Assembly (NCBI GenBank): GCA_964602805.1 | Contig: CAZRSJ010000001.1 | Span: 59,727 to 123,726, forward strand | From: an uncultured Chromatiales bacterium | GTDB lineage: Bacteria > Pseudomonadota > Gammaproteobacteria > Poriferisulfidales > Poriferisulfidaceae | Reading direction: 5' to 3' | Length of the DNA stretch: 64,000 nt | In this document: in pieces, positions 1 through 64,000 of the stretch | Layout of the letters: each line of letters opens with the position of its first letter | Position numbering within the stretch: position 1 is the stretch's first letter | Position numbers and translations under genes: made by a program | Notes under the pieces: generated by a model | Told to the model about the DNA's origin: nothing | Databases searched by the model: none | What the model saw: the letters and a program-made list of their open reading frames with translations, nothing else

Positions 1-1428
1 ATAACGCGCAACCACTTCCCAGGCACCACCATCACCCTTAGGCTTGATGGCGGCAAATGCGCCGGAACCCGCCTTGTATCCGCGAGTTTCACCCGTGAGG
101 GTGTATGCGGCCTGTACATAGAATCCGTCCATTTCAAGGTCGCAGGTGTTATCTGGATTGCCAGAATACTTTGCCGTTCTGGGGTTTACAACGGTATGCC
201 CACGAAGCGAATCACCATCCTCTAATGAGTTTAGGTAAGTCTGAATATCAGTCGTGTTAGTATCGTCATCGGTCTCCCAAGGGGCCTGACCGGAGTCGTA
301 TGTCGATGAAAATTCGGTCAAACTTAGACGGTTCTCGTCCGAATCTTCCAAGTAGGCATTGTCAGTAGTACTACCAGGCGTATACGTCCCGGAAGCACCA
401 CAAGCAGCATTGTTCGTGCCGTCAGACTCCACATTCATGAATTCGCCCTGAAGCGAGAACGGGCCATTCACGTACGCGAGTTCCACGCCCATCTGGTCAA
501 CGTCGTCAGATGCATGGCTGTTGGTCTCAAACGGACGCCCCGTGGTATGCACGCCCATGCGGGTGCGCATACGGTGGGTATTGCCCTTGTAGTCCACGGT
601 GTAGAACGAAGCACCGGCATGCAGGAAAGAATTGTCGCCGAGTTTCGGCATAAGGGAGAAGCGGGCACCGATGCCGTAGACATCACCACCATCATCTTCC
701 TCGACCTCGTCATCGTAGACACCAATCGCACCGCTCATTGGCATATCACCCTTGGTTCCAAACCCGACCTCAACGCCACCGAAGTCAGGCTTGCCGATCG
801 TAGCGCCAGACAATTCATTGATGATGGACCGCTCAATGGTCGAAATCCACTTGGAACTGGTCCGTTCCTCAAGCATACCCGGACGCTTGTACTTGCCGAC
901 CTTGACGTACATCGGCTTGCTTGAATATTTTAGGAAGCCAGTATCGACAGAAGCTTGGGAATCTTCATGGTCGATATTGGTCGTGAACTTGTAGGACCAG
1001 TTCTTACCGGACTTTCCACTCAGGGTGATTCGTGACCGGCGGATTTCATTCTCCTCCGCGTCATCATCTCCCCAGAAGTCGTCGTAAGAGTCGTGGTCGT
1101 ACATCAGTCGACCACCAATCTTGAAGGCGTTGCCCTTGCTGGACTTGACCTTGATACCTCCACCAGTCGTGGAAATAGTGATGTCTTCCTTCTTGGACTT
1201 AACCATGCCGCCTTTCTCGCCGGCGCCTTCAGCTGCCTTCTTGGCCTGCTGTTCCATGGCATTGGTCTTCATCATGACGTCCTGCAACTGCTCCTGCATC
1301 TGCATCAGCATCTGTTTCATTTCGGCATTTTCGCGTTTGAGGTGATTGATTTCCTCACCCGATGCCAAAGCAGACACTGGCAATGCAAGGGCCAGCGTTA
1401 GCGCAGCAGGAACTGCAATTCTTGATTT
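1..1428 (-). CDS. OprO/OprP-family anion (phosphate)-selective porin, partial: start at 1428, runs off the window at position 1. Cleavable signal peptide followed by a ~50-aa coiled-coil segment ahead of the barrel.
   Basis: Uninterrupted minus-strand reading frame from ATG 1426-1428 to position 1 (476 codons, frame spot-checked at three places). SD sequence AAGGAGG lies 10 nt upstream. N-terminus MWKSRIAVPAALTLALALPVSALASG is a signal peptide. Gly/Tyr/Asp-rich beta-strand-like segments (GGRLMYDHDSY, FSLQGEFMNVESDG). Absent from the ORF track because its stop lies outside the window. Confidence 0.6.
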
Positions 1429-1662
1429 CCACATAACGTGGGGGCCTCCTTAAATAATTTGAGGTTAGAGAAAAACCTAGCGATGACGCCGATGCGTACT
1501 CTAGGCAAAAAATATGACAAAAATATTGGCGAAAAACCTACAGTCTGTTGTTTTTTTCTTACCAAACCGGCCCCGGCCCTCGCTCATGGCCACGACGCTC
1601 GTCACTACAGAAGTTCAGCGGCAAAGACTAACGCAAAACTAATAAGCCAAATATCTATATAT

Positions 1663-2352
1663 TCACTCCGGCTTGTCGTTTTCTTGATCCGTCGCTGATG
1701 TCCGGCTTCCCCAACCATGCTCAACCGCGAGCACCGCTGCCGCGACCCGGGAAGTCACTTCCAATTTTCGCAAAATCGCCTTGACGTGAACCTTGACCGT
1801 GCCCTCGGAAATACCCAGGTTGTCTCCGATTCCACGATTGCTCAGGCCTTCTGCCAGCAGAGCCAGAATCTCTCTCTCCCGAGGGGTCAAAACATCAAAT
1901 GGACTCCCATCGCTTGCTGGAGGTTCCGGCTCCCGGCCCTGTACCACCCGGGCCAGCGCCGGTGTCAGGCTCGGCGCCACCACGGTCTCGCCCGCAACAG
2001 TGGAGCGCAACGCCATCACCAAGGCATCCGGCTCCATATCTTTCAGTAAATAGCCGCTGGCCCCGGAGCGCAGCGCTTCAATCAGATCTTGCTCCTCGTC
2101 ACTCGTGGTCAGCATCACCACCGGCGGACATTCCTCGCTCTCACGCAACCTCCGGAGGATTTCGAGCCCGTCAGTCTGTGGCAAACGCAAGTCCAGCAGC
2201 ACGATGTCCGGACGGCGCTTGGCGACCGCCGCATAACCGGACTCGGCATCCCCCACTGAATCCAATACTTTCAACCCATGGCGTTCCAGCAAGCCCTGCA
2301 GACCCTCTCGAAACAGGGTATGGTCATCGATGACGGTGACTGTCAGTGTCAT
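1663..2352 (-). CDS. NarL/FixJ-family response regulator (REC domain plus LuxR-type HTH)
   Basis: 229 aa. REC-domain motifs (VIDDH...DLRLP...DGLE) and C-terminal LuxR HTH (LTPREREILALLAEGLSNRGIGDNLGISEGTVKVHVKAILRKL). 4-nt overlap with the upstream kinase gene. Confidence 0.9.
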   Translation of the reverse strand: MTLTVTVIDDHTLFREGLQGLLERHGLKVLDSVGDAESGYAAVAKRRPDIVLLDLRLPQTDGLEILRRLRESEECPPVVMLTTSDEEQDLIEALRSGASGYLLKDMEPDALVMALRSTVAGETVVAPSLTPALARVVQGREPEPPASDGSPFDVLTPREREILALLAEGLSNRGIGDNLGISEGTVKVHVKAILRKLEVTSRVAAAVLAVEHGWGSRTSATDQENDKPE

Positions 2353-3272
2353 GCCGCCTTTGCCCTCTCCGGCATGGCCTTGAACTCAAGCAATATCCGC
2401 ACGCCCTCCTCCGGCTCGCTCTCCACCCGCAATCGCCCTCCCAAGCGCATCGCCCGGTCCTGCAACAGGCTCAATCCGATATGGGTCCCTCCTCCTTCCT
2501 CCGGCGGATTCGCAAACCCCACTCCGTCGTCTTCCACCAACACCCGGCAGTTCTCACTCTCCGCATCGCCTGAAATCAACACACGCACTGTACTGGCTTG
2601 GGCATGCTTGCGCGCATTGGCCAGAGCTTCCTGCACAATGCGCACAATTTGCAACTCGTGCTCAGCCGGCAGTTTCATATTCTCCCACTGAGTCTGCAGC
2701 AGCACGCGAACGTCCGGACAATCCCGCCGGAAGCGTTCCACCGTCCTTTCAATGGCCGGCAGCAGGCCTGCTTCACTGATCGGCACGCGAAAATGCGCAA
2801 TCAGTTCCCGCAACTCGATGTTGGCTTCTTCCAGGCTCTCCTCGATCCTTTCGAGTTCTTCCCAGGTTCGTTCTTCGTCTCCTTGATGCAAGGTTTCGTC
2901 CAGCACCCGTACTTGCATCTTGATTCCGGCTAGGGTCTGCGCTAAGGAATCATGCAGTTCCCCGGACAACCGGGTGCGTTCCTTCATGGCGGTAATGTCG
3001 CTGAATTCCTGCAACTGCTCTTCCGTATCCCGCGACAGGGTCTGAACCATTTCGGCAAGCACATTCAAGTCGGTCGCAAGTTCTGCGAAATCGCCTTTCG
3101 GCGGCACCGGCACTCTCGCCGACAGTTCACCCCCGCGCATGCGGAATACCCATTGCCGGATGGCTTCGTAAGGAGCCAGCCTTTGCCGGTACACCCAAAT
3201 CAAGAATGCGGCGGCGGCTCCCAGAAGCAGACCGGATACGATAAATCCTGGCGTGCCCAATCCAAGCATCAT
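2349..3272 (-). CDS. NarX/DegS-type sensor histidine kinase (HisKA_3 plus HATPase) with a single N-terminal TM helix and no periplasmic domain
   Basis: 307 aa. One N-terminal hydrophobic helix, then HAMP-like linker, H-box (SGELHDSLAQTL), N/G boxes (QEALANARKHA, DDGVGF). Overlaps neighbours by 4 nt on each side. Confidence 0.85.
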   Translation of the reverse strand: MMLGLGTPGFIVSGLLLGAAAAFLIWVYRQRLAPYEAIRQWVFRMRGGELSARVPVPPKGDFAELATDLNVLAEMVQTLSRDTEEQLQEFSDITAMKERTRLSGELHDSLAQTLAGIKMQVRVLDETLHQGDEERTWEELERIEESLEEANIELRELIAHFRVPISEAGLLPAIERTVERFRRDCPDVRVLLQTQWENMKLPAEHELQIVRIVQEALANARKHAQASTVRVLISGDAESENCRVLVEDDGVGFANPPEEGGGTHIGLSLLQDRAMRLGGRLRVESEPEEGVRILLEFKAMPERAKAA

Positions 3273-3589
3273 TTTTTCGGCGGCACGTAAGCAGGATCGT
3301 TCGGGTTGAGAAAAATGAACTGCTTCTCGCCCGGCTCAAGCTCCACGAAATCCACGGTCATGCCCCGTGCCAGGGCCAGGCTGTCGGCCCCGACCACCAC
3401 CGGGACCTTGCGCAGGCTGAACCTTTGATCACCCTCGTGGCTCTCCACGTCAAACCCCATCGCATACTGGAAACTGCCGTCTTCAAGCTTGCGTACGGCC
3501 AAACGCAAGGCCACACCTTCCTCGTTTTCCGGCAATTGCTCACGGATTTGGTCTGCCGCTTGTTCAGTCAGCGTCAAAAAATCAGGCAC
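3269..3589 (-). CDS. IscA/HesB-like (A-type carrier fold) protein lacking all three conserved cysteines
   Basis: 106 aa. Aligns along its length to IscA/ErpA (LRLAVRK..., VVVGADSL..L.G..VDFVE...F.F.NPN), but the Cys positions are Asp/Gly and the C-terminal CGCG motif is absent. First gene of a three-gene operon with the kinase and regulator. Confidence 0.55.
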   Translation of the reverse strand: MPDFLTLTEQAADQIREQLPENEEGVALRLAVRKLEDGSFQYAMGFDVESHEGDQRFSLRKVPVVVGADSLALARGMTVDFVELEPGEKQFIFLNPNDPAYVPPKK

Positions 3590-3730
3590 TTTATCTCTCT
3601 AACCCTTCCAAGGAATATCCATAATACAGGGATAATCATTTTCCATAGAGGCCAAGTTTCCTCGATGCCAAATAGAAATTAGGTTTTAGGTAAATTAGGA
3701 CTTGCCTCACTTCTGTAATTCACGCAACTA

Positions 3731-4378
3731 CTAGCCTGTTTCTTTGTGCTTCCTAGGGCAGAGTAGGTTATTCAAGCCAGAGGCAGCTATCTTCATCGTT
3801 TTATTCAAGGGGCGAAAGGTATGCAAAAACGAAATGAGAATTCTCCATTCCTTCTCATCGGAGAATCTCTCTGGTTTACAGAAATATTTTCGGCGCAAAT
3901 CGTCTGATGGGCTAGGAAGGCTATCTAGTTCCATGGTTTTGGTGTATTTCACCTCTCCCCACTCAACCGAAGTGATGCCTGGAGGCAGAGCATTCCTCAA
4001 GCGTTTCTCAAATTCACCGGGATCCTGCAACACACAGTAGTACTCACCAAATTTTTTCGTCGCCTCGACATCAGCACTAAAGCTCATCATGAACGCGGGT
4101 TGTATTGGCCTATCGTCGCTAACGTCACGGTGAAGTATCCCGCCTATTTTGTAACTGCCTACGCCTTCCATCACATCACCGACCTGGCCTTCTTTCTTTC
4201 GATAAAAGATAGGCGACCTAAACCAAAATATTCCTCTCGCATAAGAATCGACCGTTTTGTTATCGATCCCTCGATATAAACAGGCTGGCAATACTTCCAC
4301 AATTGATAAAGTTCGGTCGCGAGACAAACGAATATGTTCTTGCGTTATTATTTCATGTGCGGATAATTTTTGTCTCAA
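3731..4378 (-). CDS. Hypothetical protein (215 aa), no recognisable family; low-GC gene
   Basis: Long ORF with codon usage typical of AT-rich cargo DNA. No motif recognised by eye. Confidence 0.45.
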   Translation of the reverse strand: MRQKLSAHEIITQEHIRLSRDRTLSIVEVLPACLYRGIDNKTVDSYARGIFWFRSPIFYRKKEGQVGDVMEGVGSYKIGGILHRDVSDDRPIQPAFMMSFSADVEATKKFGEYYCVLQDPGEFEKRLRNALPPGITSVEWGEVKYTKTMELDSLPSPSDDLRRKYFCKPERFSDEKEWRILISFLHTFRPLNKTMKIAASGLNNLLCPRKHKETG

Positions 4379-4502
4379 TATCTACTTCGTCTGCCATACC
4401 CTAGGCTTACAAGGCCATACCTGCCCATAAAATCTAAAAGACCGATTTTATGCATCATCAAGTTGAATCCAGACCCTAAACTCAGCCAGCGAAGTGTTGC
4501 AG

Positions 4503-4637
4503 ATGGAATTGCGGTTACTTGACGAGCACGAGACCAAGGTCAAGATCTTGCGGGAGGCCCTGGCCGAAGGCGAACAATCCGGTCCTGCGGTCCCGTTTGA
4601 CTTCCACGCATTCATTGCTAGCATGACATCTTCCTAA
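4503..4637 (+). pseudogene. parD-family antitoxin remnant (C-terminal 44 codons only; N-terminal RHH DNA-binding half missing)
   Basis: Translation MELRLLDEHETKVKILREALAEGEQSGPAVPFDFHAFIASMTSS matches the conserved C-terminal half of ParD antitoxins (SASEV..LRLLEEHEAKL.ALR.ALIEGE.SG....FDFDAF). Upstream frame is closed by a TGA at 4474-4476. Confidence 0.5.
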
Positions 4638-4694
4638 GACATCCATATCAAGCGACACGCTATCTTCTATGGCCCAAGCGTATCTTGAAAAAAT

Positions 4695-5411
4695 TTGGCT
4701 TTACGCTGTGAGGCACTTTCCATGAACCTGCATCCGTTATTTTTCATAGCCCTTCCACTACCAGTTCACTACTTGCACAGAGCGATAGCCCTGATCCTAG
4801 CCATAGTAACGGTTTGTGCCGTTTCCTTTGTTCACGCCGAAACGGATTTTGAAAATCTGATTCGAGCCATGGAAGCTGACGAAGTGGCTTTGATGGAAAT
4901 TACCGGAACTGGCGGATCGACAGGGGATGTTCTAGAAGGCTATTTAGTCAATAAGACCTCAACCACCAAGAGACTGGACGTCCGGTTTGACTCACCCGTC
5001 TTTCTCTTGAACAGTGGTTCAGGACAGGACATGGTGGCAACACAAATTTTTGAGAAGGGCGGGGGATACTACATTGCGCCCGAAAATGACGGACGCCCTT
5101 TCATTCGCTTGAAGCCGAAAGAGAAATTGCCAATCTCGCTCTTCGCATACTGTGTCGACTTTGGCAAAGATAATCCGTCCAGAAACGATTTACTCACGGT
5201 CGGAAGGCTCCCTACACTTCTACTGAAAATCATGAGCAAGATATCCGCATACGAAGAACTCCCGCCTGATACCAGTACCATGAAGGGAGCGCAAGCCGCC
5301 TTGTGGTCAGCGCAAGGTGTCAATCTTGATGAGATTAAAAAGAAATTCAAACTTGATGCTGCAGATGAAGCAAAAATGCATCAAATTCTCGAAACCCTAG
5401 AACCCCATTGA
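4695..5411 (+). CDS. Hypothetical secreted/membrane-anchored protein (238 aa; an alternative start MNLHP at 4722 is possible)
   Basis: N-terminal hydrophobic segment (LILAIVTVCAVSFVHA) consistent with a signal peptide or anchor. No recognisable family. Low-GC. Confidence 0.45.
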   Translation: MALRCEALSMNLHPLFFIALPLPVHYLHRAIALILAIVTVCAVSFVHAETDFENLIRAMEADEVALMEITGTGGSTGDVLEGYLVNKTSTTKRLDVRFDSPVFLLNSGSGQDMVATQIFEKGGGYYIAPENDGRPFIRLKPKEKLPISLFAYCVDFGKDNPSRNDLLTVGRLPTLLLKIMSKISAYEELPPDTSTMKGAQAALWSAQGVNLDEIKKKFKLDAADEAKMHQILETLEPH

Positions 5412-5445
5412 TTCATACATGTCGTCGCACAAACACTCAATTCGC

Positions 5446-5598
5446 GTGCCCATCCAGTATTCGGCAAGATTACAATTATCCGAAGAGCACGAAGCTAAAG
5501 TCGAAGCCCTGCGCAACGTCCTGATCGAAGGCGAGCGGTCCGGCCCCCCAACATCCTTCGATTTCGACGCTTTCATAGCGGACAAGAGATCTTCCTAG
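5446..5598 (+). pseudogene. Second, divergent parD-family antitoxin remnant (C-terminal ~46 codons, no ATG, weak RBS)
   Basis: Frame open from 5401. Translation ...QYSARLQLSEEHEAKVEALRNVLIEGERSGPPTSFDFDAFIADKRSS matches the ParD C-terminal consensus. About 55% identical to the first remnant at protein level. Confidence 0.45.
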
Positions 5599-5746
5599 AC
5601 AGGTATGCGGAGACTGGATCGGGAAAAGGCGGGTCCAAACTTGACGCACGGCAGTATTCGTCCATAATTGGAGACGGCGATTGAGGCGGCCGCTGGTTTA
5701 GTGTGGCGGCGTGGTCCTGATGGCCAGCGAATATAACTAAAAATCC

Positions 5747-7102
5747 ATGAGGAAACTTATGAGAAAAACTACTTTTTGCACGGGGCTGGCAATGGCAGCT
5801 GCGATGGCGTGGACCGTTCCGGCACTTGCGGATGAAACCTGCATGTCGCCGTACATTGCCAAGATTCAAGGCCAGGAAGATTACGTCTATGTCTGGACCT
5901 TGGGCGTGGAAGGCATGGGGGACGAGCAGGACAAGCTGGTCACCATCGACACCAACCCCGAATCCAAAACCTATGGCCAAGTAGTCAGCGTACTGTCCGT
6001 CGGTGGGCGCAACGAAGCGCACCATTCCGGACTGTCTGACGACCGTCATTACCTGTGGGCTGGCGGACTGGACTCGAGCAAGATCTTCGTGTTCGACATC
6101 CACAGCAACCCGCGGCAGCCGAAACTGCACAAGGTCATCACCGACTTCGTCGAGAAGTCCGGCGGACTGGTCGGCCCGCACACCTTCTTTGCTCTACCCG
6201 GGCGGATGATGATTACGGCGCTGTCCAACAACGTCGATCACGGCGGACGCACCGGCGTGGCTGAATACAACAACGATGGCGAATTCGTGGCGTCCCATTG
6301 GATGCCGACGGACGAAGACCTTCGCGGCGCGGTCAAGACCGGCCAGCACGCCGACGGCTACGGCTACGACCTCCGGGTCAAGGCTGAAAGCAACGTGATG
6401 CTGACCTCGTCCTTCACCGGCTGGTCCAACTACATGATGGACTTCGGCCAGATGCTGCAGGACAGTGCTGCTATGCAGCGCTTCGGCAACACCATGGTGG
6501 TGTGGGACATGCATGCCCGCAAGCCGCTCAAGGTGCTGGACGTGCCGGGGGCTCCACTGGAGATCCGTTGCGCCTGGGGTCCGGATAACCGCTACTGCTT
6601 CACCACGACGGCGCTGACCTCTCAGGTCTGGCTCCTGTACGAGGATGAAGCCGGCGAATGGCACGGCAAGGCTGTCGCCGATGTCGGTGTCCCTTCTGAA
6701 ATTCCCCTGCCGGTCGACATTTCCATTACGGCCGACGACACGGGGCTGTGGATCAACACCTTCATGGACGGCAAGACCCGCTTCTTCGATATTTCCGACC
6801 CGCATGCGCCCAAGCAGGTCTTCGAGGAAGTGATCGGAAGCCAGGTCAACATGGTCTCCCAGAGTTGGGACGGCGACCGCGTGTACTTCTCCAGCTCCCT
6901 GCTGAATAACTGGGACAAGACGGGTGAAGCAGACGAGCAGTACGTCAAGCTCTACCACTGGGATGGCGAAGCACTCGCTCATCAGTGGACGGTTGATTTC
7001 TATGCCGAGCAGTTGGGCCGTTCGCACCAGATGCGTTTCGGTGCCTATGCCCTGTATGGGAAGCGCCCGGATGCCGACACCCGGACCGCGATGGCCGAAT
7101 AA
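5747..7102 (+). CDS. mtoX: Selenium-binding protein SBP56 family / methanethiol oxidase, with signal peptide
   Basis: 451 aa. Signal peptide (AMAAAMAWTVPALA). Conserved SBP56 blocks throughout (HHSGLSDDRHYLWAGGLDSSKIFVFD, GPHTFFALPG, WDMHARKP, NRYCFTT, DGDRVYFSSSLLNNWD). RBS GAGGAAAC upstream. Confidence 0.9.
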   Translation: MRKLMRKTTFCTGLAMAAAMAWTVPALADETCMSPYIAKIQGQEDYVYVWTLGVEGMGDEQDKLVTIDTNPESKTYGQVVSVLSVGGRNEAHHSGLSDDRHYLWAGGLDSSKIFVFDIHSNPRQPKLHKVITDFVEKSGGLVGPHTFFALPGRMMITALSNNVDHGGRTGVAEYNNDGEFVASHWMPTDEDLRGAVKTGQHADGYGYDLRVKAESNVMLTSSFTGWSNYMMDFGQMLQDSAAMQRFGNTMVVWDMHARKPLKVLDVPGAPLEIRCAWGPDNRYCFTTTALTSQVWLLYEDEAGEWHGKAVADVGVPSEIPLPVDISITADDTGLWINTFMDGKTRFFDISDPHAPKQVFEEVIGSQVNMVSQSWDGDRVYFSSSLLNNWDKTGEADEQYVKLYHWDGEALAHQWTVDFYAEQLGRSHQMRFGAYALYGKRPDADTRTAMAE

Positions 7103-7137
7103 CCTGTTGCGGCCTTCGGGCCAAACGCAAGTGGAAA

Positions 7138-7167
7138 GCCGCCCTGCCTGTCAGGGCGGCTTTTTTT
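7138..7167 (+). terminator. Rho-independent terminator after mtoX
   Basis: GCCGCCCTG-cctgt-CAGGGCGGC perfect 9-bp stem followed by TTTTTTT. Confidence 0.75.
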
Positions 7168-7220
7168 AGAAAGGCCATTGATTTTTGTATTTAAGAACAC
7201 CCTTATATAGAATAGAACCC

Positions 7221-7913
7221 ATGAATCGTTCGAACTGTATCCGCGCCCTAGCCGGGTTGGCTGCCCTGAGCCTGATCTCGGGGGGATTCGAGGCTGTCGC
7301 AGAAGATGAAATCCTCGCGCCCGGATGGAAAAACCTGAGCTACGAGCCGCCCGCTGTGGGCAGTTACCAACTGCCTCCCATCACCCGCGCCTCCGACGGA
7401 GCCGTACTCCTCGAAGACGGCCAAGAATCTCAGCTGTTCGACCTGATGGGTGACCGTCTCGTGCTGTTCAGCTTCATCTACACTCGATGCAACGACATCA
7501 ACGGCTGCCCTCTCGCCAATGCGGTCTTTCACAAGCTCCAAGCGAAACTGCAGGAGCGCCCGGATGTGGCCCAGGCCACACGGCTTCTATCGATATCGTT
7601 CGACCCGGAGCGCGACACCCCCGAAGTCATGCAGGAATTTGGGCAGGGACTTGGCGGCGACGGAGTGGACTGGCAGTTCCTCACCACGCGGGACCGCGAA
7701 ACCCTGGAGCCGATCCTCGACGATTACGGCCAGTACACCATACGCGAATACGATGAAAGCGGAGAATACACCGGGGATTTCGCTCATATGCTGCGGGTGT
7801 TCCTGATCGACCGGGAGTTGCGCGTCCGCAACATCTACAGCGTCGCATTCCTGCATGCCGACATCCTGATCAACGACCTGGAGACTCTCCTCCTGGAGTC
7901 TCCCTCTAGCTGA
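7221..7913 (+). CDS. SCO1/SenC-family copper chaperone (thioredoxin fold) with signal peptide
   Basis: Start chosen at MNRSNC (ATG 7221), 12 codons into the track ORF. Signal peptide, then the SCO1 block LFSFIYTRCNDINGCP with paired Cys and a downstream conserved His. Typical partner of mtoX. Confidence 0.8.
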   Translation: MNRSNCIRALAGLAALSLISGGFEAVAEDEILAPGWKNLSYEPPAVGSYQLPPITRASDGAVLLEDGQESQLFDLMGDRLVLFSFIYTRCNDINGCPLANAVFHKLQAKLQERPDVAQATRLLSISFDPERDTPEVMQEFGQGLGGDGVDWQFLTTRDRETLEPILDDYGQYTIREYDESGEYTGDFAHMLRVFLIDRELRVRNIYSVAFLHADILINDLETLLLESPSS

Positions 7914-7921
7914 TTCCCGTT

Positions 7922-9286
7922 ATGCACAGCCCGGCACGGATGCGTTTTCGCACCCTTGCCGTAACCCTTGCCGTTACGAGTTTTTGCGCTGCGGTCTTTG
8001 CCGAGACCAGCGGCGAACTGGATACCCCGGAGGAGTTCGACACCAGCCAAACGCAAGGACCCGGAGACGTCAAGGAAGGCTACGAAAGCAGGGACTACGA
8101 GACTCGCTCGCGAAGCTTGCTGAAGCGGCGGGGAGTCAAAAAAGACCTGATTCGCTTCGCGCAACACCCGCCGTTGGGCCTGCCGCCCGTACCAATCCCG
8201 GCTGAAAACCCACTGACCCGCGTCAAGATCGATCTCGGCCGAAAACTGTTCTTCGACCGCCGCCTGTCGATCAACGACACCTTCGCCTGCGCGACCTGCC
8301 ACATCCCGGAGCAGGGTTTCACCAACAACGAAATGCGCACCGCAGTCGGCGTGGAGGGCCGCTCGGTACTGCGCAACTCCCCCACCCTCTACAACGTCGC
8401 CTACCTGACACGGCTGTTCCTGGACGGACGCGAAATCAGCCTGGAAAACCAGATCTGGCAACCGATGACTTCGCACAACGAGATGGCGGCACCCTCAATC
8501 GGCTGGATCATCAACAAGATCCGCCGCATGCGCGACTACGACGGGTTGTTCGAGAAGGCTTTCGACGGCGAAGGGCCGAACATCCTCACGGTCGGCCAGG
8601 CACTAGCCAGTTACCAACGCACCCTGCTGGCGGCCAACTCACCGTTCGACCGATGGTATTTCGGGAATCAGACCGATGCAGTTGATGAGTCCGTCAAGCG
8701 GGGTTTCGGGGTCTTCTCCGGGAAGGGCCAATGCATTGTGTGCCATACCATGCAGAAAGAGCACGCCTTGTTCACCGACCAGAAATTCCACAATACCGGG
8801 CTGGGCTACATGATCTCGTTCAGCAAGGGCTCCAAGGACGCACCCAAGACCACCCGCGTCCAGCTCGCGCCCGGCGTGTTCGTGGACGTCTCGAACGAGA
8901 AAATCGAAGCGGTCTCGCAACAGAAACTGCCGAATGATCTCGGCCTCTACCGGGTCACCGAAAACCCGAACGACCGCTGGCGGTTCCGAACCCAGAGCCT
9001 GCGCAATGTTGAGTTGACCGCGCCCTACATGCACAACGGCAAGTTTGACACCCTGCGCGAAGTGATCGACTTCTACGACCAGGGTGGCATTCCAAATGAG
9101 CTGTTGTCTCCCTTTATCTCTCCCCTCAACCTCAGCGAACAGGAAAAACAGGACCTGGAAGCGTTCTTGCTTTCCCTGACCGGTAGCACCATCCCGGAAA
9201 TCGTGGCCGATGCCTTTGCCGCACCGATCGGCGACCTGAGCCTGGAAGATCCCAACTGGGCACACGAAGAGACGCTGGGATACTGA
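7922..9286 (+). CDS. MauG-like di-haem cytochrome c peroxidase
   Basis: Two CxxCH haem motifs (CATCH, CIVCH). CCP/MauG conserved blocks (SCATCH.P..GFT, NSPTLYNVA, MHNGKFDTLREVIDFY). Signal peptide. Confidence 0.85.
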   Translation: MHSPARMRFRTLAVTLAVTSFCAAVFAETSGELDTPEEFDTSQTQGPGDVKEGYESRDYETRSRSLLKRRGVKKDLIRFAQHPPLGLPPVPIPAENPLTRVKIDLGRKLFFDRRLSINDTFACATCHIPEQGFTNNEMRTAVGVEGRSVLRNSPTLYNVAYLTRLFLDGREISLENQIWQPMTSHNEMAAPSIGWIINKIRRMRDYDGLFEKAFDGEGPNILTVGQALASYQRTLLAANSPFDRWYFGNQTDAVDESVKRGFGVFSGKGQCIVCHTMQKEHALFTDQKFHNTGLGYMISFSKGSKDAPKTTRVQLAPGVFVDVSNEKIEAVSQQKLPNDLGLYRVTENPNDRWRFRTQSLRNVELTAPYMHNGKFDTLREVIDFYDQGGIPNELLSPFISPLNLSEQEKQDLEAFLLSLTGSTIPEIVADAFAAPIGDLSLEDPNWAHEETLGY

Positions 9287-9287
9287 C

Positions 9288-9791
9288 ATGAACCGTTTTC
9301 TTGCCCTGCTGCTCGGCAGCGCGCTTGCCCTAGGCACGATCAGTTGCAGCAACGAACCCGAATTGATGGAGCAGGCATCCGGGAAGCAAGCCCCCGACTT
9401 CGTGCTTCCAGATCTGGACGGTCAATCCTGGCAACTGAGCCAGGTTCGTGGCCAGACCCTGCTAATCAACTTCTGGGCCACCTGGTGTGAACCATGCCGG
9501 CGCGAGATGCCCGCGTTGAGCCAGCTCCATGAGGCCATGGCCGGCAAAGACTTCCAGGTCATCGGCATTCATGTCGGTCCCAGCAAAGAAATCGGCCGTT
9601 TCCTTGAAGAAACCCCCGTCAGTTTTCCGATCCTGATCGATGCGGATCTGGCTCTGGAGGACTGGAACGTTCCGATGTTGCCCGCAACTTTCCTGATTGA
9701 TGCAGAAGGATATGCCCGCTATTGGGCGTTTGGCGAACGAGAATGGGATTCGCCGGAAGCTGTGGAATTCTTCACCGCGGCTCTGGACTGA
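9288..9791 (+). CDS. TlpA/ResA-like periplasmic thiol-disulfide oxidoreductase lipoprotein
   Basis: Lipobox LGTISC. Thioredoxin motif WATWCEPCRRE. 1-nt spacing after the MauG-like gene stop. Confidence 0.85.
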   Translation: MNRFLALLLGSALALGTISCSNEPELMEQASGKQAPDFVLPDLDGQSWQLSQVRGQTLLINFWATWCEPCRREMPALSQLHEAMAGKDFQVIGIHVGPSKEIGRFLEETPVSFPILIDADLALEDWNVPMLPATFLIDAEGYARYWAFGEREWDSPEAVEFFTAALD

Positions 9792-9823
9792 GCTGCAACA
9801 CTGCCTGCAAATCCACGCGACGG

Positions 9824-10651
9824 TCAGTCGCCCTCTTCTGCCAACAAGGCCTGCGTCAGCTCCAAAGCCTGCCGGTTCTGCCACACGTCGTGTACCCGGA
9901 AGATGCACGCCCCCGCGCAGAGCCCCCAGCCCGTCGTCACCACGGTCGCCGGCACCCTCTGACCCGGATCGGAAGCACCGGAAATTTCGCCCATGAACCG
10001 CTTGCGCGAAGTCCCGAGCAGCACCGGGTAACCCAATTCGACGATTTTGTTCAACTGCGCGATCAGCTGCAGGTTGTGTTCCGTCCGCTTCCCGAACCCG
10101 ATGCCCGGGTCGACGATGATCTTTCCGGATTCCACACCCGCCTGCTGCGCCACCTCGACTCGTTCCGCCAAAAACTCCCGCACTTCCTTGACGACATCGG
10201 AGTACTGGGGATCATCCTGCATCGTCTTGGGGGTCCCCTGCATGTGCATCAGGCAGTACGGCACATCCCGCTCGGCCACCAGCGAAAGTATTTCCGGATC
10301 GTCGCGTCCAGCAGAGACATCGTTGACCATCCCAGCCCCCGCATCAAGCGCTGCACCGGCGACTTCACTCAGCGTGGTATCCACGCTGACGAGCACTTCC
10401 CCAGGAACCGTCCTGCTCACCTGTTCCACGACGTCCAGAATGCGTCGCTTTTGTTCCGCTGCGTCCACTCGATCTGCACCCGGCCGGGTGGACTCGCCAC
10501 CGATATCGATCAGCGTCGCGCCCTCCTCCACCATCTCCAGTGCCCGCGCCAAAGCCCGGTCGGTGGAAGGATAGGCCCCGCCATCGGAGAAACTGTCCGG
10601 CGTCACGTTGAGAATCCCCATGATTCGGGGAATCTGAAAGAAGTCACTCAT
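9824..10651 (-). CDS. folP: Dihydropteroate synthase
   Basis: 275 aa. Pterin-binding blocks (GILNVTPDSFSDGG, IDIGGESTRPGA, GMVNDVSAG, DPGIGFGK). Confidence 0.9.
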   Translation of the reverse strand: MSDFFQIPRIMGILNVTPDSFSDGGAYPSTDRALARALEMVEEGATLIDIGGESTRPGADRVDAAEQKRRILDVVEQVSRTVPGEVLVSVDTTLSEVAGAALDAGAGMVNDVSAGRDDPEILSLVAERDVPYCLMHMQGTPKTMQDDPQYSDVVKEVREFLAERVEVAQQAGVESGKIIVDPGIGFGKRTEHNLQLIAQLNKIVELGYPVLLGTSRKRFMGEISGASDPGQRVPATVVTTGWGLCAGACIFRVHDVWQNRQALELTQALLAEEGD

Positions 10652-10714
10652 TAGTCGACATTACCGTTCGCATGCGTGTGGCGTAGTATCGCAAAACATC
10701 TCACTCGCAGGAAA

Positions 10715-11119
10715 TTAACTCTTAATCTCTATGCGCGACCGAAACCAGTCAGCCAGTTCACTTTCGCTAATCTCTCCCCCCGCAACCTCTTCCATAATCC
10801 TAATAGCATCGAAAGGATCGAATACGAGGCTCTGGTTATTGTCAACCAAAAACACGCGTGCCGTAACCCAGGCCGTACGCTTGTTGCCATCGACAAAACC
10901 ATGATTCCGGGCCAGGCCGAAAGCGTAAGCCGCAGCCAGTTCGGCGGCGTCCGGGTCGCCATAAGCGGAAAGATTTATCGGACGTGCTAACGCGGACTCG
11001 ATCACGCCAGAGTCGCGAATGCCGGATGCTCCACCATGCTCCGCAACTTGGCGATCATGGATCGCGAGAACGACAGGCAGGGCAACCCAACGCCATGGAC
11101 TAGAAATCTCCGCGCTCAC
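10715..11119 (-). CDS. doc: Doc (death-on-curing) family toxin, Fic fold
   Basis: 134 aa. Fic/Doc motif HGFVDGNKRTAW. 4-nt overlap with the upstream antitoxin gene. Confidence 0.85.
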   Translation of the reverse strand: MSAEISSPWRWVALPVVLAIHDRQVAEHGGASGIRDSGVIESALARPINLSAYGDPDAAELAAAYAFGLARNHGFVDGNKRTAWVTARVFLVDNNQSLVFDPFDAIRIMEEVAGGEISESELADWFRSRIEIKS

Positions 11120-11349
11120 TTGGCCAGAGCCCGCAATACCTCTCGGTCATCGTGCATTACTTTCTCCGCATGAGCCATCTGGCGTTCAAATTCAGGGTCG
11201 TACGGAGTCAACCGATAACTGCCATCCGGCGCCTCGGTCATGTATAGCATGTCGCCCTTCTCGACCCCAAGACGTGCCATCGCCTCTTTGGTCAAGATGA
11301 TGCCGGCGGAAGAACCCACCGTAGTTACTTTGAAAGACAGCATAATCAA
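11116..11349 (-). CDS. AbrB/MazE (SpoVT-AbrB) fold antitoxin partner of Doc (Phd-like)
   Basis: 77 aa. Swapped-hairpin N-terminal domain (KVTTVGSSAGIILTKEAMARLGVEKGDMLYM). Immediately upstream of doc. Confidence 0.75.
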   Translation of the reverse strand: MIMLSFKVTTVGSSAGIILTKEAMARLGVEKGDMLYMTEAPDGSYRLTPYDPEFERQMAHAEKVMHDDREVLRALAK

Positions 11350-11624
11350 ACCTCCGATCTTTATTATAACGGATATTATAATGTCTTGCGTGTAGCATCA
11401 GCAACGTTTACGACATCACGACCGCCTCATTTTGTGCTATTGTGAGCGAGTAGGCTGATTGTTTTCGCGGGGGCGGTTGCGTGTCCGAGTTTTATCCTCC
11501 CTAAATCGGTACCCTCCGTCCCCGCCTACTACACCACCCGAGAAAACACTACAGGCACCGCAGGCATATTGCGCCCGCAGTGCTCACGCGATATTGTTGA
11601 TCCCCTGCTTTTCCGATCGGGCGG

Positions 11625-11700
11625 TGGTGGGCCATCAGGGACTCGAACCCCGAACCTGCTGATTAAGAGTCAGTTGCTCTACCAATTGAGCTAATGGCCC
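11625..11700 (-). tRNA. tRNA-Lys (anticodon CUU)
   Basis: 76-nt cloverleaf read by hand: acceptor GGGCCAT/ATGGCCC, D-arm GCTC-AATTGGTA-GAGC, anticodon loop CTCTTAA, T-arm CGGGG-TTCGAGT-CCCTG, CCA encoded. Confidence 0.8.
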
Positions 11701-11709
11701 ATCCTGGGA

Positions 11710-11786
11710 TGGGGTGAGCGACGGGATTTGAACCCGCGACCTCAGGAGCCACAATCCTGTGCTCTACCGACTGAGCTACGCTCACC
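11710..11786 (-). tRNA. tRNA-His (anticodon GUG) with G-1
   Basis: 77 nt. G-1 pairs with C73. Acceptor GTGAGCG/CGCTCAC. Anticodon loop TTGTGGC. CCA encoded. Confidence 0.85.
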
Positions 11787-11796
11787 GCCGATCGAC

Positions 11797-11873
11797 TGGC
11801 GCGCCCGGCAGGACTCGAACCTGCGACCCTCGGTTTAGAAGACCGATGCTCTAATCCACTGAGCTACGGGCGC
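11797..11873 (-). tRNA. tRNA-Arg (anticodon UCU)
   Basis: 77 nt. Nearly identical framework to E. coli argU (GCGCCC..TAGCTCAGT.GGAT.AGAGCA...CTTCTAA...GCAGGTTCGA.TCCTGC.GGGCGCGCCA). Confidence 0.85.
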
Positions 11874-11910
11874 GATTCATCCTTGAGTCGAGACTCCGGA
11901 CACTGTCTGC

Positions 11911-11987
<77 letters not shown>

Positions 11988-12067
11988 CCGTGCGAAGTTT
12001 ATCAGATGGACGCCCCGGCACAGTCTTTCGTGCGGGGTCGGACCGCATGAAAACCGGCTGATCTGGT

Positions 12068-13426
12068 TTACGCCTTTCTCAAACGCCAGCCGTACATCAC
12101 CCGCCCGTAAAAGTTGAACCACTTCCTCGCTTCGGGGTCTTGGAACGGATAGTCCGCCCCGAGTTGTCTTGCCGTCACAAGGCCGGTCACGAAGCAGGTC
12201 TCCTGGCTGTTGATCAAGGTATGGGCGCCGCAGTGCCGCGTTCGTCTCTTGCCCTGAATGAAGCGGAACATGGGAACCAGAAGGATCACGTGGCGCACAT
12301 CGTGCACGATGTGCTGGAACCACCACTTCTTGATGACCTTGTCCTCGTCAATGTGGCTGATCGGATTGTAGGTCACCAGGCAGGGCTTGTCCGATTGCTT
12401 CGCCCAAGGCTGCTGGTTATGCATGATGTAGGTGATTTCGTAGTTGTCGGGCCTCGCCCCGTACTGTTCGATGTGGTTGCTCCGGGTGTCGAGTTCCTTG
12501 ACGTCGGTGTCCGGGAGAATCGAAGCATCCGAATGAATAATCGTATGGTTGTGCAGTTCGCTTTCATAGCGAATCGACGAGAGGAGCCATCTCTCAAGGA
12601 AGGTCGGCTTATCCAGCATCATCAGCGTCTGATTCGCGTTGCACGCGAAAATCACTTCGTCGAATGTCTCCGTTTGTCCGTTTTCATCCTCAACGACCAC
12701 ATCGGAGTCGCCTCGATACACTTTCCGAACCGGTCGGTCAAGATAGATCTTGTCCTGGAAATCAGCCGACAACTCTCGATAGATCCGCTGCGTGCCTTGG
12801 TCCCAGGTCTGCATCGGCGTCGCGCGTTCAATGTCGAAGAACTCCAGGTAGCGGGCGAACAGGGCCGCCGGCATGTCGAACACGTTCGTGGCCATCAGGA
12901 AGTTGACGAACATGGGCTTCAGGATCTTGTACCGGAAATCCCCGGACAACCCGCCCAGATTGAGAACCGTGCCCATACTGACGTAGTTGAACGGGTTGAG
13001 GGCGTTGAGCAGCTTGGATCTGGACCGATTGAGTTGGCCAAACCATTTGAGGCGTTTCAGGATCTTCTGGAACTTCTCGATTTCCGGTTGCAGTTGCCGC
13101 CTGATGTCGGAATCGAAATCGTGAGCGTAGACGCCGCCACGGTATTTCACGCTGTAGCTGAACTGGGTGTCCACCAGTTCGATCCCGTACTGCTTCAGGA
13201 TCAGGAGAATATGGTGGTATACCGTGGGAATGCACGCGGTGACGGAAATATCGAACGGAATCGAAGTCCCGTCTTCTTGCGGCATCTCAACCGTAACGGC
13301 ATTGCCGCCAAGCTGAGACTGTGCTTCGAACAATCGAAAATCGAATTGATTGGGGTGCCGATGAAGTGTCCAAGCTGCCCCCAATCCTGAAACTCCCCCG
13401 CCGATTATCGCAATTTTTTTTGGCAT
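12068..13426 (-). CDS. NAD(P)/FAD-dependent oxidoreductase (amine-oxidase-like Rossmann protein)
   Basis: 452 aa. N-terminal dinucleotide-binding motif KIAIIGGGVSGLGAAW...LFEA...LGGN. Divergent from the DUF2282 operon. Confidence 0.8.
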   Translation of the reverse strand: MPKKIAIIGGGVSGLGAAWTLHRHPNQFDFRLFEAQSQLGGNAVTVEMPQEDGTSIPFDISVTACIPTVYHHILLILKQYGIELVDTQFSYSVKYRGGVYAHDFDSDIRRQLQPEIEKFQKILKRLKWFGQLNRSRSKLLNALNPFNYVSMGTVLNLGGLSGDFRYKILKPMFVNFLMATNVFDMPAALFARYLEFFDIERATPMQTWDQGTQRIYRELSADFQDKIYLDRPVRKVYRGDSDVVVEDENGQTETFDEVIFACNANQTLMMLDKPTFLERWLLSSIRYESELHNHTIIHSDASILPDTDVKELDTRSNHIEQYGARPDNYEITYIMHNQQPWAKQSDKPCLVTYNPISHIDEDKVIKKWWFQHIVHDVRHVILLVPMFRFIQGKRRTRHCGAHTLINSQETCFVTGLVTARQLGADYPFQDPEARKWFNFYGRVMYGWRLRKA

Positions 13427-13681
13427 GGCTGCGTCCGCTTCACACGTGGCTTCTATCTGCCACTATCCGCGATTTCCTCCCGTGAAATTCGATGCCAGAC
13501 CCGGCATATGTTGCGGGAAATTATACGCAATGACCCCTAAACGACTGCAATCCGTGCCACCAAACCTCCGCTCACACCTGAAACTAGTGATGATTCTGGA
13601 CACGAGGGAACAAAAGGGTAACAATGCTGTCAATAGTCCAAGGGATTTATCCCCCCCTCTGTTAATCAACCTAAGGCAAAC

Positions 13682-13966
13682 ATGAAAAAATCACACTCTC
13701 TAGCATCCAGCCTGATTGTGCTGGCACTCGGCTCCGGCTTGGCTTCCACTTCCGCATTGGCGGTTCCCGATGCCCCCAAGAACTGGGAAAAATGCACGGG
13801 TATTTCCAAGGCCGGAATGAATGACTGTGGCGCGACGGATGGCGCTCACAGGTGTGCCGGCGCAGCTCCGGAAGATGGCATGGAAACCGAATGGATTTAT
13901 GTTCCGGAAGGCACCTGCGAGAAGATCGTGGGCGGGGCCATATACGCAGTCAAGCCTGCAAAATAA
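13682..13966 (+). CDS. bufA: DUF2282-family Sec-exported small Cys-rich protein (bufferin-type RiPP precursor, BufA-like)
   Basis: 94 aa. Signal peptide [27 protein letters not shown]. Core with four Cys in the family-typical contexts EKCTGI, NDCGA, HRCAG, GTCEKI. Confidence 0.85.
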
Positions 13967-13973
13967 CCCTTTG

Positions 13974-14810
13974 ATGCCTGCCGTAGACACGGCGACTCCA
14001 CTCACGGGAATGGGGGTCGGTTTACGCGGCCCCCACGTCCCGGACATCCTGCAGCAGAGCCCTGCGGTTCCTTGGTTCGAGCTTCTGACCGACAACCATT
14101 TGTGCGCAGGAGGTGCCCTCAGGTTTCAAGCCGAAGCCATTGCCGAACAATATCCGGTGGCCCTGCATGGCGTCAACCTTTCTCTCGGCGGTGTTGACCC
14201 GCTGGATCACGAATATCTTGGCCGGGTTCGGGCTCTCGCCAAAAACACCGGAGCCCGCCATGTCTCGGAACATCTTGCTTTCACGGCCTGCAACGGCGTC
14301 CACAGCCATGACCTCCTTCCATTGCCATGGACCGAAGAAGCCCTGCAACACGTAGCAGGTCGAATCTCCGAGGTTCAGGATTTTCTCGGCCAGAACATCC
14401 TGGTCGAGAACATTTCCACTTATCTGGAATACGAACATTCCACTCTGAGCGAAGGCGATTTCCTGCTGGAACTCTGTACGCGGACCGGTTGCAAACTTCT
14501 CCTGGACATCAACAACGTCTACGTCAACTCGGTCAACCACAACCACGATCCACACGACCTGTTGAACACCATGCCCTGGGCACATGTGCGCGAGGTTCAT
14601 CTGGCGGGCCACGAAGAACGCGATGGACTTTTGATCGATACGCACGGGGGATGCGTCTGTGATGAAGTCCTGAACCTTTTCCTGGACGTGGTCCCACGTA
14701 TCCCGGAGGTTCCGGTCCTGTTCGAGTGGGACACTTCGCTGCCTCCATGGCCCGTCGTCTGGCAGGAAACCCAGCGACTTGACAAGGCCTATCAGGCCGC
14801 GTGCGCATGA
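13974..14810 (+). CDS. bufB: DUF692 / UPF0276 TIM-barrel protein (multinuclear non-haem iron oxidative enzyme, MbnB/BufB-like)
   Basis: Start taken at ATG 13974, 8 nt after the bufA stop; the track ORF begins earlier, overlapping bufA. Conserved DUF692 blocks (GVGLR, HGVNLSLGG, VSEHLAF, LVENISTY, LLLDINNVYVN, REVHLAGH). Confidence 0.85.
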   Translation: MPAVDTATPLTGMGVGLRGPHVPDILQQSPAVPWFELLTDNHLCAGGALRFQAEAIAEQYPVALHGVNLSLGGVDPLDHEYLGRVRALAKNTGARHVSEHLAFTACNGVHSHDLLPLPWTEEALQHVAGRISEVQDFLGQNILVENISTYLEYEHSTLSEGDFLLELCTRTGCKLLLDINNVYVNSVNHNHDPHDLLNTMPWAHVREVHLAGHEERDGLLIDTHGGCVCDEVLNLFLDVVPRIPEVPVLFEWDTSLPPWPVVWQETQRLDKAYQAACA

Positions 14811-15613
14811 ATCTTGCGGAACTCCAGACCAAGATACTGGAAGCGGTAACCCGAACGGGAAGCGCAGACCCTGGGCTCGACTCCTTGATCCCTCCGGCCC
14901 GCGGCATTCGCCCGGAAATGCGACTGGATGCCTACCGGACCAACGTCAGAGGGGCGCATTTGGAAGCACTTGATGCCGCTTATCCGGTTACCCGGGAGGT
15001 CTTGGGGCCCCGGTATTGGCGACAACTTCTAGCACAAGAAATCCCGGCATTCGGTTCCCGTTCCCCGGATCTGCATGAATATGGCGATTTCCTGCCCGAA
15101 CTGCTCGGCCGGGTACAGGAAAGTCGCAAGGAATTAGCTGATCTCGATTATCTCGGTGAACTCGCGCAACTTGAATGGCAAGTCCATCTGGCACAATTCA
15201 AGGCACCGGATCCGGATTTTGACTGGGTCGCTTTTCAAGCCCTAGAATCGGATCACCAGATGCGGGTTCAGTTCACTCTGAGCCATGCATTGCACTTGAT
15301 GCGATTCTCTCAGCCCGTCGATGCACTTTGGCATTCCCATCAGGAAAATGGCCTGGATCTCCCACCCCAGTCTCCGGTGACCTGTTGCGTGCACAGGCAA
15401 AAATCGTTCGATGTGACTGTCACCCGGCTATCCGACAGCGATCAAAAGTTGCTGGAAGCGCTGGGCGAAGGTCAGTGTCTCGAAGCCTTGCCTGTCGGTG
15501 ATTCGCAAGCGGCAGTTGAGACGTTGTTCGACTGGATTCAGATCGGGTGGATAAGTGGCTTCTCGCGAGAGCCGGTCACACGAACATCAAAACCAATCCA
15601 GACTAGCACTTAG
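14801..15613 (+). CDS. bufC: DUF2063-family protein (partner of DUF692 enzymes, BufC-like)
   Basis: 270 aa. 10-nt overlap with the bufB end. N-terminal block LQTKILEAV...[19 protein letters not shown] typical of DUF2063. Confidence 0.8.
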
Positions 15614-16796
15614 TCAAACGTATCCGCGCCACACGGCGGCGTCCGACCTGCAATACGACCGGGTTATCAAAAGACAATTCGCATTTGGGATCACTGATTT
15701 TCTCTCCATCCATCCGGACGGCACCTGCCTCCATCATCCGCCGCGCATCCGAAGTCGAGGGGCACAACCCTGCCTGTTGAAGGGCATTCGGCAGAGGCAG
15801 CGCCTCTTCCGCCGTCAACTCGATCTCTTCCATATCTTCTGGCAACTGGTGGTCGCGGAAGCGCGCCGTAAAATCTTCCTGCGCCCGTTCGGCCGCTGTC
15901 TCGTCGTGGAATCGGGCAACGAGCTCCCGCGCTAGTTCCAGCTTTGCATCGCGCGGGTTCGCACCACCCTCGACCTGTTGCCGCAAGTCTTCGAGTTCCG
16001 AATCCGGCCGCAAACTCAGCAGATCGAAATACCGCCACATCATCGGATCCGACAGCGACATCAACTTGCCGAACATCTGTTCGGGCTCTTCCTGAATCCC
16101 GATGGCATTGTCGTAGGTCTTGGACATTTTCCTTACCCCATCGGTCCCTTCCAGGAGCGGCAGGGTCATCACGATCTGCGGTGGTTGCCCGCGCCGTTTC
16201 TGCAATTCCCGCCCGACCAGCAGATTGAATGTCTGGTCCGTCCCGCCTAGCTCCACATCCGCCTCCAGCATGACTGAATCGTAGCCCTGGATCAGTGGGT
16301 ACAGGAACTCGTGGATCGAAATCGGTTGGTTCTCGTCGTAGCGCTTGGAGAAATCGTCCCGCTCCAACATGCGCGCCACCGTCTGCTCGGAAGCCAGACG
16401 AATCAGGTCGTCCGGTGTCATCTGGTCCATCCACTCCGAGTTGAAGCGCACCTCGGTCTTCTCGCTGTCCAGCACCCTGAACGCCTGCTCCAGATAGGTC
16501 TTCTGGTTATCCTGCAACTCCTTCGCGGTCAGGATCGGGCGAGTGGCATTGCGACCGGATGGATCCCCGATGCGCCCCGTGAAATCCCCGACCAGGAAAA
16601 TCACCTGATGCCCAAGATCCTGAAATTGCCGCATTTTATGCATCAGCACCGTGTGGCCCAGATGCAGGTCCGGCGTGGTGGGATCAAACCCGACCTTGAC
16701 CCGGAGCGATCGTCCACCTTCCAGACGTTCGGCCAAATCCTCCTTGTGGAAAACTTGTTCAGTTCCACGGAGAAGTGCGGTGAGTTCAGTGTTCAA
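15603..16796 (-). CDS. tyrS: Tyrosine--tRNA ligase, type 2 (TyrZ-like)
   Basis: HIGH motif (PDLHLGHTV), KMSKT motif, C-terminal S4 domain. Start set at TTG 16794-16796 ([11 protein letters not shown]...), which reproduces the N-terminal length of Pseudomonas type-2 TyrS. The track ORF extends 33 codons further to another TTG. Confidence 0.85.
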
Positions 16797-16996
16797 AAGT
16801 GGAGAAAACAGGTGGATAATTTGTGGAATGGAACGGTTGACCGGGCCTGAATGCCGCCTCCAAAACCTTCCAGAACAAAGCTTCGCGTGCAGCAAACGAA
16901 CTTTACACCATTATAAATGTCCATCCCGACATGCCCATGCCTTCGCGCCAACACTTCCCGACCAGGCTCGAACACGAAATTCCGGATTTTGTAAGG

Positions 16997-17023
16997 TTGA
17001 CGAATTACAATTAATTCTATAGA
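16997..17023 (+). promoter_or_regulatory. Candidate sigma70 promoter for mepM (TTGACG-N15-TATAGA)
   Basis: Hexamers read by eye about 40 nt upstream of the mepM start. Spacer is short (15 nt). Confidence 0.25.
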
Positions 17024-17060
17024 GTTCCTGCTAACTTTCCTAATACTTGCCTGTTTCGGC

Positions 17061-18434
17061 ATGTTTTCACTATCATTTTTCTGGCCCAGTTTTTCGCCGA
17101 GGCCGAGTTGGCGGCATGCGTGGGCGATCTTGACCACCTTGGGCCTGCTGGCGGTCGTGCTATCTTTCGCCCCGAAGCCCAATGCAACCCACGCTTCCGT
17201 CACACTTGCGCCACAGCAACCACCGCCTCACGCGGTTGCTCAACCCGTCCCGCCTGCCGAACAAGCCACCCTCTCCTCCACTCCCCCCCAACAAGATACA
17301 AGAACTACGGATTCTCTCCCTGTCTCGCGTAAGTGGGACACGGAAATCACGGTCCGTTCCGGCGATACCCTGAGCACGATCTTCAAGCGATTGGACTTGA
17401 GTCGATCCATCCCCGCCCTGCTGCGGCTCGGCAATGCTGGCAAATCACTGCATCGGTTGCGGCCCGGCCAGACCCTGCATATCAACCAGGACGACCAAGG
17501 GCTGCGCCATCTGATGTACCGGACGGCCCTCAACAAAGAAACCCACTATTGGCGCATGCCAGGCGGCACTTACACCGTGGGCCAGATCAGCCTGCCGATG
17601 AAACTCAAGCGCCGAACGGTCAGCGGCATGATCGACCGCACCCTGTTCGAGGCTGGAAACGATGCAGGGCTCAGCCACGCCATGATCCTGAAACTTGCGT
17701 ACATTTTCGGCTGGGACATCGATTTCGCCCTGGAAATTCGAAAAGGCGACCGGTTCAAGCTAATCTGGGACGAGCACTGGATTGAAGGTCAACATGCTAA
17801 AGACGGCCCGATTCTTGCTGCTGAATTCGTCAACCAAGGCCGAACGTATCAGGCATTGCGCTACATCGGAAAGGACGGCCGCGCCGATTACTACACGCCG
17901 GACGGGGAATACCTGCGTAAGCAGTTTTTGCGTACTCCCGTGGACTTCACCCGCATCAGTTCCCATTTCAACCCGCGCCGATTGCATCCGATACTCAAAC
18001 GGGTCCGACCACACCGCGGCGTGGACTACGCCGCACCCACGGGTACTCCCGTTTATGCGGCCGGCGATGGAACAGTCGTACACCGCGGCTGGAAAGGCGG
18101 CTACGGCCGAGCAATCTTCATTCGGCACGGCACCCGCTACACCACCGTCTATGCGCACCTCTCAAGGTATGCCCGCGGTCTCCGGGTCGGCAGCAAGGTA
18201 ACCCAAGGACAGGTCATCGGCCGGGTCGGAAGTTCCGGCATGTCTACCGGCCCTCACCTGCATTATGAATTCCGAGTCGACGGCGTTCACCGCAACCCCG
18301 TCAAGGTCAAACTTCCTCCTCTCAGACCTCTGCTGTATGTTGAGCAGGCCGACTTCCGCCAGCAGACATGGCCCATGTTGGTTGCCCTGAGGATGCCTGG
18401 TGATCTCCAGACGGCCGACATCAATGCCCGATGA
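17061..18434 (+). CDS. mepM: M23-family murein endopeptidase with OapA/LysM-like N-terminal domain (MepM/YebA-like)
   Basis: C-terminal LytM motifs (HRGVDYAAPTGTPVYAAGDGTV, HLHYE). Pro/Gln-rich linker. N-terminal TM segment. Confidence 0.85.
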   Translation: MFSLSFFWPSFSPRPSWRHAWAILTTLGLLAVVLSFAPKPNATHASVTLAPQQPPPHAVAQPVPPAEQATLSSTPPQQDTRTTDSLPVSRKWDTEITVRSGDTLSTIFKRLDLSRSIPALLRLGNAGKSLHRLRPGQTLHINQDDQGLRHLMYRTALNKETHYWRMPGGTYTVGQISLPMKLKRRTVSGMIDRTLFEAGNDAGLSHAMILKLAYIFGWDIDFALEIRKGDRFKLIWDEHWIEGQHAKDGPILAAEFVNQGRTYQALRYIGKDGRADYYTPDGEYLRKQFLRTPVDFTRISSHFNPRRLHPILKRVRPHRGVDYAAPTGTPVYAAGDGTVVHRGWKGGYGRAIFIRHGTRYTTVYAHLSRYARGLRVGSKVTQGQVIGRVGSSGMSTGPHLHYEFRVDGVHRNPVKVKLPPLRPLLYVEQADFRQQTWPMLVALRMPGDLQTADINAR

Positions 18435-19525
18435 GTACGCTGTATCTGGGTGCCTTGTCGGGCACCAGCATGAATTCCATCGATGCCGCACTCTTTGACT
18501 TCGCCTCCGAACAGCCAAAACCTCTAGCCCGTCACGCCGCGCCTTTCCCCGATCTCCTCCGGGAAAAACTGCAACACCTGATCCTCAACCCGCACTCCCT
18601 TCAAGAGTACGCGTTGGCCGAATATGCGCTCAGCCAGAGTTTCGCCCAATGTATCCAGGCCCTGTTCGAAAGCAGCAACGTAACGCCAGACCAAATCGCG
18701 GCAGCCGGCATCCACGGTCAGACCCTTCTCCACCAGTCCGGCGGCGAACCTCCGCTGACCCTGCAACTCCTCAATCCAAACCAGATCAGCGCACAGTGCG
18801 GAATCCCGGTCATCAGCGACTTTCGCCGGCGCGACCAGGCCGAAGGCGGAGAAGGTGCCCCGCTTGCGCCACTCGCCCATCATCGCCTGTTTCATTCCGC
18901 GACCGAGAACCGGGCTGTCGTCAACATCGGTGGAATCGCCAACATCACTTGGCTGCCTGCCGACGGGACGGCACAGGGCCATGACAGCGGACCGGGAGGC
19001 GGCCTGCTGGATGAATGGAGCCAACTTCACCTGAACGAAGACTACGACCAGGACGGCCAGTGGGGAAGAACCGGGGCGATACAGGAAGAACTGTTGGAGA
19101 CGATGTTGCGCGACCCTTACTTTTCGCAACCTCCACCCAAGAGCACGAGCCGCGAGTATTTCTGCCGTTCTTGGCTTGAGGGTCTGATCACGGACCACCC
19201 GGCTAGCCCCGAAGATGTCCAAGCCACTCTGACTGAACTCACCGCCCGCAGCATTGCCATGGCGCTGCAAGCCGGCTCGCCAGCGGCGCAGAGAATCCTG
19301 CTATGCGGCGGCGGTGCTCGGAACACCTATCTCAGGGAACGCCTCACGGCCCTATTGTCCGCGCCCGTCGAACTCACCGACGAATACGGCCTGGAAGCCG
19401 AATGGGTGGAATGCTTTCTGTTCGCGCTGCTCGCTTGCCTGCACGACCGCGGGGAGACCGTCGACCTGACGGCAATTACGGGCAGCCGAAAAACTGCCGT
19501 GCTGGGTGCGGCCTGGCCGGCCTAA
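18431..19525 (+). CDS. anmK: Anhydro-N-acetylmuramic acid kinase
   Basis: 364 aa. N-terminal GxMSGTSxDxIDAAL motif (LSGTSMNSIDAAL). 4-nt overlap with mepM. Confidence 0.9.
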   Translation: MSTLYLGALSGTSMNSIDAALFDFASEQPKPLARHAAPFPDLLREKLQHLILNPHSLQEYALAEYALSQSFAQCIQALFESSNVTPDQIAAAGIHGQTLLHQSGGEPPLTLQLLNPNQISAQCGIPVISDFRRRDQAEGGEGAPLAPLAHHRLFHSATENRAVVNIGGIANITWLPADGTAQGHDSGPGGGLLDEWSQLHLNEDYDQDGQWGRTGAIQEELLETMLRDPYFSQPPPKSTSREYFCRSWLEGLITDHPASPEDVQATLTELTARSIAMALQAGSPAAQRILLCGGGARNTYLRERLTALLSAPVELTDEYGLEAEWVECFLFALLACLHDRGETVDLTAITGSRKTAVLGAAWPA

Positions 19526-19534
19526 AGATCCGTT

Positions 19535-19900
19535 TTACGGGGAAAACGAGGAGCCGCAACCACAGGTGGTCGTGGCGTTGGGATTCCGAATTACGAACTG
19601 CGCGCCTTCCAAACCCTCGGTGTAGTCGATTTCAGATCCGACCAGGTACTGAAAACTCATCGGATCAATCAGAAGGGTTACCCCGGCATTCTCGACCTGG
19701 GTGTCGCCGTCCTGGATTTCCTCATCGAACGTGAATCCGTACTGAAACCCGGAACAACCGCCCCCACTGACGAAGACACGCAGTTTCAGCGCATCGTTCC
19801 TCTCTTCCTCGATCAACTGCTTCACTTTCTGCGCAGCCGAATCGGTAAAAATCAAGGGCGCAGCCGAATCCATCTCGGTGGCGGGCATTGCTTCGCTCAT
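19535..19900 (-). CDS. erpA: Iron-sulfur cluster insertion protein ErpA (A-type carrier)
   Basis: Conserved Cys in GGGCSGFQY and C-terminal CGCGSSF. Confidence 0.9.
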
Positions 19901-20011
19901 GCAACTGTCCTCGAAGTCCGTTGTGAACTTTTAATCATAGCATAAAGTTTGCTTTCAACCTAGTCCGAATCAAGATAACTGATTGTCTTTACTAGGAATT
20001 TTCTGCATCTC

Positions 20012-20704
20012 TCAGCCGGGGTTCGACATCGCCCCGCGCCAGCTGAAACTTTTGTTGATCGCCCCCAGTTTTTTGTTGCTCGGAGACACCTCGACCTCAA
20101 CCCGTTCGACTTCAAACCTTTCGGGCAGTTGGAACTCTCCGTTCAAGGCTACGAAATGGCGGAACGAGAAAGACTGCTGATCCCCGTTTTCACCAAGTTT
20201 CGAGAGCCGGTACTGCCCCGGGCTTCCCTCCACGTGGCCATGCAGGACAAGGTCGTAACGGCCTTCCGCGATTTTGGAAAAATCACCCTGGTAAAGAACC
20301 AACCGGTAGCCCCAGCGCCCGCCTTCACCGACAATAAACATCTTGAGCGTATGAATGGAGAGTTTTTCCTCCCGATTCGGCCCCGTGATCTTGCGGAACA
20401 ACTCAAGCTCTTCGCCCGTCTTCCTCAATTCGGCCTCGCTGGTCTGCAGCATGTCCCGAAGATAGTCCAGCGTCTGGTTGCTGACTTTCAGGCGCCGCTC
20501 TGCCATGGTCCGGTCCACCATCAGCGCCTCGTTGCGCCGCATTAATTCCTTGATCTCTGTTTCTTGCCGTGCATTCACGATTTCCAGTTCTTGCGCGGAT
20601 GTCCCCAAGGCATAGACGCCAACGAAATAGGTCAAGGCGCCAGACACCGCCATCAGGAGAACGATCAGCGGCCAAGCATCCGTCGACGGCAAGCGGAATT
20701 TCAT
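20012..20704 (-). CDS. Conserved hypothetical membrane protein (one TM helix plus coiled coil), argC-erpA neighbourhood
   Basis: Start taken at MKFRL (ATG overlapping the argC TGA as ATGA). The track ORF extends further upstream into argC. Confidence 0.55.
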   Translation of the reverse strand: MKFRLPSTDAWPLIVLLMAVSGALTYFVGVYALGTSAQELEIVNARQETEIKELMRRNEALMVDRTMAERRLKVSNQTLDYLRDMLQTSEAELRKTGEELELFRKITGPNREEKLSIHTLKMFIVGEGGRWGYRLVLYQGDFSKIAEGRYDLVLHGHVEGSPGQYRLSKLGENGDQQSFSFRHFVALNGEFQLPERFEVERVEVEVSPSNKKLGAINKSFSWRGAMSNPG

Positions 20705-21729
20705 GCCGGCAGCGCGATCTGTGGCAGGCCGGCCTGCTCCGACAAACCGAACATTAGATTCATGTTCTGGATTGCCTGTCCTGCTGCCCCCTTGATCAGG
20801 TTGTCGATAGCGGAAAGAACGACCAGCGGTTCCCCCTCGCCGGGATGTAGGGCGATCCGACAAACATTCGAGCCACGCACGTTCTTGGTCTGCGGCAAAC
20901 TTTCCGGCGGCATCACGTCCACAAAGGGTTCAGCGTCATAGCGTTGTTCATATAGTTCTTGAATCGCCTTCCCTGACAGTTCGGTCCAAGCGTACAGAGT
21001 CGCCAGAATCCCCCGAATCATTGGCGCCACGTGCGGCGTGAACGTCAACTGCACCGCTTCTCCGGCCGCCTGACCCAAGGCCTGGGCAATCTCCGGTCCA
21101 TGCCGATGCTGATGGACGCCGTATGCCCGGAAGTTCTCCATCGCCTCGCTCATCAGCAGGGGCGTACTGGCTTGACGCCCGGCTCCGCTGATGCCGGACT
21201 TGGCGTCCGCAACCAGATGATCCAAGTCGATGGAAGCCGACTCCAACAGTGGCAGGAGCCCTAGAATCACCGCTGTCGGGTAACAACCCGGGTTCGCCAC
21301 CAGCCGCGCTTGACTCACTTGCGCCCGATTCAGTTCCGGCAACCCGTAAACCGCTTCCTCCAACAGTTCCGGGCAAGCATGCGGCATCTGGTAGTACGAC
21401 TCCCAGACCTGAGGATCCCGCAACCGGAAATCCGCTGCGAGATCAATCACCCGCCGACCCTGCTCCAAGAGCGCCGGGACCTGCTGCATCGCGGTGCCGT
21501 TCGGCGCCGCGAAGAACACCATCGCACATTCGGTTTCGTACAGCTGCTGATGGGGAATGTAGGCAAGATCCACCCCGGCCCGCAGGTGCGGGTGCACGTC
21601 GGCCACGGGCCGGCCGGCCTCGGAATCCGAACTGACCGCGACCACCTCGACTTCGGGGTGGCCGCTGAGCAAGCGCAGCAACTCCACGCCGGTATAGCCG
21701 GTCGCCCCTACGATGCCTGCCTGAATCAT
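20701..21729 (-). CDS. argC: N-acetyl-gamma-glutamyl-phosphate reductase
   Basis: 342 aa. N-terminal NAD-binding motif GIVGATGYTGVELLRLL. Catalytic Cys in PGCYPT. Confidence 0.9.
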   Translation of the reverse strand: MIQAGIVGATGYTGVELLRLLSGHPEVEVVAVSSDSEAGRPVADVHPHLRAGVDLAYIPHQQLYETECAMVFFAAPNGTAMQQVPALLEQGRRVIDLAADFRLRDPQVWESYYQMPHACPELLEEAVYGLPELNRAQVSQARLVANPGCYPTAVILGLLPLLESASIDLDHLVADAKSGISGAGRQASTPLLMSEAMENFRAYGVHQHRHGPEIAQALGQAAGEAVQLTFTPHVAPMIRGILATLYAWTELSGKAIQELYEQRYDAEPFVDVMPPESLPQTKNVRGSNVCRIALHPGEGEPLVVLSAIDNLIKGAAGQAIQNMNLMFGLSEQAGLPQIALPA

Positions 21730-21767
21730 TTGTGCGCCTCTATGATGCGAGCGTCCATCATATCTGA

Positions 21768-22220
21768 TTGGCGTGCTGTTCTATACTGGGAAGCATGCTC
21801 TGGCTCAAGGCCCTGCACCTAGTTTTCATGGTGACTTGGTTCGCCGGCCTGTTCTATCTGCCCCGCCTGTTCGTCTATCACGCGATGAGTGACGATGAGA
21901 TCAGCCTCCAGCGTTTTTGCGTCATGGAACGGAAGCTGCTCTGGAGCATCGCCACTCCGGGTGGCGTGCTGACCCTTATATTCGGGTTCTGGCTCCTAGC
22001 CTACCGGCTCGACCTGCTCTTCGTCGGCTGGATGCAACTCAAACTGGCCTTGATCGGCGTCCTGGTCGGCTACCACGCATGGTGCATCGTCCTGCAACGC
22101 CGGTTCGCGCGGGGAGACAACCGCCACGGTCATGTCTGGTACCGGTGGTTCAACGAAGCCCCTGTCGTTATCCTGATCGCTGTCGTCATCTTGGCCGTAT
22201 TGCGCCCGGAGGTGTTCTAG
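21768..22220 (+). CDS. hemJ: HemJ-type protoporphyrinogen IX oxidase (UPF0093 membrane protein)
   Basis: Four TM helices. Conserved LWLKALH..FMVTWFAGLFYLPRLFVYH block. True start probably MLWLK at 21795. Confidence 0.75.
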   Translation: MACCSILGSMLWLKALHLVFMVTWFAGLFYLPRLFVYHAMSDDEISLQRFCVMERKLLWSIATPGGVLTLIFGFWLLAYRLDLLFVGWMQLKLALIGVLVGYHAWCIVLQRRFARGDNRHGHVWYRWFNEAPVVILIAVVILAVLRPEVF

Positions 22221-22226
22221 ACCCGC

Positions 22227-22553
22227 TCATTCCCCGCTTTTCCCGGCGAGCTTCATGTAGTACGAGCGGTTCCAAAGGAAATGGGCGAATTCGTAATACC
22301 CGACCTTTCCGTCACCGTCCCGATCGACTTGGTGAAAGACTTCATGCAACCCCTTCGCCGTGGGCGCCTTCGCTTCCTCCTCGGAAATGAACTCGTTGCG
22401 ATCCAGGTCCGTCCCCCAGAAAGCTCCCGCCGTATAGCCTTTTCCGGCTCCGCCTCCGCCGTCCAGCGCCAGAACCGCATTATTCATCCAGAAAATAGCG
22501 GCTATCAGGCATAATGCCGACACAATCTGGATACGAAATCGTCTCTTCATCAT
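22227..22553 (-). CDS. Secreted EF-hand calcium-binding protein
   Basis: Signal peptide. Two canonical EF loops (DLDRNEFISEEE and DRDGDGKVGYYE). Confidence 0.7.
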   Translation of the reverse strand: MMKRRFRIQIVSALCLIAAIFWMNNAVLALDGGGGAGKGYTAGAFWGTDLDRNEFISEEEAKAPTAKGLHEVFHQVDRDGDGKVGYYEFAHFLWNRSYYMKLAGKSGE

Positions 22554-22601
22554 TCTCGTAGCCTCCCGGCTCCCATACTAACGCACCTCGCCACCTGACG
22601 C

Positions 22602-23276
22602 ATGAACGCGACCGCCCTCTACGATCTGGATCATACGCTGATCGACTGTGACAGCGACTACGAATGGGGCCAATTCCTAGCGGACTCGGGAGACATCGAC
22701 GGCGATGCCTACCGTGCCCGCAACCAAACTTTCTATGACGAGTACCGCCATGGAAGCTTAGACCCGGTCGCGTACCTGGAGTTCGTCTTGGCCCCTCTCA
22801 GGCAAATCGACGGGCAGAGACTGGAAGAACTCCGCGCGCAGTTCTTGGAGACCCGAATCCTCCCAGTCCTGCGCCCTCGCGCCCGGCAATTGATCTCGGA
22901 ACACCAGCAGCGCGGGCTGCGGCAGGTGGTCGTGACTTCGACCAATGCCTTTATCGCCGAACCCATCGTGCAGGCATTGGGAATCCCCACCCTGATCGCG
23001 CCCCGGCCCGAGATGCAAGCGGGACGGTACACCGGAAAACTGCTGGATTCCTCCTGTTTCGCCGCCGATAAGCCGGAGCGAGTCCGAGCCTGGGCAGAAC
23101 AGGAAGGAATACGACTCGGCGAGACTTGGGGATATTCCGATTCCTTCAACGACATTCCGCTTCTGGAATTCGTCGATCACCCGGTGGCGGTAGACCCGGA
23201 CCCGACCCTGCGAGCCCATGCGCAGGAGCGGGGCTGGAAAATCATTAGCTTGAGCGAGGACTACTCCGGGGAATAG
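22602..23276 (+). CDS. HAD-IB family hydrolase (SerB-like)
   Basis: Motif I YDLDHTL; later HAD motifs (VVVTS..., GDS.ND). Confidence 0.8.
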   Translation: MNATALYDLDHTLIDCDSDYEWGQFLADSGDIDGDAYRARNQTFYDEYRHGSLDPVAYLEFVLAPLRQIDGQRLEELRAQFLETRILPVLRPRARQLISEHQQRGLRQVVVTSTNAFIAEPIVQALGIPTLIAPRPEMQAGRYTGKLLDSSCFAADKPERVRAWAEQEGIRLGETWGYSDSFNDIPLLEFVDHPVAVDPDPTLRAHAQERGWKIISLSEDYSGE

Positions 23277-24196
23277 CCGAACTCTTCCTTGAAACGCTCC
23301 GTCAGTTCGGCCAAGGTCATGGTGTGGTTTTGCGCGCCCTGATGCTTGATTTTGCAAGACCCCATCAGCGAGCCGAGACGTCCACAGGTCTCCCAGTCCA
23401 TGTCGTTCAGGATGCCGTACAGAAGCCCAGCCCGGTAAGCGTCACCGCATCCGGTCGGATCCACATCCTCCTCTACCGATACCGCCGGGATTTCCAGCAT
23501 TGCACGGCCTTTGGGATAGATGCAGGATCCCCGCTCGGAATGCGTCACGACCACGGCTTCGAGTCGTTCCGCCAACTGTTCGATCGTCAGTTCACTTTTT
23601 TTCTGCATCAGCTCTGCCTCAAAACCGTTGAATGCCGCCCAGGTCGCCTGCTCCACAAAACGCAGGAAATCTTCCTTCTGGAACATCGGCATCCCTTGCC
23701 CTGGGTCGAACAGGAACGGGACCCCGGCCTCCGCCATCTGTTGCGCATGTTCGATCATGCCAATCCGGCCTTCGGGGGAGATCAGACCCAGGCGGATATC
23801 AGTCGGATCCACTTCCTGCTCATGACAGAGGTCCATCGCGCCCGGGTGGAAGAGCGTGATCTGGTTGTCGTCGAGGTCGGTCGAAATGAATGCCTGGGAG
23901 GTGAATCGGTCTCCCAGTTCCTTGACCCGGTTGCGCGAAATCCCCTTTTCATCCATCCACGCGGCATAATCCTGGAAATCGCGGCCGACCGTCGCCATCG
24001 GATACCCGGTCACGTCCAATAAACCCAAGTTATAGGCGATGTTTCCGGCGCATCCCCCGAATTCCCGGCGCATGTGCGAAGCCAGGAATGAAACGTTCAG
24101 ATGGTCGGCTGCGTCCGGGAGGATGTTCTCCCTGAAACGCCCGTCGAACCGCATGATGACGTCGTAGGCCAAGGAGCCGCAAATCAATACCGACAT
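23261..24196 (-). CDS. PfkB-family carbohydrate/nucleoside kinase
   Basis: N-terminal GG pair (CGSLAYD...GGCAGNIA). C-terminal DPTGCGDAY anion-hole motif. Confidence 0.8.
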   Translation of the reverse strand: MSVLICGSLAYDVIMRFDGRFRENILPDAADHLNVSFLASHMRREFGGCAGNIAYNLGLLDVTGYPMATVGRDFQDYAAWMDEKGISRNRVKELGDRFTSQAFISTDLDDNQITLFHPGAMDLCHEQEVDPTDIRLGLISPEGRIGMIEHAQQMAEAGVPFLFDPGQGMPMFQKEDFLRFVEQATWAAFNGFEAELMQKKSELTIEQLAERLEAVVVTHSERGSCIYPKGRAMLEIPAVSVEEDVDPTGCGDAYRAGLLYGILNDMDWETCGRLGSLMGSCKIKHQGAQNHTMTLAELTERFKEEFGYSPE

Positions 24197-24231
24197 GGGA
24201 AGAGAGAACTTCGAGGAACTTGGGAATGTCC

Positions 24232-25329
24232 CTATAGTTTACCGGCTTCGTTGCCATCCGCACTGGAAGCGGGCCGGCTTTCGTTGGGCAGGAGTGGTAG
24301 CCCGGCCTTCTGCTTCTCCTCGACTTCTTCGATGGCTTCTTCCATGGCGAGGAAACGCTTGGCCGTCGAAGGATGGGTGGTGCCCTCCAGATTGATCGCA
24401 CGGGGGTTCTCGGTAGCCATGCGCCGCCAGAACTTCATGGCGTTCCGGACGTCGTAGCCTGCACGGGCGGCATGATAGACCCCGACATAGTCCGCTTCGG
24501 ACTCAAACTCCTGGCTGTATGCCTGAGCACCGATGGCTCGGCCGGTTTCCGTCACGTCTACACCGATGGCTGCGGTTACGAGGGCACCCAAAAGAATGCC
24601 GATGAATTCATTGCCACGCTTGGATTTGATGTGCCCGCGGGTGTTGTGCGCCAACTCGTGTCCGATCACGGCAGCCAATTCATCGTCGTCCTCGACGAAA
24701 CGCAGGAACCCCGTGGTCACGTAGATACTGCTGCCATCGGCAAAAGCATTGACTTCGTCGCTGATCTCCCAATGGACCGGGAATGCGCAGACCCGGTCCG
24801 GCTGCACAACCACCGTACGCGCCCGGCCGTCCCGAATGATGCCAAGCCGAATCTCCTTTCCGCCCAACTCATCCAGTATTTCAACCAAATCCTCCATGGC
24901 ATCCTCGCCGTCGTCCAAGGTCTCTTCGTCTACCACAGCGATCTTGTCTCCGACCCGGATGTCCGCACGCTCACCCGAGGAACCCGGCGTCACGTTGACG
25001 ATGGTCAGGGCATTCCCGATTCCGAATTCCTCTTTCGCGATGTCGCGGTACTTCTCGTTCATTTGTTCCGCAGTCCAACCGCTGATGCCGAGACTGTAGG
25101 TGATGTCAGTGCCGCATAGTGCGGCATTGTGGAGCAGGACAGGATAGGCAACCCGGGCAACGCGCGCTTCGGTATCAAGGACATTCTGTATGACCGCGAC
25201 GCGCTGCTTTCGAGCCTCCTCCGCAGCGGCCTTGTCATCGATATCCGGGAAGTCCGTCGTCGGGGCACAAGCGACTAGGACGAAAACGGCCACAATGGCG
25301 GCAACCGCGCGTCTCAGTGCGATTATCAT
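24232..25329 (-). CDS. M48-family metallopeptidase lipoprotein
   Basis: Lipobox LVACAP. HExxH (HELAHN) plus downstream E. Confidence 0.8.
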   Translation of the reverse strand: MIIALRRAVAAIVAVFVLVACAPTTDFPDIDDKAAAEEARKQRVAVIQNVLDTEARVARVAYPVLLHNAALCGTDITYSLGISGWTAEQMNEKYRDIAKEEFGIGNALTIVNVTPGSSGERADIRVGDKIAVVDEETLDDGEDAMEDLVEILDELGGKEIRLGIIRDGRARTVVVQPDRVCAFPVHWEISDEVNAFADGSSIYVTTGFLRFVEDDDELAAVIGHELAHNTRGHIKSKRGNEFIGILLGALVTAAIGVDVTETGRAIGAQAYSQEFESEADYVGVYHAARAGYDVRNAMKFWRRMATENPRAINLEGTTHPSTAKRFLAMEEAIEEVEEKQKAGLPLLPNESRPASSADGNEAGKL

Positions 25330-25414
25330 TCTGTAAACGAGGCAATTTTGATGCCTAATGATACTCTACGACTGTGGACGATATGCATTCGAAATAGGGC
25401 GGGACTCCCCGGTT

Positions 25415-26770
25415 TTAGGGACCCAGCAAACCTCTTGGAACAAACCCTCCGCCGTGCTCGATTCGCCAGCTGTAATACCCGAGCGTCAGGCTACGCGCGA
25501 TCATAAAACCGGTCAGCGCAAGCCACAACCCATGGTTTCCCAAGCTCTCCGTGACAAACCAAATTGCCAGGTAGGCCCCGATCGACAGGACCATGCTGTT
25601 GCGCATCTCGCGGGTGCGAGTCGTGCCGATGAACAACCCGTCCATCAGGAAAGGCAGCAGGCAGAACACGGGCAACGCGATAAGCCAGGGCAGGTAGACC
25701 GATGCCGCGCCCTGAACCTCGGGCAACGAGGTAAGCCAGCCGATGATGAGAGTCCCGGCCCCCGCGAAGAAGGCGATCAGCAAAATCCCGATCAGCACGC
25801 ACCAGAACAATGCGGAGGCAATGACGCGCTCAAACAGTTGCCGGTCCCGCATTCCGACCGCCCGCCCGCACAATACTTCCAGACCATGGGCAAAACCGTC
25901 CATGCCATAGGCCGTGATGTAGAAGAAATTGATCAGCACGGCATTGGCAGCCAATACGACCGCCCCAAAGCCCGCACCCTGCGCCATGAAGAAGGCAAAC
26001 GAAAACAGCAACAGGATCGTGCGCACGAACAGATGGTGGTTAACCGCGAACAGGTTCTTCCACGCCGGTGCGTCCCACAGTCCATGCATCGTCATCCGCG
26101 GCATGGGCCGGAGCATGCGCCGCAGAATCCAGACCCCCAGCAGAAGGCCGCTGTAGTTCGCCACCAGGAAGGCATACGCCACTCCCCGCGTCTGCAGGCC
26201 GAAGTAGAACACCAACACGACGTCCAGCACCATGTTGACCACGTTGATCCAGAGCGCCAGGTACAAGGGGGCCCGGGCGTTCTGCATGCCCAGACACCAC
26301 CCCCAGATCACCATGTTCAGCAATACGGCCGGCATGCTCCAGATGCAGATCTCGAAATACAACTGGGAGTGCAGGTTGATTTCCTGATCCAAGGCCAGAA
26401 GCGTGTAGCTGACGTGCTGCAGTGGTTCTCTCAGAAGCACCACCACCGTCGAAATTAATATGGCGGACACCAAGCTGCGCAGCAAAACCAGCCGAGTCTT
26501 GTCGGAATCATGGGATGCCTGCGCAGCCAATGCGGTCGTACTCATGCGCAGGAACCCGACGCCCCAGAACAAAAACTGGATCAATGTCGATCCGACCGCC
26601 ACCGCGCCCAAGTAGTACGCCGCTTCTAGGTGCCCCATCACGAATGTGTCGACCATTCCCAGCAGGGGAGTGGCCAAGCCGGTCAGCGTCATCGGCCCGG
26701 CAATCCGCCACAGGCGCCGATGATCCTCCCATGTCGCCAGGCGGCTTCGAAGCGATGTCAGAGGGTTCAT
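25415..26770 (-). CDS. MATE-family efflux transporter (DinF/NorM-like)
   Basis: 451 aa, 12 predicted TM helices. N-terminal block typical of MATE (WRIAGPMTLTGLATPLLGMVDTFVMGHL). Confidence 0.85.
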   Translation of the reverse strand: MNPLTSLRSRLATWEDHRRLWRIAGPMTLTGLATPLLGMVDTFVMGHLEAAYYLGAVAVGSTLIQFLFWGVGFLRMSTTALAAQASHDSDKTRLVLLRSLVSAILISTVVVLLREPLQHVSYTLLALDQEINLHSQLYFEICIWSMPAVLLNMVIWGWCLGMQNARAPLYLALWINVVNMVLDVVLVFYFGLQTRGVAYAFLVANYSGLLLGVWILRRMLRPMPRMTMHGLWDAPAWKNLFAVNHHLFVRTILLLFSFAFFMAQGAGFGAVVLAANAVLINFFYITAYGMDGFAHGLEVLCGRAVGMRDRQLFERVIASALFWCVLIGILLIAFFAGAGTLIIGWLTSLPEVQGAASVYLPWLIALPVFCLLPFLMDGLFIGTTRTREMRNSMVLSIGAYLAIWFVTESLGNHGLWLALTGFMIARSLTLGYYSWRIEHGGGFVPRGLLGP

Positions 26771-26862
26771 GGCATTCGGCTACCTTGGCTGCTTCTAAAA
26801 TACGGGGTCATGTGTTCACCGGCACCCCATCCCTGGCCTGTCCCCCGAAGTTCATCAAATTC

Positions 26863-27483
26863 ATGGCTTTCCATCCGCACGGATTGTACGCGCTGACCCC
26901 GGACGACTGCTCTTCCCTGGCGGACGCCGTGGAGGCGACCATCGCGGGCGGTGCCCGCATGATCCAGTACCGGGACAAGACCGCCAGCACGACGGAACGC
27001 GAAGCGCGCGCAAAAGCTCTGCTCGCGCTGTGCCGACCGCAGGGCATTCCGCTGATCATCAACGACGATCTTGACTTGGCGTTGGCTCTCGGCGCCGACG
27101 GCGTGCACCTGGGCAAAGACGACTGCTCCATCGCCGAAGCCCGGGAACGGTTTCCAGGCGGATTGATCGGCGCCTCTTGCTACAATGATTTTGCACGTGC
27201 CCAAGCCTCCATTCGATCAGGCGCCTCCTACGTGGCTTTCGGAAGTTTCTACGCCAGCCCCACCCGGCCCGACGCCGTCACCGCCCAACCCGACCTCCTG
27301 ATGCGCGCACGTCGCGAACTGTCTGTCCCGGTCTGCGCCATCGGTGGAATCAATGCGGATAATGCGGCGCCCCTAATCCAGGCTGGCGCCAATCTGCTGG
27401 CGATCTGCAGTGGAATCTTCGCGCAGCCGGACATCACTTCCGCCACCCGGGCAATCACTCGCCAGTTCCAGGAAAATGGCTGA
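26863..27483 (+). CDS. thiE: Thiamine-phosphate synthase
   Basis: Start at ATG 26863 ([14 protein letters not shown]). The track ORF extends upstream over the MATE gene. Conserved GADGVHLG and GGI blocks. Confidence 0.85.
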
Positions 27484-28768
27484 TTCCAACTGGTTTGACG
27501 CGGCCTGCCGCAGGATTCCCGGGGGCGTCAACTCTCCGGTCCGCGCTTTCGGTGCGGTCGGTGGAACCCCGGTATTCATGCAACGCGGCGAAGGAGCCTA
27601 TCTCCATGATGTGGAGGGGCGCTCCTACATCGACTATGTCGGCGCCTGGGGACCGATGATCGTCGGACATGCCCACCCTGCCGTGCTCGAAAGGATCAAA
27701 AGCACGGTGGATCAAGGCATCTGCTTCGGCACGCCGCATACACTGGAGACCGAAATGGCGGAAAAACTGTGCCAACGGGTCCCTTCGCTTGAAAAAGTGC
27801 GTCTGGTCAACTCCGGGACGGAAGCGGCCATGAGTGCCATCCGGCTTGCGCGCGGCGTCACCGCCCGCGACCGAATCATCAAGTTCGCAGGCTGCTACCA
27901 CGGCCACGCCGACGCCCTGCTGGTGCAGGCCGGTTCCGGAGCCTTGACCCATGGTGTCCCCTCCTCGCCCGGCGTTCCCGCAAACACCGTCGAACACACC
28001 GAGATTGCGCAGTACAACGATGCCGAGGAAGTACGGGCAATCTTCGCCGACTGCGGTGATCAGATTGCCGCGGTCATCGTCGAACCCATCGCCGGGAATA
28101 TGGGTTGCGTACTGCCGGAACCGGGCTTCCTCGAAACCTTGCGCGATTGTTGCGACCGCTACGGCAGCCTGCTGATTTTCGACGAGGTCATGACCGGGTT
28201 CCGGGTCGGACCCGGCGGCGCACAACAGCGCCTCGGCATCCAGCCTGACCTGACCGTGCTGGGCAAAGTCGTCGGGGGTGGCCTACCCGTCGGGGCTTTC
28301 GGGGGCCGCACTGAACTGATGGATCAACTGGCCCCGCTCGGACCGGTGTACCAAGCCGGAACCCTGTCCGGAAATCCGGTCACCATGGCGGCAGGCCTGG
28401 CGACACTGGAACTGACGGAGCAAGAAGGCTTTTACGAAGCACTCGGCGATTGCGCGGCACGTCTGGTGCAGGGCCTGCGCGGACAGGCAGACACATGCGG
28501 AATTCCGTTCGAGGCGGTCGAGGCGACCGGCATGTTCGGCATTTTCTTCACGTCCGGCGGACCGGTCCGATGCTATGCCGATGTCCAATCCTGCCAGGCC
28601 GAAAACTATCGACGCTTTTTCCACCACATGCTGAAACAGGGCATCTATCTCGCACCCTCCAGTTACGAAGCAGGCTTTTTATCCAGCGCGCATACCCATG
28701 AAGACATCGACCGGACCGTCGAGGCTGCGGGCATCGCATTCGACGCGATGCGCCAAGAAAATCAGTGA
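27476..28768 (+). CDS. hemL: Glutamate-1-semialdehyde 2,1-aminomutase
   Basis: Start MADSNWF (ATG 27476, 8-nt overlap with thiE). PLP-lysine region and [11 protein letters not shown]-terminal motif. Confidence 0.9.
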
Positions 28769-30576
28769 CGCTGTCCGGAGTACAGTTTGGCGTACAGGCC
28801 GTCCTGATCCATCAACTGCTGCGGGCCGCCTTGCTCGATGATCTTCCCGTCCTCCATCACGTAAACGTGGTCGGCGTGCCGCACGGCGCTTAATCGGTGC
28901 GCCACGATCAGCATCGTGCGTCCTTCGAAGCGGGCAAATAGTTCACGATGCAAACGGTCTTCGATCTGGGTGTCCAGCATGGATGTGGCCTCATCCAGGA
29001 TCAGGACCTCCGGGTCCATTAGCACGGTCCGGGCAATCGAGAGGCGTTGCCTCTGGCCTCCCGAAAGCCGAATCCCGTCCACTCCGAGCTGAGTTTCCAG
29101 TTTCTGCGGCAAGGCCTGCGCCCATTCTTGAAGCTGGGAAACCCGCAGAGCTTCCCACAGCGCATCGTCGGACAGGGATTGCCCCAGTGTCAGGTTCGAT
29201 CGAAGCGTATCGTTGAACAAGGTCGGGTGCTGGAGCACGATCGCGACATTTTCCCGCACCGTCTCGAAGCCGATCTCCCGTACGGACCGCCCCCCGAACC
29301 GGATCTCGCCCGAATCGGCCGGATACAGGCCGAGCAGAACCTGCATGAGGGTCGATTTCCCGGCTCCGCTGGCTCCCACGAACGCCACCTTCTCTCCCGC
29401 CGCCACCCGCAGGGTAATGCCGTTCAATGTTGGTTGCTCGGGGATGAAAGAAAAATGCACGTCTTCAAGTTCCAGGGACGTGGTGGGAACGGCGTCGAAC
29501 GGGTTGTGAACATGAGGATATTGAGGCTCTTCCTGGAACTTCAGAATCCGGTTGACTCGGCTCAACGCGGCAGATGCCGCGTAGTAGGCGTACTGCACCC
29601 CGAGCAACTCCTGCACGGGTGCGATCATGAACCACAGGTAGCCGAACACCGCCATCATCTCCCCGATGCTGAGGTCGGAAAACACCACCATCAACATACT
29701 GACCGCACGGAAGATGTCGAAACCGAGCAGGAACACAGTGCCTGAGGCCCGATTCGCCATCTCGCTCTTCCAGAAGTAGGCCGTGGACCAGTCGCGGACG
29801 CCCCGCGCCTCATCCATCACACGAAGAATGTAATGGCGTTCCCGGTTGTGCGCCCGGATCTGGTGGATTCCATCCAAGGTTTCGGTCAGGGACTGCTGGA
29901 AGTGTTCAATTGCAGAATTTTCTCGTTTTTTCAACTCCTTGACCCGCCGCCCCAGCACAATCGTGAAATAGATCACCAACGGATTCATGCACAGAATGAA
30001 CAGTGCCAGACCCCAGTGCAACCACAGCAGCACAGCCGCCGTCCCGACGATGGTGAGGCCAGCCACCACGAACTTGCCCACGGTGATGGCCACGAAATCG
30101 TCAATGGTCTGCAAGTCCGTGACCAAGTGGGCCGAGACCGTGCCGCTGCCCAGGGTTTCGTATTCGGACAGGCTGGTTCGTTCGAGTCGTTGCAGCAACT
30201 GGCAACGCAACCGGTACACCATGTCCTTGGAGATGGTCGCCAGTTCCCGCACCTGGAACGCATGCAACAGAATCGACGTGAGCCGCAGAAAGATTGCCAC
30301 GAGCAGGATTACGCCGACGTACAGGATCGGGCCATGCCATGACTCGGGCGACCACGTCTGGATCAAGGGAACCAGGAAGGCTGGCTGCTCCAGCAGAACC
30401 TCGTCCACCAGCAAGGGCATCAGCAACGGCAGCGGGACACTTGCGGCCGTTGCGGCGATCGCCACCAGGTGTGCGTCAATCAACTGCCGGCGATGGTGCC
30501 GGATCAGGTAGACCAGATAGCGAAGGGTGTATTCCTCAGGTGGCTTGCCTTCGACAACCTGCGCCGTTGCGGTCAT
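28762..30576 (-). CDS. ABC exporter, fused permease plus ATPase (MsbA-like half transporter)
   Basis: Start MTATAQ (ATG overlaps the thioredoxin TGA as ATGA). Six TM helices, then Walker [10 protein letters not shown], signature LSGGQRQR, Walker B ILDEATS. Confidence 0.85.
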
Positions 30577-30938
30577 GAAGCGGAGCGTTCCTTGATTTGA
30601 GCGTGAATCGGCTCCATGTCCAGTTCTTTCGCCTTCTGCACCAAGTCTTCCAACTGGGCGATGGACAGCGCGCCCGGCTGTGCAAACAGTTGAATCTGCT
30701 CGCGGAACAGCATCAAGGTGGGAATCGAGCGAATCTGAAACGCCTGAGCCAATTCCGCCTGCTCTTCGGTATCGATCTTGCCGAAAACAATGTCCGGGTG
30801 ATTCTCCGACACCGTTTCGAACACGGGCGCAAAACTCTTGCACGGCCCGCACCATTCGGCCCAGAAATCCACCACCACGATGTCGTTGTTGTCGACGGTA
30901 TCGTTGAAATTCTCCTTGGTCAGTTCAATGACGCTCAT
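30573..30938 (-). CDS. Thioredoxin (WCGPC) with a short C-terminal extension
   Basis: 121 aa. FWAEWCGPCK active site. Stop overlaps the start of the ABC exporter gene. Confidence 0.85.
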   Translation of the reverse strand: MSVIELTKENFNDTVDNNDIVVVDFWAEWCGPCKSFAPVFETVSENHPDIVFGKIDTEEQAELAQAFQIRSIPTLMLFREQIQLFAQPGALSIAQLEDLVQKAKELDMEPIHAQIKERSAS

Positions 30939-30964
30939 TTGAGTCTCCTATGCTCCAAGCGCCA

Positions 30965-32311
30965 TCACAGACGCGATTCCAGATGTTGACAAATGTCCGA
31001 CCCTGCACGATTGCTCATGACCAGGACAACACCGCCGGATACGAGTTGCTCACGGATCTGCGCCTCCAAGGTGGCCAGATCGGTCGTGACGCTAACCTGC
31101 CCGTGAGCCTGCCCCCATTCCGCGACATCCCACTGCATCTCCTGCGACACGTGCAACCAGTTCCGGTCCGCCTCCTGCAAGGCTTCGGCAAGGGAATCCC
31201 GGTGTACGCCCAGCCGCATACTGTTCGAAGCCGGCTCGACTACCGCAAGAATTGGCTGATCCGGATGTCGTTCTCTCACGGCTTCGATGCTCGCACGTAT
31301 CTCGGTCGGATGATGGGCAAAATCATCATACAGGTAGACTCCCCCGTTCCGGGTGGGGCGCTGTGTCAGTCGACGCAGAACGCCTTCGAAAGATGCCAGC
31401 GCATCGGCCGCCGTCTGCACCGGGACGCCAGCATGTACTGCCGCCGCCACGGCGGCCGTAGCATTCAATGCATTGTGCATCCCCAAAGGTTGATGGCCTC
31501 GCGCCACGTAGGTCGCCCCGTCATACTGGATCGCCAGCTCCTGCCCGGGTTGCCACTGGCAGCACCAGTCACTGTCTTCCTCGAAACCGAACGTCTCCAC
31601 CGGAGTCCAACACCCCATGTCCAAGACTTTCTGCAAGTTCGTATCGCCCGCCCGGCACAGGATGCGGCCTTCGCTCGGAACCGTACGCAACAGGTGGTGA
31701 AACTGGCGCTGGATGGCCTCAAGGTCGTCAAAAATGTCCGCATGGTCGTATTCCAAATTGGTCAGAACCAGCGTCTGCGGACGGTAGTGGACAAATTTCG
31801 ACCGCTTGTCGAAAAATGCCGTATCGTATTCATCGGCCTCGATCACAAAGTACGGCGGTTGCCCGGCCTGAGCGCTCTTCTGCGTCCGGGCCGCCACCCC
31901 TCCGATCAGGTATCCCGGAGACCCGCCCGCTTCGATCAGGATGTGCGCCAGCATCGCGCTGGTTGTAGTCTTGCCGTGCGTGCCCGCAACCGCCAACACC
32001 CAGCGCTCGCGCAGCAGGTGGTCCCGAAGCCACTGGGGACCCGAGACGTACGGGATTGAACTGTTCAGCAACTGCTCGACGATCGCATGGCCCCGGCTCA
32101 TCACGTTGCCCACGACCACGCAGTCCGGAGGCGGTTCCAGATGAGACCACTCGTAACCGACGTTACACTCCACCCCGGCCTGTTCCAGCTGGGTGCTCAT
32201 GGGAGGATAAAGTGCCGCATCGGATCCGGTGACCCGGTGCCCGCACTCGGAGGCGATCCGGGCAATACCGGCCATGAAGCTTCCGGCTACGCCCAAGATG
32301 TGAAGATGCAC
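30965..32311 (-). CDS. mpl: UDP-N-acetylmuramate:L-alanyl-gamma-D-glutamyl-meso-diaminopimelate ligase
   Basis: Start at GTG 32309-32311 (MHLHILGVAGSFMAG, matching E. coli Mpl MRIHILGICGTFMGG). Mur-ligase ATP site GTHGKTTT. Confidence 0.85.
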   Translation of the reverse strand: MHLHILGVAGSFMAGIARIASECGHRVTGSDAALYPPMSTQLEQAGVECNVGYEWSHLEPPPDCVVVGNVMSRGHAIVEQLLNSSIPYVSGPQWLRDHLLRERWVLAVAGTHGKTTTSAMLAHILIEAGGSPGYLIGGVAARTQKSAQAGQPPYFVIEADEYDTAFFDKRSKFVHYRPQTLVLTNLEYDHADIFDDLEAIQRQFHHLLRTVPSEGRILCRAGDTNLQKVLDMGCWTPVETFGFEEDSDWCCQWQPGQELAIQYDGATYVARGHQPLGMHNALNATAAVAAAVHAGVPVQTAADALASFEGVLRRLTQRPTRNGGVYLYDDFAHHPTEIRASIEAVRERHPDQPILAVVEPASNSMRLGVHRDSLAEALQEADRNWLHVSQEMQWDVAEWGQAHGQVSVTTDLATLEAQIREQLVSGGVVLVMSNRAGSDICQHLESRL

Positions 32312-32330
32312 GCCGGCTCGATTGCGCCGC

Positions 32331-33095
32331 CTATCTGGCGAACACCCACTCCGTTTCCGTCGACATCTCCGGAGAATACCGGTAGCCCCCGTCGGTGAAT
32401 CCGGTAATCGCATCCACCTTGGTCAGGCGGTTCTTGATGATGTGCCGGGTCATCATGCCCCGCGCCTTCTTGGCGAATAATCCGATGACCCGGTACTGGC
32501 GGCCCTTGCGCTCCTTGAACACCGGAGTGATGACCGGCACATCGAGTCCTTCCGGACGAACCGCCTTGAAGTATTCCTGGGAAGCCAGATTGACCAGCAC
32601 CGAACCCTTCTGGCCGGACAGTGCTTCGCGGAGACCCTCGGTGATCCGGTTGCCCCAGAATTGGTACAGGTTGTCGCCGCGCGAAGTCCCCAGCCGGGTG
32701 CCCATTTCCAGCCGATACGGCTGGATCAGATCCAGTGGGCGTAGCAGGCCGTAAAGGCCAGACAGGATGCGCAAGTGCTTCTGCGCGAAATTCAGGTCGT
32801 GCCGGGTGAAGTCCCCCGCGCCCAATCCCGTGTAGACGTCTCCCTTGAACGTCAAGGCAGCCGGACGGGCATTATCCGAGGTAAACGGGGTCTTCCACTG
32901 GTGGTAGCGGTCGAAGTTCAGGTTGGCGAGCTTCATGCTCACGCGCATCAGTTCCGCGATGTCGTCCGACGACAACTCGCGAAGGCAGCGAATCAACTGG
33001 CGGGATTCCTTCAGGTAATCCGGCTGCGTGCAGATCGCGGCATCCGCGCACGCCTCGGGATCCAACGTCTTGGAGGGAGAAAGGACAACTAGCAT
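32331..33095 (-). CDS. yaaA: Peroxide-stress protein YaaA (UPF0246)
   Basis: Start MLVVLSPSKTL (YaaA N-terminus). The track ORF is extended upstream. Confidence 0.85.
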   Translation of the reverse strand: MLVVLSPSKTLDPEACADAAICTQPDYLKESRQLIRCLRELSSDDIAELMRVSMKLANLNFDRYHQWKTPFTSDNARPAALTFKGDVYTGLGAGDFTRHDLNFAQKHLRILSGLYGLLRPLDLIQPYRLEMGTRLGTSRGDNLYQFWGNRITEGLREALSGQKGSVLVNLASQEYFKAVRPEGLDVPVITPVFKERKGRQYRVIGLFAKKARGMMTRHIIKNRLTKVDAITGFTDGGYRYSPEMSTETEWVFAR

Positions 33096-33127
33096 GGTTG
33101 AATGATGGGTAGTCCCGAAACTTGGGA

Positions 33128-37229
<4,102 letters not shown>

Positions 37230-37237
<8 letters not shown>

Positions 37238-40200
37238 GGCTCACCTCTGCCTGCTCGACCATTTCCATCGCCTGAGCCACGTTCACGGTAACCAGCCGGG
37301 ACACGCCGGGCTCGTTCATCGTCACTCCGACCAACTGGTCGACATGCTCCATGGTGATCTTGTTATGCGTGACGATGATGAACTGAACCTGTTCGCTCAT
37401 CTCGTTCAGAATCTGGCAGAAGCGCAGCAGGTTGTCATCGGACAAGGGGGCATCCACCTCGTCCAGGATGCAGAACGGCGCCGGGTTCAACATGAACAGC
37501 GATAGCACCAGCGACACGGCGACCATCGCCTGCTCCCCGCCGGACAGCATGTGCATGTTGCGGTAGCGCTTCCCGGGAGGGCGTGCACGGACTTCGATGC
37601 CGGTGCTGAGGAGGTTTTGCTCGGTCATCACCAAGTTGGCCTCACCACCCTCGCCGATGATGCGCGGGAACATCTGCTTCAGGTTTTCATTGACCTGGCT
37701 GAACGTCCGGCGAAAACGCTCGCGTGTCTCACGATCAATTTTCTCCATGGCATGATTCAGTTTTTCAAGTGCCGCCTGAATGTCGTTCATCCGCTCTTCT
37801 TCCTTGTTCTTCTTCTCCAGCAACTCATCGTATTCCTGTGCTGCCGCCATGTTGACCGGCGGCATTCTCTCCAGTCGGCGCAGGACCCGGGTCACCTTCT
37901 CTTCCCACTGGTCCGCATCGGCATCCTCCGGCAGGGTCTGCAGAATCTGCTCGGGTTCGCATTCCTGTTCGCGCAGTTGGCTGAGCAGTTGCTCGCAGGC
38001 GTTCTGAATCTCCTGCCGCTTCAAGTCTTTGTCGTGCAGATCCTTCCCCAGTTCCGTGAACCTTTGGTTGGACTCCCAGCGCTTGCGGTCCAACTCGCTC
38101 AACTCCGAGTTCAACTGGTCGGATGCGGCCCGTTCCCGGCGCAAATGCTCTTCCGCTTCCCGCTCTTTTTCCCGCTTTCCCTTCAACTGTTGTTCCAGGT
38201 CTTCGTCTTCCTGAACCTCAGCCAGGCCCTGCGACAGTTGGTCCCGGCGTATGCGATGCCGCTGCAACGTGTTCTGTTCCCGGGACAATTGCTGCTGCCG
38301 GGTTTCGATCTTCATCTGCGCCGTATTGACCTCTAGTTGAAACCGGTTCAGTTCCTCGGACTGCCGCCGGACCTCCTCGTCGCTTTTGCGCAGGACTTCC
38401 TGTGCGTCTGTATGGGCCGCATCCGCGCGAACGCTGTCCTGATCCAAGTCCTTGATCTGCTGTTCGCACCTCTGCAGCCTGTTTTGGGATTGTCGAATAT
38501 TCTGTTGCAATTTTTCCAGCCGCTGAGCCTGGTTTTCGAGCCCCTGCAGTTGAGCCTTGCTGGCAGCGAATTCCTCGAATGCCTGATCATATTCGGCCTG
38601 CAGGGCGGAACGACTCTCTTCCTGCTGCCTCAATTCCTGCTCCGCAGCCTGCTTGTGCTGCCCGATTTCCCTGGATTCGGATTCCAACTGCTTCAGCTTT
38701 TCTCCCAGCGCCTCGATTTCACGCCGCCGTTCCAGCGCCCCTTCCGCCTGGCCTTCCGCAGCAGGTAGACGCATCCAGTCCGGACCCAGCCAAACTCCGC
38801 TCTGGGTGATAATCGATTGATGCGGCAGCAATGAATCGCGCACAGCGTAGGCCTGCTCCAGAGTCTCCGCAGCCAGCACTCCGCCCAGTTGGGACTCCAG
38901 CGAGAACGGGCTCTTGACCCGGCTCGCCAGCGACATGCGGTCAAGTTCGCGCGTCCCGGACGACCGGCGATCCAGCAACATCAGCGGGCTGGTCCCCGGC
39001 ACTCGCGTTTCATCGACCGTCTCTGGCAGCCCTTCCACGCAAAACGCTTCCAGGTTTTCCGCCAACACGGTTTCCACCGCGAATTCCCAACCGCTTTCTA
39101 CTTCGATATGGTTCATCAGGCGTTCTCCCTGCAGGCGCATCTCCTGCAGGGCTTTCGCATGCGCTTCTGAATCACTCGTCAGGCCGGCTTGTTGCAGGGC
39201 TTCCAGCGAAGCCAGGCGCCCCTGCGCCTGGGTCTTCTGCTCTTGCGCTGCTGACAATGCTTCCGCGTGCCGCTTCAGATCCAGACGAGCCTGCTGAATC
39301 TGATCCCAGTTCTGCTCCAGCTGCTCTTTGCACTGCTGCCAGGAAAGCCTCGCTGCATCGCATTTCTCTTTCAACGCGGTCCGCGGGTCTCCGCTTGCTT
39401 CCACCGCTCCCCCTGTCTCCCGCAGATGCTGCAATTCGTTCTTGGATTGCTGCAATTGCGTCTGTTCCCGGGTCCGTTCTTCACGAATGGAGCCGATCTG
39501 TTCTCGAATCGTGTCGATTTTTTCCTGGCACTGCCGGAGAGCCTCGACCTGCTGCGTTCTCAAGGTTTCCGTCTTTTCTTGTTCAGCCTGAATTCTGGCC
39601 AATTCCTGGCGATTCTGGTCATGTTGCTGCCCCAGACGCTGCAAATCCTCCCGAACTTTCTCTCCGCTCTCCTCCAACTCCCCGATCTCCACATCCAGCC
39701 GTTCGATTTCCTGGACCGCCTGATCTTTCCGCTCGCGTTGCAGCCGGATCCGCTGATCTATGGAGCCCGCGTCCGCCAAGAGTTGCTGGTGGAGCGCCGC
39801 CGCTTCATCCGTTGACCGCCGGTTCAGATCGTATTCGCTGCGTTTTTTCTCATAATCCTCGTTCAAGGCCTTCAGCTTGTTCTCCTCCTGAACACGTTTT
39901 TTCTCGACGCCTGCGTATTCCTTTTCCCGGTCTTCCAAGATCTTGCTTTGCTCCTGAAGTTGCAGGCTGAACCATTCGTTTTCACGCGCACGATGTTCTT
40001 TCTGCAGGGATTCAAGCTTGCTCGCCTGTCCTTTTTGCTGTTTCAAATGGCGCAAGTGTTGTTCGTGCTCTTGCAGTATGTCCTGCAGCCGGCTGAGATT
40101 CTCTTCGGTGCGGCGTATCCGGTTTTCGGTGTCCCGGCGACGTTCTCGGTACAGGGAAATCCCGGCGGCTTCCTCAATGTACTTGCGCATCTCATCAGGT

Positions 40201-40670
40201 TTCGCCTCGATCAGCCCCTGCACCATGCCTTGGGCAATGATGGCGTAATTGCCCCGGCCGAGTCCGGTTCCCTGGAACAGGTCGGAGACATCCTTGCGGC
40301 GGACATGAGTGCCGTTGATGTAGTAGCGGGACTGGTGCTCCGCTTCACGGGAGACTTCGCGGCGGATCCTGATTTCGCTGAAATTCGCGTATTCGCCTCC
40401 GATCCGCCCGAGGCTGTTGTCGATGACGACTTCGATCGAAGCCTGATCCAGCCGCTTCCGGGAATCCGAACCGTCGAAGATGATGTCGTCGAGAGTTTCG
40501 CCACGGATGTTGCGGGCGCTTTCGCCGAGAACCCAGCGGATGGCATCGATGATATTGGACTTGCCGCAACCGTTGGGACCGACCACGCCGGTCAGCGGCA
40601 GATCGAAGATGACTCGGGTCGGCTCCACGAAAGATTTGAAGCCGGACATCTGGATGCTGGTCAAGCGCAT
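37230..40670 (-). CDS. smc: Chromosome partition protein SMC
   Basis: 1146 aa. N-terminal Walker A GPNGCGKSN. Long coiled coils, hinge, and C-terminal signature LSGGE...Walker B ILDEVDA. Confidence 0.9.
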
Positions 40671-40742
40671 GTCAGGTCGCCCTGTATTAGAATGGCGGCA
40701 TCGTCAACCGGGGCAGAAAACTGACCTGAGAGCGGTTACTCC

Positions 40743-41141
40743 ATGACTGCCCAGCCATCCAAAACACTTGAGACGTTTGATAATCCTGAACCTGCACGGG
40801 ATTATACTATTCGCCTTGAAATTCCGGAGTTCACTTGCCTGTGTCCGTTGACCGGACAGCCTGATTTTGCGGCATTAACTCTCGAATATGTCCCGGACGT
40901 CCTGTGCGTCGAACTCAAGTCCCTCAAGCTGTATATCTGGTCCTTCCGAGACGAGGGAGCGTTCCACGAGGCCGTCAGCAACCAGATTCTCAATGATCTC
41001 GTGAAACTTATGGCTCCCCGCTTCATGCGCTTGACCGCAGCATTCCGGGTACGGGGCGGCATTGCCACCACGGTTACGGTCGAACACCGCAAAGAAGGCT
41101 GGGTATCGCCCGAGTCCGTCGCCCTCCCCCCGGCGCGTTGA
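40743..41141 (+). CDS. queF: NADPH-dependent 7-cyano-7-deazaguanine reductase (type I QueF)
   Basis: 132 aa. Catalytic Cys in [14 protein letters not shown] and E..K motif. Confidence 0.9.
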
Positions 41142-41869
41142 AAGATTTCCTGATTGGCTTCGGGTATCCCTGGCGCGGACTGGGTGTCCTGTTCCAGCCG
41201 CGCCTGCGCGCACTGGCATGGTGGCCGATCGTCATCAATGCCGTACTTTTCTCTGTCGCCTTCTATTTTCTGGTCATAGAAGTCAACAATTGGATTTCCG
41301 ATCTCTTGCCTGGGTGGCTGACATGGTTGGAATGGCTGCTATGGCCACTGTTCATGCTGATCGCGCTGGCCGCCACGCTGTTCAGCTTTGCCCGTATTAC
41401 CAATTTGATCGCCGTGCCGTTCAATGCCCGGCTCTGCCGGGCGCTTATGCGGATGCAGCCGGACGATCCGCTGACGCAGGCTGCGGAGAAACAGACGTGG
41501 CGAAATGATTTGCGCCTGATCGGGCACGAGGTCCTGAAACTTGCCGTCTATCTCGCGTGGTTTCTCCCTTTGCTTGCCATGTCTTTTATTCCTTTTATCG
41601 GTTTTTTGGCCCAGATCGTGCTTCTCTACTACGGAATGTACTGGTGTGCCCTGGAATATTTGGACTACCCGCTCAGCGAGGCGGGAACTTCGATGCGGCA
41701 GCTCCGGACCCGGTTGCGCGAACAGAGATTCCTGACTCTCGGATTTGGGGCAGGCCAGCTTTTATTGTCCCTGACCCCGGTGTTCAACCTGATGTCCGTC
41801 CCTGCCGGGGTAGTGGCCGCCACCCGGCTATGCCAACAAAGACCTCTTAACCCTCCGGCATCGGACTGA
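41138..41869 (+). CDS. cysZ: Sulfate transporter CysZ
   Basis: 243 aa. Four hydrophobic segments. Conserved CysZ N-terminus GFGYPWRGL. Confidence 0.85.
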
Positions 41870-41883
41870 CGAAAGAATCGACG

Positions 41884-43197
41884 TCAAGTCCGGTCCCGCG
41901 CCTGGCGGCAGGTCAATGCGACCGGAATTCCCGGCAGGCGATACGCCTTGCGAAACCGGTTGGCCAGATAGCGACGGTAAGCACGCGGCATCAATTCAAC
42001 GCGCGACCCATGCAGGACGAGCCGCAACGGATGGTTCCCCCCCTGGTGGCCGTACCGGATATGGACTCGTCCTCCGCGAACCCGTGGCGGTGGATTCTGC
42101 TGTACGGCCCGCCGCAGGAAATTGTTGACTTCGGGTGTAGAGAAACTCCGCTCCGCGGCATCATGCAATTGAACCGCCTCTTGCAGCAGGCGGCCGAGCC
42201 CCGAGCCCTTGACTCCAGATGTGCGCACAACCGGAAGGTAGGAAGCAAATTGAAGCCGGCGTCCCAAGCGCTGCGCGGCCCAGGCCTGCTGCTCCGAGCC
42301 TAGCAGGTCGCACTTGTTCAAGGCTATGACGACGGCACGACCGGTATCCAGCGCCAGCGCGGCCAACGCCGCATCCTGCTCCGCCACCCCCTGCGCAGCG
42401 TCAATCACCACGATCGCCACCTGCGCGCGCTGCACCGAACGGAGCGCCTGCGCTACGCTAAATTTCTCAAGCGAATCGGGCTCGATTCGACTCTTGCGGC
42501 GGATTCCTGCCGTATCGACCAGCGTCATTTCCCGATCCCGGAAAGTGAGTTGCACGTCGATGCTGTCCCGGGTCGTACCAGGCTCGGGCGACACGACCAA
42601 TCGATCGCTTTGCAGCAGACGGTTGATCAAAGTAGATTTGCCCGCGTTGGGTCGCCCAATCACCGAAACCCGGATTCGGCTTGGGTCTGGATCCGAATCC
42701 GCCGACACCGCCTCGGCCGGGATCGCAGAATCTAGCAGCGCCATGACTCCCGAACCCCGCTTTGCGCTGATTCCGAACAATGCGTTCGCGCCAAGTTCGG
42801 CGAATTCCGCCACCGCCGCATGCGAGTCGCGCCCATCGACCTTATTGACCGCTACCAGAAGCGGTTTGCCACAGGTGCGCAGGCGCGCATGAAATTCCTG
42901 ATCGCTGGCAACACAGCCTTCTTGCGCATCGACCACCAATACCAGAATATCCGCCTCTTCGATCGCCTGTTCGGTCTGCCGCAGCAGCCCCCGCTCTATT
43001 TCGGTGTGGGCTTCGGTCATACCACCGGTGTCGACCACGACGAACGTGCGGCCACCATGATCCGCCAACCGGTAGCGCCGATCCCGGGTGACCCCGGGAA
43101 CGTCCGCGACCAAAGCGTCCCGACTGCCAGTCAGGCGGTTAAAAAGAGTGGACTTGCCGACATTGGGCCGGCCGAGCAAGGCGACGACGGGAACCAT
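41884..43197 (-). CDS. der: Ribosome-biogenesis GTPase Der (EngA), two GTPase domains plus KH-like domain
   Basis: G1 motifs GRPNVGKST and GRPNAGKST. DTGG/DTAG G3 motifs. Confidence 0.9.
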   Translation of the reverse strand: MVPVVALLGRPNVGKSTLFNRLTGSRDALVADVPGVTRDRRYRLADHGGRTFVVVDTGGMTEAHTEIERGLLRQTEQAIEEADILVLVVDAQEGCVASDQEFHARLRTCGKPLLVAVNKVDGRDSHAAVAEFAELGANALFGISAKRGSGVMALLDSAIPAEAVSADSDPDPSRIRVSVIGRPNAGKSTLINRLLQSDRLVVSPEPGTTRDSIDVQLTFRDREMTLVDTAGIRRKSRIEPDSLEKFSVAQALRSVQRAQVAIVVIDAAQGVAEQDAALAALALDTGRAVVIALNKCDLLGSEQQAWAAQRLGRRLQFASYLPVVRTSGVKGSGLGRLLQEAVQLHDAAERSFSTPEVNNFLRRAVQQNPPPRVRGGRVHIRYGHQGGNHPLRLVLHGSRVELMPRAYRRYLANRFRKAYRLPGIPVALTCRQARDRT

Positions 43198-43212
43198 GGC
43201 CGAAAACCCGAA

Positions 43213-44436
43213 TCATGATTTGCCCGCGGCTGTTCCCAGCAACGGTACAAATTGGTAGGCCGCAAATTGGCCATTGAGGTGCAGCAGGTAAATTCGATCC
43301 AGCCGCACTTGCGGGGGAGCCTGCAGAGGACCGTCAACCTTGTGACGTGCGACGATTTCGCCGTCGGTGATCTGGAACCAGTGCAAATAGCCTTCGAAGT
43401 CGACTGCAATGACATGCAGGCCGGTTGGCGCAGGTGCGCTGAGATCCCGGTATGCGAGTTCATCCTGTTCCCAGTGCACGCCACCACTCTTTCGATTCAG
43501 CGACCACAGAGTGCTTTGGAGGTCGGTCACGTACATGGCCACTTCATCGACCCCCGGGGCGTGGAGGGCTTTTATTTCTTTCGCCCACAGCAGGTTGCCT
43601 TCCACTGTTTCCACCGCACCAACCTGGTTGCTCAGTGCGGCGGCATAAGCCACTCCTTCCACTAGTCGTACCGGCCCGTCTATGTCTACGACTCGTTCCA
43701 GTTCGGTTCGGCCGGTTGGAATCGCCAACCGCACCTCCCAGTGCTGCAATCCGCTCTCGGAATCAAATGCGATCAGCCGCCCGTCATCGAATCCGGCTAT
43801 CAGTCGATCCTCCTGCGCTGCCGGTTCACCTGCACCGCGCAAAGTCAGGCTGGGGCTGCTATGGACATGGCTCCACAGCAAAGTCCCATCCTCGGCATTT
43901 AGCACGCTCAGGCGACCATCGTTGCTGCGAACAGCCAAGTAGCCGTCCGGCAAGGCCTTCAAACTCAACACTTCGCTGGGGACGGTCTGCTTCCAAACTT
44001 GGGCACCGGTCTCTCGGTTCAAAGCGAACACTTCCTGCCCCCAGGTTCCCACATAGGCTCGATGGTTATCGGCCGCAACACCTGCCAAGATTGTTCCTTC
44101 GACACTGGCTTCCCAGATCCTTGCACCCGTCGAGGCATTCAGTGCGACTACTTCGCCATCATTGGCAGCCAGTAGCACATGATCGCGATCAATCCACGGT
44201 GCCACGTGGCTGTCCGGGTCGCTGTACTCGGAACCGACCGAATAATCCCACAGCGGGGTCAGCGCAATTCGGTTGATTACCGGCTGCAGCTCGGCAATGC
44301 GCGACGGTTCTTTCTCCCAAAGTTCCTTAATGCCACCGAGTGGGTCGATATCGGCACAGGCCGACAGTCCCACCGCACAAGCAAGCAGCAGGACCGTCGA
44401 ATCAATTGGCTTCACTCTGCTCTCCGAGTTCGGCAA
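43213..44436 (-). CDS. bamB: Outer-membrane protein assembly factor BamB (PQQ-repeat beta-propeller lipoprotein)
   Basis: Lipobox LLLACAVGLSAC. Repeated W/G-containing propeller blades. Confidence 0.85.
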   Translation of the reverse strand: MPNSESRVKPIDSTVLLLACAVGLSACADIDPLGGIKELWEKEPSRIAELQPVINRIALTPLWDYSVGSEYSDPDSHVAPWIDRDHVLLAANDGEVVALNASTGARIWEASVEGTILAGVAADNHRAYVGTWGQEVFALNRETGAQVWKQTVPSEVLSLKALPDGYLAVRSNDGRLSVLNAEDGTLLWSHVHSSPSLTLRGAGEPAAQEDRLIAGFDDGRLIAFDSESGLQHWEVRLAIPTGRTELERVVDIDGPVRLVEGVAYAAALSNQVGAVETVEGNLLWAKEIKALHAPGVDEVAMYVTDLQSTLWSLNRKSGGVHWEQDELAYRDLSAPAPTGLHVIAVDFEGYLHWFQITDGEIVARHKVDGPLQAPPQVRLDRIYLLHLNGQFAAYQFVPLLGTAAGKS

Positions 44437-45034
44437 GCTTCAATTCGAGAAATTTGCCACTGTTCCCCTTCTCAAGTGCCTGGATATACTCGTGGCGGGC
44501 TTCTTGGGCCCGGCCGGATTGCCGGTATAGATCACCGCGAATCTCGTGCACCAGCCCTTCATAGCCTTCCAGTTGTACCTTCGACAAAACCTCCAACCCT
44601 TCTTCCCACTGCTGCTGTGCCGCATACAGTCTCGCAAGGCGCAGTGCTGCCACTGGTGCGATCAGCAGGTCGTCCGAGTTTTCGTATGCCCACCGCAACA
44701 GGCGGATCGCTTCTTCCGGCTGCTGGTCTTCCTGGTGCAACCGGGCGGAAATCAGGCTGGCCATCGAGGCGTACACGGTCCCGCCATACTCTTGCCGCAA
44801 CCGCGTTCCCATTTCGTGGGCCTGCTGCGCCTGTTCACTCTCCAGATGAGCCCGGTACTGCTGGTACAAGACGGCCGCTCCTGTCGCTTCCCGCTCCTGC
44901 CAATAGTTCCAGCCCTTATAGCCTCCAACTCCCCCCAGTGCCAGTCCTGCGCCCAGCAATACCCATACGAGATTGGCCTTCCACCAATCCCGAAATTCTT
45001 CCAATTGCTGCTGTTCTTCAGGGCTTAAAGCCAT
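44402..45034 (-). CDS. yfgM: YfgM-like (UPF0070) TPR-containing membrane protein
   Basis: N-terminal TM helix after WWKAN. TPR-like C-terminus. Conserved position between hisS and bamB. Confidence 0.75.
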   Translation of the reverse strand: MALSPEEQQQLEEFRDWWKANLVWVLLGAGLALGGVGGYKGWNYWQEREATGAAVLYQQYRAHLESEQAQQAHEMGTRLRQEYGGTVYASMASLISARLHQEDQQPEEAIRLLRWAYENSDDLLIAPVAALRLARLYAAQQQWEEGLEVLSKVQLEGYEGLVHEIRGDLYRQSGRAQEARHEYIQALEKGNSGKFLELKLAELGEQSEAN

Positions 45035-45039
45035 GATTG

Positions 45040-46302
45040 TTATCCGGTCGGGGCAAAGTGTTCAGCGAGAACCGCGGCGATATTATCCAACAAAACCGTC
45101 TGTTGCTCTTCCGACTCGCGCAGGAATTTGAGGATGACGCTTTGCTGGCTCAGTTCCTCTGCACCCATAATCAGCACTGCCTGCGCGCCACTTTTGTCGG
45201 CCCGGCGCATCTGGGACTTCATGCTTCCCCCTTCCATATTCATCCGGACCCGAAGACCCGGAATCTCCTGTCTCAATCGCATGGCCAACGCGCGCATGCG
45301 CGCCGATTCACCCTCTCCCAGAGCGACCAGATAAGCATCCACTACCGCCGTAGCTTCCGCTTCCAGGCATTCGCGGATTCGCTCCAATCCGAGTGCGAAT
45401 CCAGCCGCCGGAGTAGCTCGCCCCCCCAATTGCTCGACCAGACGGTCATAGCGTCCGCCTCCGCCCAGCGCGGATTGAGCACCCAGACTTTCCTCCACCC
45501 ATTCGAACACGGTGAAATCATAGTAGTCCAGACCCCGGACCAGTCTCGGATTAAGGGTGTAATCAATTTCGTGGGCATCCAGTATTTCCCTCAAGCCCTC
45601 GAAATGAGCCCGGGATTCCTCTCCCAGCAGGTCCTCCAGCCGGGGCGCCTCTTCCAGGAGATCCTGGATGGACTCCGATTTGCTGTCGAGCAGCCGCAAC
45701 GGGTTGGTCTTGAGCCGCCTGCGATCATCGTCCTCCAGTTGTGACTCGAATCGCGAGAAATAATCCACCAATTGCCCTCGCCAGGCTGCGCGTTCGTCCG
45801 GGTTCCCCAAAGTATTCAATACCAATCGGGGAGACAGGCCGAGTCGTTGCCAACCTTGCTGGCCCAACAGGAGAATTTCCGCATCGATGTCCGGCCCGCA
45901 CATGCCGAAAGTTTCTACCCCGAACTGGTCGAATTGGCGCAGGCGGCCTTTCTGCGGGCGCTCATGCCGGAAAAACGAACCCAAGTACCACAAGCGCTGC
46001 TGCCGGTTGGGGATCAGTCCATGTTGGATCGCCGCGCGCACGCAACCCGCCGTCCCCTCTGGTCGCAGACTCAAAGACTCTCCATTGCGGTCTTCAAAGG
46101 TATACATCTCTTTTTCGACGATATCGGTCGTCTCTCCGATGGATCGCTGGAACAGCGCGGTAGACTCCACCAATGGGAAGCGGATTTCTTCATATCCGAA
46201 TCCACATGCCGCGTCGATCCACACTTGCTCGATCCGACGCCGGATCTGAGCTTCGTCCGGTAGGACATCGTGCATCCCGCGCACCGATTGCAGACGACTC
46301 AT
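45040..46302 (-). CDS. hisS: Histidine--tRNA ligase
   Basis: Start [17 protein letters not shown] (matches HisS N-terminus). Class II motifs. LRPEGTAGCVRA and GGGRYD blocks. Confidence 0.9.
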   Translation of the reverse strand: MSRLQSVRGMHDVLPDEAQIRRRIEQVWIDAACGFGYEEIRFPLVESTALFQRSIGETTDIVEKEMYTFEDRNGESLSLRPEGTAGCVRAAIQHGLIPNRQQRLWYLGSFFRHERPQKGRLRQFDQFGVETFGMCGPDIDAEILLLGQQGWQRLGLSPRLVLNTLGNPDERAAWRGQLVDYFSRFESQLEDDDRRRLKTNPLRLLDSKSESIQDLLEEAPRLEDLLGEESRAHFEGLREILDAHEIDYTLNPRLVRGLDYYDFTVFEWVEESLGAQSALGGGGRYDRLVEQLGGRATPAAGFALGLERIRECLEAEATAVVDAYLVALGEGESARMRALAMRLRQEIPGLRVRMNMEGGSMKSQMRRADKSGAQAVLIMGAEELSQQSVILKFLRESEEQQTVLLDNIAAVLAEHFAPTG

Positions 46303-47441
46303 GCCATCGCTCCCGAAGCCGCTGGCTGCGACCCATGCACCGGAATGGCGCGACCAATCCATGGCCTAGGTCCGCGGGATTTCTGAATGTCGCCCGCCAA
46401 TTGGCCGCAGGCCGCCGCAATGTCATCACCCCGGGGGCGGCGGGTGGTAGCCACAATGCCTTCTTCGCACAGGATCTCGCGGAATTGGCTGCGTACAGGT
46501 TCGGGCGATGCAGCATAACCGCTGCCCGGAAAGGCATTGAATGGAATCAGGTTGACCTTGCAGGGCAGGCCACGAAGCCTCTGCGCCAAGGCCTGCGCAC
46601 ATTCAGGATGATCATTGACGCCATCCAGCAGTACGTACTCGATGATGATTTTGTGCTTGCGTGCACGCCCCGCGGCGTAACGCCGGCAAGCCGCCAACAG
46701 GTCGTCAATCGGGTAGCGGGCATTGATTGGCATCAGTTGCGTACGCAATACATCATCCGGAGCATGTAGTGATACCGCGAGACTGACGTCGGCGACCTCT
46801 CGGAGGCGGTCGATGCCCGGAACCAACCCGGCAGTGCTGACCGTGACTTGACGGCGCCCCAAAGAATAGGCATGGCTGTCCCGAAACAAGTCTGCCGCAC
46901 CAGCAACCGCATCAAGATTCGCCAGCGGTTCTCCCATGCCCATAAACACGACGTGCGTAACCGGAATGTCCGGCTGCAGACGATGCCGGACTAGCCACAA
47001 CTGAGAAACGATTTCGTGTGCCGAAAGATTGCGCTCAAACCCACTGCGTGCGGTTCGGCAAAACGTGCAACTGAGTGCACAGCCAGCCTGCGAGGATAGG
47101 CACAGGGTGGCACGCCCCCGTGCAGGAATCAGTACCATTTCGATGACGTTGCCACAAGTCAGGCGTAGCAACCATTTGCGCGTCCCGTCCCGGGCACGGC
47201 TGGACTCAACGACATCTGGCAATGTGCACTCGGTCCGCCCGCGCAAGGCGGAGCGCACAGTCTGGGGAATCGAATCTAGCCGTTCCGGATCCACTTTCCC
47301 ATCGCGATGAATCCCACGAATCAGGGATCCTGCGTGAACCGGCGAACAATCCCGGTCCGTCAGCCAGTCCGCCCACTGCTTCCGACTCCACCCGAGTAGG
47401 GGAATTTGACCGGGCGCGGAGTTCATCGCGTTCGAGGACAA
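46299..47441 (-). CDS. rlmN: 23S rRNA/tRNA m2A methyltransferase RlmN (radical SAM)
   Basis: CALSCTFC radical-SAM cluster motif. MGMGEPLAN block. Second Cys pair. C-terminal [11 protein letters not shown]. Confidence 0.9.
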
Positions 47442-47854
47442 ATCTCCTCGGGACTGAAGAAAAAGTCGATTTCCGTACGTGCGGTATCCGGACCATCCGA
47501 GCCGTGTACGGCATTTTCATCAACCCGGGTCGCAAAATCAGCCCGGATTGTCCCAGGTGCAGCCTGAGCCGGATCAGTGGCCCCCATCACTTCTCGGTTG
47601 CGTGCAATCGCATTTTCGCCTTCCAGCACCTGCACCATGACGGGGCCGGAGGTCATGAATTCGACCAGATCCGTATAAAACGGGCGCTCCCGGTGCACCG
47701 CGTAAAACGCCTCGGCCTGTTCCCGAGAAAGATGCATCATACGGGCAGCAACGACATGCAGTCCCGCTGCCTCGAAACGCTGATAGATAGAGCCAATGTG
47801 GTTGTTGCCGACTGCGTCCGGCTTGACGATAGAGAGGGTCTGTTCTACGGCCAT
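47423..47854 (-). CDS. ndk: Nucleoside diphosphate kinase
   Basis: 143 aa. NGHGSD catalytic-His motif (NAVHGSD). N-terminus ERTLSIIKPD-like. Confidence 0.9.
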
Positions 47855-47995
47855 GGTCCTTCCTTGACCCGGGATGCCCGGAATCGTGATTAACTTGAGT
47901 TTGTATGCAGATAACTGAGCGGATTATTGTAACGAATTCGTTTTGGCTTCACAGTGTGTTCAACAGGATCAGCTTCCGCCCTGCGCCGAAATTCG

Positions 47996-48026
47996 GCATA
48001 AAGAAGGGCCCCGAAAACGGGGCCCC
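47996..48026 (-). terminator. Candidate intrinsic terminator downstream of groEL
   Basis: GGGCCCC-gaaaac-GGGGCCC 7-bp GC stem, 27 nt after the groEL stop, followed on the minus strand by TTCTTTAT. Confidence 0.5.
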
Positions 48027-48052
48027 TCGAATACAACGGTGCAACCGTATGG

Positions 48053-49720
<1,668 letters not shown>

Positions 49721-49763
49721 TTAAAAAATTTAGAAATTAGGATTCAATTGTCGGGCGAACGAA

Positions 49764-50054
49764 TCAGTCCTCGATCACAGCCATGATGTCGTCTTCACGC
49801 ATCACTACCAGTTCATCGCCGTCCAACTTGCATTCGGTTCCAGAGTACTTGCCAAACAGGACATTGTCGCCAACCTTAACACCCATCGCTTGGGTCTCTC
49901 CGTTGTCAAGAACCTTCCCGGGACCCACCGCGAGCACTTCGCCGCGTACTGGTTTTTCCGCAGCACTATCCGGGATGACAATACCTCCGGGACTGGTGCG
50001 CTCTTCTTCAAGTCGTTTGATCACGACACGGTCATGTAAGGGCCGAAGTTTCAT
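49764..50054 (-). CDS. groES: Co-chaperonin GroES
   Basis: 96 aa. [11 protein letters not shown]-terminus and mobile loop. Confidence 0.95.
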
Positions 50055-50139
50055 CGAAAACTCCTAATCATTCAATTAATCAATAATTTAAGTAGACTAA
50101 GGCGGTGATGAGGATCTGCTCTTTCCCGCCTCTGTCATC

Positions 50140-50185
50140 CCTCTATATGGGGGGCAAGCAATTATATACAAGAGGCGTGCCCGTT
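50140..50185 (-). promoter_or_regulatory. Candidate sigma32 (heat-shock) promoter of groESL
   Basis: Minus-strand reading cTTGtAt-N14-CCCCCATAT approximates the sigma32 consensus CTTGAAA-N13-15-CCCCATNT, about 90 nt upstream of groES. Confidence 0.35.
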
Positions 50186-50213
50186 ACAATATATAGAGCC
50201 CCTTCCCACAGTC

Positions 50214-51782
50214 ATGCACTCTTCTGATTCTCTGGTTATCCGTCGCGCGCTCCTGAGCGTTTCAGACAAGACTGGCATCGTCGACCTTGCCCGGACGCTG
50301 GCCGAGAACGGTATTGAACTGATCTCCACTGGCGGCACGGCCGCGATACTTCGCGAAGCGGGCTTGACGATTCGTGAGGTTTCCGAATTGACCGGCTTCC
50401 CGGAAATCATGGACGGACGGGTCAAGACTCTCCACCCCAAAGTGCACGGAGCCTTGTTGGCACGAGGTGAACAAGACCTTGATGTCTGCGCCCTGCATGG
50501 CATTGAGCCCATTGATCTCCTGGTGGTCAACCTTTACCCATTCGCTCAAACGGTTGCCAAACCAGATTGCGACTTCCAGGAAGCGATCGAGAAAATTGAT
50601 ATCGGCGGTCCTGCCATGTTGCGCGGCGCAGCCAAAAACCATGCACATTGCTGTGTTGTGATTGATCCTTCCGACTATGCCAGCATTGCCGAAATCGTCA
50701 GCACCGGAGAGGGTGTTAGCGAAGAGATCCGATTTGATCTTGCCGTCAAGGCCTTTTCGCATGTCGCAGCCTACGATTCCGACATTGCGCATTATCTTGG
50801 GTACCAACTTGAACCGGATAATTTTTTCGGGCAGGGCATGCATCTGACTCTGAAACGTCAATCCATGCTGCGCTATGGCGAGAATCCGCATCAACAAGCA
50901 GCGCTCTACAGTTTTGAGAATCCTCCACCAGGCTCCCTGACTGCCGCCACGCTTCATCAGGGGCAAGAACTCTCTTACAACAATCTTCTTGATACGGATG
51001 CAGCTTGGGAGTGTGTCCAGGCATTCGAAAAACCCGCCTGCGTCATCGTCAAGCACGCCAACCCCTGTGGCGTAGCGGAAGCACGCAATATTGAGGCTGC
51101 CTACGAAGGCGCTTACCGTACCGACCCAACTTCGGCATTTGGCGGGATTATCGCGTTCAATCGGATCGTGCCCGGCCCCCTCGCCCAGACCATCATCGAA
51201 CAGCAATTCGTGGAAGTGTTGATTGCGCCGAGTTTCCGGAAAAATGCACTGCAGGTCCTAGCCAAGAAACCTAAAGTGCGGGTACTTTCCGCAGGTACTC
51301 CCCAAGCGGGTAAGCAGTGTGCAACCGTGCGCAGCATCAGTGGCGGGCTACTTGGGCAAACCCCGGATCACGCACTTCTTGACCCTAAGGCGTTACGCAT
51401 GGTGACCAAACGCTCTCCAACCGAAGACGAACATCAGGATCTTCTGTTTGCCTGGAAAGTTGCCAAGTTCGTCAAGTCCAACGCCATTGTCTACGCACGC
51501 GACCGATGCACTGTCGGAGTTGGTGCGGGACAGATGAGCCGGATCTATTCTGCGCGAATCGCTACCATTAAGGCTGCCGACGAGAATCTTTCGCTAGACG
51601 GCGCCGTGATGGCTTCAGATGCGTTCTTCCCATTTCGAGATGGGGTTGATGCCGCCCACGAAGCTGGCATTACAGCAGTTATCCAACCGGGCGGCAGCAT
51701 GAGAGACGATGAAGTCATTGCCGCGGCCGATGAACACGGCATAGCGATGGTGTTCACAGGAATGCGTCATTTCCGGCATTAG
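50214..51782 (+). CDS. purH: Bifunctional AICAR transformylase / IMP cyclohydrolase
   Basis: 522 aa. MGS-like N-domain ([10 protein letters not shown]). AICARFT domain. Confidence 0.95.
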
Positions 51783-51825
51783 GCAGATATGTCAACAGCA
51801 TACACAGTCTGATTCACAGATTCGT

Positions 51826-52473
51826 TTACACAGAAGGCAACTCGAAAACTCGCCTAGCTATAAAAAGTCCGACAATTTTTGCCTTTGGAAAACATCTAGA
51901 TAGAACTGTTTCCATTGCTTGGAAGTGCGCTCCCGTCGTAAGAACATCATCAACAATGGCGATATAGTTGGGAATAGGCGTTAATAGGCTATTGTCTACA
52001 TCATAACGCTCCTGATATTGTTGAGGAGTAGGCCGTTTTTTTGTTTCGTGAGCGGCTTTGTAACTTCTTTGCTGGATGATGATTTCTCGAATATCCAACG
52101 GATGGTCTGGCCTAATGGTATACAACATTTTTGTCAGCCTGTCATCGTAAAGAGGATGTTTTTTAGCTTTCGATGGTGGAATCGGCACAAAAGTCAACTG
52201 CTCCAGTTGATTCTGAGTTAGGGCAACTCGAAATGCAGTTGCCACTTGTCTGATTGCTCGTTCTTTATGAGGCCAGTCTGGTGATTTTTTTCGGTCCAAT
52301 GATTTTTTAAAGTTTAAAATTAAACTATTGGTTTTACTGTAGGCATAACCTTGCTCTGCGGTGTATTCACCAAGAAAATAACAATTGTCAGTGTCTTCCA
52401 GATAATAATAATCTGACCGTGTCAGATCATCAATCTTGGTGAAGTGCGGGGGTAAGATGCTTTCGAATATCAT
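51826..52473 (-). CDS. Type-I phosphoribosyltransferase-domain protein (ComF-like PRTase; ShosT-like toxin candidate)
   Basis: C-terminal PRPP-binding motif IAIVDDVLTTGAHF. Start uncertain: the track ORF starts at 52509; MIFES at 52473 used here. Overlaps the upstream DprA-like gene by 44-80 nt. Confidence 0.6.
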   Translation of the reverse strand: MIFESILPPHFTKIDDLTRSDYYYLEDTDNCYFLGEYTAEQGYAYSKTNSLILNFKKSLDRKKSPDWPHKERAIRQVATAFRVALTQNQLEQLTFVPIPPSKAKKHPLYDDRLTKMLYTIRPDHPLDIREIIIQQRSYKAAHETKKRPTPQQYQERYDVDNSLLTPIPNYIAIVDDVLTTGAHFQAMETVLSRCFPKAKIVGLFIARRVFELPSV

Positions 52474-53338
52474 CGTAATCTCGAACTCGCAGGGCCCCTT
52501 TAGCGGCAAATTTTTCTGGCCAAGTTAGGCGCGAATTGCGAAAGCAACTATTAAGGATGAATAGTTTTCGCTTTTGGCGCAGTGCCGCACGTGCCTGAAA
52601 TAACGTTCCAGATGTTTCACTGGCCTCGACAATAATAGTTGCCTCCGTGAGTGCGGACATCGTTACATTACGTTCGGGAAAGAAAGTACGGTTATATCGG
52701 TAGTCCTGAGACTCATAACGCTGAAGCGGAACCTGGCTGATGACCAGAAAATGCTCTGAGATATAGCGCTGCAACTCAGCATTATCTTTCGGGTAGAAAT
52801 GCGAAAGTGGAGTACCTATTACTGCGATAGTTTTCCCTCCCCCTTCAATAGCGGTTGTATGGGCCACTTTGTCAATGCCAGCCGCTAACCCAGAAACAAT
52901 TGTGAATCCGTTTTGTACTAGTTGTTTCACTAGCTTTCGTGCTCGCGCGAGCCCTTCCTTAGTAGGGCGTCTAGTCCCCACTACCGCAACAGAGGGCGAT
53001 GCTACTAGATCCCACCAACCTTGATAGTACAGAAGTTCGACAGGATATGCTGCGTCTCTCAATTTTTTCGGATATTCTGCTCCACCGTATACACGCACCC
53101 CGAAATCATGAATACCGGCCTCTTCAAACTTTTGCTTTACGGAAACTGCACACTCATGAGCTTGCTCTTCCGGTACGAAACTTGATGGAATGCTACCGGG
53201 ATGACGAGCAAATTCTTCTGCCAACGATTTAAAAGTCGTTTCAGGCCTTGACCATAGCGCTTCATATGCCCCCATCTCATGAAATGGTGAAATGGCTGAA
53301 AGCCCATAATTCGCCCTTTCGAGTTCAAGATTAGACAT
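52430..53338 (-). CDS. DprA/Smf-family (SLOG Rossmann) protein lacking the C-terminal winged helix (ShosA-like antitoxin candidate)
   Basis: DprA Rossmann-core motifs YP..L......P.LLY..G......SPSVAVVGTRRPT..G...A..L...L...G..IVSGLAAGIDKVAHTTAIEGGGKTIAVIGT. ATG at 53336-53338 with GGGGAGA RBS. The track ORF begins 5 codons earlier at a TTG. Confidence 0.6.
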   Translation of the reverse strand: MSNLELERANYGLSAISPFHEMGAYEALWSRPETTFKSLAEEFARHPGSIPSSFVPEEQAHECAVSVKQKFEEAGIHDFGVRVYGGAEYPKKLRDAAYPVELLYYQGWWDLVASPSVAVVGTRRPTKEGLARARKLVKQLVQNGFTIVSGLAAGIDKVAHTTAIEGGGKTIAVIGTPLSHFYPKDNAELQRYISEHFLVISQVPLQRYESQDYRYNRTFFPERNVTMSALTEATIIVEASETSGTLFQARAALRQKRKLFILNSCFRNSRLTWPEKFAAKGALRVRDYDDIRKHLTPALHQD

Positions 53339-53446
53339 TACACATCTCCCCAATGAACATCATGTTGTCATGACAGTTCATACAATTTAAAAGTTTAGTA
53401 GTAGCATCTTTTTGGCAGAGATTCTACCAACTAAAAAGTTTTGAAC

Positions 53447-53980
53447 TTATCGATTGAAAGGTAGCTTGGCCAACATCATCGCCATCCCGCAGGAACCGGT
53501 AGCGCCCGAAAACAGAAGGCCTGCCCCAATGAAGCCAGACAATCCGAAAAACCCAGGATGAACCCATACTCCCAAGATGACACCCAGTAAAACCAAGCTG
53601 CCCGCCACAATCTGGACTTGGCGCATGATTTCGATCGGGGCCCCGGAATCTGAGGCGATCGGATAACCCGCTTTCTTCCAAGCCATGATGCCTCCCTCCA
53701 AGATATACGTCTCGGGGTAGCCAACGGCCGCAAGTTGATCCGCATGAACCTGCGTACGGCGACCGCTTCGGCAATGGAAAATTCCGATTTTCTGATGTGG
53801 CTCAGCTTTCAGGCCCGCTTCCAATCCGGTCAGGGGAATCCACCGCGCCTCTGGAATTCTCATCTGGCCGCGCTCCCCAGGGTCCCGAATATCAATCAAC
53901 TCGGCCCGACCTTCATCTAACCAGCGCCGGGCTTCGCTTACCTTGATTTCTTGAACATCCATCATCCGCCTCCGCGTCAT
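53447..53980 (-). CDS. Rhodanese domain fused to a DUF2892-type membrane anchor (YgaP-like)
   Basis: Rhodanese active-site loop CRSGRRT. C-terminal two TM helices with GxxxG-rich segment. Confidence 0.75.
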   Translation of the reverse strand: MTRRRMMDVQEIKVSEARRWLDEGRAELIDIRDPGERGQMRIPEARWIPLTGLEAGLKAEPHQKIGIFHCRSGRRTQVHADQLAAVGYPETYILEGGIMAWKKAGYPIASDSGAPIEIMRQVQIVAGSLVLLGVILGVWVHPGFFGLSGFIGAGLLFSGATGSCGMAMMLAKLPFNR

Positions 53981-54081
53981 TATTGCGATTGTACACCCGG
54001 CCCTTCCTAAAACCCAGACTGATTTCTCTCGGCTCTAACGGTAAGAATTCCGCATGTCTCCCATCCCACATAAACGCTCCA

Positions 54082-55704
54082 TCAACGTTTTATGTTTCGC
54101 GCCATCCCTAATGTGCTAACCCGACCCGCATTTCCAATTCCAGTCGGATCCGAAGAAGGTCCCAGCGCGTCCAACCCGCGCATGGCAGCATTACCTGCCG
54201 CATAAATCACCCACAACATTCCCAGAGGCAATAGCATGTGCAATGCCATCGTGCCGTAACCGAGCGCGACCCGATCCACTTCCCAGCGCCCGGCATCTCC
54301 AAGTTTCATGCCAGGGTACATCGCGTCAATCAACGCATCGTCGAGAAAGTTCGATATTCCGAACATCATTGAGAACAACCGAACGGCCACGATCATGACC
54401 ATGATTCGAAGGGCCGCCGTCAGGCTGTAGAACGTCAGGAACAGGTACGCTCCCAGCAGCATGTATAGCACCATCAATATCAAACTTTGTGCCATCGGCG
54501 CAATGCGCCGCATGATGTGCAACCGGGCGTACAAGCCCAAGGCCTCGGATCCGACGAAAGCCGTCGCGCCGACCGCGGTCGACAACGTGAATGCCGCCAG
54601 ACTTCCGCTTGCCGCCCAAGCGGCGAGGCCACTGGCAATTCCGGAACCCGCCGCGAATGCTGCCAGACCCGCCAATATCTCGTTGTCTGGTCCACCGATG
54701 CCGTAGCGGCGCGGACCATTGAGAATAGTGTTGCGGACCATTTGCTCTTCGATGAAATCCCGGCTGTAGGTTCCTTTCGTGAAATTCGCAATCCCGTCCA
54801 TGTCTGGCACAAAACGCACGAGAAGCTTCATCAATCCTTCATTCCGGTTGTTGCCGAGCCACCAGTCCCGGCAAACCGGCAACTGGCGGTCTCCCTTCCA
54901 GCGTTTGACTTCGGTCCGGGGCCGGGGATAGGAATCGAACGAACAGGGACCCTGCTCCGCGACCGCACTGCACAACGCGTAATAGCCGGGCTTTTCCAAG
55001 AAATAGCGATTTCCCGGATACTCGGCGTCTTTGCGCGACACGATTTCTTCTGGAGGCTGGAAAATTTCGTACTTCCGCCAAGCCGGCACGAAACATTGGC
55101 TGGCAAAATGGTCGAACTCCTGGCGGATGCCGGGATCCTTGATGAAAGCATGGCGGGTACGGAACGCGAGACCAGAATAATCCTGAAAACACGGTAAATG
55201 CCCTAGCACGGCTTGAGTGATGCCGCCACTAATCGACAGCACGACGGCCCAGAACATCGGGATCCTAGGGTGCTCTTCGTGAAAACGCGCCAACCGGGTG
55301 GTGTCGTATGTGGTGTCGGTGTCCCCGTACGTATGGGTCGCATCCCCAAGTTGGCAGACCGGCGTGTATTCGATTGAATTTGGTTCGACCTTGACGTAAG
55401 GCACCACCATGAAAACGAAGACCACTAGTGCGACCGGAAGGTCTACCCGCATCTGGCTGACGGAGCCACCGCTGTTGGGAAAAATGTTTTCGGTGCTAAG
55501 CGGAACGATGAAATTGCGAACGATGACGACCAGGAACGGAATCAGCAGCAGGTTCAGATCATCGGCCAACTCGAACAACAGTTCGTACATGCTCCACCCG
55601 AACATGGTCAGGTAGACTTCGATATAACTGAATGTCGGGATTGTCGCGTACATGCCCGTCAATCCAGATTGCGCAACAGCAGCAGGACCTCGTAAGCCAC
55701 GCAT
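54082..55704 (-). CDS. TraG_N-like polytopic membrane protein of ICE T4SS
   Basis: 540 aa. Multiple TM helices, large periplasmic loop with conserved Cys. Gly/Ala-rich TM cluster (GLAAFAAGSGIASGLAAWAASG). Confidence 0.55.
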   Translation of the reverse strand: MRGLRGPAAVAQSGLTGMYATIPTFSYIEVYLTMFGWSMYELLFELADDLNLLLIPFLVVIVRNFIVPLSTENIFPNSGGSVSQMRVDLPVALVVFVFMVVPYVKVEPNSIEYTPVCQLGDATHTYGDTDTTYDTTRLARFHEEHPRIPMFWAVVLSISGGITQAVLGHLPCFQDYSGLAFRTRHAFIKDPGIRQEFDHFASQCFVPAWRKYEIFQPPEEIVSRKDAEYPGNRYFLEKPGYYALCSAVAEQGPCSFDSYPRPRTEVKRWKGDRQLPVCRDWWLGNNRNEGLMKLLVRFVPDMDGIANFTKGTYSRDFIEEQMVRNTILNGPRRYGIGGPDNEILAGLAAFAAGSGIASGLAAWAASGSLAAFTLSTAVGATAFVGSEALGLYARLHIMRRIAPMAQSLILMVLYMLLGAYLFLTFYSLTAALRIMVMIVAVRLFSMMFGISNFLDDALIDAMYPGMKLGDAGRWEVDRVALGYGTMALHMLLPLGMLWVIYAAGNAAMRGLDALGPSSDPTGIGNAGRVSTLGMARNIKR

Positions 55705-56030
55705 ACCGCGACGACAGCGAACATCAACTGGCGTTGCTCAAGAAGAGACAGCGGCATATGCCCGCGTTCGGTTCGTTTTCGGTCGAGCCAGCTGACCAAT
55801 TGCGGCCAGCGCAGGATCAGGTACAGGTAGGTGGCACCATGCAAGCCGAGATGAAGCCAGAAGCCATAGCGTTCAAGAAATTCCCGCCACCGCGCCAGAT
55901 ACGTTGCCGTGCGATTCAGGTGTTCAGGCGTTGCGGCAGCCAACTGCTGCACGGCATAGATGAGCGCGATACCCAACACGAGGGTGGCTAACAACACCCC
56001 CAATATTCGGCGCGACCGGGGACCGGTCAT
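55659..56030 (-). CDS. Small ICE-associated membrane protein
   Basis: 123 aa, 3 hydrophobic helices. Overlaps neighbours on both sides. Confidence 0.4.
   Translation of the reverse strand: MTGPRSRRILGVLLATLVLGIALIYAVQQLAAATPEHLNRTATYLARWREFLERYGFWLHLGLHGATYLYLILRWPQLVSWLDRKRTERGHMPLSLLEQRQLMFAVVAVCVAYEVLLLLRNLD

Positions 56031-64000: not shown

Follow-up and report, generated by a model that had tools for sequence, protein, structure and literature searches.

Thioester adhesin domains have been described as a feature of Gram-positive bacteria and serve as tools to capture proteins covalently. In these thioester domains (TEDs) the thioester Cys sits in a [YFL]CΦζ motif (PMC4450167, PMC8092201) and a central helix carries the motif TQxxΦWΦxζ (PMC4450167). 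Among antiphage systems, the DUF2971 protein Aristaios has been shown by experiment to work as a single gene (PMC11381338). DUF2971 and the related Lsan_2474/AbiGi-like proteins have three motifs: a His or Arg (I), a strictly conserved Tyr or SxS (II) and ExE (III) (PMC12522546). Here we analysed a stretch of 64,000 nucleotides (the window) in which two small genes, ORF-A and ORF-B, recall these two kinds of protein at a distance. The host, Candidatus Porisulfidus, is an uncultured, sulfur-oxidising sponge symbiont with reduced genomes of ~1.6-2 Mb.

The two genes lie in an islet that stands out by its base composition. Its GC content is 0.467, compared with 0.576 over the window as a whole, and lies 3.4 standard deviations under the mean of 2-kb windows, and in 400-nt windows GC drops from 0.57-0.62 to 0.43-0.48 between ~3600 and ~5600. 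This bears out the sharp drop over ~2.1 kb reported in a preliminary description of this DNA. By blastn against related genomes, the conserved flanks end at 3589-3637 and restart at 5633-5638; the right boundary is therefore at ~5633 and not at 5740, where it had been drawn (Table 1). The HesB/IscA-like gene on the left is the head of a histidine kinase/response regulator operon and adjoins the gap in all relatives. On the right, the mtoX/SBP56 protein is 97-98% identical in the closest Porisulfidus genomes (L017-L020), and the mtoX promoter candidate lies just outside the islet in a block kept in every relative, including those with empty sites.

Table 1. Features of the islet and its flanks (window coordinates).
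Feature	Coordinates	Strand	Basis or remarks
HesB/IscA-like protein, 106 aa, left flanking core gene	3269..3589	-	Pfam PF01521, E = 4.4e-8
Low-GC variable islet, intergenic between hesB-like gene and mtoX	3637..5632	.	GC and blastn against relatives
ORF-A, 189 aa, cytoplasmic, unannotated family of ~185-aa proteins	3731..4300	-	Distantly DUF2971/AbiGi/PDC-S31-like (predicted ADP-ribosyltransferase fold)
Sigma-70-like promoter candidate for ORF-A	4347..4376	-	Consensus scan, 9/12 matches with TG extension
ParD1 pseudogene	4441..4637	+	Pfam PF03693, E = 1.8e-12, profile positions 35-77 of 81
Sigma-70-like promoter candidate for ORF-B, within ParD1 remnant	4597..4624	+	TTGACT, 16-nt spacer, TAGCAT, TG extension; weak
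ParE toxin stub, residues 1-25 of 96	4645..4719	+	tblastn with intact L023 ParE, 48% identity, E = 4e-4
ORF-B, 229 aa, signal peptide (…AVSFVHA|ETD), exported	4722..5411	+	Identical protein P0006
ParD2 remnant, 59-aa ORF	5419..5598	+	Pfam PF03693, E = 5.9e-13, profile positions 35-77 of 81
mtoX promoter candidate	5641..5668	+	Consensus scan: TTGACG, 16-nt spacer, CATAAT, 10/12 matches
mtoX/SBP56-family protein, right flanking core gene	5747..7102	+	Pfam PF05694, E = 4.3e-47

Mapping of presence and absence in relatives, as the preliminary description had proposed, revealed an islet that is polymorphic between conserved flanks. In four related Porisulfidus genomes (L017, L019, L022 and L030) an empty gap of ~124 nt separates the hesB-like gene from mtoX, and in L023 the gap holds an intact parDE alone. 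Other cargo occupies the site in L018, L020, L024, L007, L015 and L107, in some cases parDE together with different cargo. Across genomes its contents comprise parDE, BrnTA, a TIR-like gene with IS110 and unnamed gene pairs; the IS110-like gene, identified by eye, is found at the site only in L024. As the gap is empty or differently filled in relatives, the region is an accessory islet at a variable hotspot with presence/absence polymorphism, not core DNA. The possibility that its genes are conserved housekeeping genes found here in all relatives is contradicted by the four empty sites and by the other cargo elsewhere. Like defence-island and integration hotspots, the locus combines fixed core flanks, variable content and low GC in the islet. 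Unlike these, it is very small (2 kb): we found no recombinase or integrase ORF within it, no tRNA, no flanking or att repeats and no target duplication at its junctions.

The islet also contains the remains of ParDE type II toxin-antitoxin modules, and here too the preliminary description was right: two ParD fragments and a 25-residue ParE stub are interleaved with the genes. A ParD was taken to be a protein of ~80 aa that binds DNA through an N-terminal ribbon-helix-helix and the toxin through its C-terminal part, with the toxin gene following it. Both ParD-like ORFs match the C-terminal half of PF03693, and their NCBIfam ParD scores (TIGR02606) of 33.5 and 29.9 are under the cut-off of 46.2, so that neither copy is a full-length ParD. 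In ParD1 the C-terminal half is found at 4494-4637, with residues 27-78 in frame at 4479-4634 and 77% identical to the intact L023 ParD (tblastn). The N-terminal part is frameshifted, with stops and, compared with the L007 copy of 73 aa, a 1-nt deletion, and 'TDFMHHQVES' lies in another frame. Of ParE, a toxin of ~96 aa expected directly after parD, residues 1-25 alone are recognisable, and these match the beginning of the intact ParE that L018, L020 and L023 carry at this site. This stub has no start codon and runs directly into the ORF-B start; blastn homology to the parDE loci of the same three genomes ends at 4709-4717.

ParD2 matches residues 35-78 only of the L023 ParD (77%, tblastn), the middle of the N-terminal half being absent, and is 78-82% identical in nucleotides to the resident parD of L018, L020 and L023. 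No parE follows it, with only ~35 nt where those genomes have parE. Neither module is thus intact: no toxin remains, and of the two antitoxins one carries a frameshift and the other an internal deletion. The parDE module is probably the usual resident of the hotspot. Two copies have decayed here, the first by frameshifting of parD and cutting of parE to 25 codons, the second by internal deletion of parD and loss of parE, leaving two intact cargo genes under purifying selection.

Both open reading frames named in the preliminary description are present, but their starts had been placed wrongly, giving products of 215 and 238 aa. The ORF-A frame is open from TTG 4378 (215 aa); homologues begin 3-4 residues before a conserved 'P..LYR' motif, which places the start at GTG 4300 (189 aa). 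One Logan gene call gives the same 189-aa product, and the ORF-A promoter candidate lies within the supposed 5' extension, upstream of GTG 4300. The ORF-B frame is open from TTG 4695 (238 aa), its nine extra codons overlapping the ParE stub, and ATG 4722 (229 aa) is the start of the identical database protein P0006. The promoter candidates for ORF-A and ORF-B carry little weight, as the count of five in the region is near the shuffle expectation of 2.9.

Given this setting, the islet could be a gene graveyard in which ORF-A and ORF-B are, like the parDE fragments, decaying remnants without current function. The neighbouring ParD and ParE are clearly degraded, the L107 copy of ORF-B is truncated at its N-terminus beside an IS fragment, and some gene callers split ORF-A to give a 146-aa product. 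However, the ORF-A and ORF-B frames are intact over the full length of their families, have no internal stops and keep all family motifs. Compared with the L007 orthologues, at dS values of 0.15-0.29, dN/dS is 0.18 for ORF-A and 0.22 for ORF-B. Decay of these two genes is thus very improbable. Still less credible is a single system of two genes, such as an effector plus a partner that is exported, in which the ParD fragments act as regulators. In the window and in L007 the two genes are neighbours transcribed away from each other, which would suit such a system. Yet ORF-A is found without ORF-B in L013, L015, L102 and L103, ORF-B without ORF-A in L097, L101, L107, L111 and L112, and the ParD copies are truncated or frameshifted. 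As each gene occurs without the other, ORF-A and ORF-B are not a unit, and their separate distributions largely refute the two-gene system.

No curated family in Pfam, NCBIfam or PADLOC was matched above threshold by ORF-A or by ORF-B, in agreement with the earlier statement that neither shows a recognisable family. ORF-A matches phrog_13198, which has no function assigned, at E = 1.3e-5 in PHROGs, where there is no curated cut-off. It belongs to a tight, mostly metagenomic family. The 45 homologues have no Pfam domain assigned in the ORF-A region, and one carries an extra N-terminal HTH domain. Below curated thresholds, 12 of the 45 match Pfam DUF2971 (PF11185; best E = 0.009) and three match AbiGi, while the window's own ORF-A has no PF11185 match at E <= 10. 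Of the 45 members, 15, 6 and 4 match three PDC-S31 models of PADLOC (best E = 1.9e-4), again with no match for the window's ORF-A. Sensitive profile and structure searches, also proposed in the preliminary description, gave this weak DUF2971/AbiGi/PDC-S31 likeness and, for ORF-B, a sub-threshold TED likeness. Foldseek of the ORF-A model against PDB gave no significant match. Structure matches of ORF-A are enriched in ADP-ribosyltransferase (ART) folds, a weak indication, and a PDB sequence search with the family profile produced no meaningful match. No relatives of ORF-A were found in plasmids or phages by tblastn, or in IMG/VR by alignment scan.

The conserved residues of the ORF-A family are R36 (38 of 39), S/C99-F-S101, Y145 (45 of 45), E175 (42, with Asp in two more) and E177 (44 of 44). 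Assigned by order and pattern rather than by structure-based alignment, they fit the ART catalytic motif pattern I, II and III as described for the DUF2971 group (PMC12522546). The invariant Tyr and ExE argue for an active site. Like the lactococcal Aristaios (DUF2971/PF11185) and the DUF2971/Lsan_2474/AbiGi group, ORF-A is a cytoplasmic stand-alone gene with defence contexts, weak but consistent profile matches, the Tyr and ExE, and the Arg and [S/C]xS motifs. It differs in that Aristaios has 316 aa and the ORF-A family ~185 aa, and in that ORF-A stays below every curated threshold, in a tight family of its own without Pfam assignment.

Four contexts outside the Porisulfidus hotspot were examined for an association of ORF-A with defence. 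In L102 the homologue lies beside DUF1156/DUF499 and ThsB_TIR genes, with a 4-nt overlap with the DUF499 gene, and in L103 it lies between type I restriction-modification and DrmE_C/NERD genes (DISARM-like). The L013 homologue follows AAA_21 and SLFN_AlbA_2 genes and the L015 homologue is near BrnTA and ParD. The preliminary description had guessed at defence or toxin functions for both genes. For ORF-A this is supported by homologues in restriction-modification, DISARM-like, TIR and AAA-ATPase islands and by the weak DUF2971/AbiGi/PDC-S31 similarity, whereas for ORF-B we saw no sign of such a role. Judged from its sequence and contexts, ORF-A is likely an ADP-ribosyltransferase-type phage-defence protein, a small stand-alone DUF2971/AbiGi-type enzyme with an ART fold. 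Once an infection had been sensed, it would transfer ADP-ribose from NAD+ to a target, either nucleic acid or protein, and this modification would stop phage replication, as Aristaios does with a single DUF2971 gene. No antitoxin partner or sensor is apparent for ORF-A. In this ORF-A differs from DarT, the DNA ADP-ribosyltransferase toxin of DarTG, as it has no adjacent macrodomain (DarG-like) antitoxin or other conserved partner.

Instead of a phage-defence enzyme, ORF-A might be an ART-like scaffold without activity or a partner of the antitoxin type; it might also be the first gene, with an accessory role, of the hesB-like/kinase/regulator operon. Pfam labels AbiGi an antitoxin, and in the window, L009 and L015 ORF-A stands directly upstream of the hesB-like gene in the same orientation; moreover, the family is known from sequence alone and the structural evidence is weak. 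The operon is, however, present without ORF-A in L017, L019, L022, L023 and L030, and two further genes come between ORF-A and the hesB-like gene in L007. Distant homologues lie in defence islands and lack a neighbouring operon of this kind, and the putative catalytic Tyr and ExE are essentially invariant. A role outside phage defence is therefore improbable.

ORF-B belongs to an undescribed family without a curated model, with at least 316 cluster representatives at E <= 1e-3. Its members are exported proteins of ~200 aa that carry signal peptides or lipoboxes, and the signal peptide of ORF-B itself matches the N-terminal signal/anchor attributed to this protein at the outset. Elsewhere the domain is fused to kinase, TPR, ankyrin, Sel1 and FGE-sulfatase modules. 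A tblastn search of plasmids gave no relatives. Several other assignments were rejected. An NCBIfam HvfX match is weak and sits in the signal peptide, and was judged spurious, as was a weak DUF6117 match. A part in a periplasmic copper-thiol operon of mtoX, SCO1, MauG and TlpA was discarded, the operon being intact without ORF-B in close relatives. No His is conserved in the family, which argues against a Cys-His hydrolase.

The likeness that stands out is to TEDs. The Pfam TED model (PF08341) is matched by 30 of 72 family members, over profile positions 1-73, with a best E of 2.7e-4 and 12-18 bits against a cut-off of 22. It is by far the commonest Pfam match of the family, the next having six, and always falls on the same segment; TED_2 (PF20610) is matched by one of the 72. 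Among the NCBIfam matches listed for the family there is no thioester-domain model. In ORF-B itself Y143-C144-V-D fits the TED Cys motif. Among 154 aligned sequences position 144 is Cys in 135 and Ser in 10, and position 143 is Tyr or Phe in 137. The central helix motif is fitted by A-Q191-A-A-L-W195, with Gln and Trp invariant (132 of 132) and A193 present in 129; the residue before Q191 is A, I, S or V in the family, not T. Both motifs align to the Cpa TED (PDB 4c0z_A) at E = 1.1, AQAALW facing TQNAIW. The other PDB matches of the family profile are RxLR-effector repeats only, through a common 'Q.Wl..g' pattern. An hhalign comparison with the pLS20 TED gave 15% probability with only the Cys motif aligned, and a PDB search with the pLS20 thioester domain retrieved no other TEDs. 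The predicted ORF-B model has a pLDDT of 47, so that a fold search with it is meaningless.

The canonical downstream Gln (ΦQζΦΦ) β region is absent from ORF-B: the chain ends 34 residues after W195, in a poorly conserved tail predicted to be helical. Any thioester would therefore need a non-canonical partner. The only other highly conserved Gln in the family is Q102 (G-Q-[ND]-M-Φ), upstream of the Cys. C144 and Q102 are both present in 120 sequences and both missing in eight, with five mixed (two and three; Fisher p = 3.6e-9, a value that ignores phylogeny). Control near-invariant positions gave p values of 0.02 to 1, except for the neighbouring N151 (2.6e-4). Identity among the double-loss sequences is only 21-40%, and both C144 and Q102 are retained in their nearest relatives. 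The two residues have been lost together repeatedly, in at least six unrelated lineages, and the losses look independent. At the level of sequence, this covariation indicates coupling, not a bond.

With these features ORF-B is plausible as a non-canonical thioester domain. It would be a compact thioester-type domain in which an internal thioester links Cys144 to a Gln (most likely Gln102), and this thioester would react with an amine on an envelope or host target, giving covalent attachment. The partner Gln would lie upstream of the Cys, as opposed to downstream in Gram-positive TEDs. Like those of SfbI, Cpa (PDB 4C0Z), the TIE proteins and pLS20 p34, ORF-B is exported and carries [YFL]CΦζ with K..P after it, then a helical QxxΦW in the expected relative place; a Gln is also coupled to the Cys, as judged by covariation. 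In contrast to them, it comes from a Gram-negative host and is a ~190-aa mature stand-alone protein without stalk domains or LPXTG. The Cys and QxxΦW are spaced 47 residues apart, compared with 76 in 4C0Z. The canonical β region that bears the Gln downstream is missing, the candidate Gln lies 42 residues upstream of the Cys, and no curated threshold is reached. Tentatively, and with some reserve, we propose that ORF-B may represent an unrecognised class of internal-thioester proteins in Gram-negative (diderm) bacteria: compact, stand-alone, exported, of ~190 aa, with the classical TED Cys motif and Q102 (GQNM) on a β-hairpin upstream, permuted relative to every described TED.

Alternatively, ORF-B could be an ordinary periplasmic or outer-membrane protein (a binding module, lipoprotein or immunity protein) with no covalent chemistry, its TED likeness being a chance of two short motifs. 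This would agree with TED matches that are all under the Pfam cut-off, the lack of thioester models among the listed NCBIfam matches, the low hhalign probability and the missing C-terminal Gln-bearing β region. The islet also holds toxin-antitoxin and defence genes, and immunity genes are common in such places. Chance does not sit well with TED being the most frequent Pfam match and always covering the same segment, nor does a purely structural role predict the joint loss of the near-invariant Cys144 and Gln102 in unrelated lineages. The fusions listed above are unusual for immunity proteins and no cognate toxin lies near ORF-B. We therefore regard the ordinary envelope protein as unlikely. 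As for the locus as a whole, a horizontally acquired islet at a recombination hotspot between the hesB-like/two-component operon and the mtoX operon of Candidatus Porisulfidus, with decayed parDE, an ART-type defence ORF-A and a thioester-type ORF-B, is an explanation to which we give about an even chance. The islet with its boundaries, the toxin-antitoxin decay, the integrity of both genes, their families and contexts, the motifs and the covariation are observed directly; the biochemical activities and biological roles of ORF-A and ORF-B are inferred.

The locus records the turnover of a tiny defence/accessory hotspot in the reduced genome of a sponge symbiont, with parDE as a recurrent resident. 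With ORF-A, the poorly understood DUF2971/AbiGi group, whose predicted ADP-ribosyltransferases turn up as single-gene phage defence, would gain a subfamily that is well delimited and very small; its size would make ORF-A a convenient minimal model. For ORF-B, C144 and Q102 are a concrete residue pair to mutate. If the thioester reading is true, ORF-B could bond the sponge symbiont cell covalently to host matrix, and the fusions to ankyrin, TPR, Sel1 and kinase modules would mark its domain as a covalent 'warhead' of general use. Both TED biology, in covalent symbiont-host or envelope attachment, and the protein-engineering toolbox would then be widened by a compact Gram-negative form in which Cys and Gln are arranged differently.

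In 400-nt windows, GC content fell from 0.57-0.62 to 0.43-0.48 at ~3600-5600. The islet itself (3637-5632) has a GC content of 0.467 against 0.576 for the whole 64-kb window, 3.4 sd under the mean of the 2-kb windows. Together with the ORF list and Pfam scan, from which the gene order was taken, this confirmed the compositional dip and gene layout of the preliminary description. Both islet ORFs exist as it described them, although their starts needed correcting. A second low-GC islet at 51826-53353 (minus strand) marks the GC minimum of the window at the 2-kb scale (0.455) and carries two overlapping genes identified by eye. The 227-aa product has a phosphoribosyltransferase-like IAIVDDVLTTGAHF motif and its 307-aa partner is DprA/Smf-like; together they resemble a conflict or defence module centred on nucleotides.

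Features of the islet and its flanks, in window coordinates
Feature	Position	Strand
Response regulator	1663-2352	-
Histidine kinase	2349-3272	-
HesB/IscA-like protein (106 aa), head of the kinase/regulator operon	3269-3589	-
ORF-A, mechanical ORF	3731-4378	-
ParD1, first ParD fragment	4494-4637	+
ORF-B, mechanical ORF	4695-5411	+
ParD2, second ParD fragment	5419-5598	+
SBP56/MtoX	5747-7102	+
SCO1, MauG-type cytochrome c peroxidase, TlpA-like redoxin	following MtoX	

ORF-A homologues begin 3-4 residues ahead of a conserved P..LYR motif, placing its start at GTG 4300 with a 189-aa product, as also given by one metagenome gene call. A promoter-like site (4376-4347) falls within the supposed 5' extension. 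ORF-B starts at ATG 4722 (229 aa), where an identical database protein (P0006) begins, and the 238-aa reading has nine more codons, which run across a ParE stub. Compared with their orthologues in the closest relative, L007, both frames are unbroken over the whole family length, with dN/dS of 0.18 for ORF-A (dS 0.15) and 0.22 for ORF-B (dS 0.29). MtoX, the kinase and the HesB-like protein gave 0.05-0.11. Both genes are under purifying selection, somewhat looser than that on core genes.

The window MtoX is 97-98% identical to that of Candidatus Porisulfidus MAGs, sulfur-oxidising sponge symbionts with TsSOB among them. Ten window proteins were mapped by tblastn, plus blastn, onto the relatives' loci. 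Presence/absence mapping set the limits of the islet: in blastn to relatives the conserved flanks stop at 3589-3637 and restart at 5633-5638, and four sites are empty.

Content between the hesB-like gene and mtoX in related loci
Locus	Interval	Content
L017, L019, L022, L030		empty, ~124 nt (MtoX 98, 97, 94 and 84% identical, respectively)
L023		intact parDE only
L020		121-aa ORF, parDE
L018	6812-9061 (gene pair)	476-aa gene and 271-aa gene, co-oriented, then intact parDE (MtoX 98% identical)
L024	6844-9469	290-aa TIR-like ORF, 362-aa IS110-like transposase, 150-aa ORF (by eye)
L007		180-aa gene, pentapeptide-repeat gene, ORF-A, ParD, ORF-B, ParD
L015		ParD, 369-aa gene, BrnTA, 436-aa gene, ORF-A
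L107 (also L097-L100)	1-5182	IS-type transposase fragment abutting N-terminally truncated ORF-B (178 aa, no signal peptide), two small ORFs, BrnT/BrnA (Pfam), AbiEi/AbiEii-like pair of 264 and 358 aa (by eye), parE end

The content between fixed core flanks is variable, indicating a small hotspot in which parDE is the usual resident and the cargo turns over. No core housekeeping genes occupy the gap in all relatives; its content differs or is absent, in line with the accessory islet first proposed. No direct repeats, target duplication or recombinase were found at the islet, and we infer that the cargo is exchanged by homologous recombination, either in the core flanks or in parDE itself. Among the other cargo, the 271-aa product of L018 starts with a Cys-rich zinc-ribbon-like motif, and this gene pair is a possible two-gene defence system. 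The TIR-like start in L024 reads FVSYSHDSKNH.

The ~110 nt upstream of mtoX (window 5633-5746; L017 9890-10000) contain a TTGACG-16-CATAAT promoter-like site. They keep 90-98% nucleotide identity in most Porisulfidus relatives, irrespective of upstream content, and 75% in the most distant, L030; mtoX regulation would thus be unaffected by islet turnover. Membership of ORF-B in the mtoX operon was rejected, as the closest relatives have the complete operon and no ORF-B there. On the other flank, the HesB/IscA-like gene lies beside the hotspot in every relative. Its product has zero cysteines and so cannot bind an Fe-S cluster as IscA, SufA or ErpA do; it also scores under the NCBIfam cut-offs for all of these.

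Toxin-antitoxin remnants had been described as interleaved with both genes, and the Pfam scan and a comparison with L023, whose equivalent site has an unbroken ParD (78 aa) and ParE (96 aa), resolved these into two ParD fragments and a ParE stub. Both ParD-like ORFs match PF03693 in the C-terminal half only (profile positions 35-77 of 81; E = 1.8e-12 for ParD1 and 5.9e-13 for ParD2). Nucleotides 4479-4634 correspond to residues 27-78 of the L023 ParD, with a piece of the N-terminus in another frame, and 5464-5595 to residues 35-78, each at 77% identity; 4645-4719 correspond to ParE residues 1-25 (E = 4e-4). Set against the 73-aa L007 ParD, ParD1 has two stops and a 1-nt deletion. No parE follows ParD2, there being ~35 nt where L018, L020 and L023 have the whole gene. 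The islet is without any remaining toxin, and ORF-B occupies the former place of the first parE. Of the two fragments, ParD2 resembles the resident parD more closely, with 78-82% nucleotide identity to these three loci against 69-73% for ParD1 and the ParE stub, and the two ParD proteins are only 59% identical. This divergence and unequal likeness indicate that two different parDE modules met at the islet. Since ORF-A is found without ORF-B, and ORF-B without ORF-A, in other genomes, the two are independent cargo and not one system. Bufferin or copper-binding RiPP-type genes lie <10 kb from ORF-A/ORF-B relatives in two metagenome contigs (BufA1 precursor, L007 20468-20690; MbnB_TglH_ChrH and HvfC_N genes, L013 4303-5995).

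With its single sequence as query, ORF-A had five relatives among 5.8 billion proteins; a profile search gave 45, mostly of ~185 aa. None of the 45 had a Pfam assignment save for an added N-terminal HTH domain in one. Members were scanned one by one against Pfam and PADLOC. Weak matches were obtained to DUF2971 (12/45, best E = 0.009), to AbiGi (3/45) and to three models of the candidate PADLOC system PDC-S31 (15, 6 and 4 members, best E = 1.9e-4). Against PHROGs, ORF-A matched phrog_13198, of unknown function (E = 1.3e-5). DUF2971 has been described as a predicted ADP-ribosyltransferase (ART) whose relatives include AbiGi and DarT. It combines a strictly conserved Tyr with an ExE motif, and its motif I is poorly conserved; the neighbouring Lsan_2474 family has R-SxS-ExE, often with CxS in place of SxS (PMC12522546). 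In the ORF-A family, R36 is kept in 38/39 members, position 99 is Ser in 37 and Cys in seven, followed by F100 and S101, Y145 (45/45) and E177 (44/44) are invariant, and E175 is present in 42, with Asp in two more. The DUF2971 protein Aristaios has been shown experimentally to protect against phage as a single gene, and its phenotype is abortive infection (PMC11381338).

One ORF-A homologue shares a 4-nt overlap with a DUF499 gene, within a DUF1156/DUF499 cluster adjoining ThsB-TIR; a second has a type I restriction-modification system on one side and DrmE_C/NERD helicase genes on the other; a third follows AAA_21 and SLFN-AlbA_2 genes. No neighbour is conserved among these contexts, indicating a stand-alone gene. 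Taken together, profile matches, motifs and defence-island contexts place ORF-A as a remote and minimal representative in the DUF2971/AbiGi-type ART group, and make it a defence candidate and a credible gene of the defence or toxin type. We consider the ART fold fairly probable and put forward action in defence tentatively, at slightly under an even chance. Some family members (among P0023, P0028, P0037, P0045 and P0047) reach 260-310 aa, with an N-terminal HTH_3 domain in P0023 and a C-terminal extension of ~100 aa in P0037. Such fusions could hint at the way in which the stand-alone protein is regulated. One member weakly matched AbiEii.

The initial defence or toxin guess, made for both genes, does not extend to ORF-B, which shows no sign of such a role and is the more interesting of the two. 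A word-indexed search found five relatives; an exhaustive profile search covering 1.84 billion representatives gave 316 at E <= 1e-3, 151 of them at E <= 1e-10. Most are ~200 aa with a signal peptide or lipobox-like Cys. Longer proteins carry the domain fused to a Ser/Thr kinase, to TPR, ankyrin or Sel1 repeats, or to FGE-sulfatase or Lcl_C/Fib_succ_major modules. Among distant members, the neighbouring genes are not conserved. No curated model matched ORF-B above threshold. The thioester domain (TED) of Gram-positive adhesins, PF08341, was matched below threshold by 30/72 members (best E = 2.7e-4; six for the runner-up family), always over profile positions 1-73 and on the conserved Cys-to-Trp segment. 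In a PDB profile search, the pilus adhesin Cpa (4c0z_A) aligned through its N-terminal TED in two stretches, AYCFNLTKHFPSKSD pairing with AYCVDFGKDNPSRND in one and TQNAIW with AQAALW in the other.

Walden et al. (PMC4450167) describe TEDs by three elements: the thioester Cys lies in [YFL]CΦζ; a central helical TQxxΦW follows, whose Gln takes no part in the bond; and the bonded Gln belongs to ΦQζΦΦ, a weak motif of a β region further downstream. ORF-B has the first two (YCVD; Q191 and W195 never vary, 132/132), whereas its chain ends 34 residues past the Trp and so lacks the third. The only other near-invariant Gln is Q102, which belongs to the motif G-Q-[ND]-M-Φ and precedes the Cys by 42 residues. 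Among 133 representatives with both positions aligned, 120 have both Cys and Gln, eight have neither, two have Cys only and three Gln only (Fisher's exact p = 3.6e-9, a statistic that ignores phylogeny). Nine of ten other near-invariant positions showed little or no association (p >= 0.02), the tenth being N151, adjoining the Cys motif (p = 2.6e-4). The eight double-loss sequences share only 21-40% identity and the nearest relatives of each retain both residues, indicating that joint loss arose several times; P0182 (Cys, Gln), for example, shares 65% identity with P0167 (Ser, Thr).

A Cys-His hydrolase was rejected because the family has no conserved His. We read ORF-B, from these sequence patterns, as a putative thioester-type domain with a non-canonical partner Gln. 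Counting against this reading, the predicted structure was unusable (pLDDT 47), no thioester-domain model was among the NCBIfam matches listed and hhalign against the pLS20 TED gave 15% probability. That the protein forms a real internal thioester is plausible, at somewhat under an even chance. In natural variants such as P0134, P0153, P0155, P0164, P0167, P0169 and P0171, Ser replaces Cys144 and Gln102 is also lost, with the invariant QxAΦW motif and the remaining fold signature kept. These Ser-variant relatives would either serve as ready negative controls or form a functionally distinct sub-class.

Follow-up and report, generated by a model that had tools for sequence, protein, structure and literature searches.

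A probable minimal Buf1-type bufferin operon from a 'Candidatus Porisulfidus' gammaproteobacterium associated with sponges

The bufABC operon at positions 13682–15613 (forward strand) of the window, by which the whole 64-kb stretch of DNA analysed is meant, consists of three tightly coupled genes and is very probably a minimal three-gene operon of the Buf1-type bufferin (captophorin) class, carried by a sponge-associated 'Candidatus Porisulfidus' gammaproteobacterium. The locus agrees with Buf1-type bufferin clusters as these are defined in the literature (PMC11626156; PMC12452194). Bufferins, or captophorins, have been known as a class since 2024, with their chemistry and copper role published between 2024 and 2026, and since the class is already characterised, named and represented in curated NCBI models, the locus constitutes a further member of it and not a discovery, adding little to the general knowledge of bufferins. 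A preliminary description of this DNA had read the DUF2282-DUF692-DUF2063 trio as a bufferin cluster and had asked for HMM searches, in which all three families have now been matched. Verified elements of that reading are the three families and the order of their genes, translational coupling, the signal peptide on the precursor and the four-Cys pattern.

The first gene, bufA (13682–13966, forward strand), encodes a Buf1/DUF2282 precursor of 94 aa, the criterion for membership among Buf1-type precursors being a length of 80–120 aa together with a match to PF10048. In the Pfam search, BufA matched PF10048 (DUF2282/BufA1), which is the correct accession for DUF2282 in place of the PF09988 given previously, with an E-value of 1.1e-21 and a score of 77 bits (cut-off 22.4), and covered positions 1–52 of the 53 in the model. 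The predicted Sec signal peptide of 27 aa (13682–13762, forward strand, cleavage before VPD) opens with a basic n-region (MKK) and continues into a hydrophobic core, where Kyte-Doolittle means over 9-mers reach 2.46; its AxA site, ALA directly ahead of VPD, aligns across 74 homologues, and these n-, h- and c-regions are consistent with the Sec-exported 94-aa precursor that had been proposed. The core of 67 aa (13763–13963, forward strand) carries Cys at core positions 11, 22, 31 and 52. The Cys contexts reported earlier, EKCxG, NDC, RCxG and GTCEK, were all found, and the four residues (C38, C49, C58 and C79 of the precursor), along with H56, are invariant in the 74 homologues. The AlphaFold model of the core has a pLDDT of 96–98, and in it strand 1 contains CysI and a short helix contains CysIV; comparison of this model with the PDB gave no fold match. 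The gene evolves with a dN/dS of 0.02–0.09, and an identical BufA is encoded on at least 22 metagenome contigs. Direct reading of the sequence identifies a Shine-Dalgarno-like TAAGG (13672–13676, forward strand) 5 nt 5' of the bufA start, an element which is kept as (A/G)AGG upstream of orthologous bufA genes.

The second gene, bufB (13974–14810, forward strand, 278 aa), encodes a multinuclear non-haem iron oxidase (MNIO, formerly DUF692) of the bufferin maturase subfamily (PF05114, NF050167). It matched PF05114 with an E-value of 5.3e-97 in the Pfam search and passes the NCBIfam equivalog NF050167 MNIO_BufB ("MNIO family bufferin maturase") with a score of 324.9 bits (cut-off 310), its closest PDB sequence match being 3BWW (E 5.5e-51). 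No substitution occurs across 86 homologues at any of the nine MNIO metal-site residues (H65, H100, E145, D178, N181, H209, D222, H224 and E251), and the metal site aligns with the 3BWW/HvfB ligands N175, D242 and H244. The third gene, bufC (14807–15613, forward strand, 268 aa), encodes the DUF2063 partner (PME1 type) with an RRE-like C-terminal domain, matching PF09836 (DUF2063) in the Pfam search with an E-value of 1.9e-13 and a score of 50.9 bits (cut-off 27.2), and NGO1945_C weakly (E 5e-4). A sequence search of the PDB with BufC returned no match, and its relatives there were found by fold comparison only, in which the AlphaFold model (pLDDT 89.4) gave 3DEE (NGO1945) and TglI (8HCI_A) as top matches, each with a probability of 1.00.

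The coupling of the operon follows from a gap of 7 nt between bufA and bufB and an ATGA overlap between bufB and bufC. The bufA stop lies at 13964–13966 and the bufB ATG at 13974, which shortens the previously reported distance of 8 nt by one; this bufB start is shared by the orthologues, and at 14010, where some gene callers placed the start, the internal Met gives way to Leu or Thr in relatives. Similarly, bufC starts at the ATG at 14807 and overlaps the bufB stop by 4 nt and not by the 10 nt stated before, since the ATG is conserved in orthologues whereas the alternative GTG at 14801 is not, and an [A/G]TGA overlap of the two genes is kept in all orthologues. The 3' end of bufC overlaps the convergent tyrS by 11 nt, and a search 3' of bufC found no intrinsic terminator. 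The dN/dS of bufC is 0.09–0.2, and that of the operon as a whole 0.02–0.2, indicating strong purifying selection.

The best-studied counterpart is buf1ABCD of Caulobacter vibrioides (CCNA_03363-03366; Leprevost et al. 2024, PMC11626156), which has the same order of a Sec-signal DUF2282 precursor followed by the MNIO and the DUF2063 protein. The Cys residues occupy core positions 11/22/31/52 of 67 residues here and 12/23/31/52 of 68 in Caulobacter Buf1, with the CysII–CysIII spacing being 9 residues here as opposed to 8, and the predicted fold of BufA agrees with the published one of Buf1 in the placement of CysI and CysIV. In Caulobacter Buf1, a change of -4.03 Da was found on CysII and on CysIII together with a CysI–CysIV disulfide (PMC11626156), copper is bound 1:1 with a Kd of about 1e-15 to 1e-20 M, and experiments on homologues established that modification needs both BufB and BufC (PMC11626156); 5-thiooxazoles are the general product of MNIO-PME1 pairs.

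It is by homology to Caulobacter Buf1 that we infer the modification chemistry, the choice of modified Cys and the copper binding at the present locus. In the proposed mechanism, BufA would be made with its Sec signal peptide and, prior to export, would be acted on by a BufB-BufC complex, in which BufC, as a DUF2063/RRE-like partner, would present the substrate to BufB, an iron-dependent MNIO oxidase, for the four-electron oxidation of the two central Cys (core Cys22 and Cys31) to 5-thiooxazole rings. Conversion is expected to be limited to these two residues, with the outer pair forming a disulfide. Following export, the signal peptide would be cut behind ALA, the core Cys11–Cys52 disulfide would staple the small beta-sheet fold, and the resulting 67-residue periplasmic product would bind one copper ion via thiooxazole N/S atoms, thereby buffering periplasmic copper. 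The computed monoisotopic mass of the core is 6963.25 Da unmodified and 6953.17 Da for the predicted modified product.

Other copper-binding peptides share parts of this scheme. The oxazolin/fontiphorin/gonophorin (HvfABC-type) captophorins have the MNIO and DUF2063 (PME1) pair in common with the window operon, and in their case the pair converts Cys of a copper-binding, Sec-exported peptide into 5-thiooxazoles, but their precursors are EGKCG repeat peptides, whereas BufA is a folded DUF2282 domain with one EKCTG and no repeats; BufB stays below the HvfB cut-off (248.7 vs 360) and BufC far below that of HvfC (50.4 vs 142). Methanobactin MbnABC likewise combines an MNIO of homologous fold and metal site with a partner protein and a Cys-derived copper-binding heterocycle, yet its product is an oxazolone-thioamide, MbnA is a short leader/core peptide lacking a Sec signal, and BufB reaches only 48.6 bits against the MbnB equivalog TIGR04159 (cut-off 325); methanobactin is, moreover, a chalkophore secreted to take up copper and accompanied by transport genes of its own, features that the window does not have. 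The bulbicupramide cluster of marine Microbulbifer (PMC12538549), which has been grouped with the 5-thiooxazole captophorins, specifies a copper-binding RiPP and occurs genus-wide in sponge- and coral-associated gammaproteobacteria, but it involves another precursor class in cultivable commensals with large genomes, as compared to a DUF2282 precursor in a reduced-genome symbiont lineage here.

Unlike Caulobacter buf1, the operon has no bufD (DoxX) and no nearby sigF/nrsF pair, and it belongs to a sponge-associated, uncultured bacterium whose genome is small. The preliminary description had already remarked on the missing DoxX gene and sigma/anti-sigma pair, and a tblastn search of the whole 64-kb window with seeds from relatives agrees, finding no homologue of DoxX, ECF sigma or anti-sigma (best E 0.15). 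DoxX was also not found in the flanks of the Porisulfidus loci and lies 3' of bufC in more distant relatives only. It has to be added that bufD/DoxX is frequent and counted among the 'core' bufferin genes, yet published work does not regard it as required (PMC11626156; PMC12452194), and Caulobacter buf2 likewise does without it (PMC11626156). The closest homologues outside Porisulfidus, at loci L019-L034 of Woeseiaceae, Kangiellaceae, Oceanospirillum, Bermanella and Thiotrichales MAGs (BufA 56–68% and BufB 44–67% identical), have the same three genes, also without DoxX, but differ from the window in having an ECF sigma gene and a ~210-aa protein (putative anti-sigma) directly 3' of bufC, as well as a CAATC-N16-CGT motif before bufA. 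This motif is conserved in these nearest free-living relatives and absent in Porisulfidus, which has GGAAC-N18-GTC in its place. In a profile search for a relocated cognate ECF sigma, none of the 120 best matches listed falls on a contig as long as one of the known Porisulfidus chromosomes.

In the sequence before bufA, a conserved stretch begins ~90 nt from the ATG even if the upstream gene differs. It contains a candidate ECF-type promoter (13607–13634, forward strand) made up of GGAAC at 13607–13611, a spacer of 17 nt and GTC at 13629–13631, which runs into TCAAT at 13630–13634, and an overlapping, alternative sigma-70-like promoter on the same strand with TGGACA at 13597–13602, 17 nt, and AACAAT at 13620–13625, which makes the promoter call ambiguous. 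The pattern GGAAC-N17..19-GTC occurs 5' of bufA at 18 of 22 Porisulfidus-clade loci, including L016 and L088, whose upstream regions are otherwise unalignable, and at 0 of 52 other loci. Judging from these motifs, bufABC is probably expressed from this ECF-type (RpoE-like) promoter, which is the weakest inference within the best explanation, and regulation probably proceeds through a promoter type other than that of Caulobacter buf1. An RpoE-like ECF promoter would then take the place of the cluster-encoded ECF sigma/anti-sigma control of the nearest free-living relatives. The copper-responsive elements for which a search of the 255-bp upstream region had been suggested were not recognised there: no copper-responsive operator is discernible upstream of bufA, and the CueR/MerR-type operator has 0 matches in 13427–13681, with window-wide counts at chance. 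A candidate CusR/CopR 'copper box' (TAACAAtgCTGTCA, 13619–13632) has two mismatches, and 3 such sites in the window against 1.76 expected is not significant; the similar repeat of close relatives has one mismatch, but the way in which the half-sites are conserved points to a -10 element more than to a palindrome, making the box a weak lead only. An Rfam search for RNA regulatory elements in the bufA leader matched no family other than tRNAs, and the predicted folding of the 5' leader is not better than that of shuffled sequences (z = +1.28).

Within the sponge-associated 'Ca. Porisulfidus' clade to which the host belongs, bufABC was found at every related species-level locus, adjoined by tyrS at all of them except L015 and L018, down to a BufB identity of 74%. 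It can be argued from this retention of a minimal bufABC under strong purifying selection that the peptide matters in the sponge habitat. An alternative reading keeps genes and chemistry the same, but has the peptide serve these reduced-genome symbionts as a housekeeping store of periplasmic copper, or as its donor, in the assembly of methanethiol oxidase and cytochrome c oxidase, and not as a stress-induced sink. We regard this as unlikely, although several observations speak for it, namely that bufABC is kept in genomes of 1.35–2.6 Mb, that the stress-type ECF sigma/anti-sigma pair and promoter of the nearest free-living relatives have been lost, and that the clade repeatedly links bufABC to copper-enzyme maturation genes. 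A SBP56-SCO1-MauG-redoxin group lies 4 kb upstream of bufABC in the window clade and ~1.1 kb upstream at L089, with one small opposite-strand ORF between, whereas bufABC is directly 3' of COX3-SURF1-CtaA-CtaB at L087 and directly 3' of COX2-COX1-SCO1 at L088. This recurrent SCO1/cuproenzyme linkage suggests that bufferins may be tied to copper-enzyme maturation. However, it is confined to three contexts and absent within 8 kb at L014-L018 as well as in free-living relatives, deletion of intervening DNA can create synteny in compact genomes, and the reported Cu(I) Kd of Buf1 of about 7e-20 M favours sequestration over donation. A fuller version, to which we attach quite a low probability, would have the Porisulfidus bufferin stripped of ECF sigma/anti-sigma and DoxX, placed under the control of a general RpoE-like envelope promoter and turned into a housekeeping copper buffer serving the adjoining SCO1-dependent cuproenzymes (methanethiol oxidase, cytochrome c oxidase); if true, a peptide once used for inducible defence against metal would now supply copper constitutively. 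The apparent replacement of the cluster ECF sigma, anti-sigma and promoter offers a naturally occurring example of regulation being lost and re-wired, which could help dissect the control of bufferin expression.

That the thiooxazole metallophore has a physiological metal other than copper, with gold, cadmium, zinc, mercury and silver as candidates, appears very improbable. Gold, cadmium and other metals do induce the homologous gig operons in Cupriavidus, Legionella and Caulobacter, bufferin-MerC fusions are known (PMC12452194), and the metal specificity of 5-thiooxazole peptides has been described as incompletely assessed; nevertheless, Buf1 in E. coli bound copper selectively from a metal mixture, every characterised MNIO-PME1 product binds copper, and the core residues near the Cys predicted to be modified are conserved with the family. 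Barely credible is the notion that the old annotations are right, with BufA being an unmodified Cys-rich protein of the membrane or periplasm, the DUF2063 protein a DNA-binding regulator and the DUF692 protein a sugar-isomerase-like enzyme with an unrelated substrate. It derives from the Pfam labels of PF10048 ('Predicted integral membrane protein') and PF09836 ('Putative DNA-binding domain') and from a weak AP_endonuc_2/xylose-isomerase TIM-barrel match (E 4e-4). Against this, the only hydrophobic segment of BufA is its signal peptide, with the remainder predicted to be a small soluble domain, BufC has the fold of the MNIO partners TglI and NGO1945, and BufB retains all iron ligands while scoring above the bufferin-maturase cut-off; the published requirement for both BufB and BufC in homologues already contradicts the older labels.

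The bufferin operon diverges from an FAD oxidoreductase gene (12068–13426), the presence of which was correctly noted before; its interpretation as an atypical context is not meaningful, since the gene is missing in strains with identical BufA (L001, L002 and L007). It is also missing at L014-L018 and was rejected as a cluster partner. The encoded protein resembles the amine oxidase LkcE, and the gene occurs in part of the closest relatives only, occupying a variable spot beside a tRNA cluster.

The stretch at 13427-15613 holds three genes on the (+) strand, as found by ORF listing and by direct reading, and profile searches establish their identity. The precursor gene bufA (13682-13966, 94 aa) matches Pfam PF10048 (DUF2282/BufA1) over nearly the full model (E 1.1e-21), the maturase gene bufB (13974-14810, 278 aa) matches PF05114 (MbnB_TglH_ChrH; E 5.3e-97), and bufC, with its start ATG at 14807, matches PF09836 (DUF2063; E 1.9e-13) and, weakly, NGO1945_C. 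BufB moreover scores 324.9 bits against a cut-off of 310 in the curated NCBIfam equivalog NF050167, "MNIO family bufferin maturase", and stays under the NCBIfam cut-offs of HvfB, ApyH, ChrH and MbnB. The preliminary description had read these genes as a bufferin-type DUF2282-DUF692-DUF2063 operon; the HMM searches returned all three families, with PF10048 as the correct DUF2282 accession in place of PF09988, and the reading is both real and correctly interpreted. The bufferin class has already been characterized and has curated models, and what is found here is its minimal three-gene form, of which the regulatory and ecological angle is modestly interesting.

The start codons of bufB and bufC were set by comparison with orthologues. 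The bufB ATG at 13974, 7 nt past the bufA stop, is conserved, and the internal Met at 14010 chosen by some gene callers is Leu or Thr in relatives. The bufC ATG at 14807 shares with the bufB stop an [A/G]TGA overlap that is kept in every orthologue, and a GTG start at 14801 is unconserved; the overlap of the two genes is therefore 4 nt and not the 10 nt given before. At its 3′ end, bufC reaches 11 nt into the convergent tyrS (15603-15613), and no intrinsic terminator was found after bufC or between it and tyrS. Between these two genes, other strains carry inserted zeta-toxin or Fic-like modules.

The N-terminal 27 residues of BufA, followed by VPD, are organized like a Sec signal peptide, with n, h, and c regions and an AxA site, and the remaining 67-residue core carries Cys at positions 11, 22, 31, and 52. 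All four are invariant in an alignment of 74 homologues, as are E36, N47, D48, H56, W71, P75, G77, K81, G84, and G85, which agrees with the Sec-exported four-Cys precursor described earlier. The experimentally characterized founder, Caulobacter vibrioides Buf1, has a 68-residue core with Cys at 12, 23, 31, and 52 (PMC11626156). The AlphaFold model built from the same alignment (core pLDDT 96-98) assigns CysI to the first strand and CysIV to a short helix, as NMR has established for Buf1; no solved structure matched the BufA fold.

BufB retains H65, H100, E145, D178, N180/N181, H209, D222, H224, and E251 (86 homologues). In alignments, these catalytic residues coincide with the metal site of 3BWW and with N175, D242, and H244 of HvfB, which are essential for HvfB activity. 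The BufC model (mean pLDDT 89.4) has as its best PDB matches, each with a probability of 1.00, NGO1945 (3DEE), the archetype of DUF2063 partners, and TglI from the TglHI holoenzyme, with MbnC as a weak next match. By this fold, BufC is an MNIO partner protein and not a DNA-binding regulator. By homology with Buf1 and other MNIO-PME1 systems, from which the chemistry, metal, and expression of this bufferin are inferred, BufBC would, before Sec export, convert core Cys22 and Cys31 oxidatively into 5-thiooxazoles, a Cys11-Cys52 disulfide would form, and the periplasmic 67-mer would chelate one copper ion in a 2N2S coordination.

The closest genomes are sponge-associated MAGs labeled "Candidatus Porisulfidus" (including TsSOB) and one Oxydemutatoraceae, with circular assemblies of 1.6-2.1 Mb and related contigs of 1.35 and 2.6 Mb. 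At least 22 metagenome contigs encode an identical BufA, and bufABC is present in all 12 related species-level loci (L007-L018); down to 74% BufB identity, all of these but L015 and L018 keep the order bufABC, tyrS, M23 peptidase, anmK, erpA. In pairwise comparisons of the window with six orthologue loci (L012-L017), bufA has a dN/dS of 0.02-0.09, bufB of about 0.1, and bufC of 0.09-0.2, which shows that selection maintains all three genes.

The upstream side is less constant. Between folP and bufA lies a variable stretch (10715-13426) with a Fic/Doc toxin (10715-11119), a MazE-like antitoxin (11116-11349), a tRNA-Lys/His/Arg/Pro cluster of four genes (11625-11987), and, between the latter and bufA, a divergent LkcE-like FAD amine oxidase (12068-13426), assigned by family and by resemblance to LkcE. 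In strains with identical BufA, the oxidase and PIN or other toxin-antitoxin genes are variably present here. Only part of the closest relatives have the oxidase: other small genes stand in its place in L001, L002 (e.g. a PIN toxin gene), and L007, all with identical BufA, and it is absent from L014-L018. Since its occurrence is patchy and the spot gains and loses toxin-antitoxin genes, the oxidase is not a conserved cluster partner, and the "atypical context" seen in the preliminary description reduces to a local polymorphism. Its statement that DoxX and sigma/anti-sigma genes are missing holds, with no homologue of DoxX, ECF sigma, or anti-sigma in the 64-kb window or the Porisulfidus flanks.

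In the nearest relatives outside Porisulfidus (Woeseiaceae, Kangiellaceae, Oceanospirillum, Bermanella, and Thiotrichales MAGs), bufABC is followed by a Pfam-confirmed ECF sigma gene and a protein of ~210 aa without Pfam match, probably an anti-sigma factor; in more distant relatives DoxX follows bufC in place of the sigma genes. CAATC-N16-CGT precedes bufA in 9/9 sigma-bearing relatives with enough upstream sequence, and the fuller ECF-type motif TGCAATCAAA-N12..13-CGTCTT lies ~70-100 nt upstream of bufA in these nine (within L019-L034). L038, a locus with DoxX, shares the fuller motif. The Porisulfidus loci, unlike these relatives, lack both the sigma genes and CAATC-N16-CGT. Their conservation begins ~90 nt before the bufA ATG, also in loci with a different upstream gene, and this block includes GGAAC-N17-GTC (13607-13631). 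GGAAC-N17..19-GTC is found in 18/22 Porisulfidus-clade loci, among them L016 and L088 despite their otherwise unrelated upstream sequence, and in 0/52 other loci.

RpoE-type ECF promoters read GGAACTT-N16-TCAAA, and the GGAAC-N17-GTC element resembles them. A sigma-70-like TGGACA-17-AACAAT overlaps the same element and is a candidate for the bufA promoter instead of an ECF-type one; a profile search for cluster-type ECF sigma factors gave none on a Porisulfidus-sized chromosome among the top matches listed. A copper-responsive element, searched for as CueR-type operator and CusR box, was not found upstream of bufA: the 255-bp region has no CueR-type operator, and the CusR-box-like repeat in the window (consensus TGACAAnnTTGTCA, two mismatches) is not above chance. 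The bufA leader contains a short inverted repeat, GGGAT-TT-ATCCC (13640-13656; GCG...CGC at this position in L014), and after it a conserved stretch of seven C; the leader RNA is not predicted to fold better than shuffled sequences (z = +1.28).

Within the Porisulfidus clade, bufABC repeatedly lies beside copper-enzyme maturation genes. Conserved in the clade of the window, 4 kb upstream of bufA, is a (+) strand cluster (5747-9790) of SBP56 (selenium-binding/methanethiol-oxidase-like, 5747-7102), SCO1/SenC (7185-7913), MauG/di-haem peroxidase (7922-9286), and, last, a redoxin, which looks like a maturation cluster for a copper-dependent methanethiol oxidase. In locus L089 this cluster ends ~1.1 kb upstream of bufA, with one small opposite-strand ORF between. 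Two related genomes have cytochrome c oxidase genes directly upstream of bufABC on the same strand: COX3-SURF1-CtaA-CtaB in L087 (1-3860; BufA 80% identical) and COX2-COX1-SCO1-like in L088 (785-3906; BufA 70% identical). This repeated linkage and the missing dedicated stress sensor leave room for a role of the bufferin in housekeeping copper supply; the linkage is, however, not universal, and affinities published in the femto- to zeptomolar range favor sequestration.

Elsewhere in the window, F-type conjugative transfer genes on the (-) strand (54082-60249), including TraG_N (54082-55704) and TraC (57355-60249), adjoin a low-GC stretch (50000-54000; 0.47-0.52 vs ~0.59 elsewhere), and the two together suggest that this small symbiont genome carries an integrated conjugative element or what is left of one. 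A strongly negative AT skew (-0.317) at 38001-40000, within a 1146-aa SMC-like gene (37230-40670, (-) strand), is probably a compositional effect of a coiled-coil coding region.

Follow-up and report, generated by a model that had tools for sequence, protein, structure and literature searches.

Genomic context and boundaries of the cassette

The locus analyzed here lies within a 64-kb stretch of DNA (referred to below as the window) and consists of two minus-strand genes placed between purH and a rhodanese gene, beyond which the conjugation genes of an ICE begin. The following features were delineated:

50214..51782, plus strand: purH, a core gene outside the cassette that forms its left boundary (Pfam MGS and AICARFT_IMPCHas in relatives)
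51783..53445, no strand assigned: strain-variable low-GC cassette, an insertion or replacement relative to empty-site relatives
51826..52473, minus strand: shosT-like gene, 215-aa single-domain type-I phosphoribosyltransferase (PRTase), predicted toxin (alternative TTG start at 52509)
51922..51963, minus strand: codons of the PRPP-binding loop, IAIVDDVLTTGAHF, residues 171-184 including D175/D176
52430..52473, minus strand: gene overlap of 44 nt, with the toxin start codon within the antitoxin 3' end
52430..53338, minus strand: shosA-like gene, 302-aa DprA-like predicted antitoxin (alternative TTG start at 53353)
53339..53446, minus strand: intergenic region upstream of the shosA-like gene, containing a GGAG Shine-Dalgarno sequence and a stretch conserved in the three syntenic alleles
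53447..53980, minus strand: rhodanese/YgaP-like gene, outside the cassette, forming its right boundary
from 54082: ICE conjugation genes, beyond the rhodanese gene

The cassette measures 1.66 kb and occupies the junction between purH and the rhodanese gene. In alignments with three cassette-free relatives (L087, L089, and L090), homology to the window ends at 51782 and restarts at 53446, the spacing between purH and the rhodanese gene is 69 nt in all of them, and purH is kept in cassette-bearing and cassette-free genomes alike. The cassette is a true indel. Its GC content (0.437 for 51783-53445 vs. 0.576 for the window) is the lowest among all 1663-nt windows of the 64 kb (mean 0.576, sd 0.034), and the GC3 of its genes is 0.36-0.39, compared with 0.57-0.72 for the neighbouring genes. 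An earlier sequence-only reading, which had described an AT-rich insert of about 1.6 kb with atypical composition between purH and a rhodanese gene, was right in this respect, its coordinates being accurate within 1 nt.

The same reading had the insert abutting an ICE. An ICE-type conjugation module is indeed nearby, as indicated by the match to TIGR03744 (traC_PFL_4706, 847 bits, cut-off 520.6) and by further matches to the conjugation models TIGR03755, TIGR03752, and TIGR03749 beyond the rhodanese gene. However, the rhodanese gene, which is also found in a relative without tra genes (L090), separates this module from the cassette, so the argument from adjacency is weaker than originally put. 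A repeat search around the cassette gave only short matches at chance level: flanking direct repeats did not exceed chance, and neither a target-site duplication nor terminal inverted repeats were seen. The simplest proposal for its insertion would be homologous exchange via the conserved flanks. The scan for promoters and terminators returned no more sites in the whole region than in shuffled sequence, and a consensus sigma-70 scan gave nothing upstream of the shosA-like gene. As an Rfam scan of 51000-54500 produced zero matches, a retron ncRNA or a riboswitch is absent from this interval.

The DprA-like and PRTase proteins

The open reading frame of the DprA-like gene spans 52430..53353, with an ATG at 53338 that is preceded by GGAG; the 302-aa gene call is the one used in public assemblies. 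The protein has a helical N-terminal domain followed by a DprA domain of the Rossmann/SLOG type. It is matched by the PADLOC ShosA model PDLC03961 at E = 5e-101 (residues 27-301/307 on profile positions 18-294/303) and by Pfam DNA_processg_A (PF02481) at E = 7e-57 (192 bits, cut-off 29.6), together with a weak SLOG (LDcluster4) signal. The Rossmann core motifs of DprA/Smf that had been quoted earlier (AVVGTRRPT, IVSGLAAGIDKVAHTTAIEGGG, and IAVIGT) were all found. The C-terminal winged helix, whose lack had been proposed to set the protein apart from genuine DprA, is absent as claimed, but this does not by itself separate the two, S. pneumoniae DprA also being without one.

The AF2 model of the DprA-like protein reached a pLDDT of 78.7, with low confidence only in the last 5 residues, and its best PDB folds were S. 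pneumoniae DprA and E. coli ShosA (8zva), the former being nearer. R123 and R223, both invariant in the family, and R250, present in 26 of 27 family members, align to R139, R234, and R261, the ssDNA-binding arginines of E. coli ShosA, whose function has been probed experimentally. The RecA contact K200 of E. coli ShosA corresponds to K184 (K or R family-wide) and R206 to the invariant Q190, while the dimer-interface residues L181/F182 are replaced by E165/G166 in a region that is more like S. pneumoniae DprA. In the alignment, the protein stops approximately 10-14 residues short of the E. coli ShosA tail.

The PRTase open reading frame spans 51826..52509, and the ATG at 52473 is used as its start by public gene calls and is backed by family conservation of residues 3-15. 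The PADLOC ShosT model PDLC03962 matched the protein at E = 1.4e-46; a Pfam search of the 215 residues gave no match, and a phmmer search against PDB sequences gave none even at E = 1. The type-I PRTase PRPP-binding loop that had been noticed in this gene is present, and in a 35-sequence alignment its residues D175, D176, and G181 are invariant, with T179 and H183 nearly so. The fold (AF2 model, pLDDT 89.6) is nearest to ComF and E. coli ShosT, the top two in Foldseek, ahead of housekeeping PRTases. The protein has two cysteines and zero CxxC motifs. The gene encodes a phosphoribosyltransferase of the ComF/ShosT branch with an intact PRPP-binding site.

Organization and conservation of the gene pair

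Both genes lie on the minus strand and, as had been proposed, overlap: they share 44 nt, or 80 nt with the TTG starts, and the overlap suggests that translation of the toxin may be coupled to that of the antitoxin. Across 80 related loci, the toxin start lies mostly 20-47 nt inside the upstream gene; the start codons in this comparison were called heuristically and the outliers come from read-through open reading frames, so that the qualitative conclusion alone is used. A DprA-like gene was located directly upstream of, and co-oriented with, the PRTase homologue in 77 of 80 unrelated genomes belonging to several phyla. The PRTase family comprises 2404 cluster representatives, almost all of which are 200-230 aa long. 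Searching the window with both proteins (tblastn) revealed no paralogues and no second dprA.

Assignment to the ShosTA family

Membership in ShosTA was assessed with the PADLOC models (Millman 2022, Rousset 2022) together with the presence of adjacent, co-oriented genes. The cassette combines a match to the ShosA profile, a match to the ShosT profile with an intact PRPP loop, and two adjacent, co-oriented genes; the validated ShosA and ShosT of E. coli APEC O1 match the same two models (2e-85 and 1.8e-53, respectively). The ShosTA-like pairing put forward from the sequence, for which a PADLOC run had been suggested as a check, is borne out by these searches, in which both proteins match strongly and nearly end to end. 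The alignment to ShosT and ShosA that had been suggested alongside it was informative for the antitoxin, which shares 32% identity with E. coli ShosA over the Rossmann core, but the toxin has no detectable pairwise similarity to E. coli ShosT beyond the PRPP loop. BLASTP of the toxin against E. coli ShosT aligned this loop alone, without significance, and the same was true of hhalign with a narrow 25-sequence profile. With broader profiles, hhalign aligned E. coli ShosT over residues 173-362 only (the PRTase domain), in a weak match (probability 41.6%, E = 2.7e-4), which sets D175/D176 of the toxin on D331/D332, residues whose mutation abolishes the toxicity of E. coli ShosT (PMC11961720, PMC12961424). 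Among the E. coli-specific models, PDLC03012 was unmatched by the toxin and PDLC02997 was matched weakly. The link between the toxin and E. coli ShosT is drawn from the shared family model, the weak profile-profile match, and the fold.

We consider it highly probable that the cassette is a two-gene toxin-antitoxin module of the ShosTA family, of the abortive-infection-type defence kind and in the short form. ShosTA is an already known kind of system, represented here by its little-studied single-domain form. The tested ShosTA systems, i.e., APEC O1 (Rousset 2022; Pu 2025) and KTE181 (Yang 2026), all have a 424-aa HAD/PPase+PRTase toxin, and no experiment on the short form was found in the literature searched. 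With the same tool, the short form had 946 database matches and the E. coli form 111 (approximately nine times fewer), and by these match counts the short single-domain ShosT appears to be the much commoner form in databases.

Comparison with E. coli ShosTA and other defence systems

The E. coli references used for comparison were the APEC O1 system from a P2-prophage hotspot (pFR105), the KTE181 system, and the structures of ShosA (PDB 8zva/9vzo) and ShosT (8zvb-d). The cassette resembles them in having its two genes in an operon in which the DprA-like gene precedes the PRTase gene, in the conserved ssDNA-binding arginines of the antitoxin, in the PRTase fold and the aligned DD of the PRPP loop, and in its accessory nature and mobile contexts. 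The toxin differs in having 215 aa instead of 424 and in lacking both the N-terminal HAD/pyrophosphatase domain (residues 1-164 in E. coli, the PRTase occupying 165-424) and the C-terminal extension. In the antitoxin, the C-terminal tail is missing, as are the dimer contacts made by L181/F182 and the RecA contact made by R206; the genes overlap, whereas those of E. coli are 1 nt apart. The disordered C-terminal tail of E. coli ShosA is linked to antitoxin instability. With these residues and the tail missing, the interfaces and the trigger logic of the short form may differ from those in E. coli.

PsyrTA/RqlHI pairs a DprA-like antitoxin with a RecQ-helicase/PRTase-type toxin, in a toxin-antitoxin logic tied to phage defence (bioRxiv 10.1101/2022.05.11.491447). 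The antitoxin described here also matches the PsyrA model (4.6e-25), but this match is secondary, that to ShosA being about 75 orders of magnitude stronger, and the assignment was rejected, with no PsyrT model match and no helicase open reading frame at the cassette. Retron PRTase effectors (type III-A3, Retron-Eco11) are similar in that a PRTase-fold protein acts as a toxic abortive-infection effector; the cassette differs from retrons in having no reverse transcriptase open reading frame and no ncRNA, and PADLOC assigned the toxin to ShosT alone.

Strain variation and mobile contexts

Close relatives (near-identical strains) differ in the presence or absence of the cassette. Among syntenic relatives, amino acid identity is 60% for the toxin and 88% for the antitoxin, while the surroundings are otherwise 93-98% identical. 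Judging from these values, the toxin gene is swapped under a conserved antitoxin, a pattern that two partners co-evolving to bind each other would explain less readily than indirect neutralisation. In a co-occurring strain (L086), an IS110 element is placed exactly within the PRPP loop of the toxin and the antitoxin is intact.

Homologues of the pair are carried by temperate phages, plasmids, and integrase or defence islands; they were found on P2-like Burkholderia phages, on Ralstonia and Pseudomonas phages, and on E. coli plasmids, as well as between integrases and, on a Tn3-bearing circular contig, beside SNF2/NOV_C and HEPN/DUF499 genes. Some family members are placed among ordinary metabolic genes. 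The IS110-disrupted toxin beside an intact antitoxin and the mobile or defence settings lend indirect support to the predicted toxicity, neutralisation, and antiphage function. Antitoxin and toxin form a conserved, horizontally mobile, strain-variable unit, and the earlier suggestion of a horizontally acquired module agrees with this variability, with the low GC content, and with the homologues on phages and plasmids.

Proposed mode of action

If the pair works as E. coli ShosTA does (PMC11961720, PMC12961424), the PRTase would use PRPP and thereby perturb nucleotide metabolism or DNA replication, which would make it toxic. Instead of sequestering the toxin, the DprA-like protein would counter the damage at the DNA level, through ssDNA binding and RecA-linked repair, and the pair would then count as a type IV toxin-antitoxin system. 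The gene overlap would couple toxin translation to that of the antitoxin, and phage infection may free the toxicity and abort the infection, either via a shut-off of host expression or via phage ssDNA or replication intermediates. Since the toxin has no fused pyrophosphatase domain, PPi would have to be removed by a host enzyme, which is plausible because toxicity was little reduced in the PPase mutant of E. coli ShosT.

A more far-reaching idea, which we regard as doubtful, is that the short ShosT departs from the E. coli paradigm. No fused pyrophosphatase would be needed, and allele classes of 60% identity would be exchangeable under one antitoxin; such an exchange would imply that what the DprA-like protein neutralises is not the toxin itself but a lesion further downstream that is shared. 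Given the closeness of the fold to ComF, and with a base acceptor not known for any ShosT, the toxin could possibly create this lesion by modifying ssDNA directly in a PRPP-dependent reaction or by engaging it, and DprA would then shield or repair the ssDNA.

Alternative explanations

The pair might instead be an addiction (stabilisation) module with no phage-defence role in its host, the loss of which kills or harms the cell and which may help keep the adjacent variable region or the ICE. Its position one gene from the ICE conjugation module and beside a variable region, the homologues on plasmids and on the Tn3-bearing circular contig, and the antitoxin-first overlapping order typical of such modules would all suit this role. 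We nevertheless find it unlikely, as close relatives do without the cassette, whether through loss or because they never acquired it, so that its loss is tolerated, and as L090 has neither the cassette nor the tra genes, so that both vary together there and the cassette is not tied to keeping them. Moreover, the tested E. coli family members protect against T7 and lambda (PMC9122126, PMC11961720), and homologues reside in phage hotspots and near other defence-type genes. Addiction and defence roles are not mutually exclusive. Another model, first put forward by Rousset et al. (PMC9122126), makes the DprA-like protein a sensor that activates the PRTase upon recognizing phage ssDNA or, via its SLOG fold, a nucleotide-derived ligand; in that case the target of the PRTase might be nucleic acid, as with its nearest structural relative, the ssDNA-binding ComF, and not free bases. 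Although the weak SLOG signal is in line with this model and an acceptor base for E. coli ShosT was not found (PMC11961720, PMC12961424), it is very improbable given that E. coli ShosT is toxic alone and is relieved by ShosA, which is the behaviour of an antitoxin and not of an activator (PMC11961720, PMC12961424). The strain in which IS110 disrupts the toxin gene but spares the antitoxin is in keeping with a toxin whose default state is harmful, and the toxin, with its two cysteines only, has no ComF zinc finger.

That the two are ordinary competence genes, a DprA and a ComFC serving natural transformation, had already been disfavoured by the sequence-only reading and is hardly credible on the evidence gathered here. 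Both DprA and ComFC are transformation proteins: the former is an ssDNA-binding protein that loads RecA, and ComF, with its PRTase fold, belongs to the same pathway. The strong DNA_processg_A match and the folds point in this direction, S. pneumoniae DprA (3uqz) and H. pylori ComF (7p0h) being the best structural matches to the two proteins; from this match and the shared pathway, the defence pair looks derived from that partnership. Yet the DprA-like protein scored 164.4 bits against TIGR00732 (dprA, cut-off 191.15) and 131.2 bits against the E. coli-type DprA model NF008007 (cut-off 495), and the toxin, from which the N-terminal four-cysteine zinc finger of ComF is absent, reached only 18.8 bits for TIGR00201 (comF, cut-off 233.55). 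The locus lies outside the def/fmt/smf/topA context, the genes form an overlapping operon of atypical base composition that is missing in close relatives, its homologous pairs are carried on phages and plasmids, and its toxin alleles are swapped, one of them being disrupted by an IS.

Implications

Recognizing the cassette as a ShosTA-family module leaves the knowledge of systems of this kind unchanged and provides confirmation plus useful detail. For genome annotation, a pair that would be recorded as 'DprA + hypothetical protein' becomes a defence/toxin-antitoxin call, and the purH-rhodanese junction is marked as a variable hotspot beside an ICE. All mechanistic work on ShosTA has been carried out on the two-domain E. 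coli toxin, whereas the single-domain form occurs across many phyla and on phages and plasmids. For testing indirect (type IV) neutralisation, the natural exchange of the toxin under a constant antitoxin and the IS knock-out are ready-made material.

Genes and composition of the cassette

The cassette between purH (50214..51782, plus strand) and a rhodanese/YgaP-like gene (53447..53980, minus strand) contains two genes, whose limits give an overlap of 44 nt:

53338 to 52430, minus strand, shosA-like gene (302 aa; DprA-like, predicted antitoxin), GGAG before the ATG
52473 to 51826, minus strand, shosT-like gene (215 aa; phosphoribosyltransferase (PRTase), predicted toxin)

The 302-aa gene call and the exact 215-aa protein were also found in public assemblies, and the 215-aa start is real, as residues 3–15 of the shosT-like protein are conserved across its family. 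The GC content of 51783–53445 is 0.437 (0.576 for the window), the lowest of all 1663-nt windows in the 64 kb, and GC3 is 0.36–0.39 in the cassette vs. 0.57–0.72 in the neighbouring genes. The two overlapping genes, the atypical composition and every motif quoted in the sequence-only reading were confirmed.

A second low-GC stretch (~0.46), at window ~3400–5500, has a LuxR-type two-component pair (1663..3272) and an SBP56 selenium-binding-protein gene (5747..7102) as neighbours. It has two ORFs (3731..4378, minus; 4695..5411, plus), neither with a Pfam or PADLOC match. The window also includes:

11625–11987, minus strand, four-tRNA cluster (Lys-CTT, His-GTG, Arg-TCT, Pro-TGG)

Assignment to the ShosTA family

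Both proteins were matched nearly over their full length by PADLOC models, the shosA-like protein by ShosA PDLC03961 (5e-101) and the shosT-like protein by ShosT PDLC03962 (1.4e-46). As a reference we used the E. coli APEC O1 system, which has been validated experimentally (pFR105, Rousset et al.; also Pu et al.), and took its genes from the sequence as published and from RefSeq. The 327-aa ShosA and the 424-aa ShosT of that system match the same two models (2e-85 and 1.8e-53, respectively), which are therefore family-wide and cover both forms. The APEC O1 pair additionally matches the E. coli-specific models PDLC02997 and PDLC03012, to which the window proteins show a weak match or none. The cassette is thus a ShosTA-family member of the sort that standard defence finders would call, and the proposal of a ShosTA-like candidate, and with it the sequence-only reading overall, was right.

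The predicted short-form toxin and DprA-like antitoxin

E. coli ShosT is a HAD-like pyrophosphatase (residues 1–164) fused to a PRTase (165–424) (PMC11961720, PMC12961424), whereas the window toxin is a single domain. Searches with the shosT-like protein against Pfam and PDB sequences gave no match, and in BLASTP against E. coli ShosT the PRPP-binding loop alone aligned. A profile-profile comparison of 35 short-form with 32 E. coli-type sequences gave a weak (E = 2.7e-4, probability 41.6%), co-linear match of short-form residues 25–212 to 173–362 of E. coli ShosT, i.e., the PRTase domain only; in this weak alignment D175/D176 coincide with D331/D332, which are essential, and the short-form residues S46 and K56 with S197 and K205, all four invariant. 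AlphaFold modelled the fold with confidence (pLDDT 89.6) and, unlike ComF, the protein has no zinc finger. It is a PRTase of the ComF/ShosT branch with an intact PRPP-binding site. The short form makes up a large, uniform family, with 946 matches in a 90%-clustered database (111 for the E. coli form with the same tool) and 2404 representatives at 50% clustering (741 below 1e-30), almost all of 200–230 aa; this form is common yet experimentally unstudied.

The shosA-like model (pLDDT 78.7) consists of an N-terminal helical domain and a DprA Rossmann domain, with S. pneumoniae DprA (E = 4e-17) and E. coli ShosA 8zva (E = 4e-15) as best folds. Three arginines of E. coli ShosA whose part in ssDNA binding and antitoxin function has been tested (R139, R234, R261) align to R123, R223 (both invariant) and R250 (present in 26/27 family members), so that, judged by alignment, the ssDNA-binding residues are retained by this upstream, overlapping gene. 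The RecA contact K200 is kept as K184; in contrast, R206 is replaced by an invariant Q in the window family, and E. coli ShosA has L181/F182 dimer contacts and a C-terminal tail that are missing here. The winged helix whose lack had been held against a bona fide DprA is indeed absent, but this is uninformative because pneumococcal DprA also lacks it.

Site occupancy in relatives

Contigs of close relatives were fetched via purH proteins from the same 90% cluster. In L087, L089, and L090 the cassette is absent and purH is separated from the rhodanese gene by 69 nt; L085 and L088 carry it at the same site, and so does L086, with an IS110 element within. Window homology to the empty-site genomes ends at 51782 and restarts at 53446, and the 69-nt spacer has nothing in common with the cassette ends, indicating that it was replaced, not split. 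No flanking repeats beyond chance were found around the cassette. The insertion is old in this lineage, as the cassette also occupies this site in the more distant L094 (flanking proteins 83–94% identical). The cassette is a real, strain-variable insert, probably either lost in some strains or exchanged via the conserved flanks.

To the right of the rhodanese gene lie ICE-type conjugation genes (54082–63983, minus strand, PFGI-1/ICEclc-like class, reaching the window end), with matches to TIGR03744 traC_PFL_4706 (847 bits, cut-off 520.6), TIGR03755, TIGR03752, TIGR03749, TraG_N, and TraU. L090 (1.55 Mb; a contig name ending in _c, possibly circular) retains the rhodanese gene but has a restriction-modification/SNF2/NOV_C island instead of the tra genes, which places the cassette at the edge of a variable region; of the suggested position next to mobile DNA this much holds, but the cassette is not inside the ICE, as the rhodanese gene intervenes. 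The L090 island (10553–16399) encodes NOV_C, an SNF2-like helicase, a BglII/BamHI-type endonuclease, and an N6/N4 methyltransferase, making the junction a variable or defence hotspot. In L087, L089, and L094 a CCDC90-like gene (160–202 aa) lies between the rhodanese gene and TraG_N; the window lacks it and has a gap of only ~100 nt there, a further small indel at this junction.

Disruption and apparent exchange of the toxin gene

In L086 a 1456-nt IS110-family element (9695–11150) splits shosT exactly within the PRPP loop, between VDDIL and TTGAH, and leaves the antitoxin gene intact. L085, from the same sample (ERZ25069580) and 99.9% identical, has an intact shosT. This single event matches expectation for a gene whose product does harm unless held in check.

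Divergence inside the cassette is mosaic (compared over window 51800–52470, L085 9580–10230, and L094 8001–8651). Between the window and L085, flanking proteins are 93–98% identical and ShosA 88%, but ShosT only 60%, and nucleotide identity drops from ~90% to 66–70% precisely over the toxin gene; between L085 and L094 the toxin gene is 84–90% identical and the flanks only ~80%. These discordant identities point to at least two classes of toxin allele that were exchanged separately from the antitoxin; the distribution of the two classes departs from the flank phylogeny, and the breakpoints are close to the stop of purH and to the overlap of the two genes. The toxin gene alone thus seems to have undergone exchange. 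An antitoxin tolerating such exchange would fit with neutralisation being indirect (type IV), as has been reported for E. coli ShosTA.

Distribution of the pair

Among 80 genomic loci from one-per-species genomes (Acidobacteriota, Alpha- and Gammaproteobacteria, Chloroflexota, Bacteroidota, and others), a ShosA-like gene (50–72% identical) lies directly upstream on the same strand in 77, the toxin usually starting 20–47 nt inside it. Homologous pairs matching the same PADLOC models as the window pair are present in P2-like Burkholderia phages (between integrase and cos in phage Mana), in Ralstonia and Pseudomonas phages, and on plasmids of E. coli and others. One pair sits between two integrases, another adjoins SNF2/NOV_C and HEPN_Swt1/DUF499 genes on a circular contig of 65 kb that also carries Tn3 and a resolvase, and certain copies are surrounded by ordinary metabolic genes. 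The pair is a conserved, mobile unit.

Proposed mode of action and alternatives

Extrapolating from the E. coli work, the PRTase would use up PRPP or transfer from it, and its toxicity would come from disturbed nucleotide metabolism or replication. The DprA-like protein would counter the damage on the DNA itself, by binding ssDNA and by RecA-linked repair, and infection would take this protection away, so that the cell aborts the infection. A short toxin without a fused pyrophosphatase would plausibly depend on a host pyrophosphatase, since toxicity was little reduced in the pyrophosphatase mutant R56A of E. coli ShosT (PMC11961720). As the antitoxin lacks the unstable C-terminal tail, triggering by shut-off as described by Pu et al. 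may not apply to the short form, for which the ssDNA competition that Yang et al. put forward may be more important.

A competence role was rejected: the shosA-like protein scores below the curated cut-offs of dprA TIGR00732 (164 vs. 191 bits) and NF008007 (131 vs. 495), the shosT-like protein below that of comF TIGR00201 (19 vs. 234), and the cassette is mobile and absent in relatives, which upholds the earlier preference for a defence module over competence genes. PsyrTA was dismissed as its partner genes are absent, and a retron effector as there are no partner genes, Rfam finds nothing in 51000–54500 and PADLOC gives only ShosT. The pair could possibly be a pure addiction module, a role compatible with defence, while a sensor-activator model or a nucleic-acid target for the PRTase, also possible, runs against the E. 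coli toxicity data. As a ShosTA-family unit, the cassette is mobile and dispensable; the kind of system is already known, and what merits further attention is the swapping of the toxin and its knock-out in nature.
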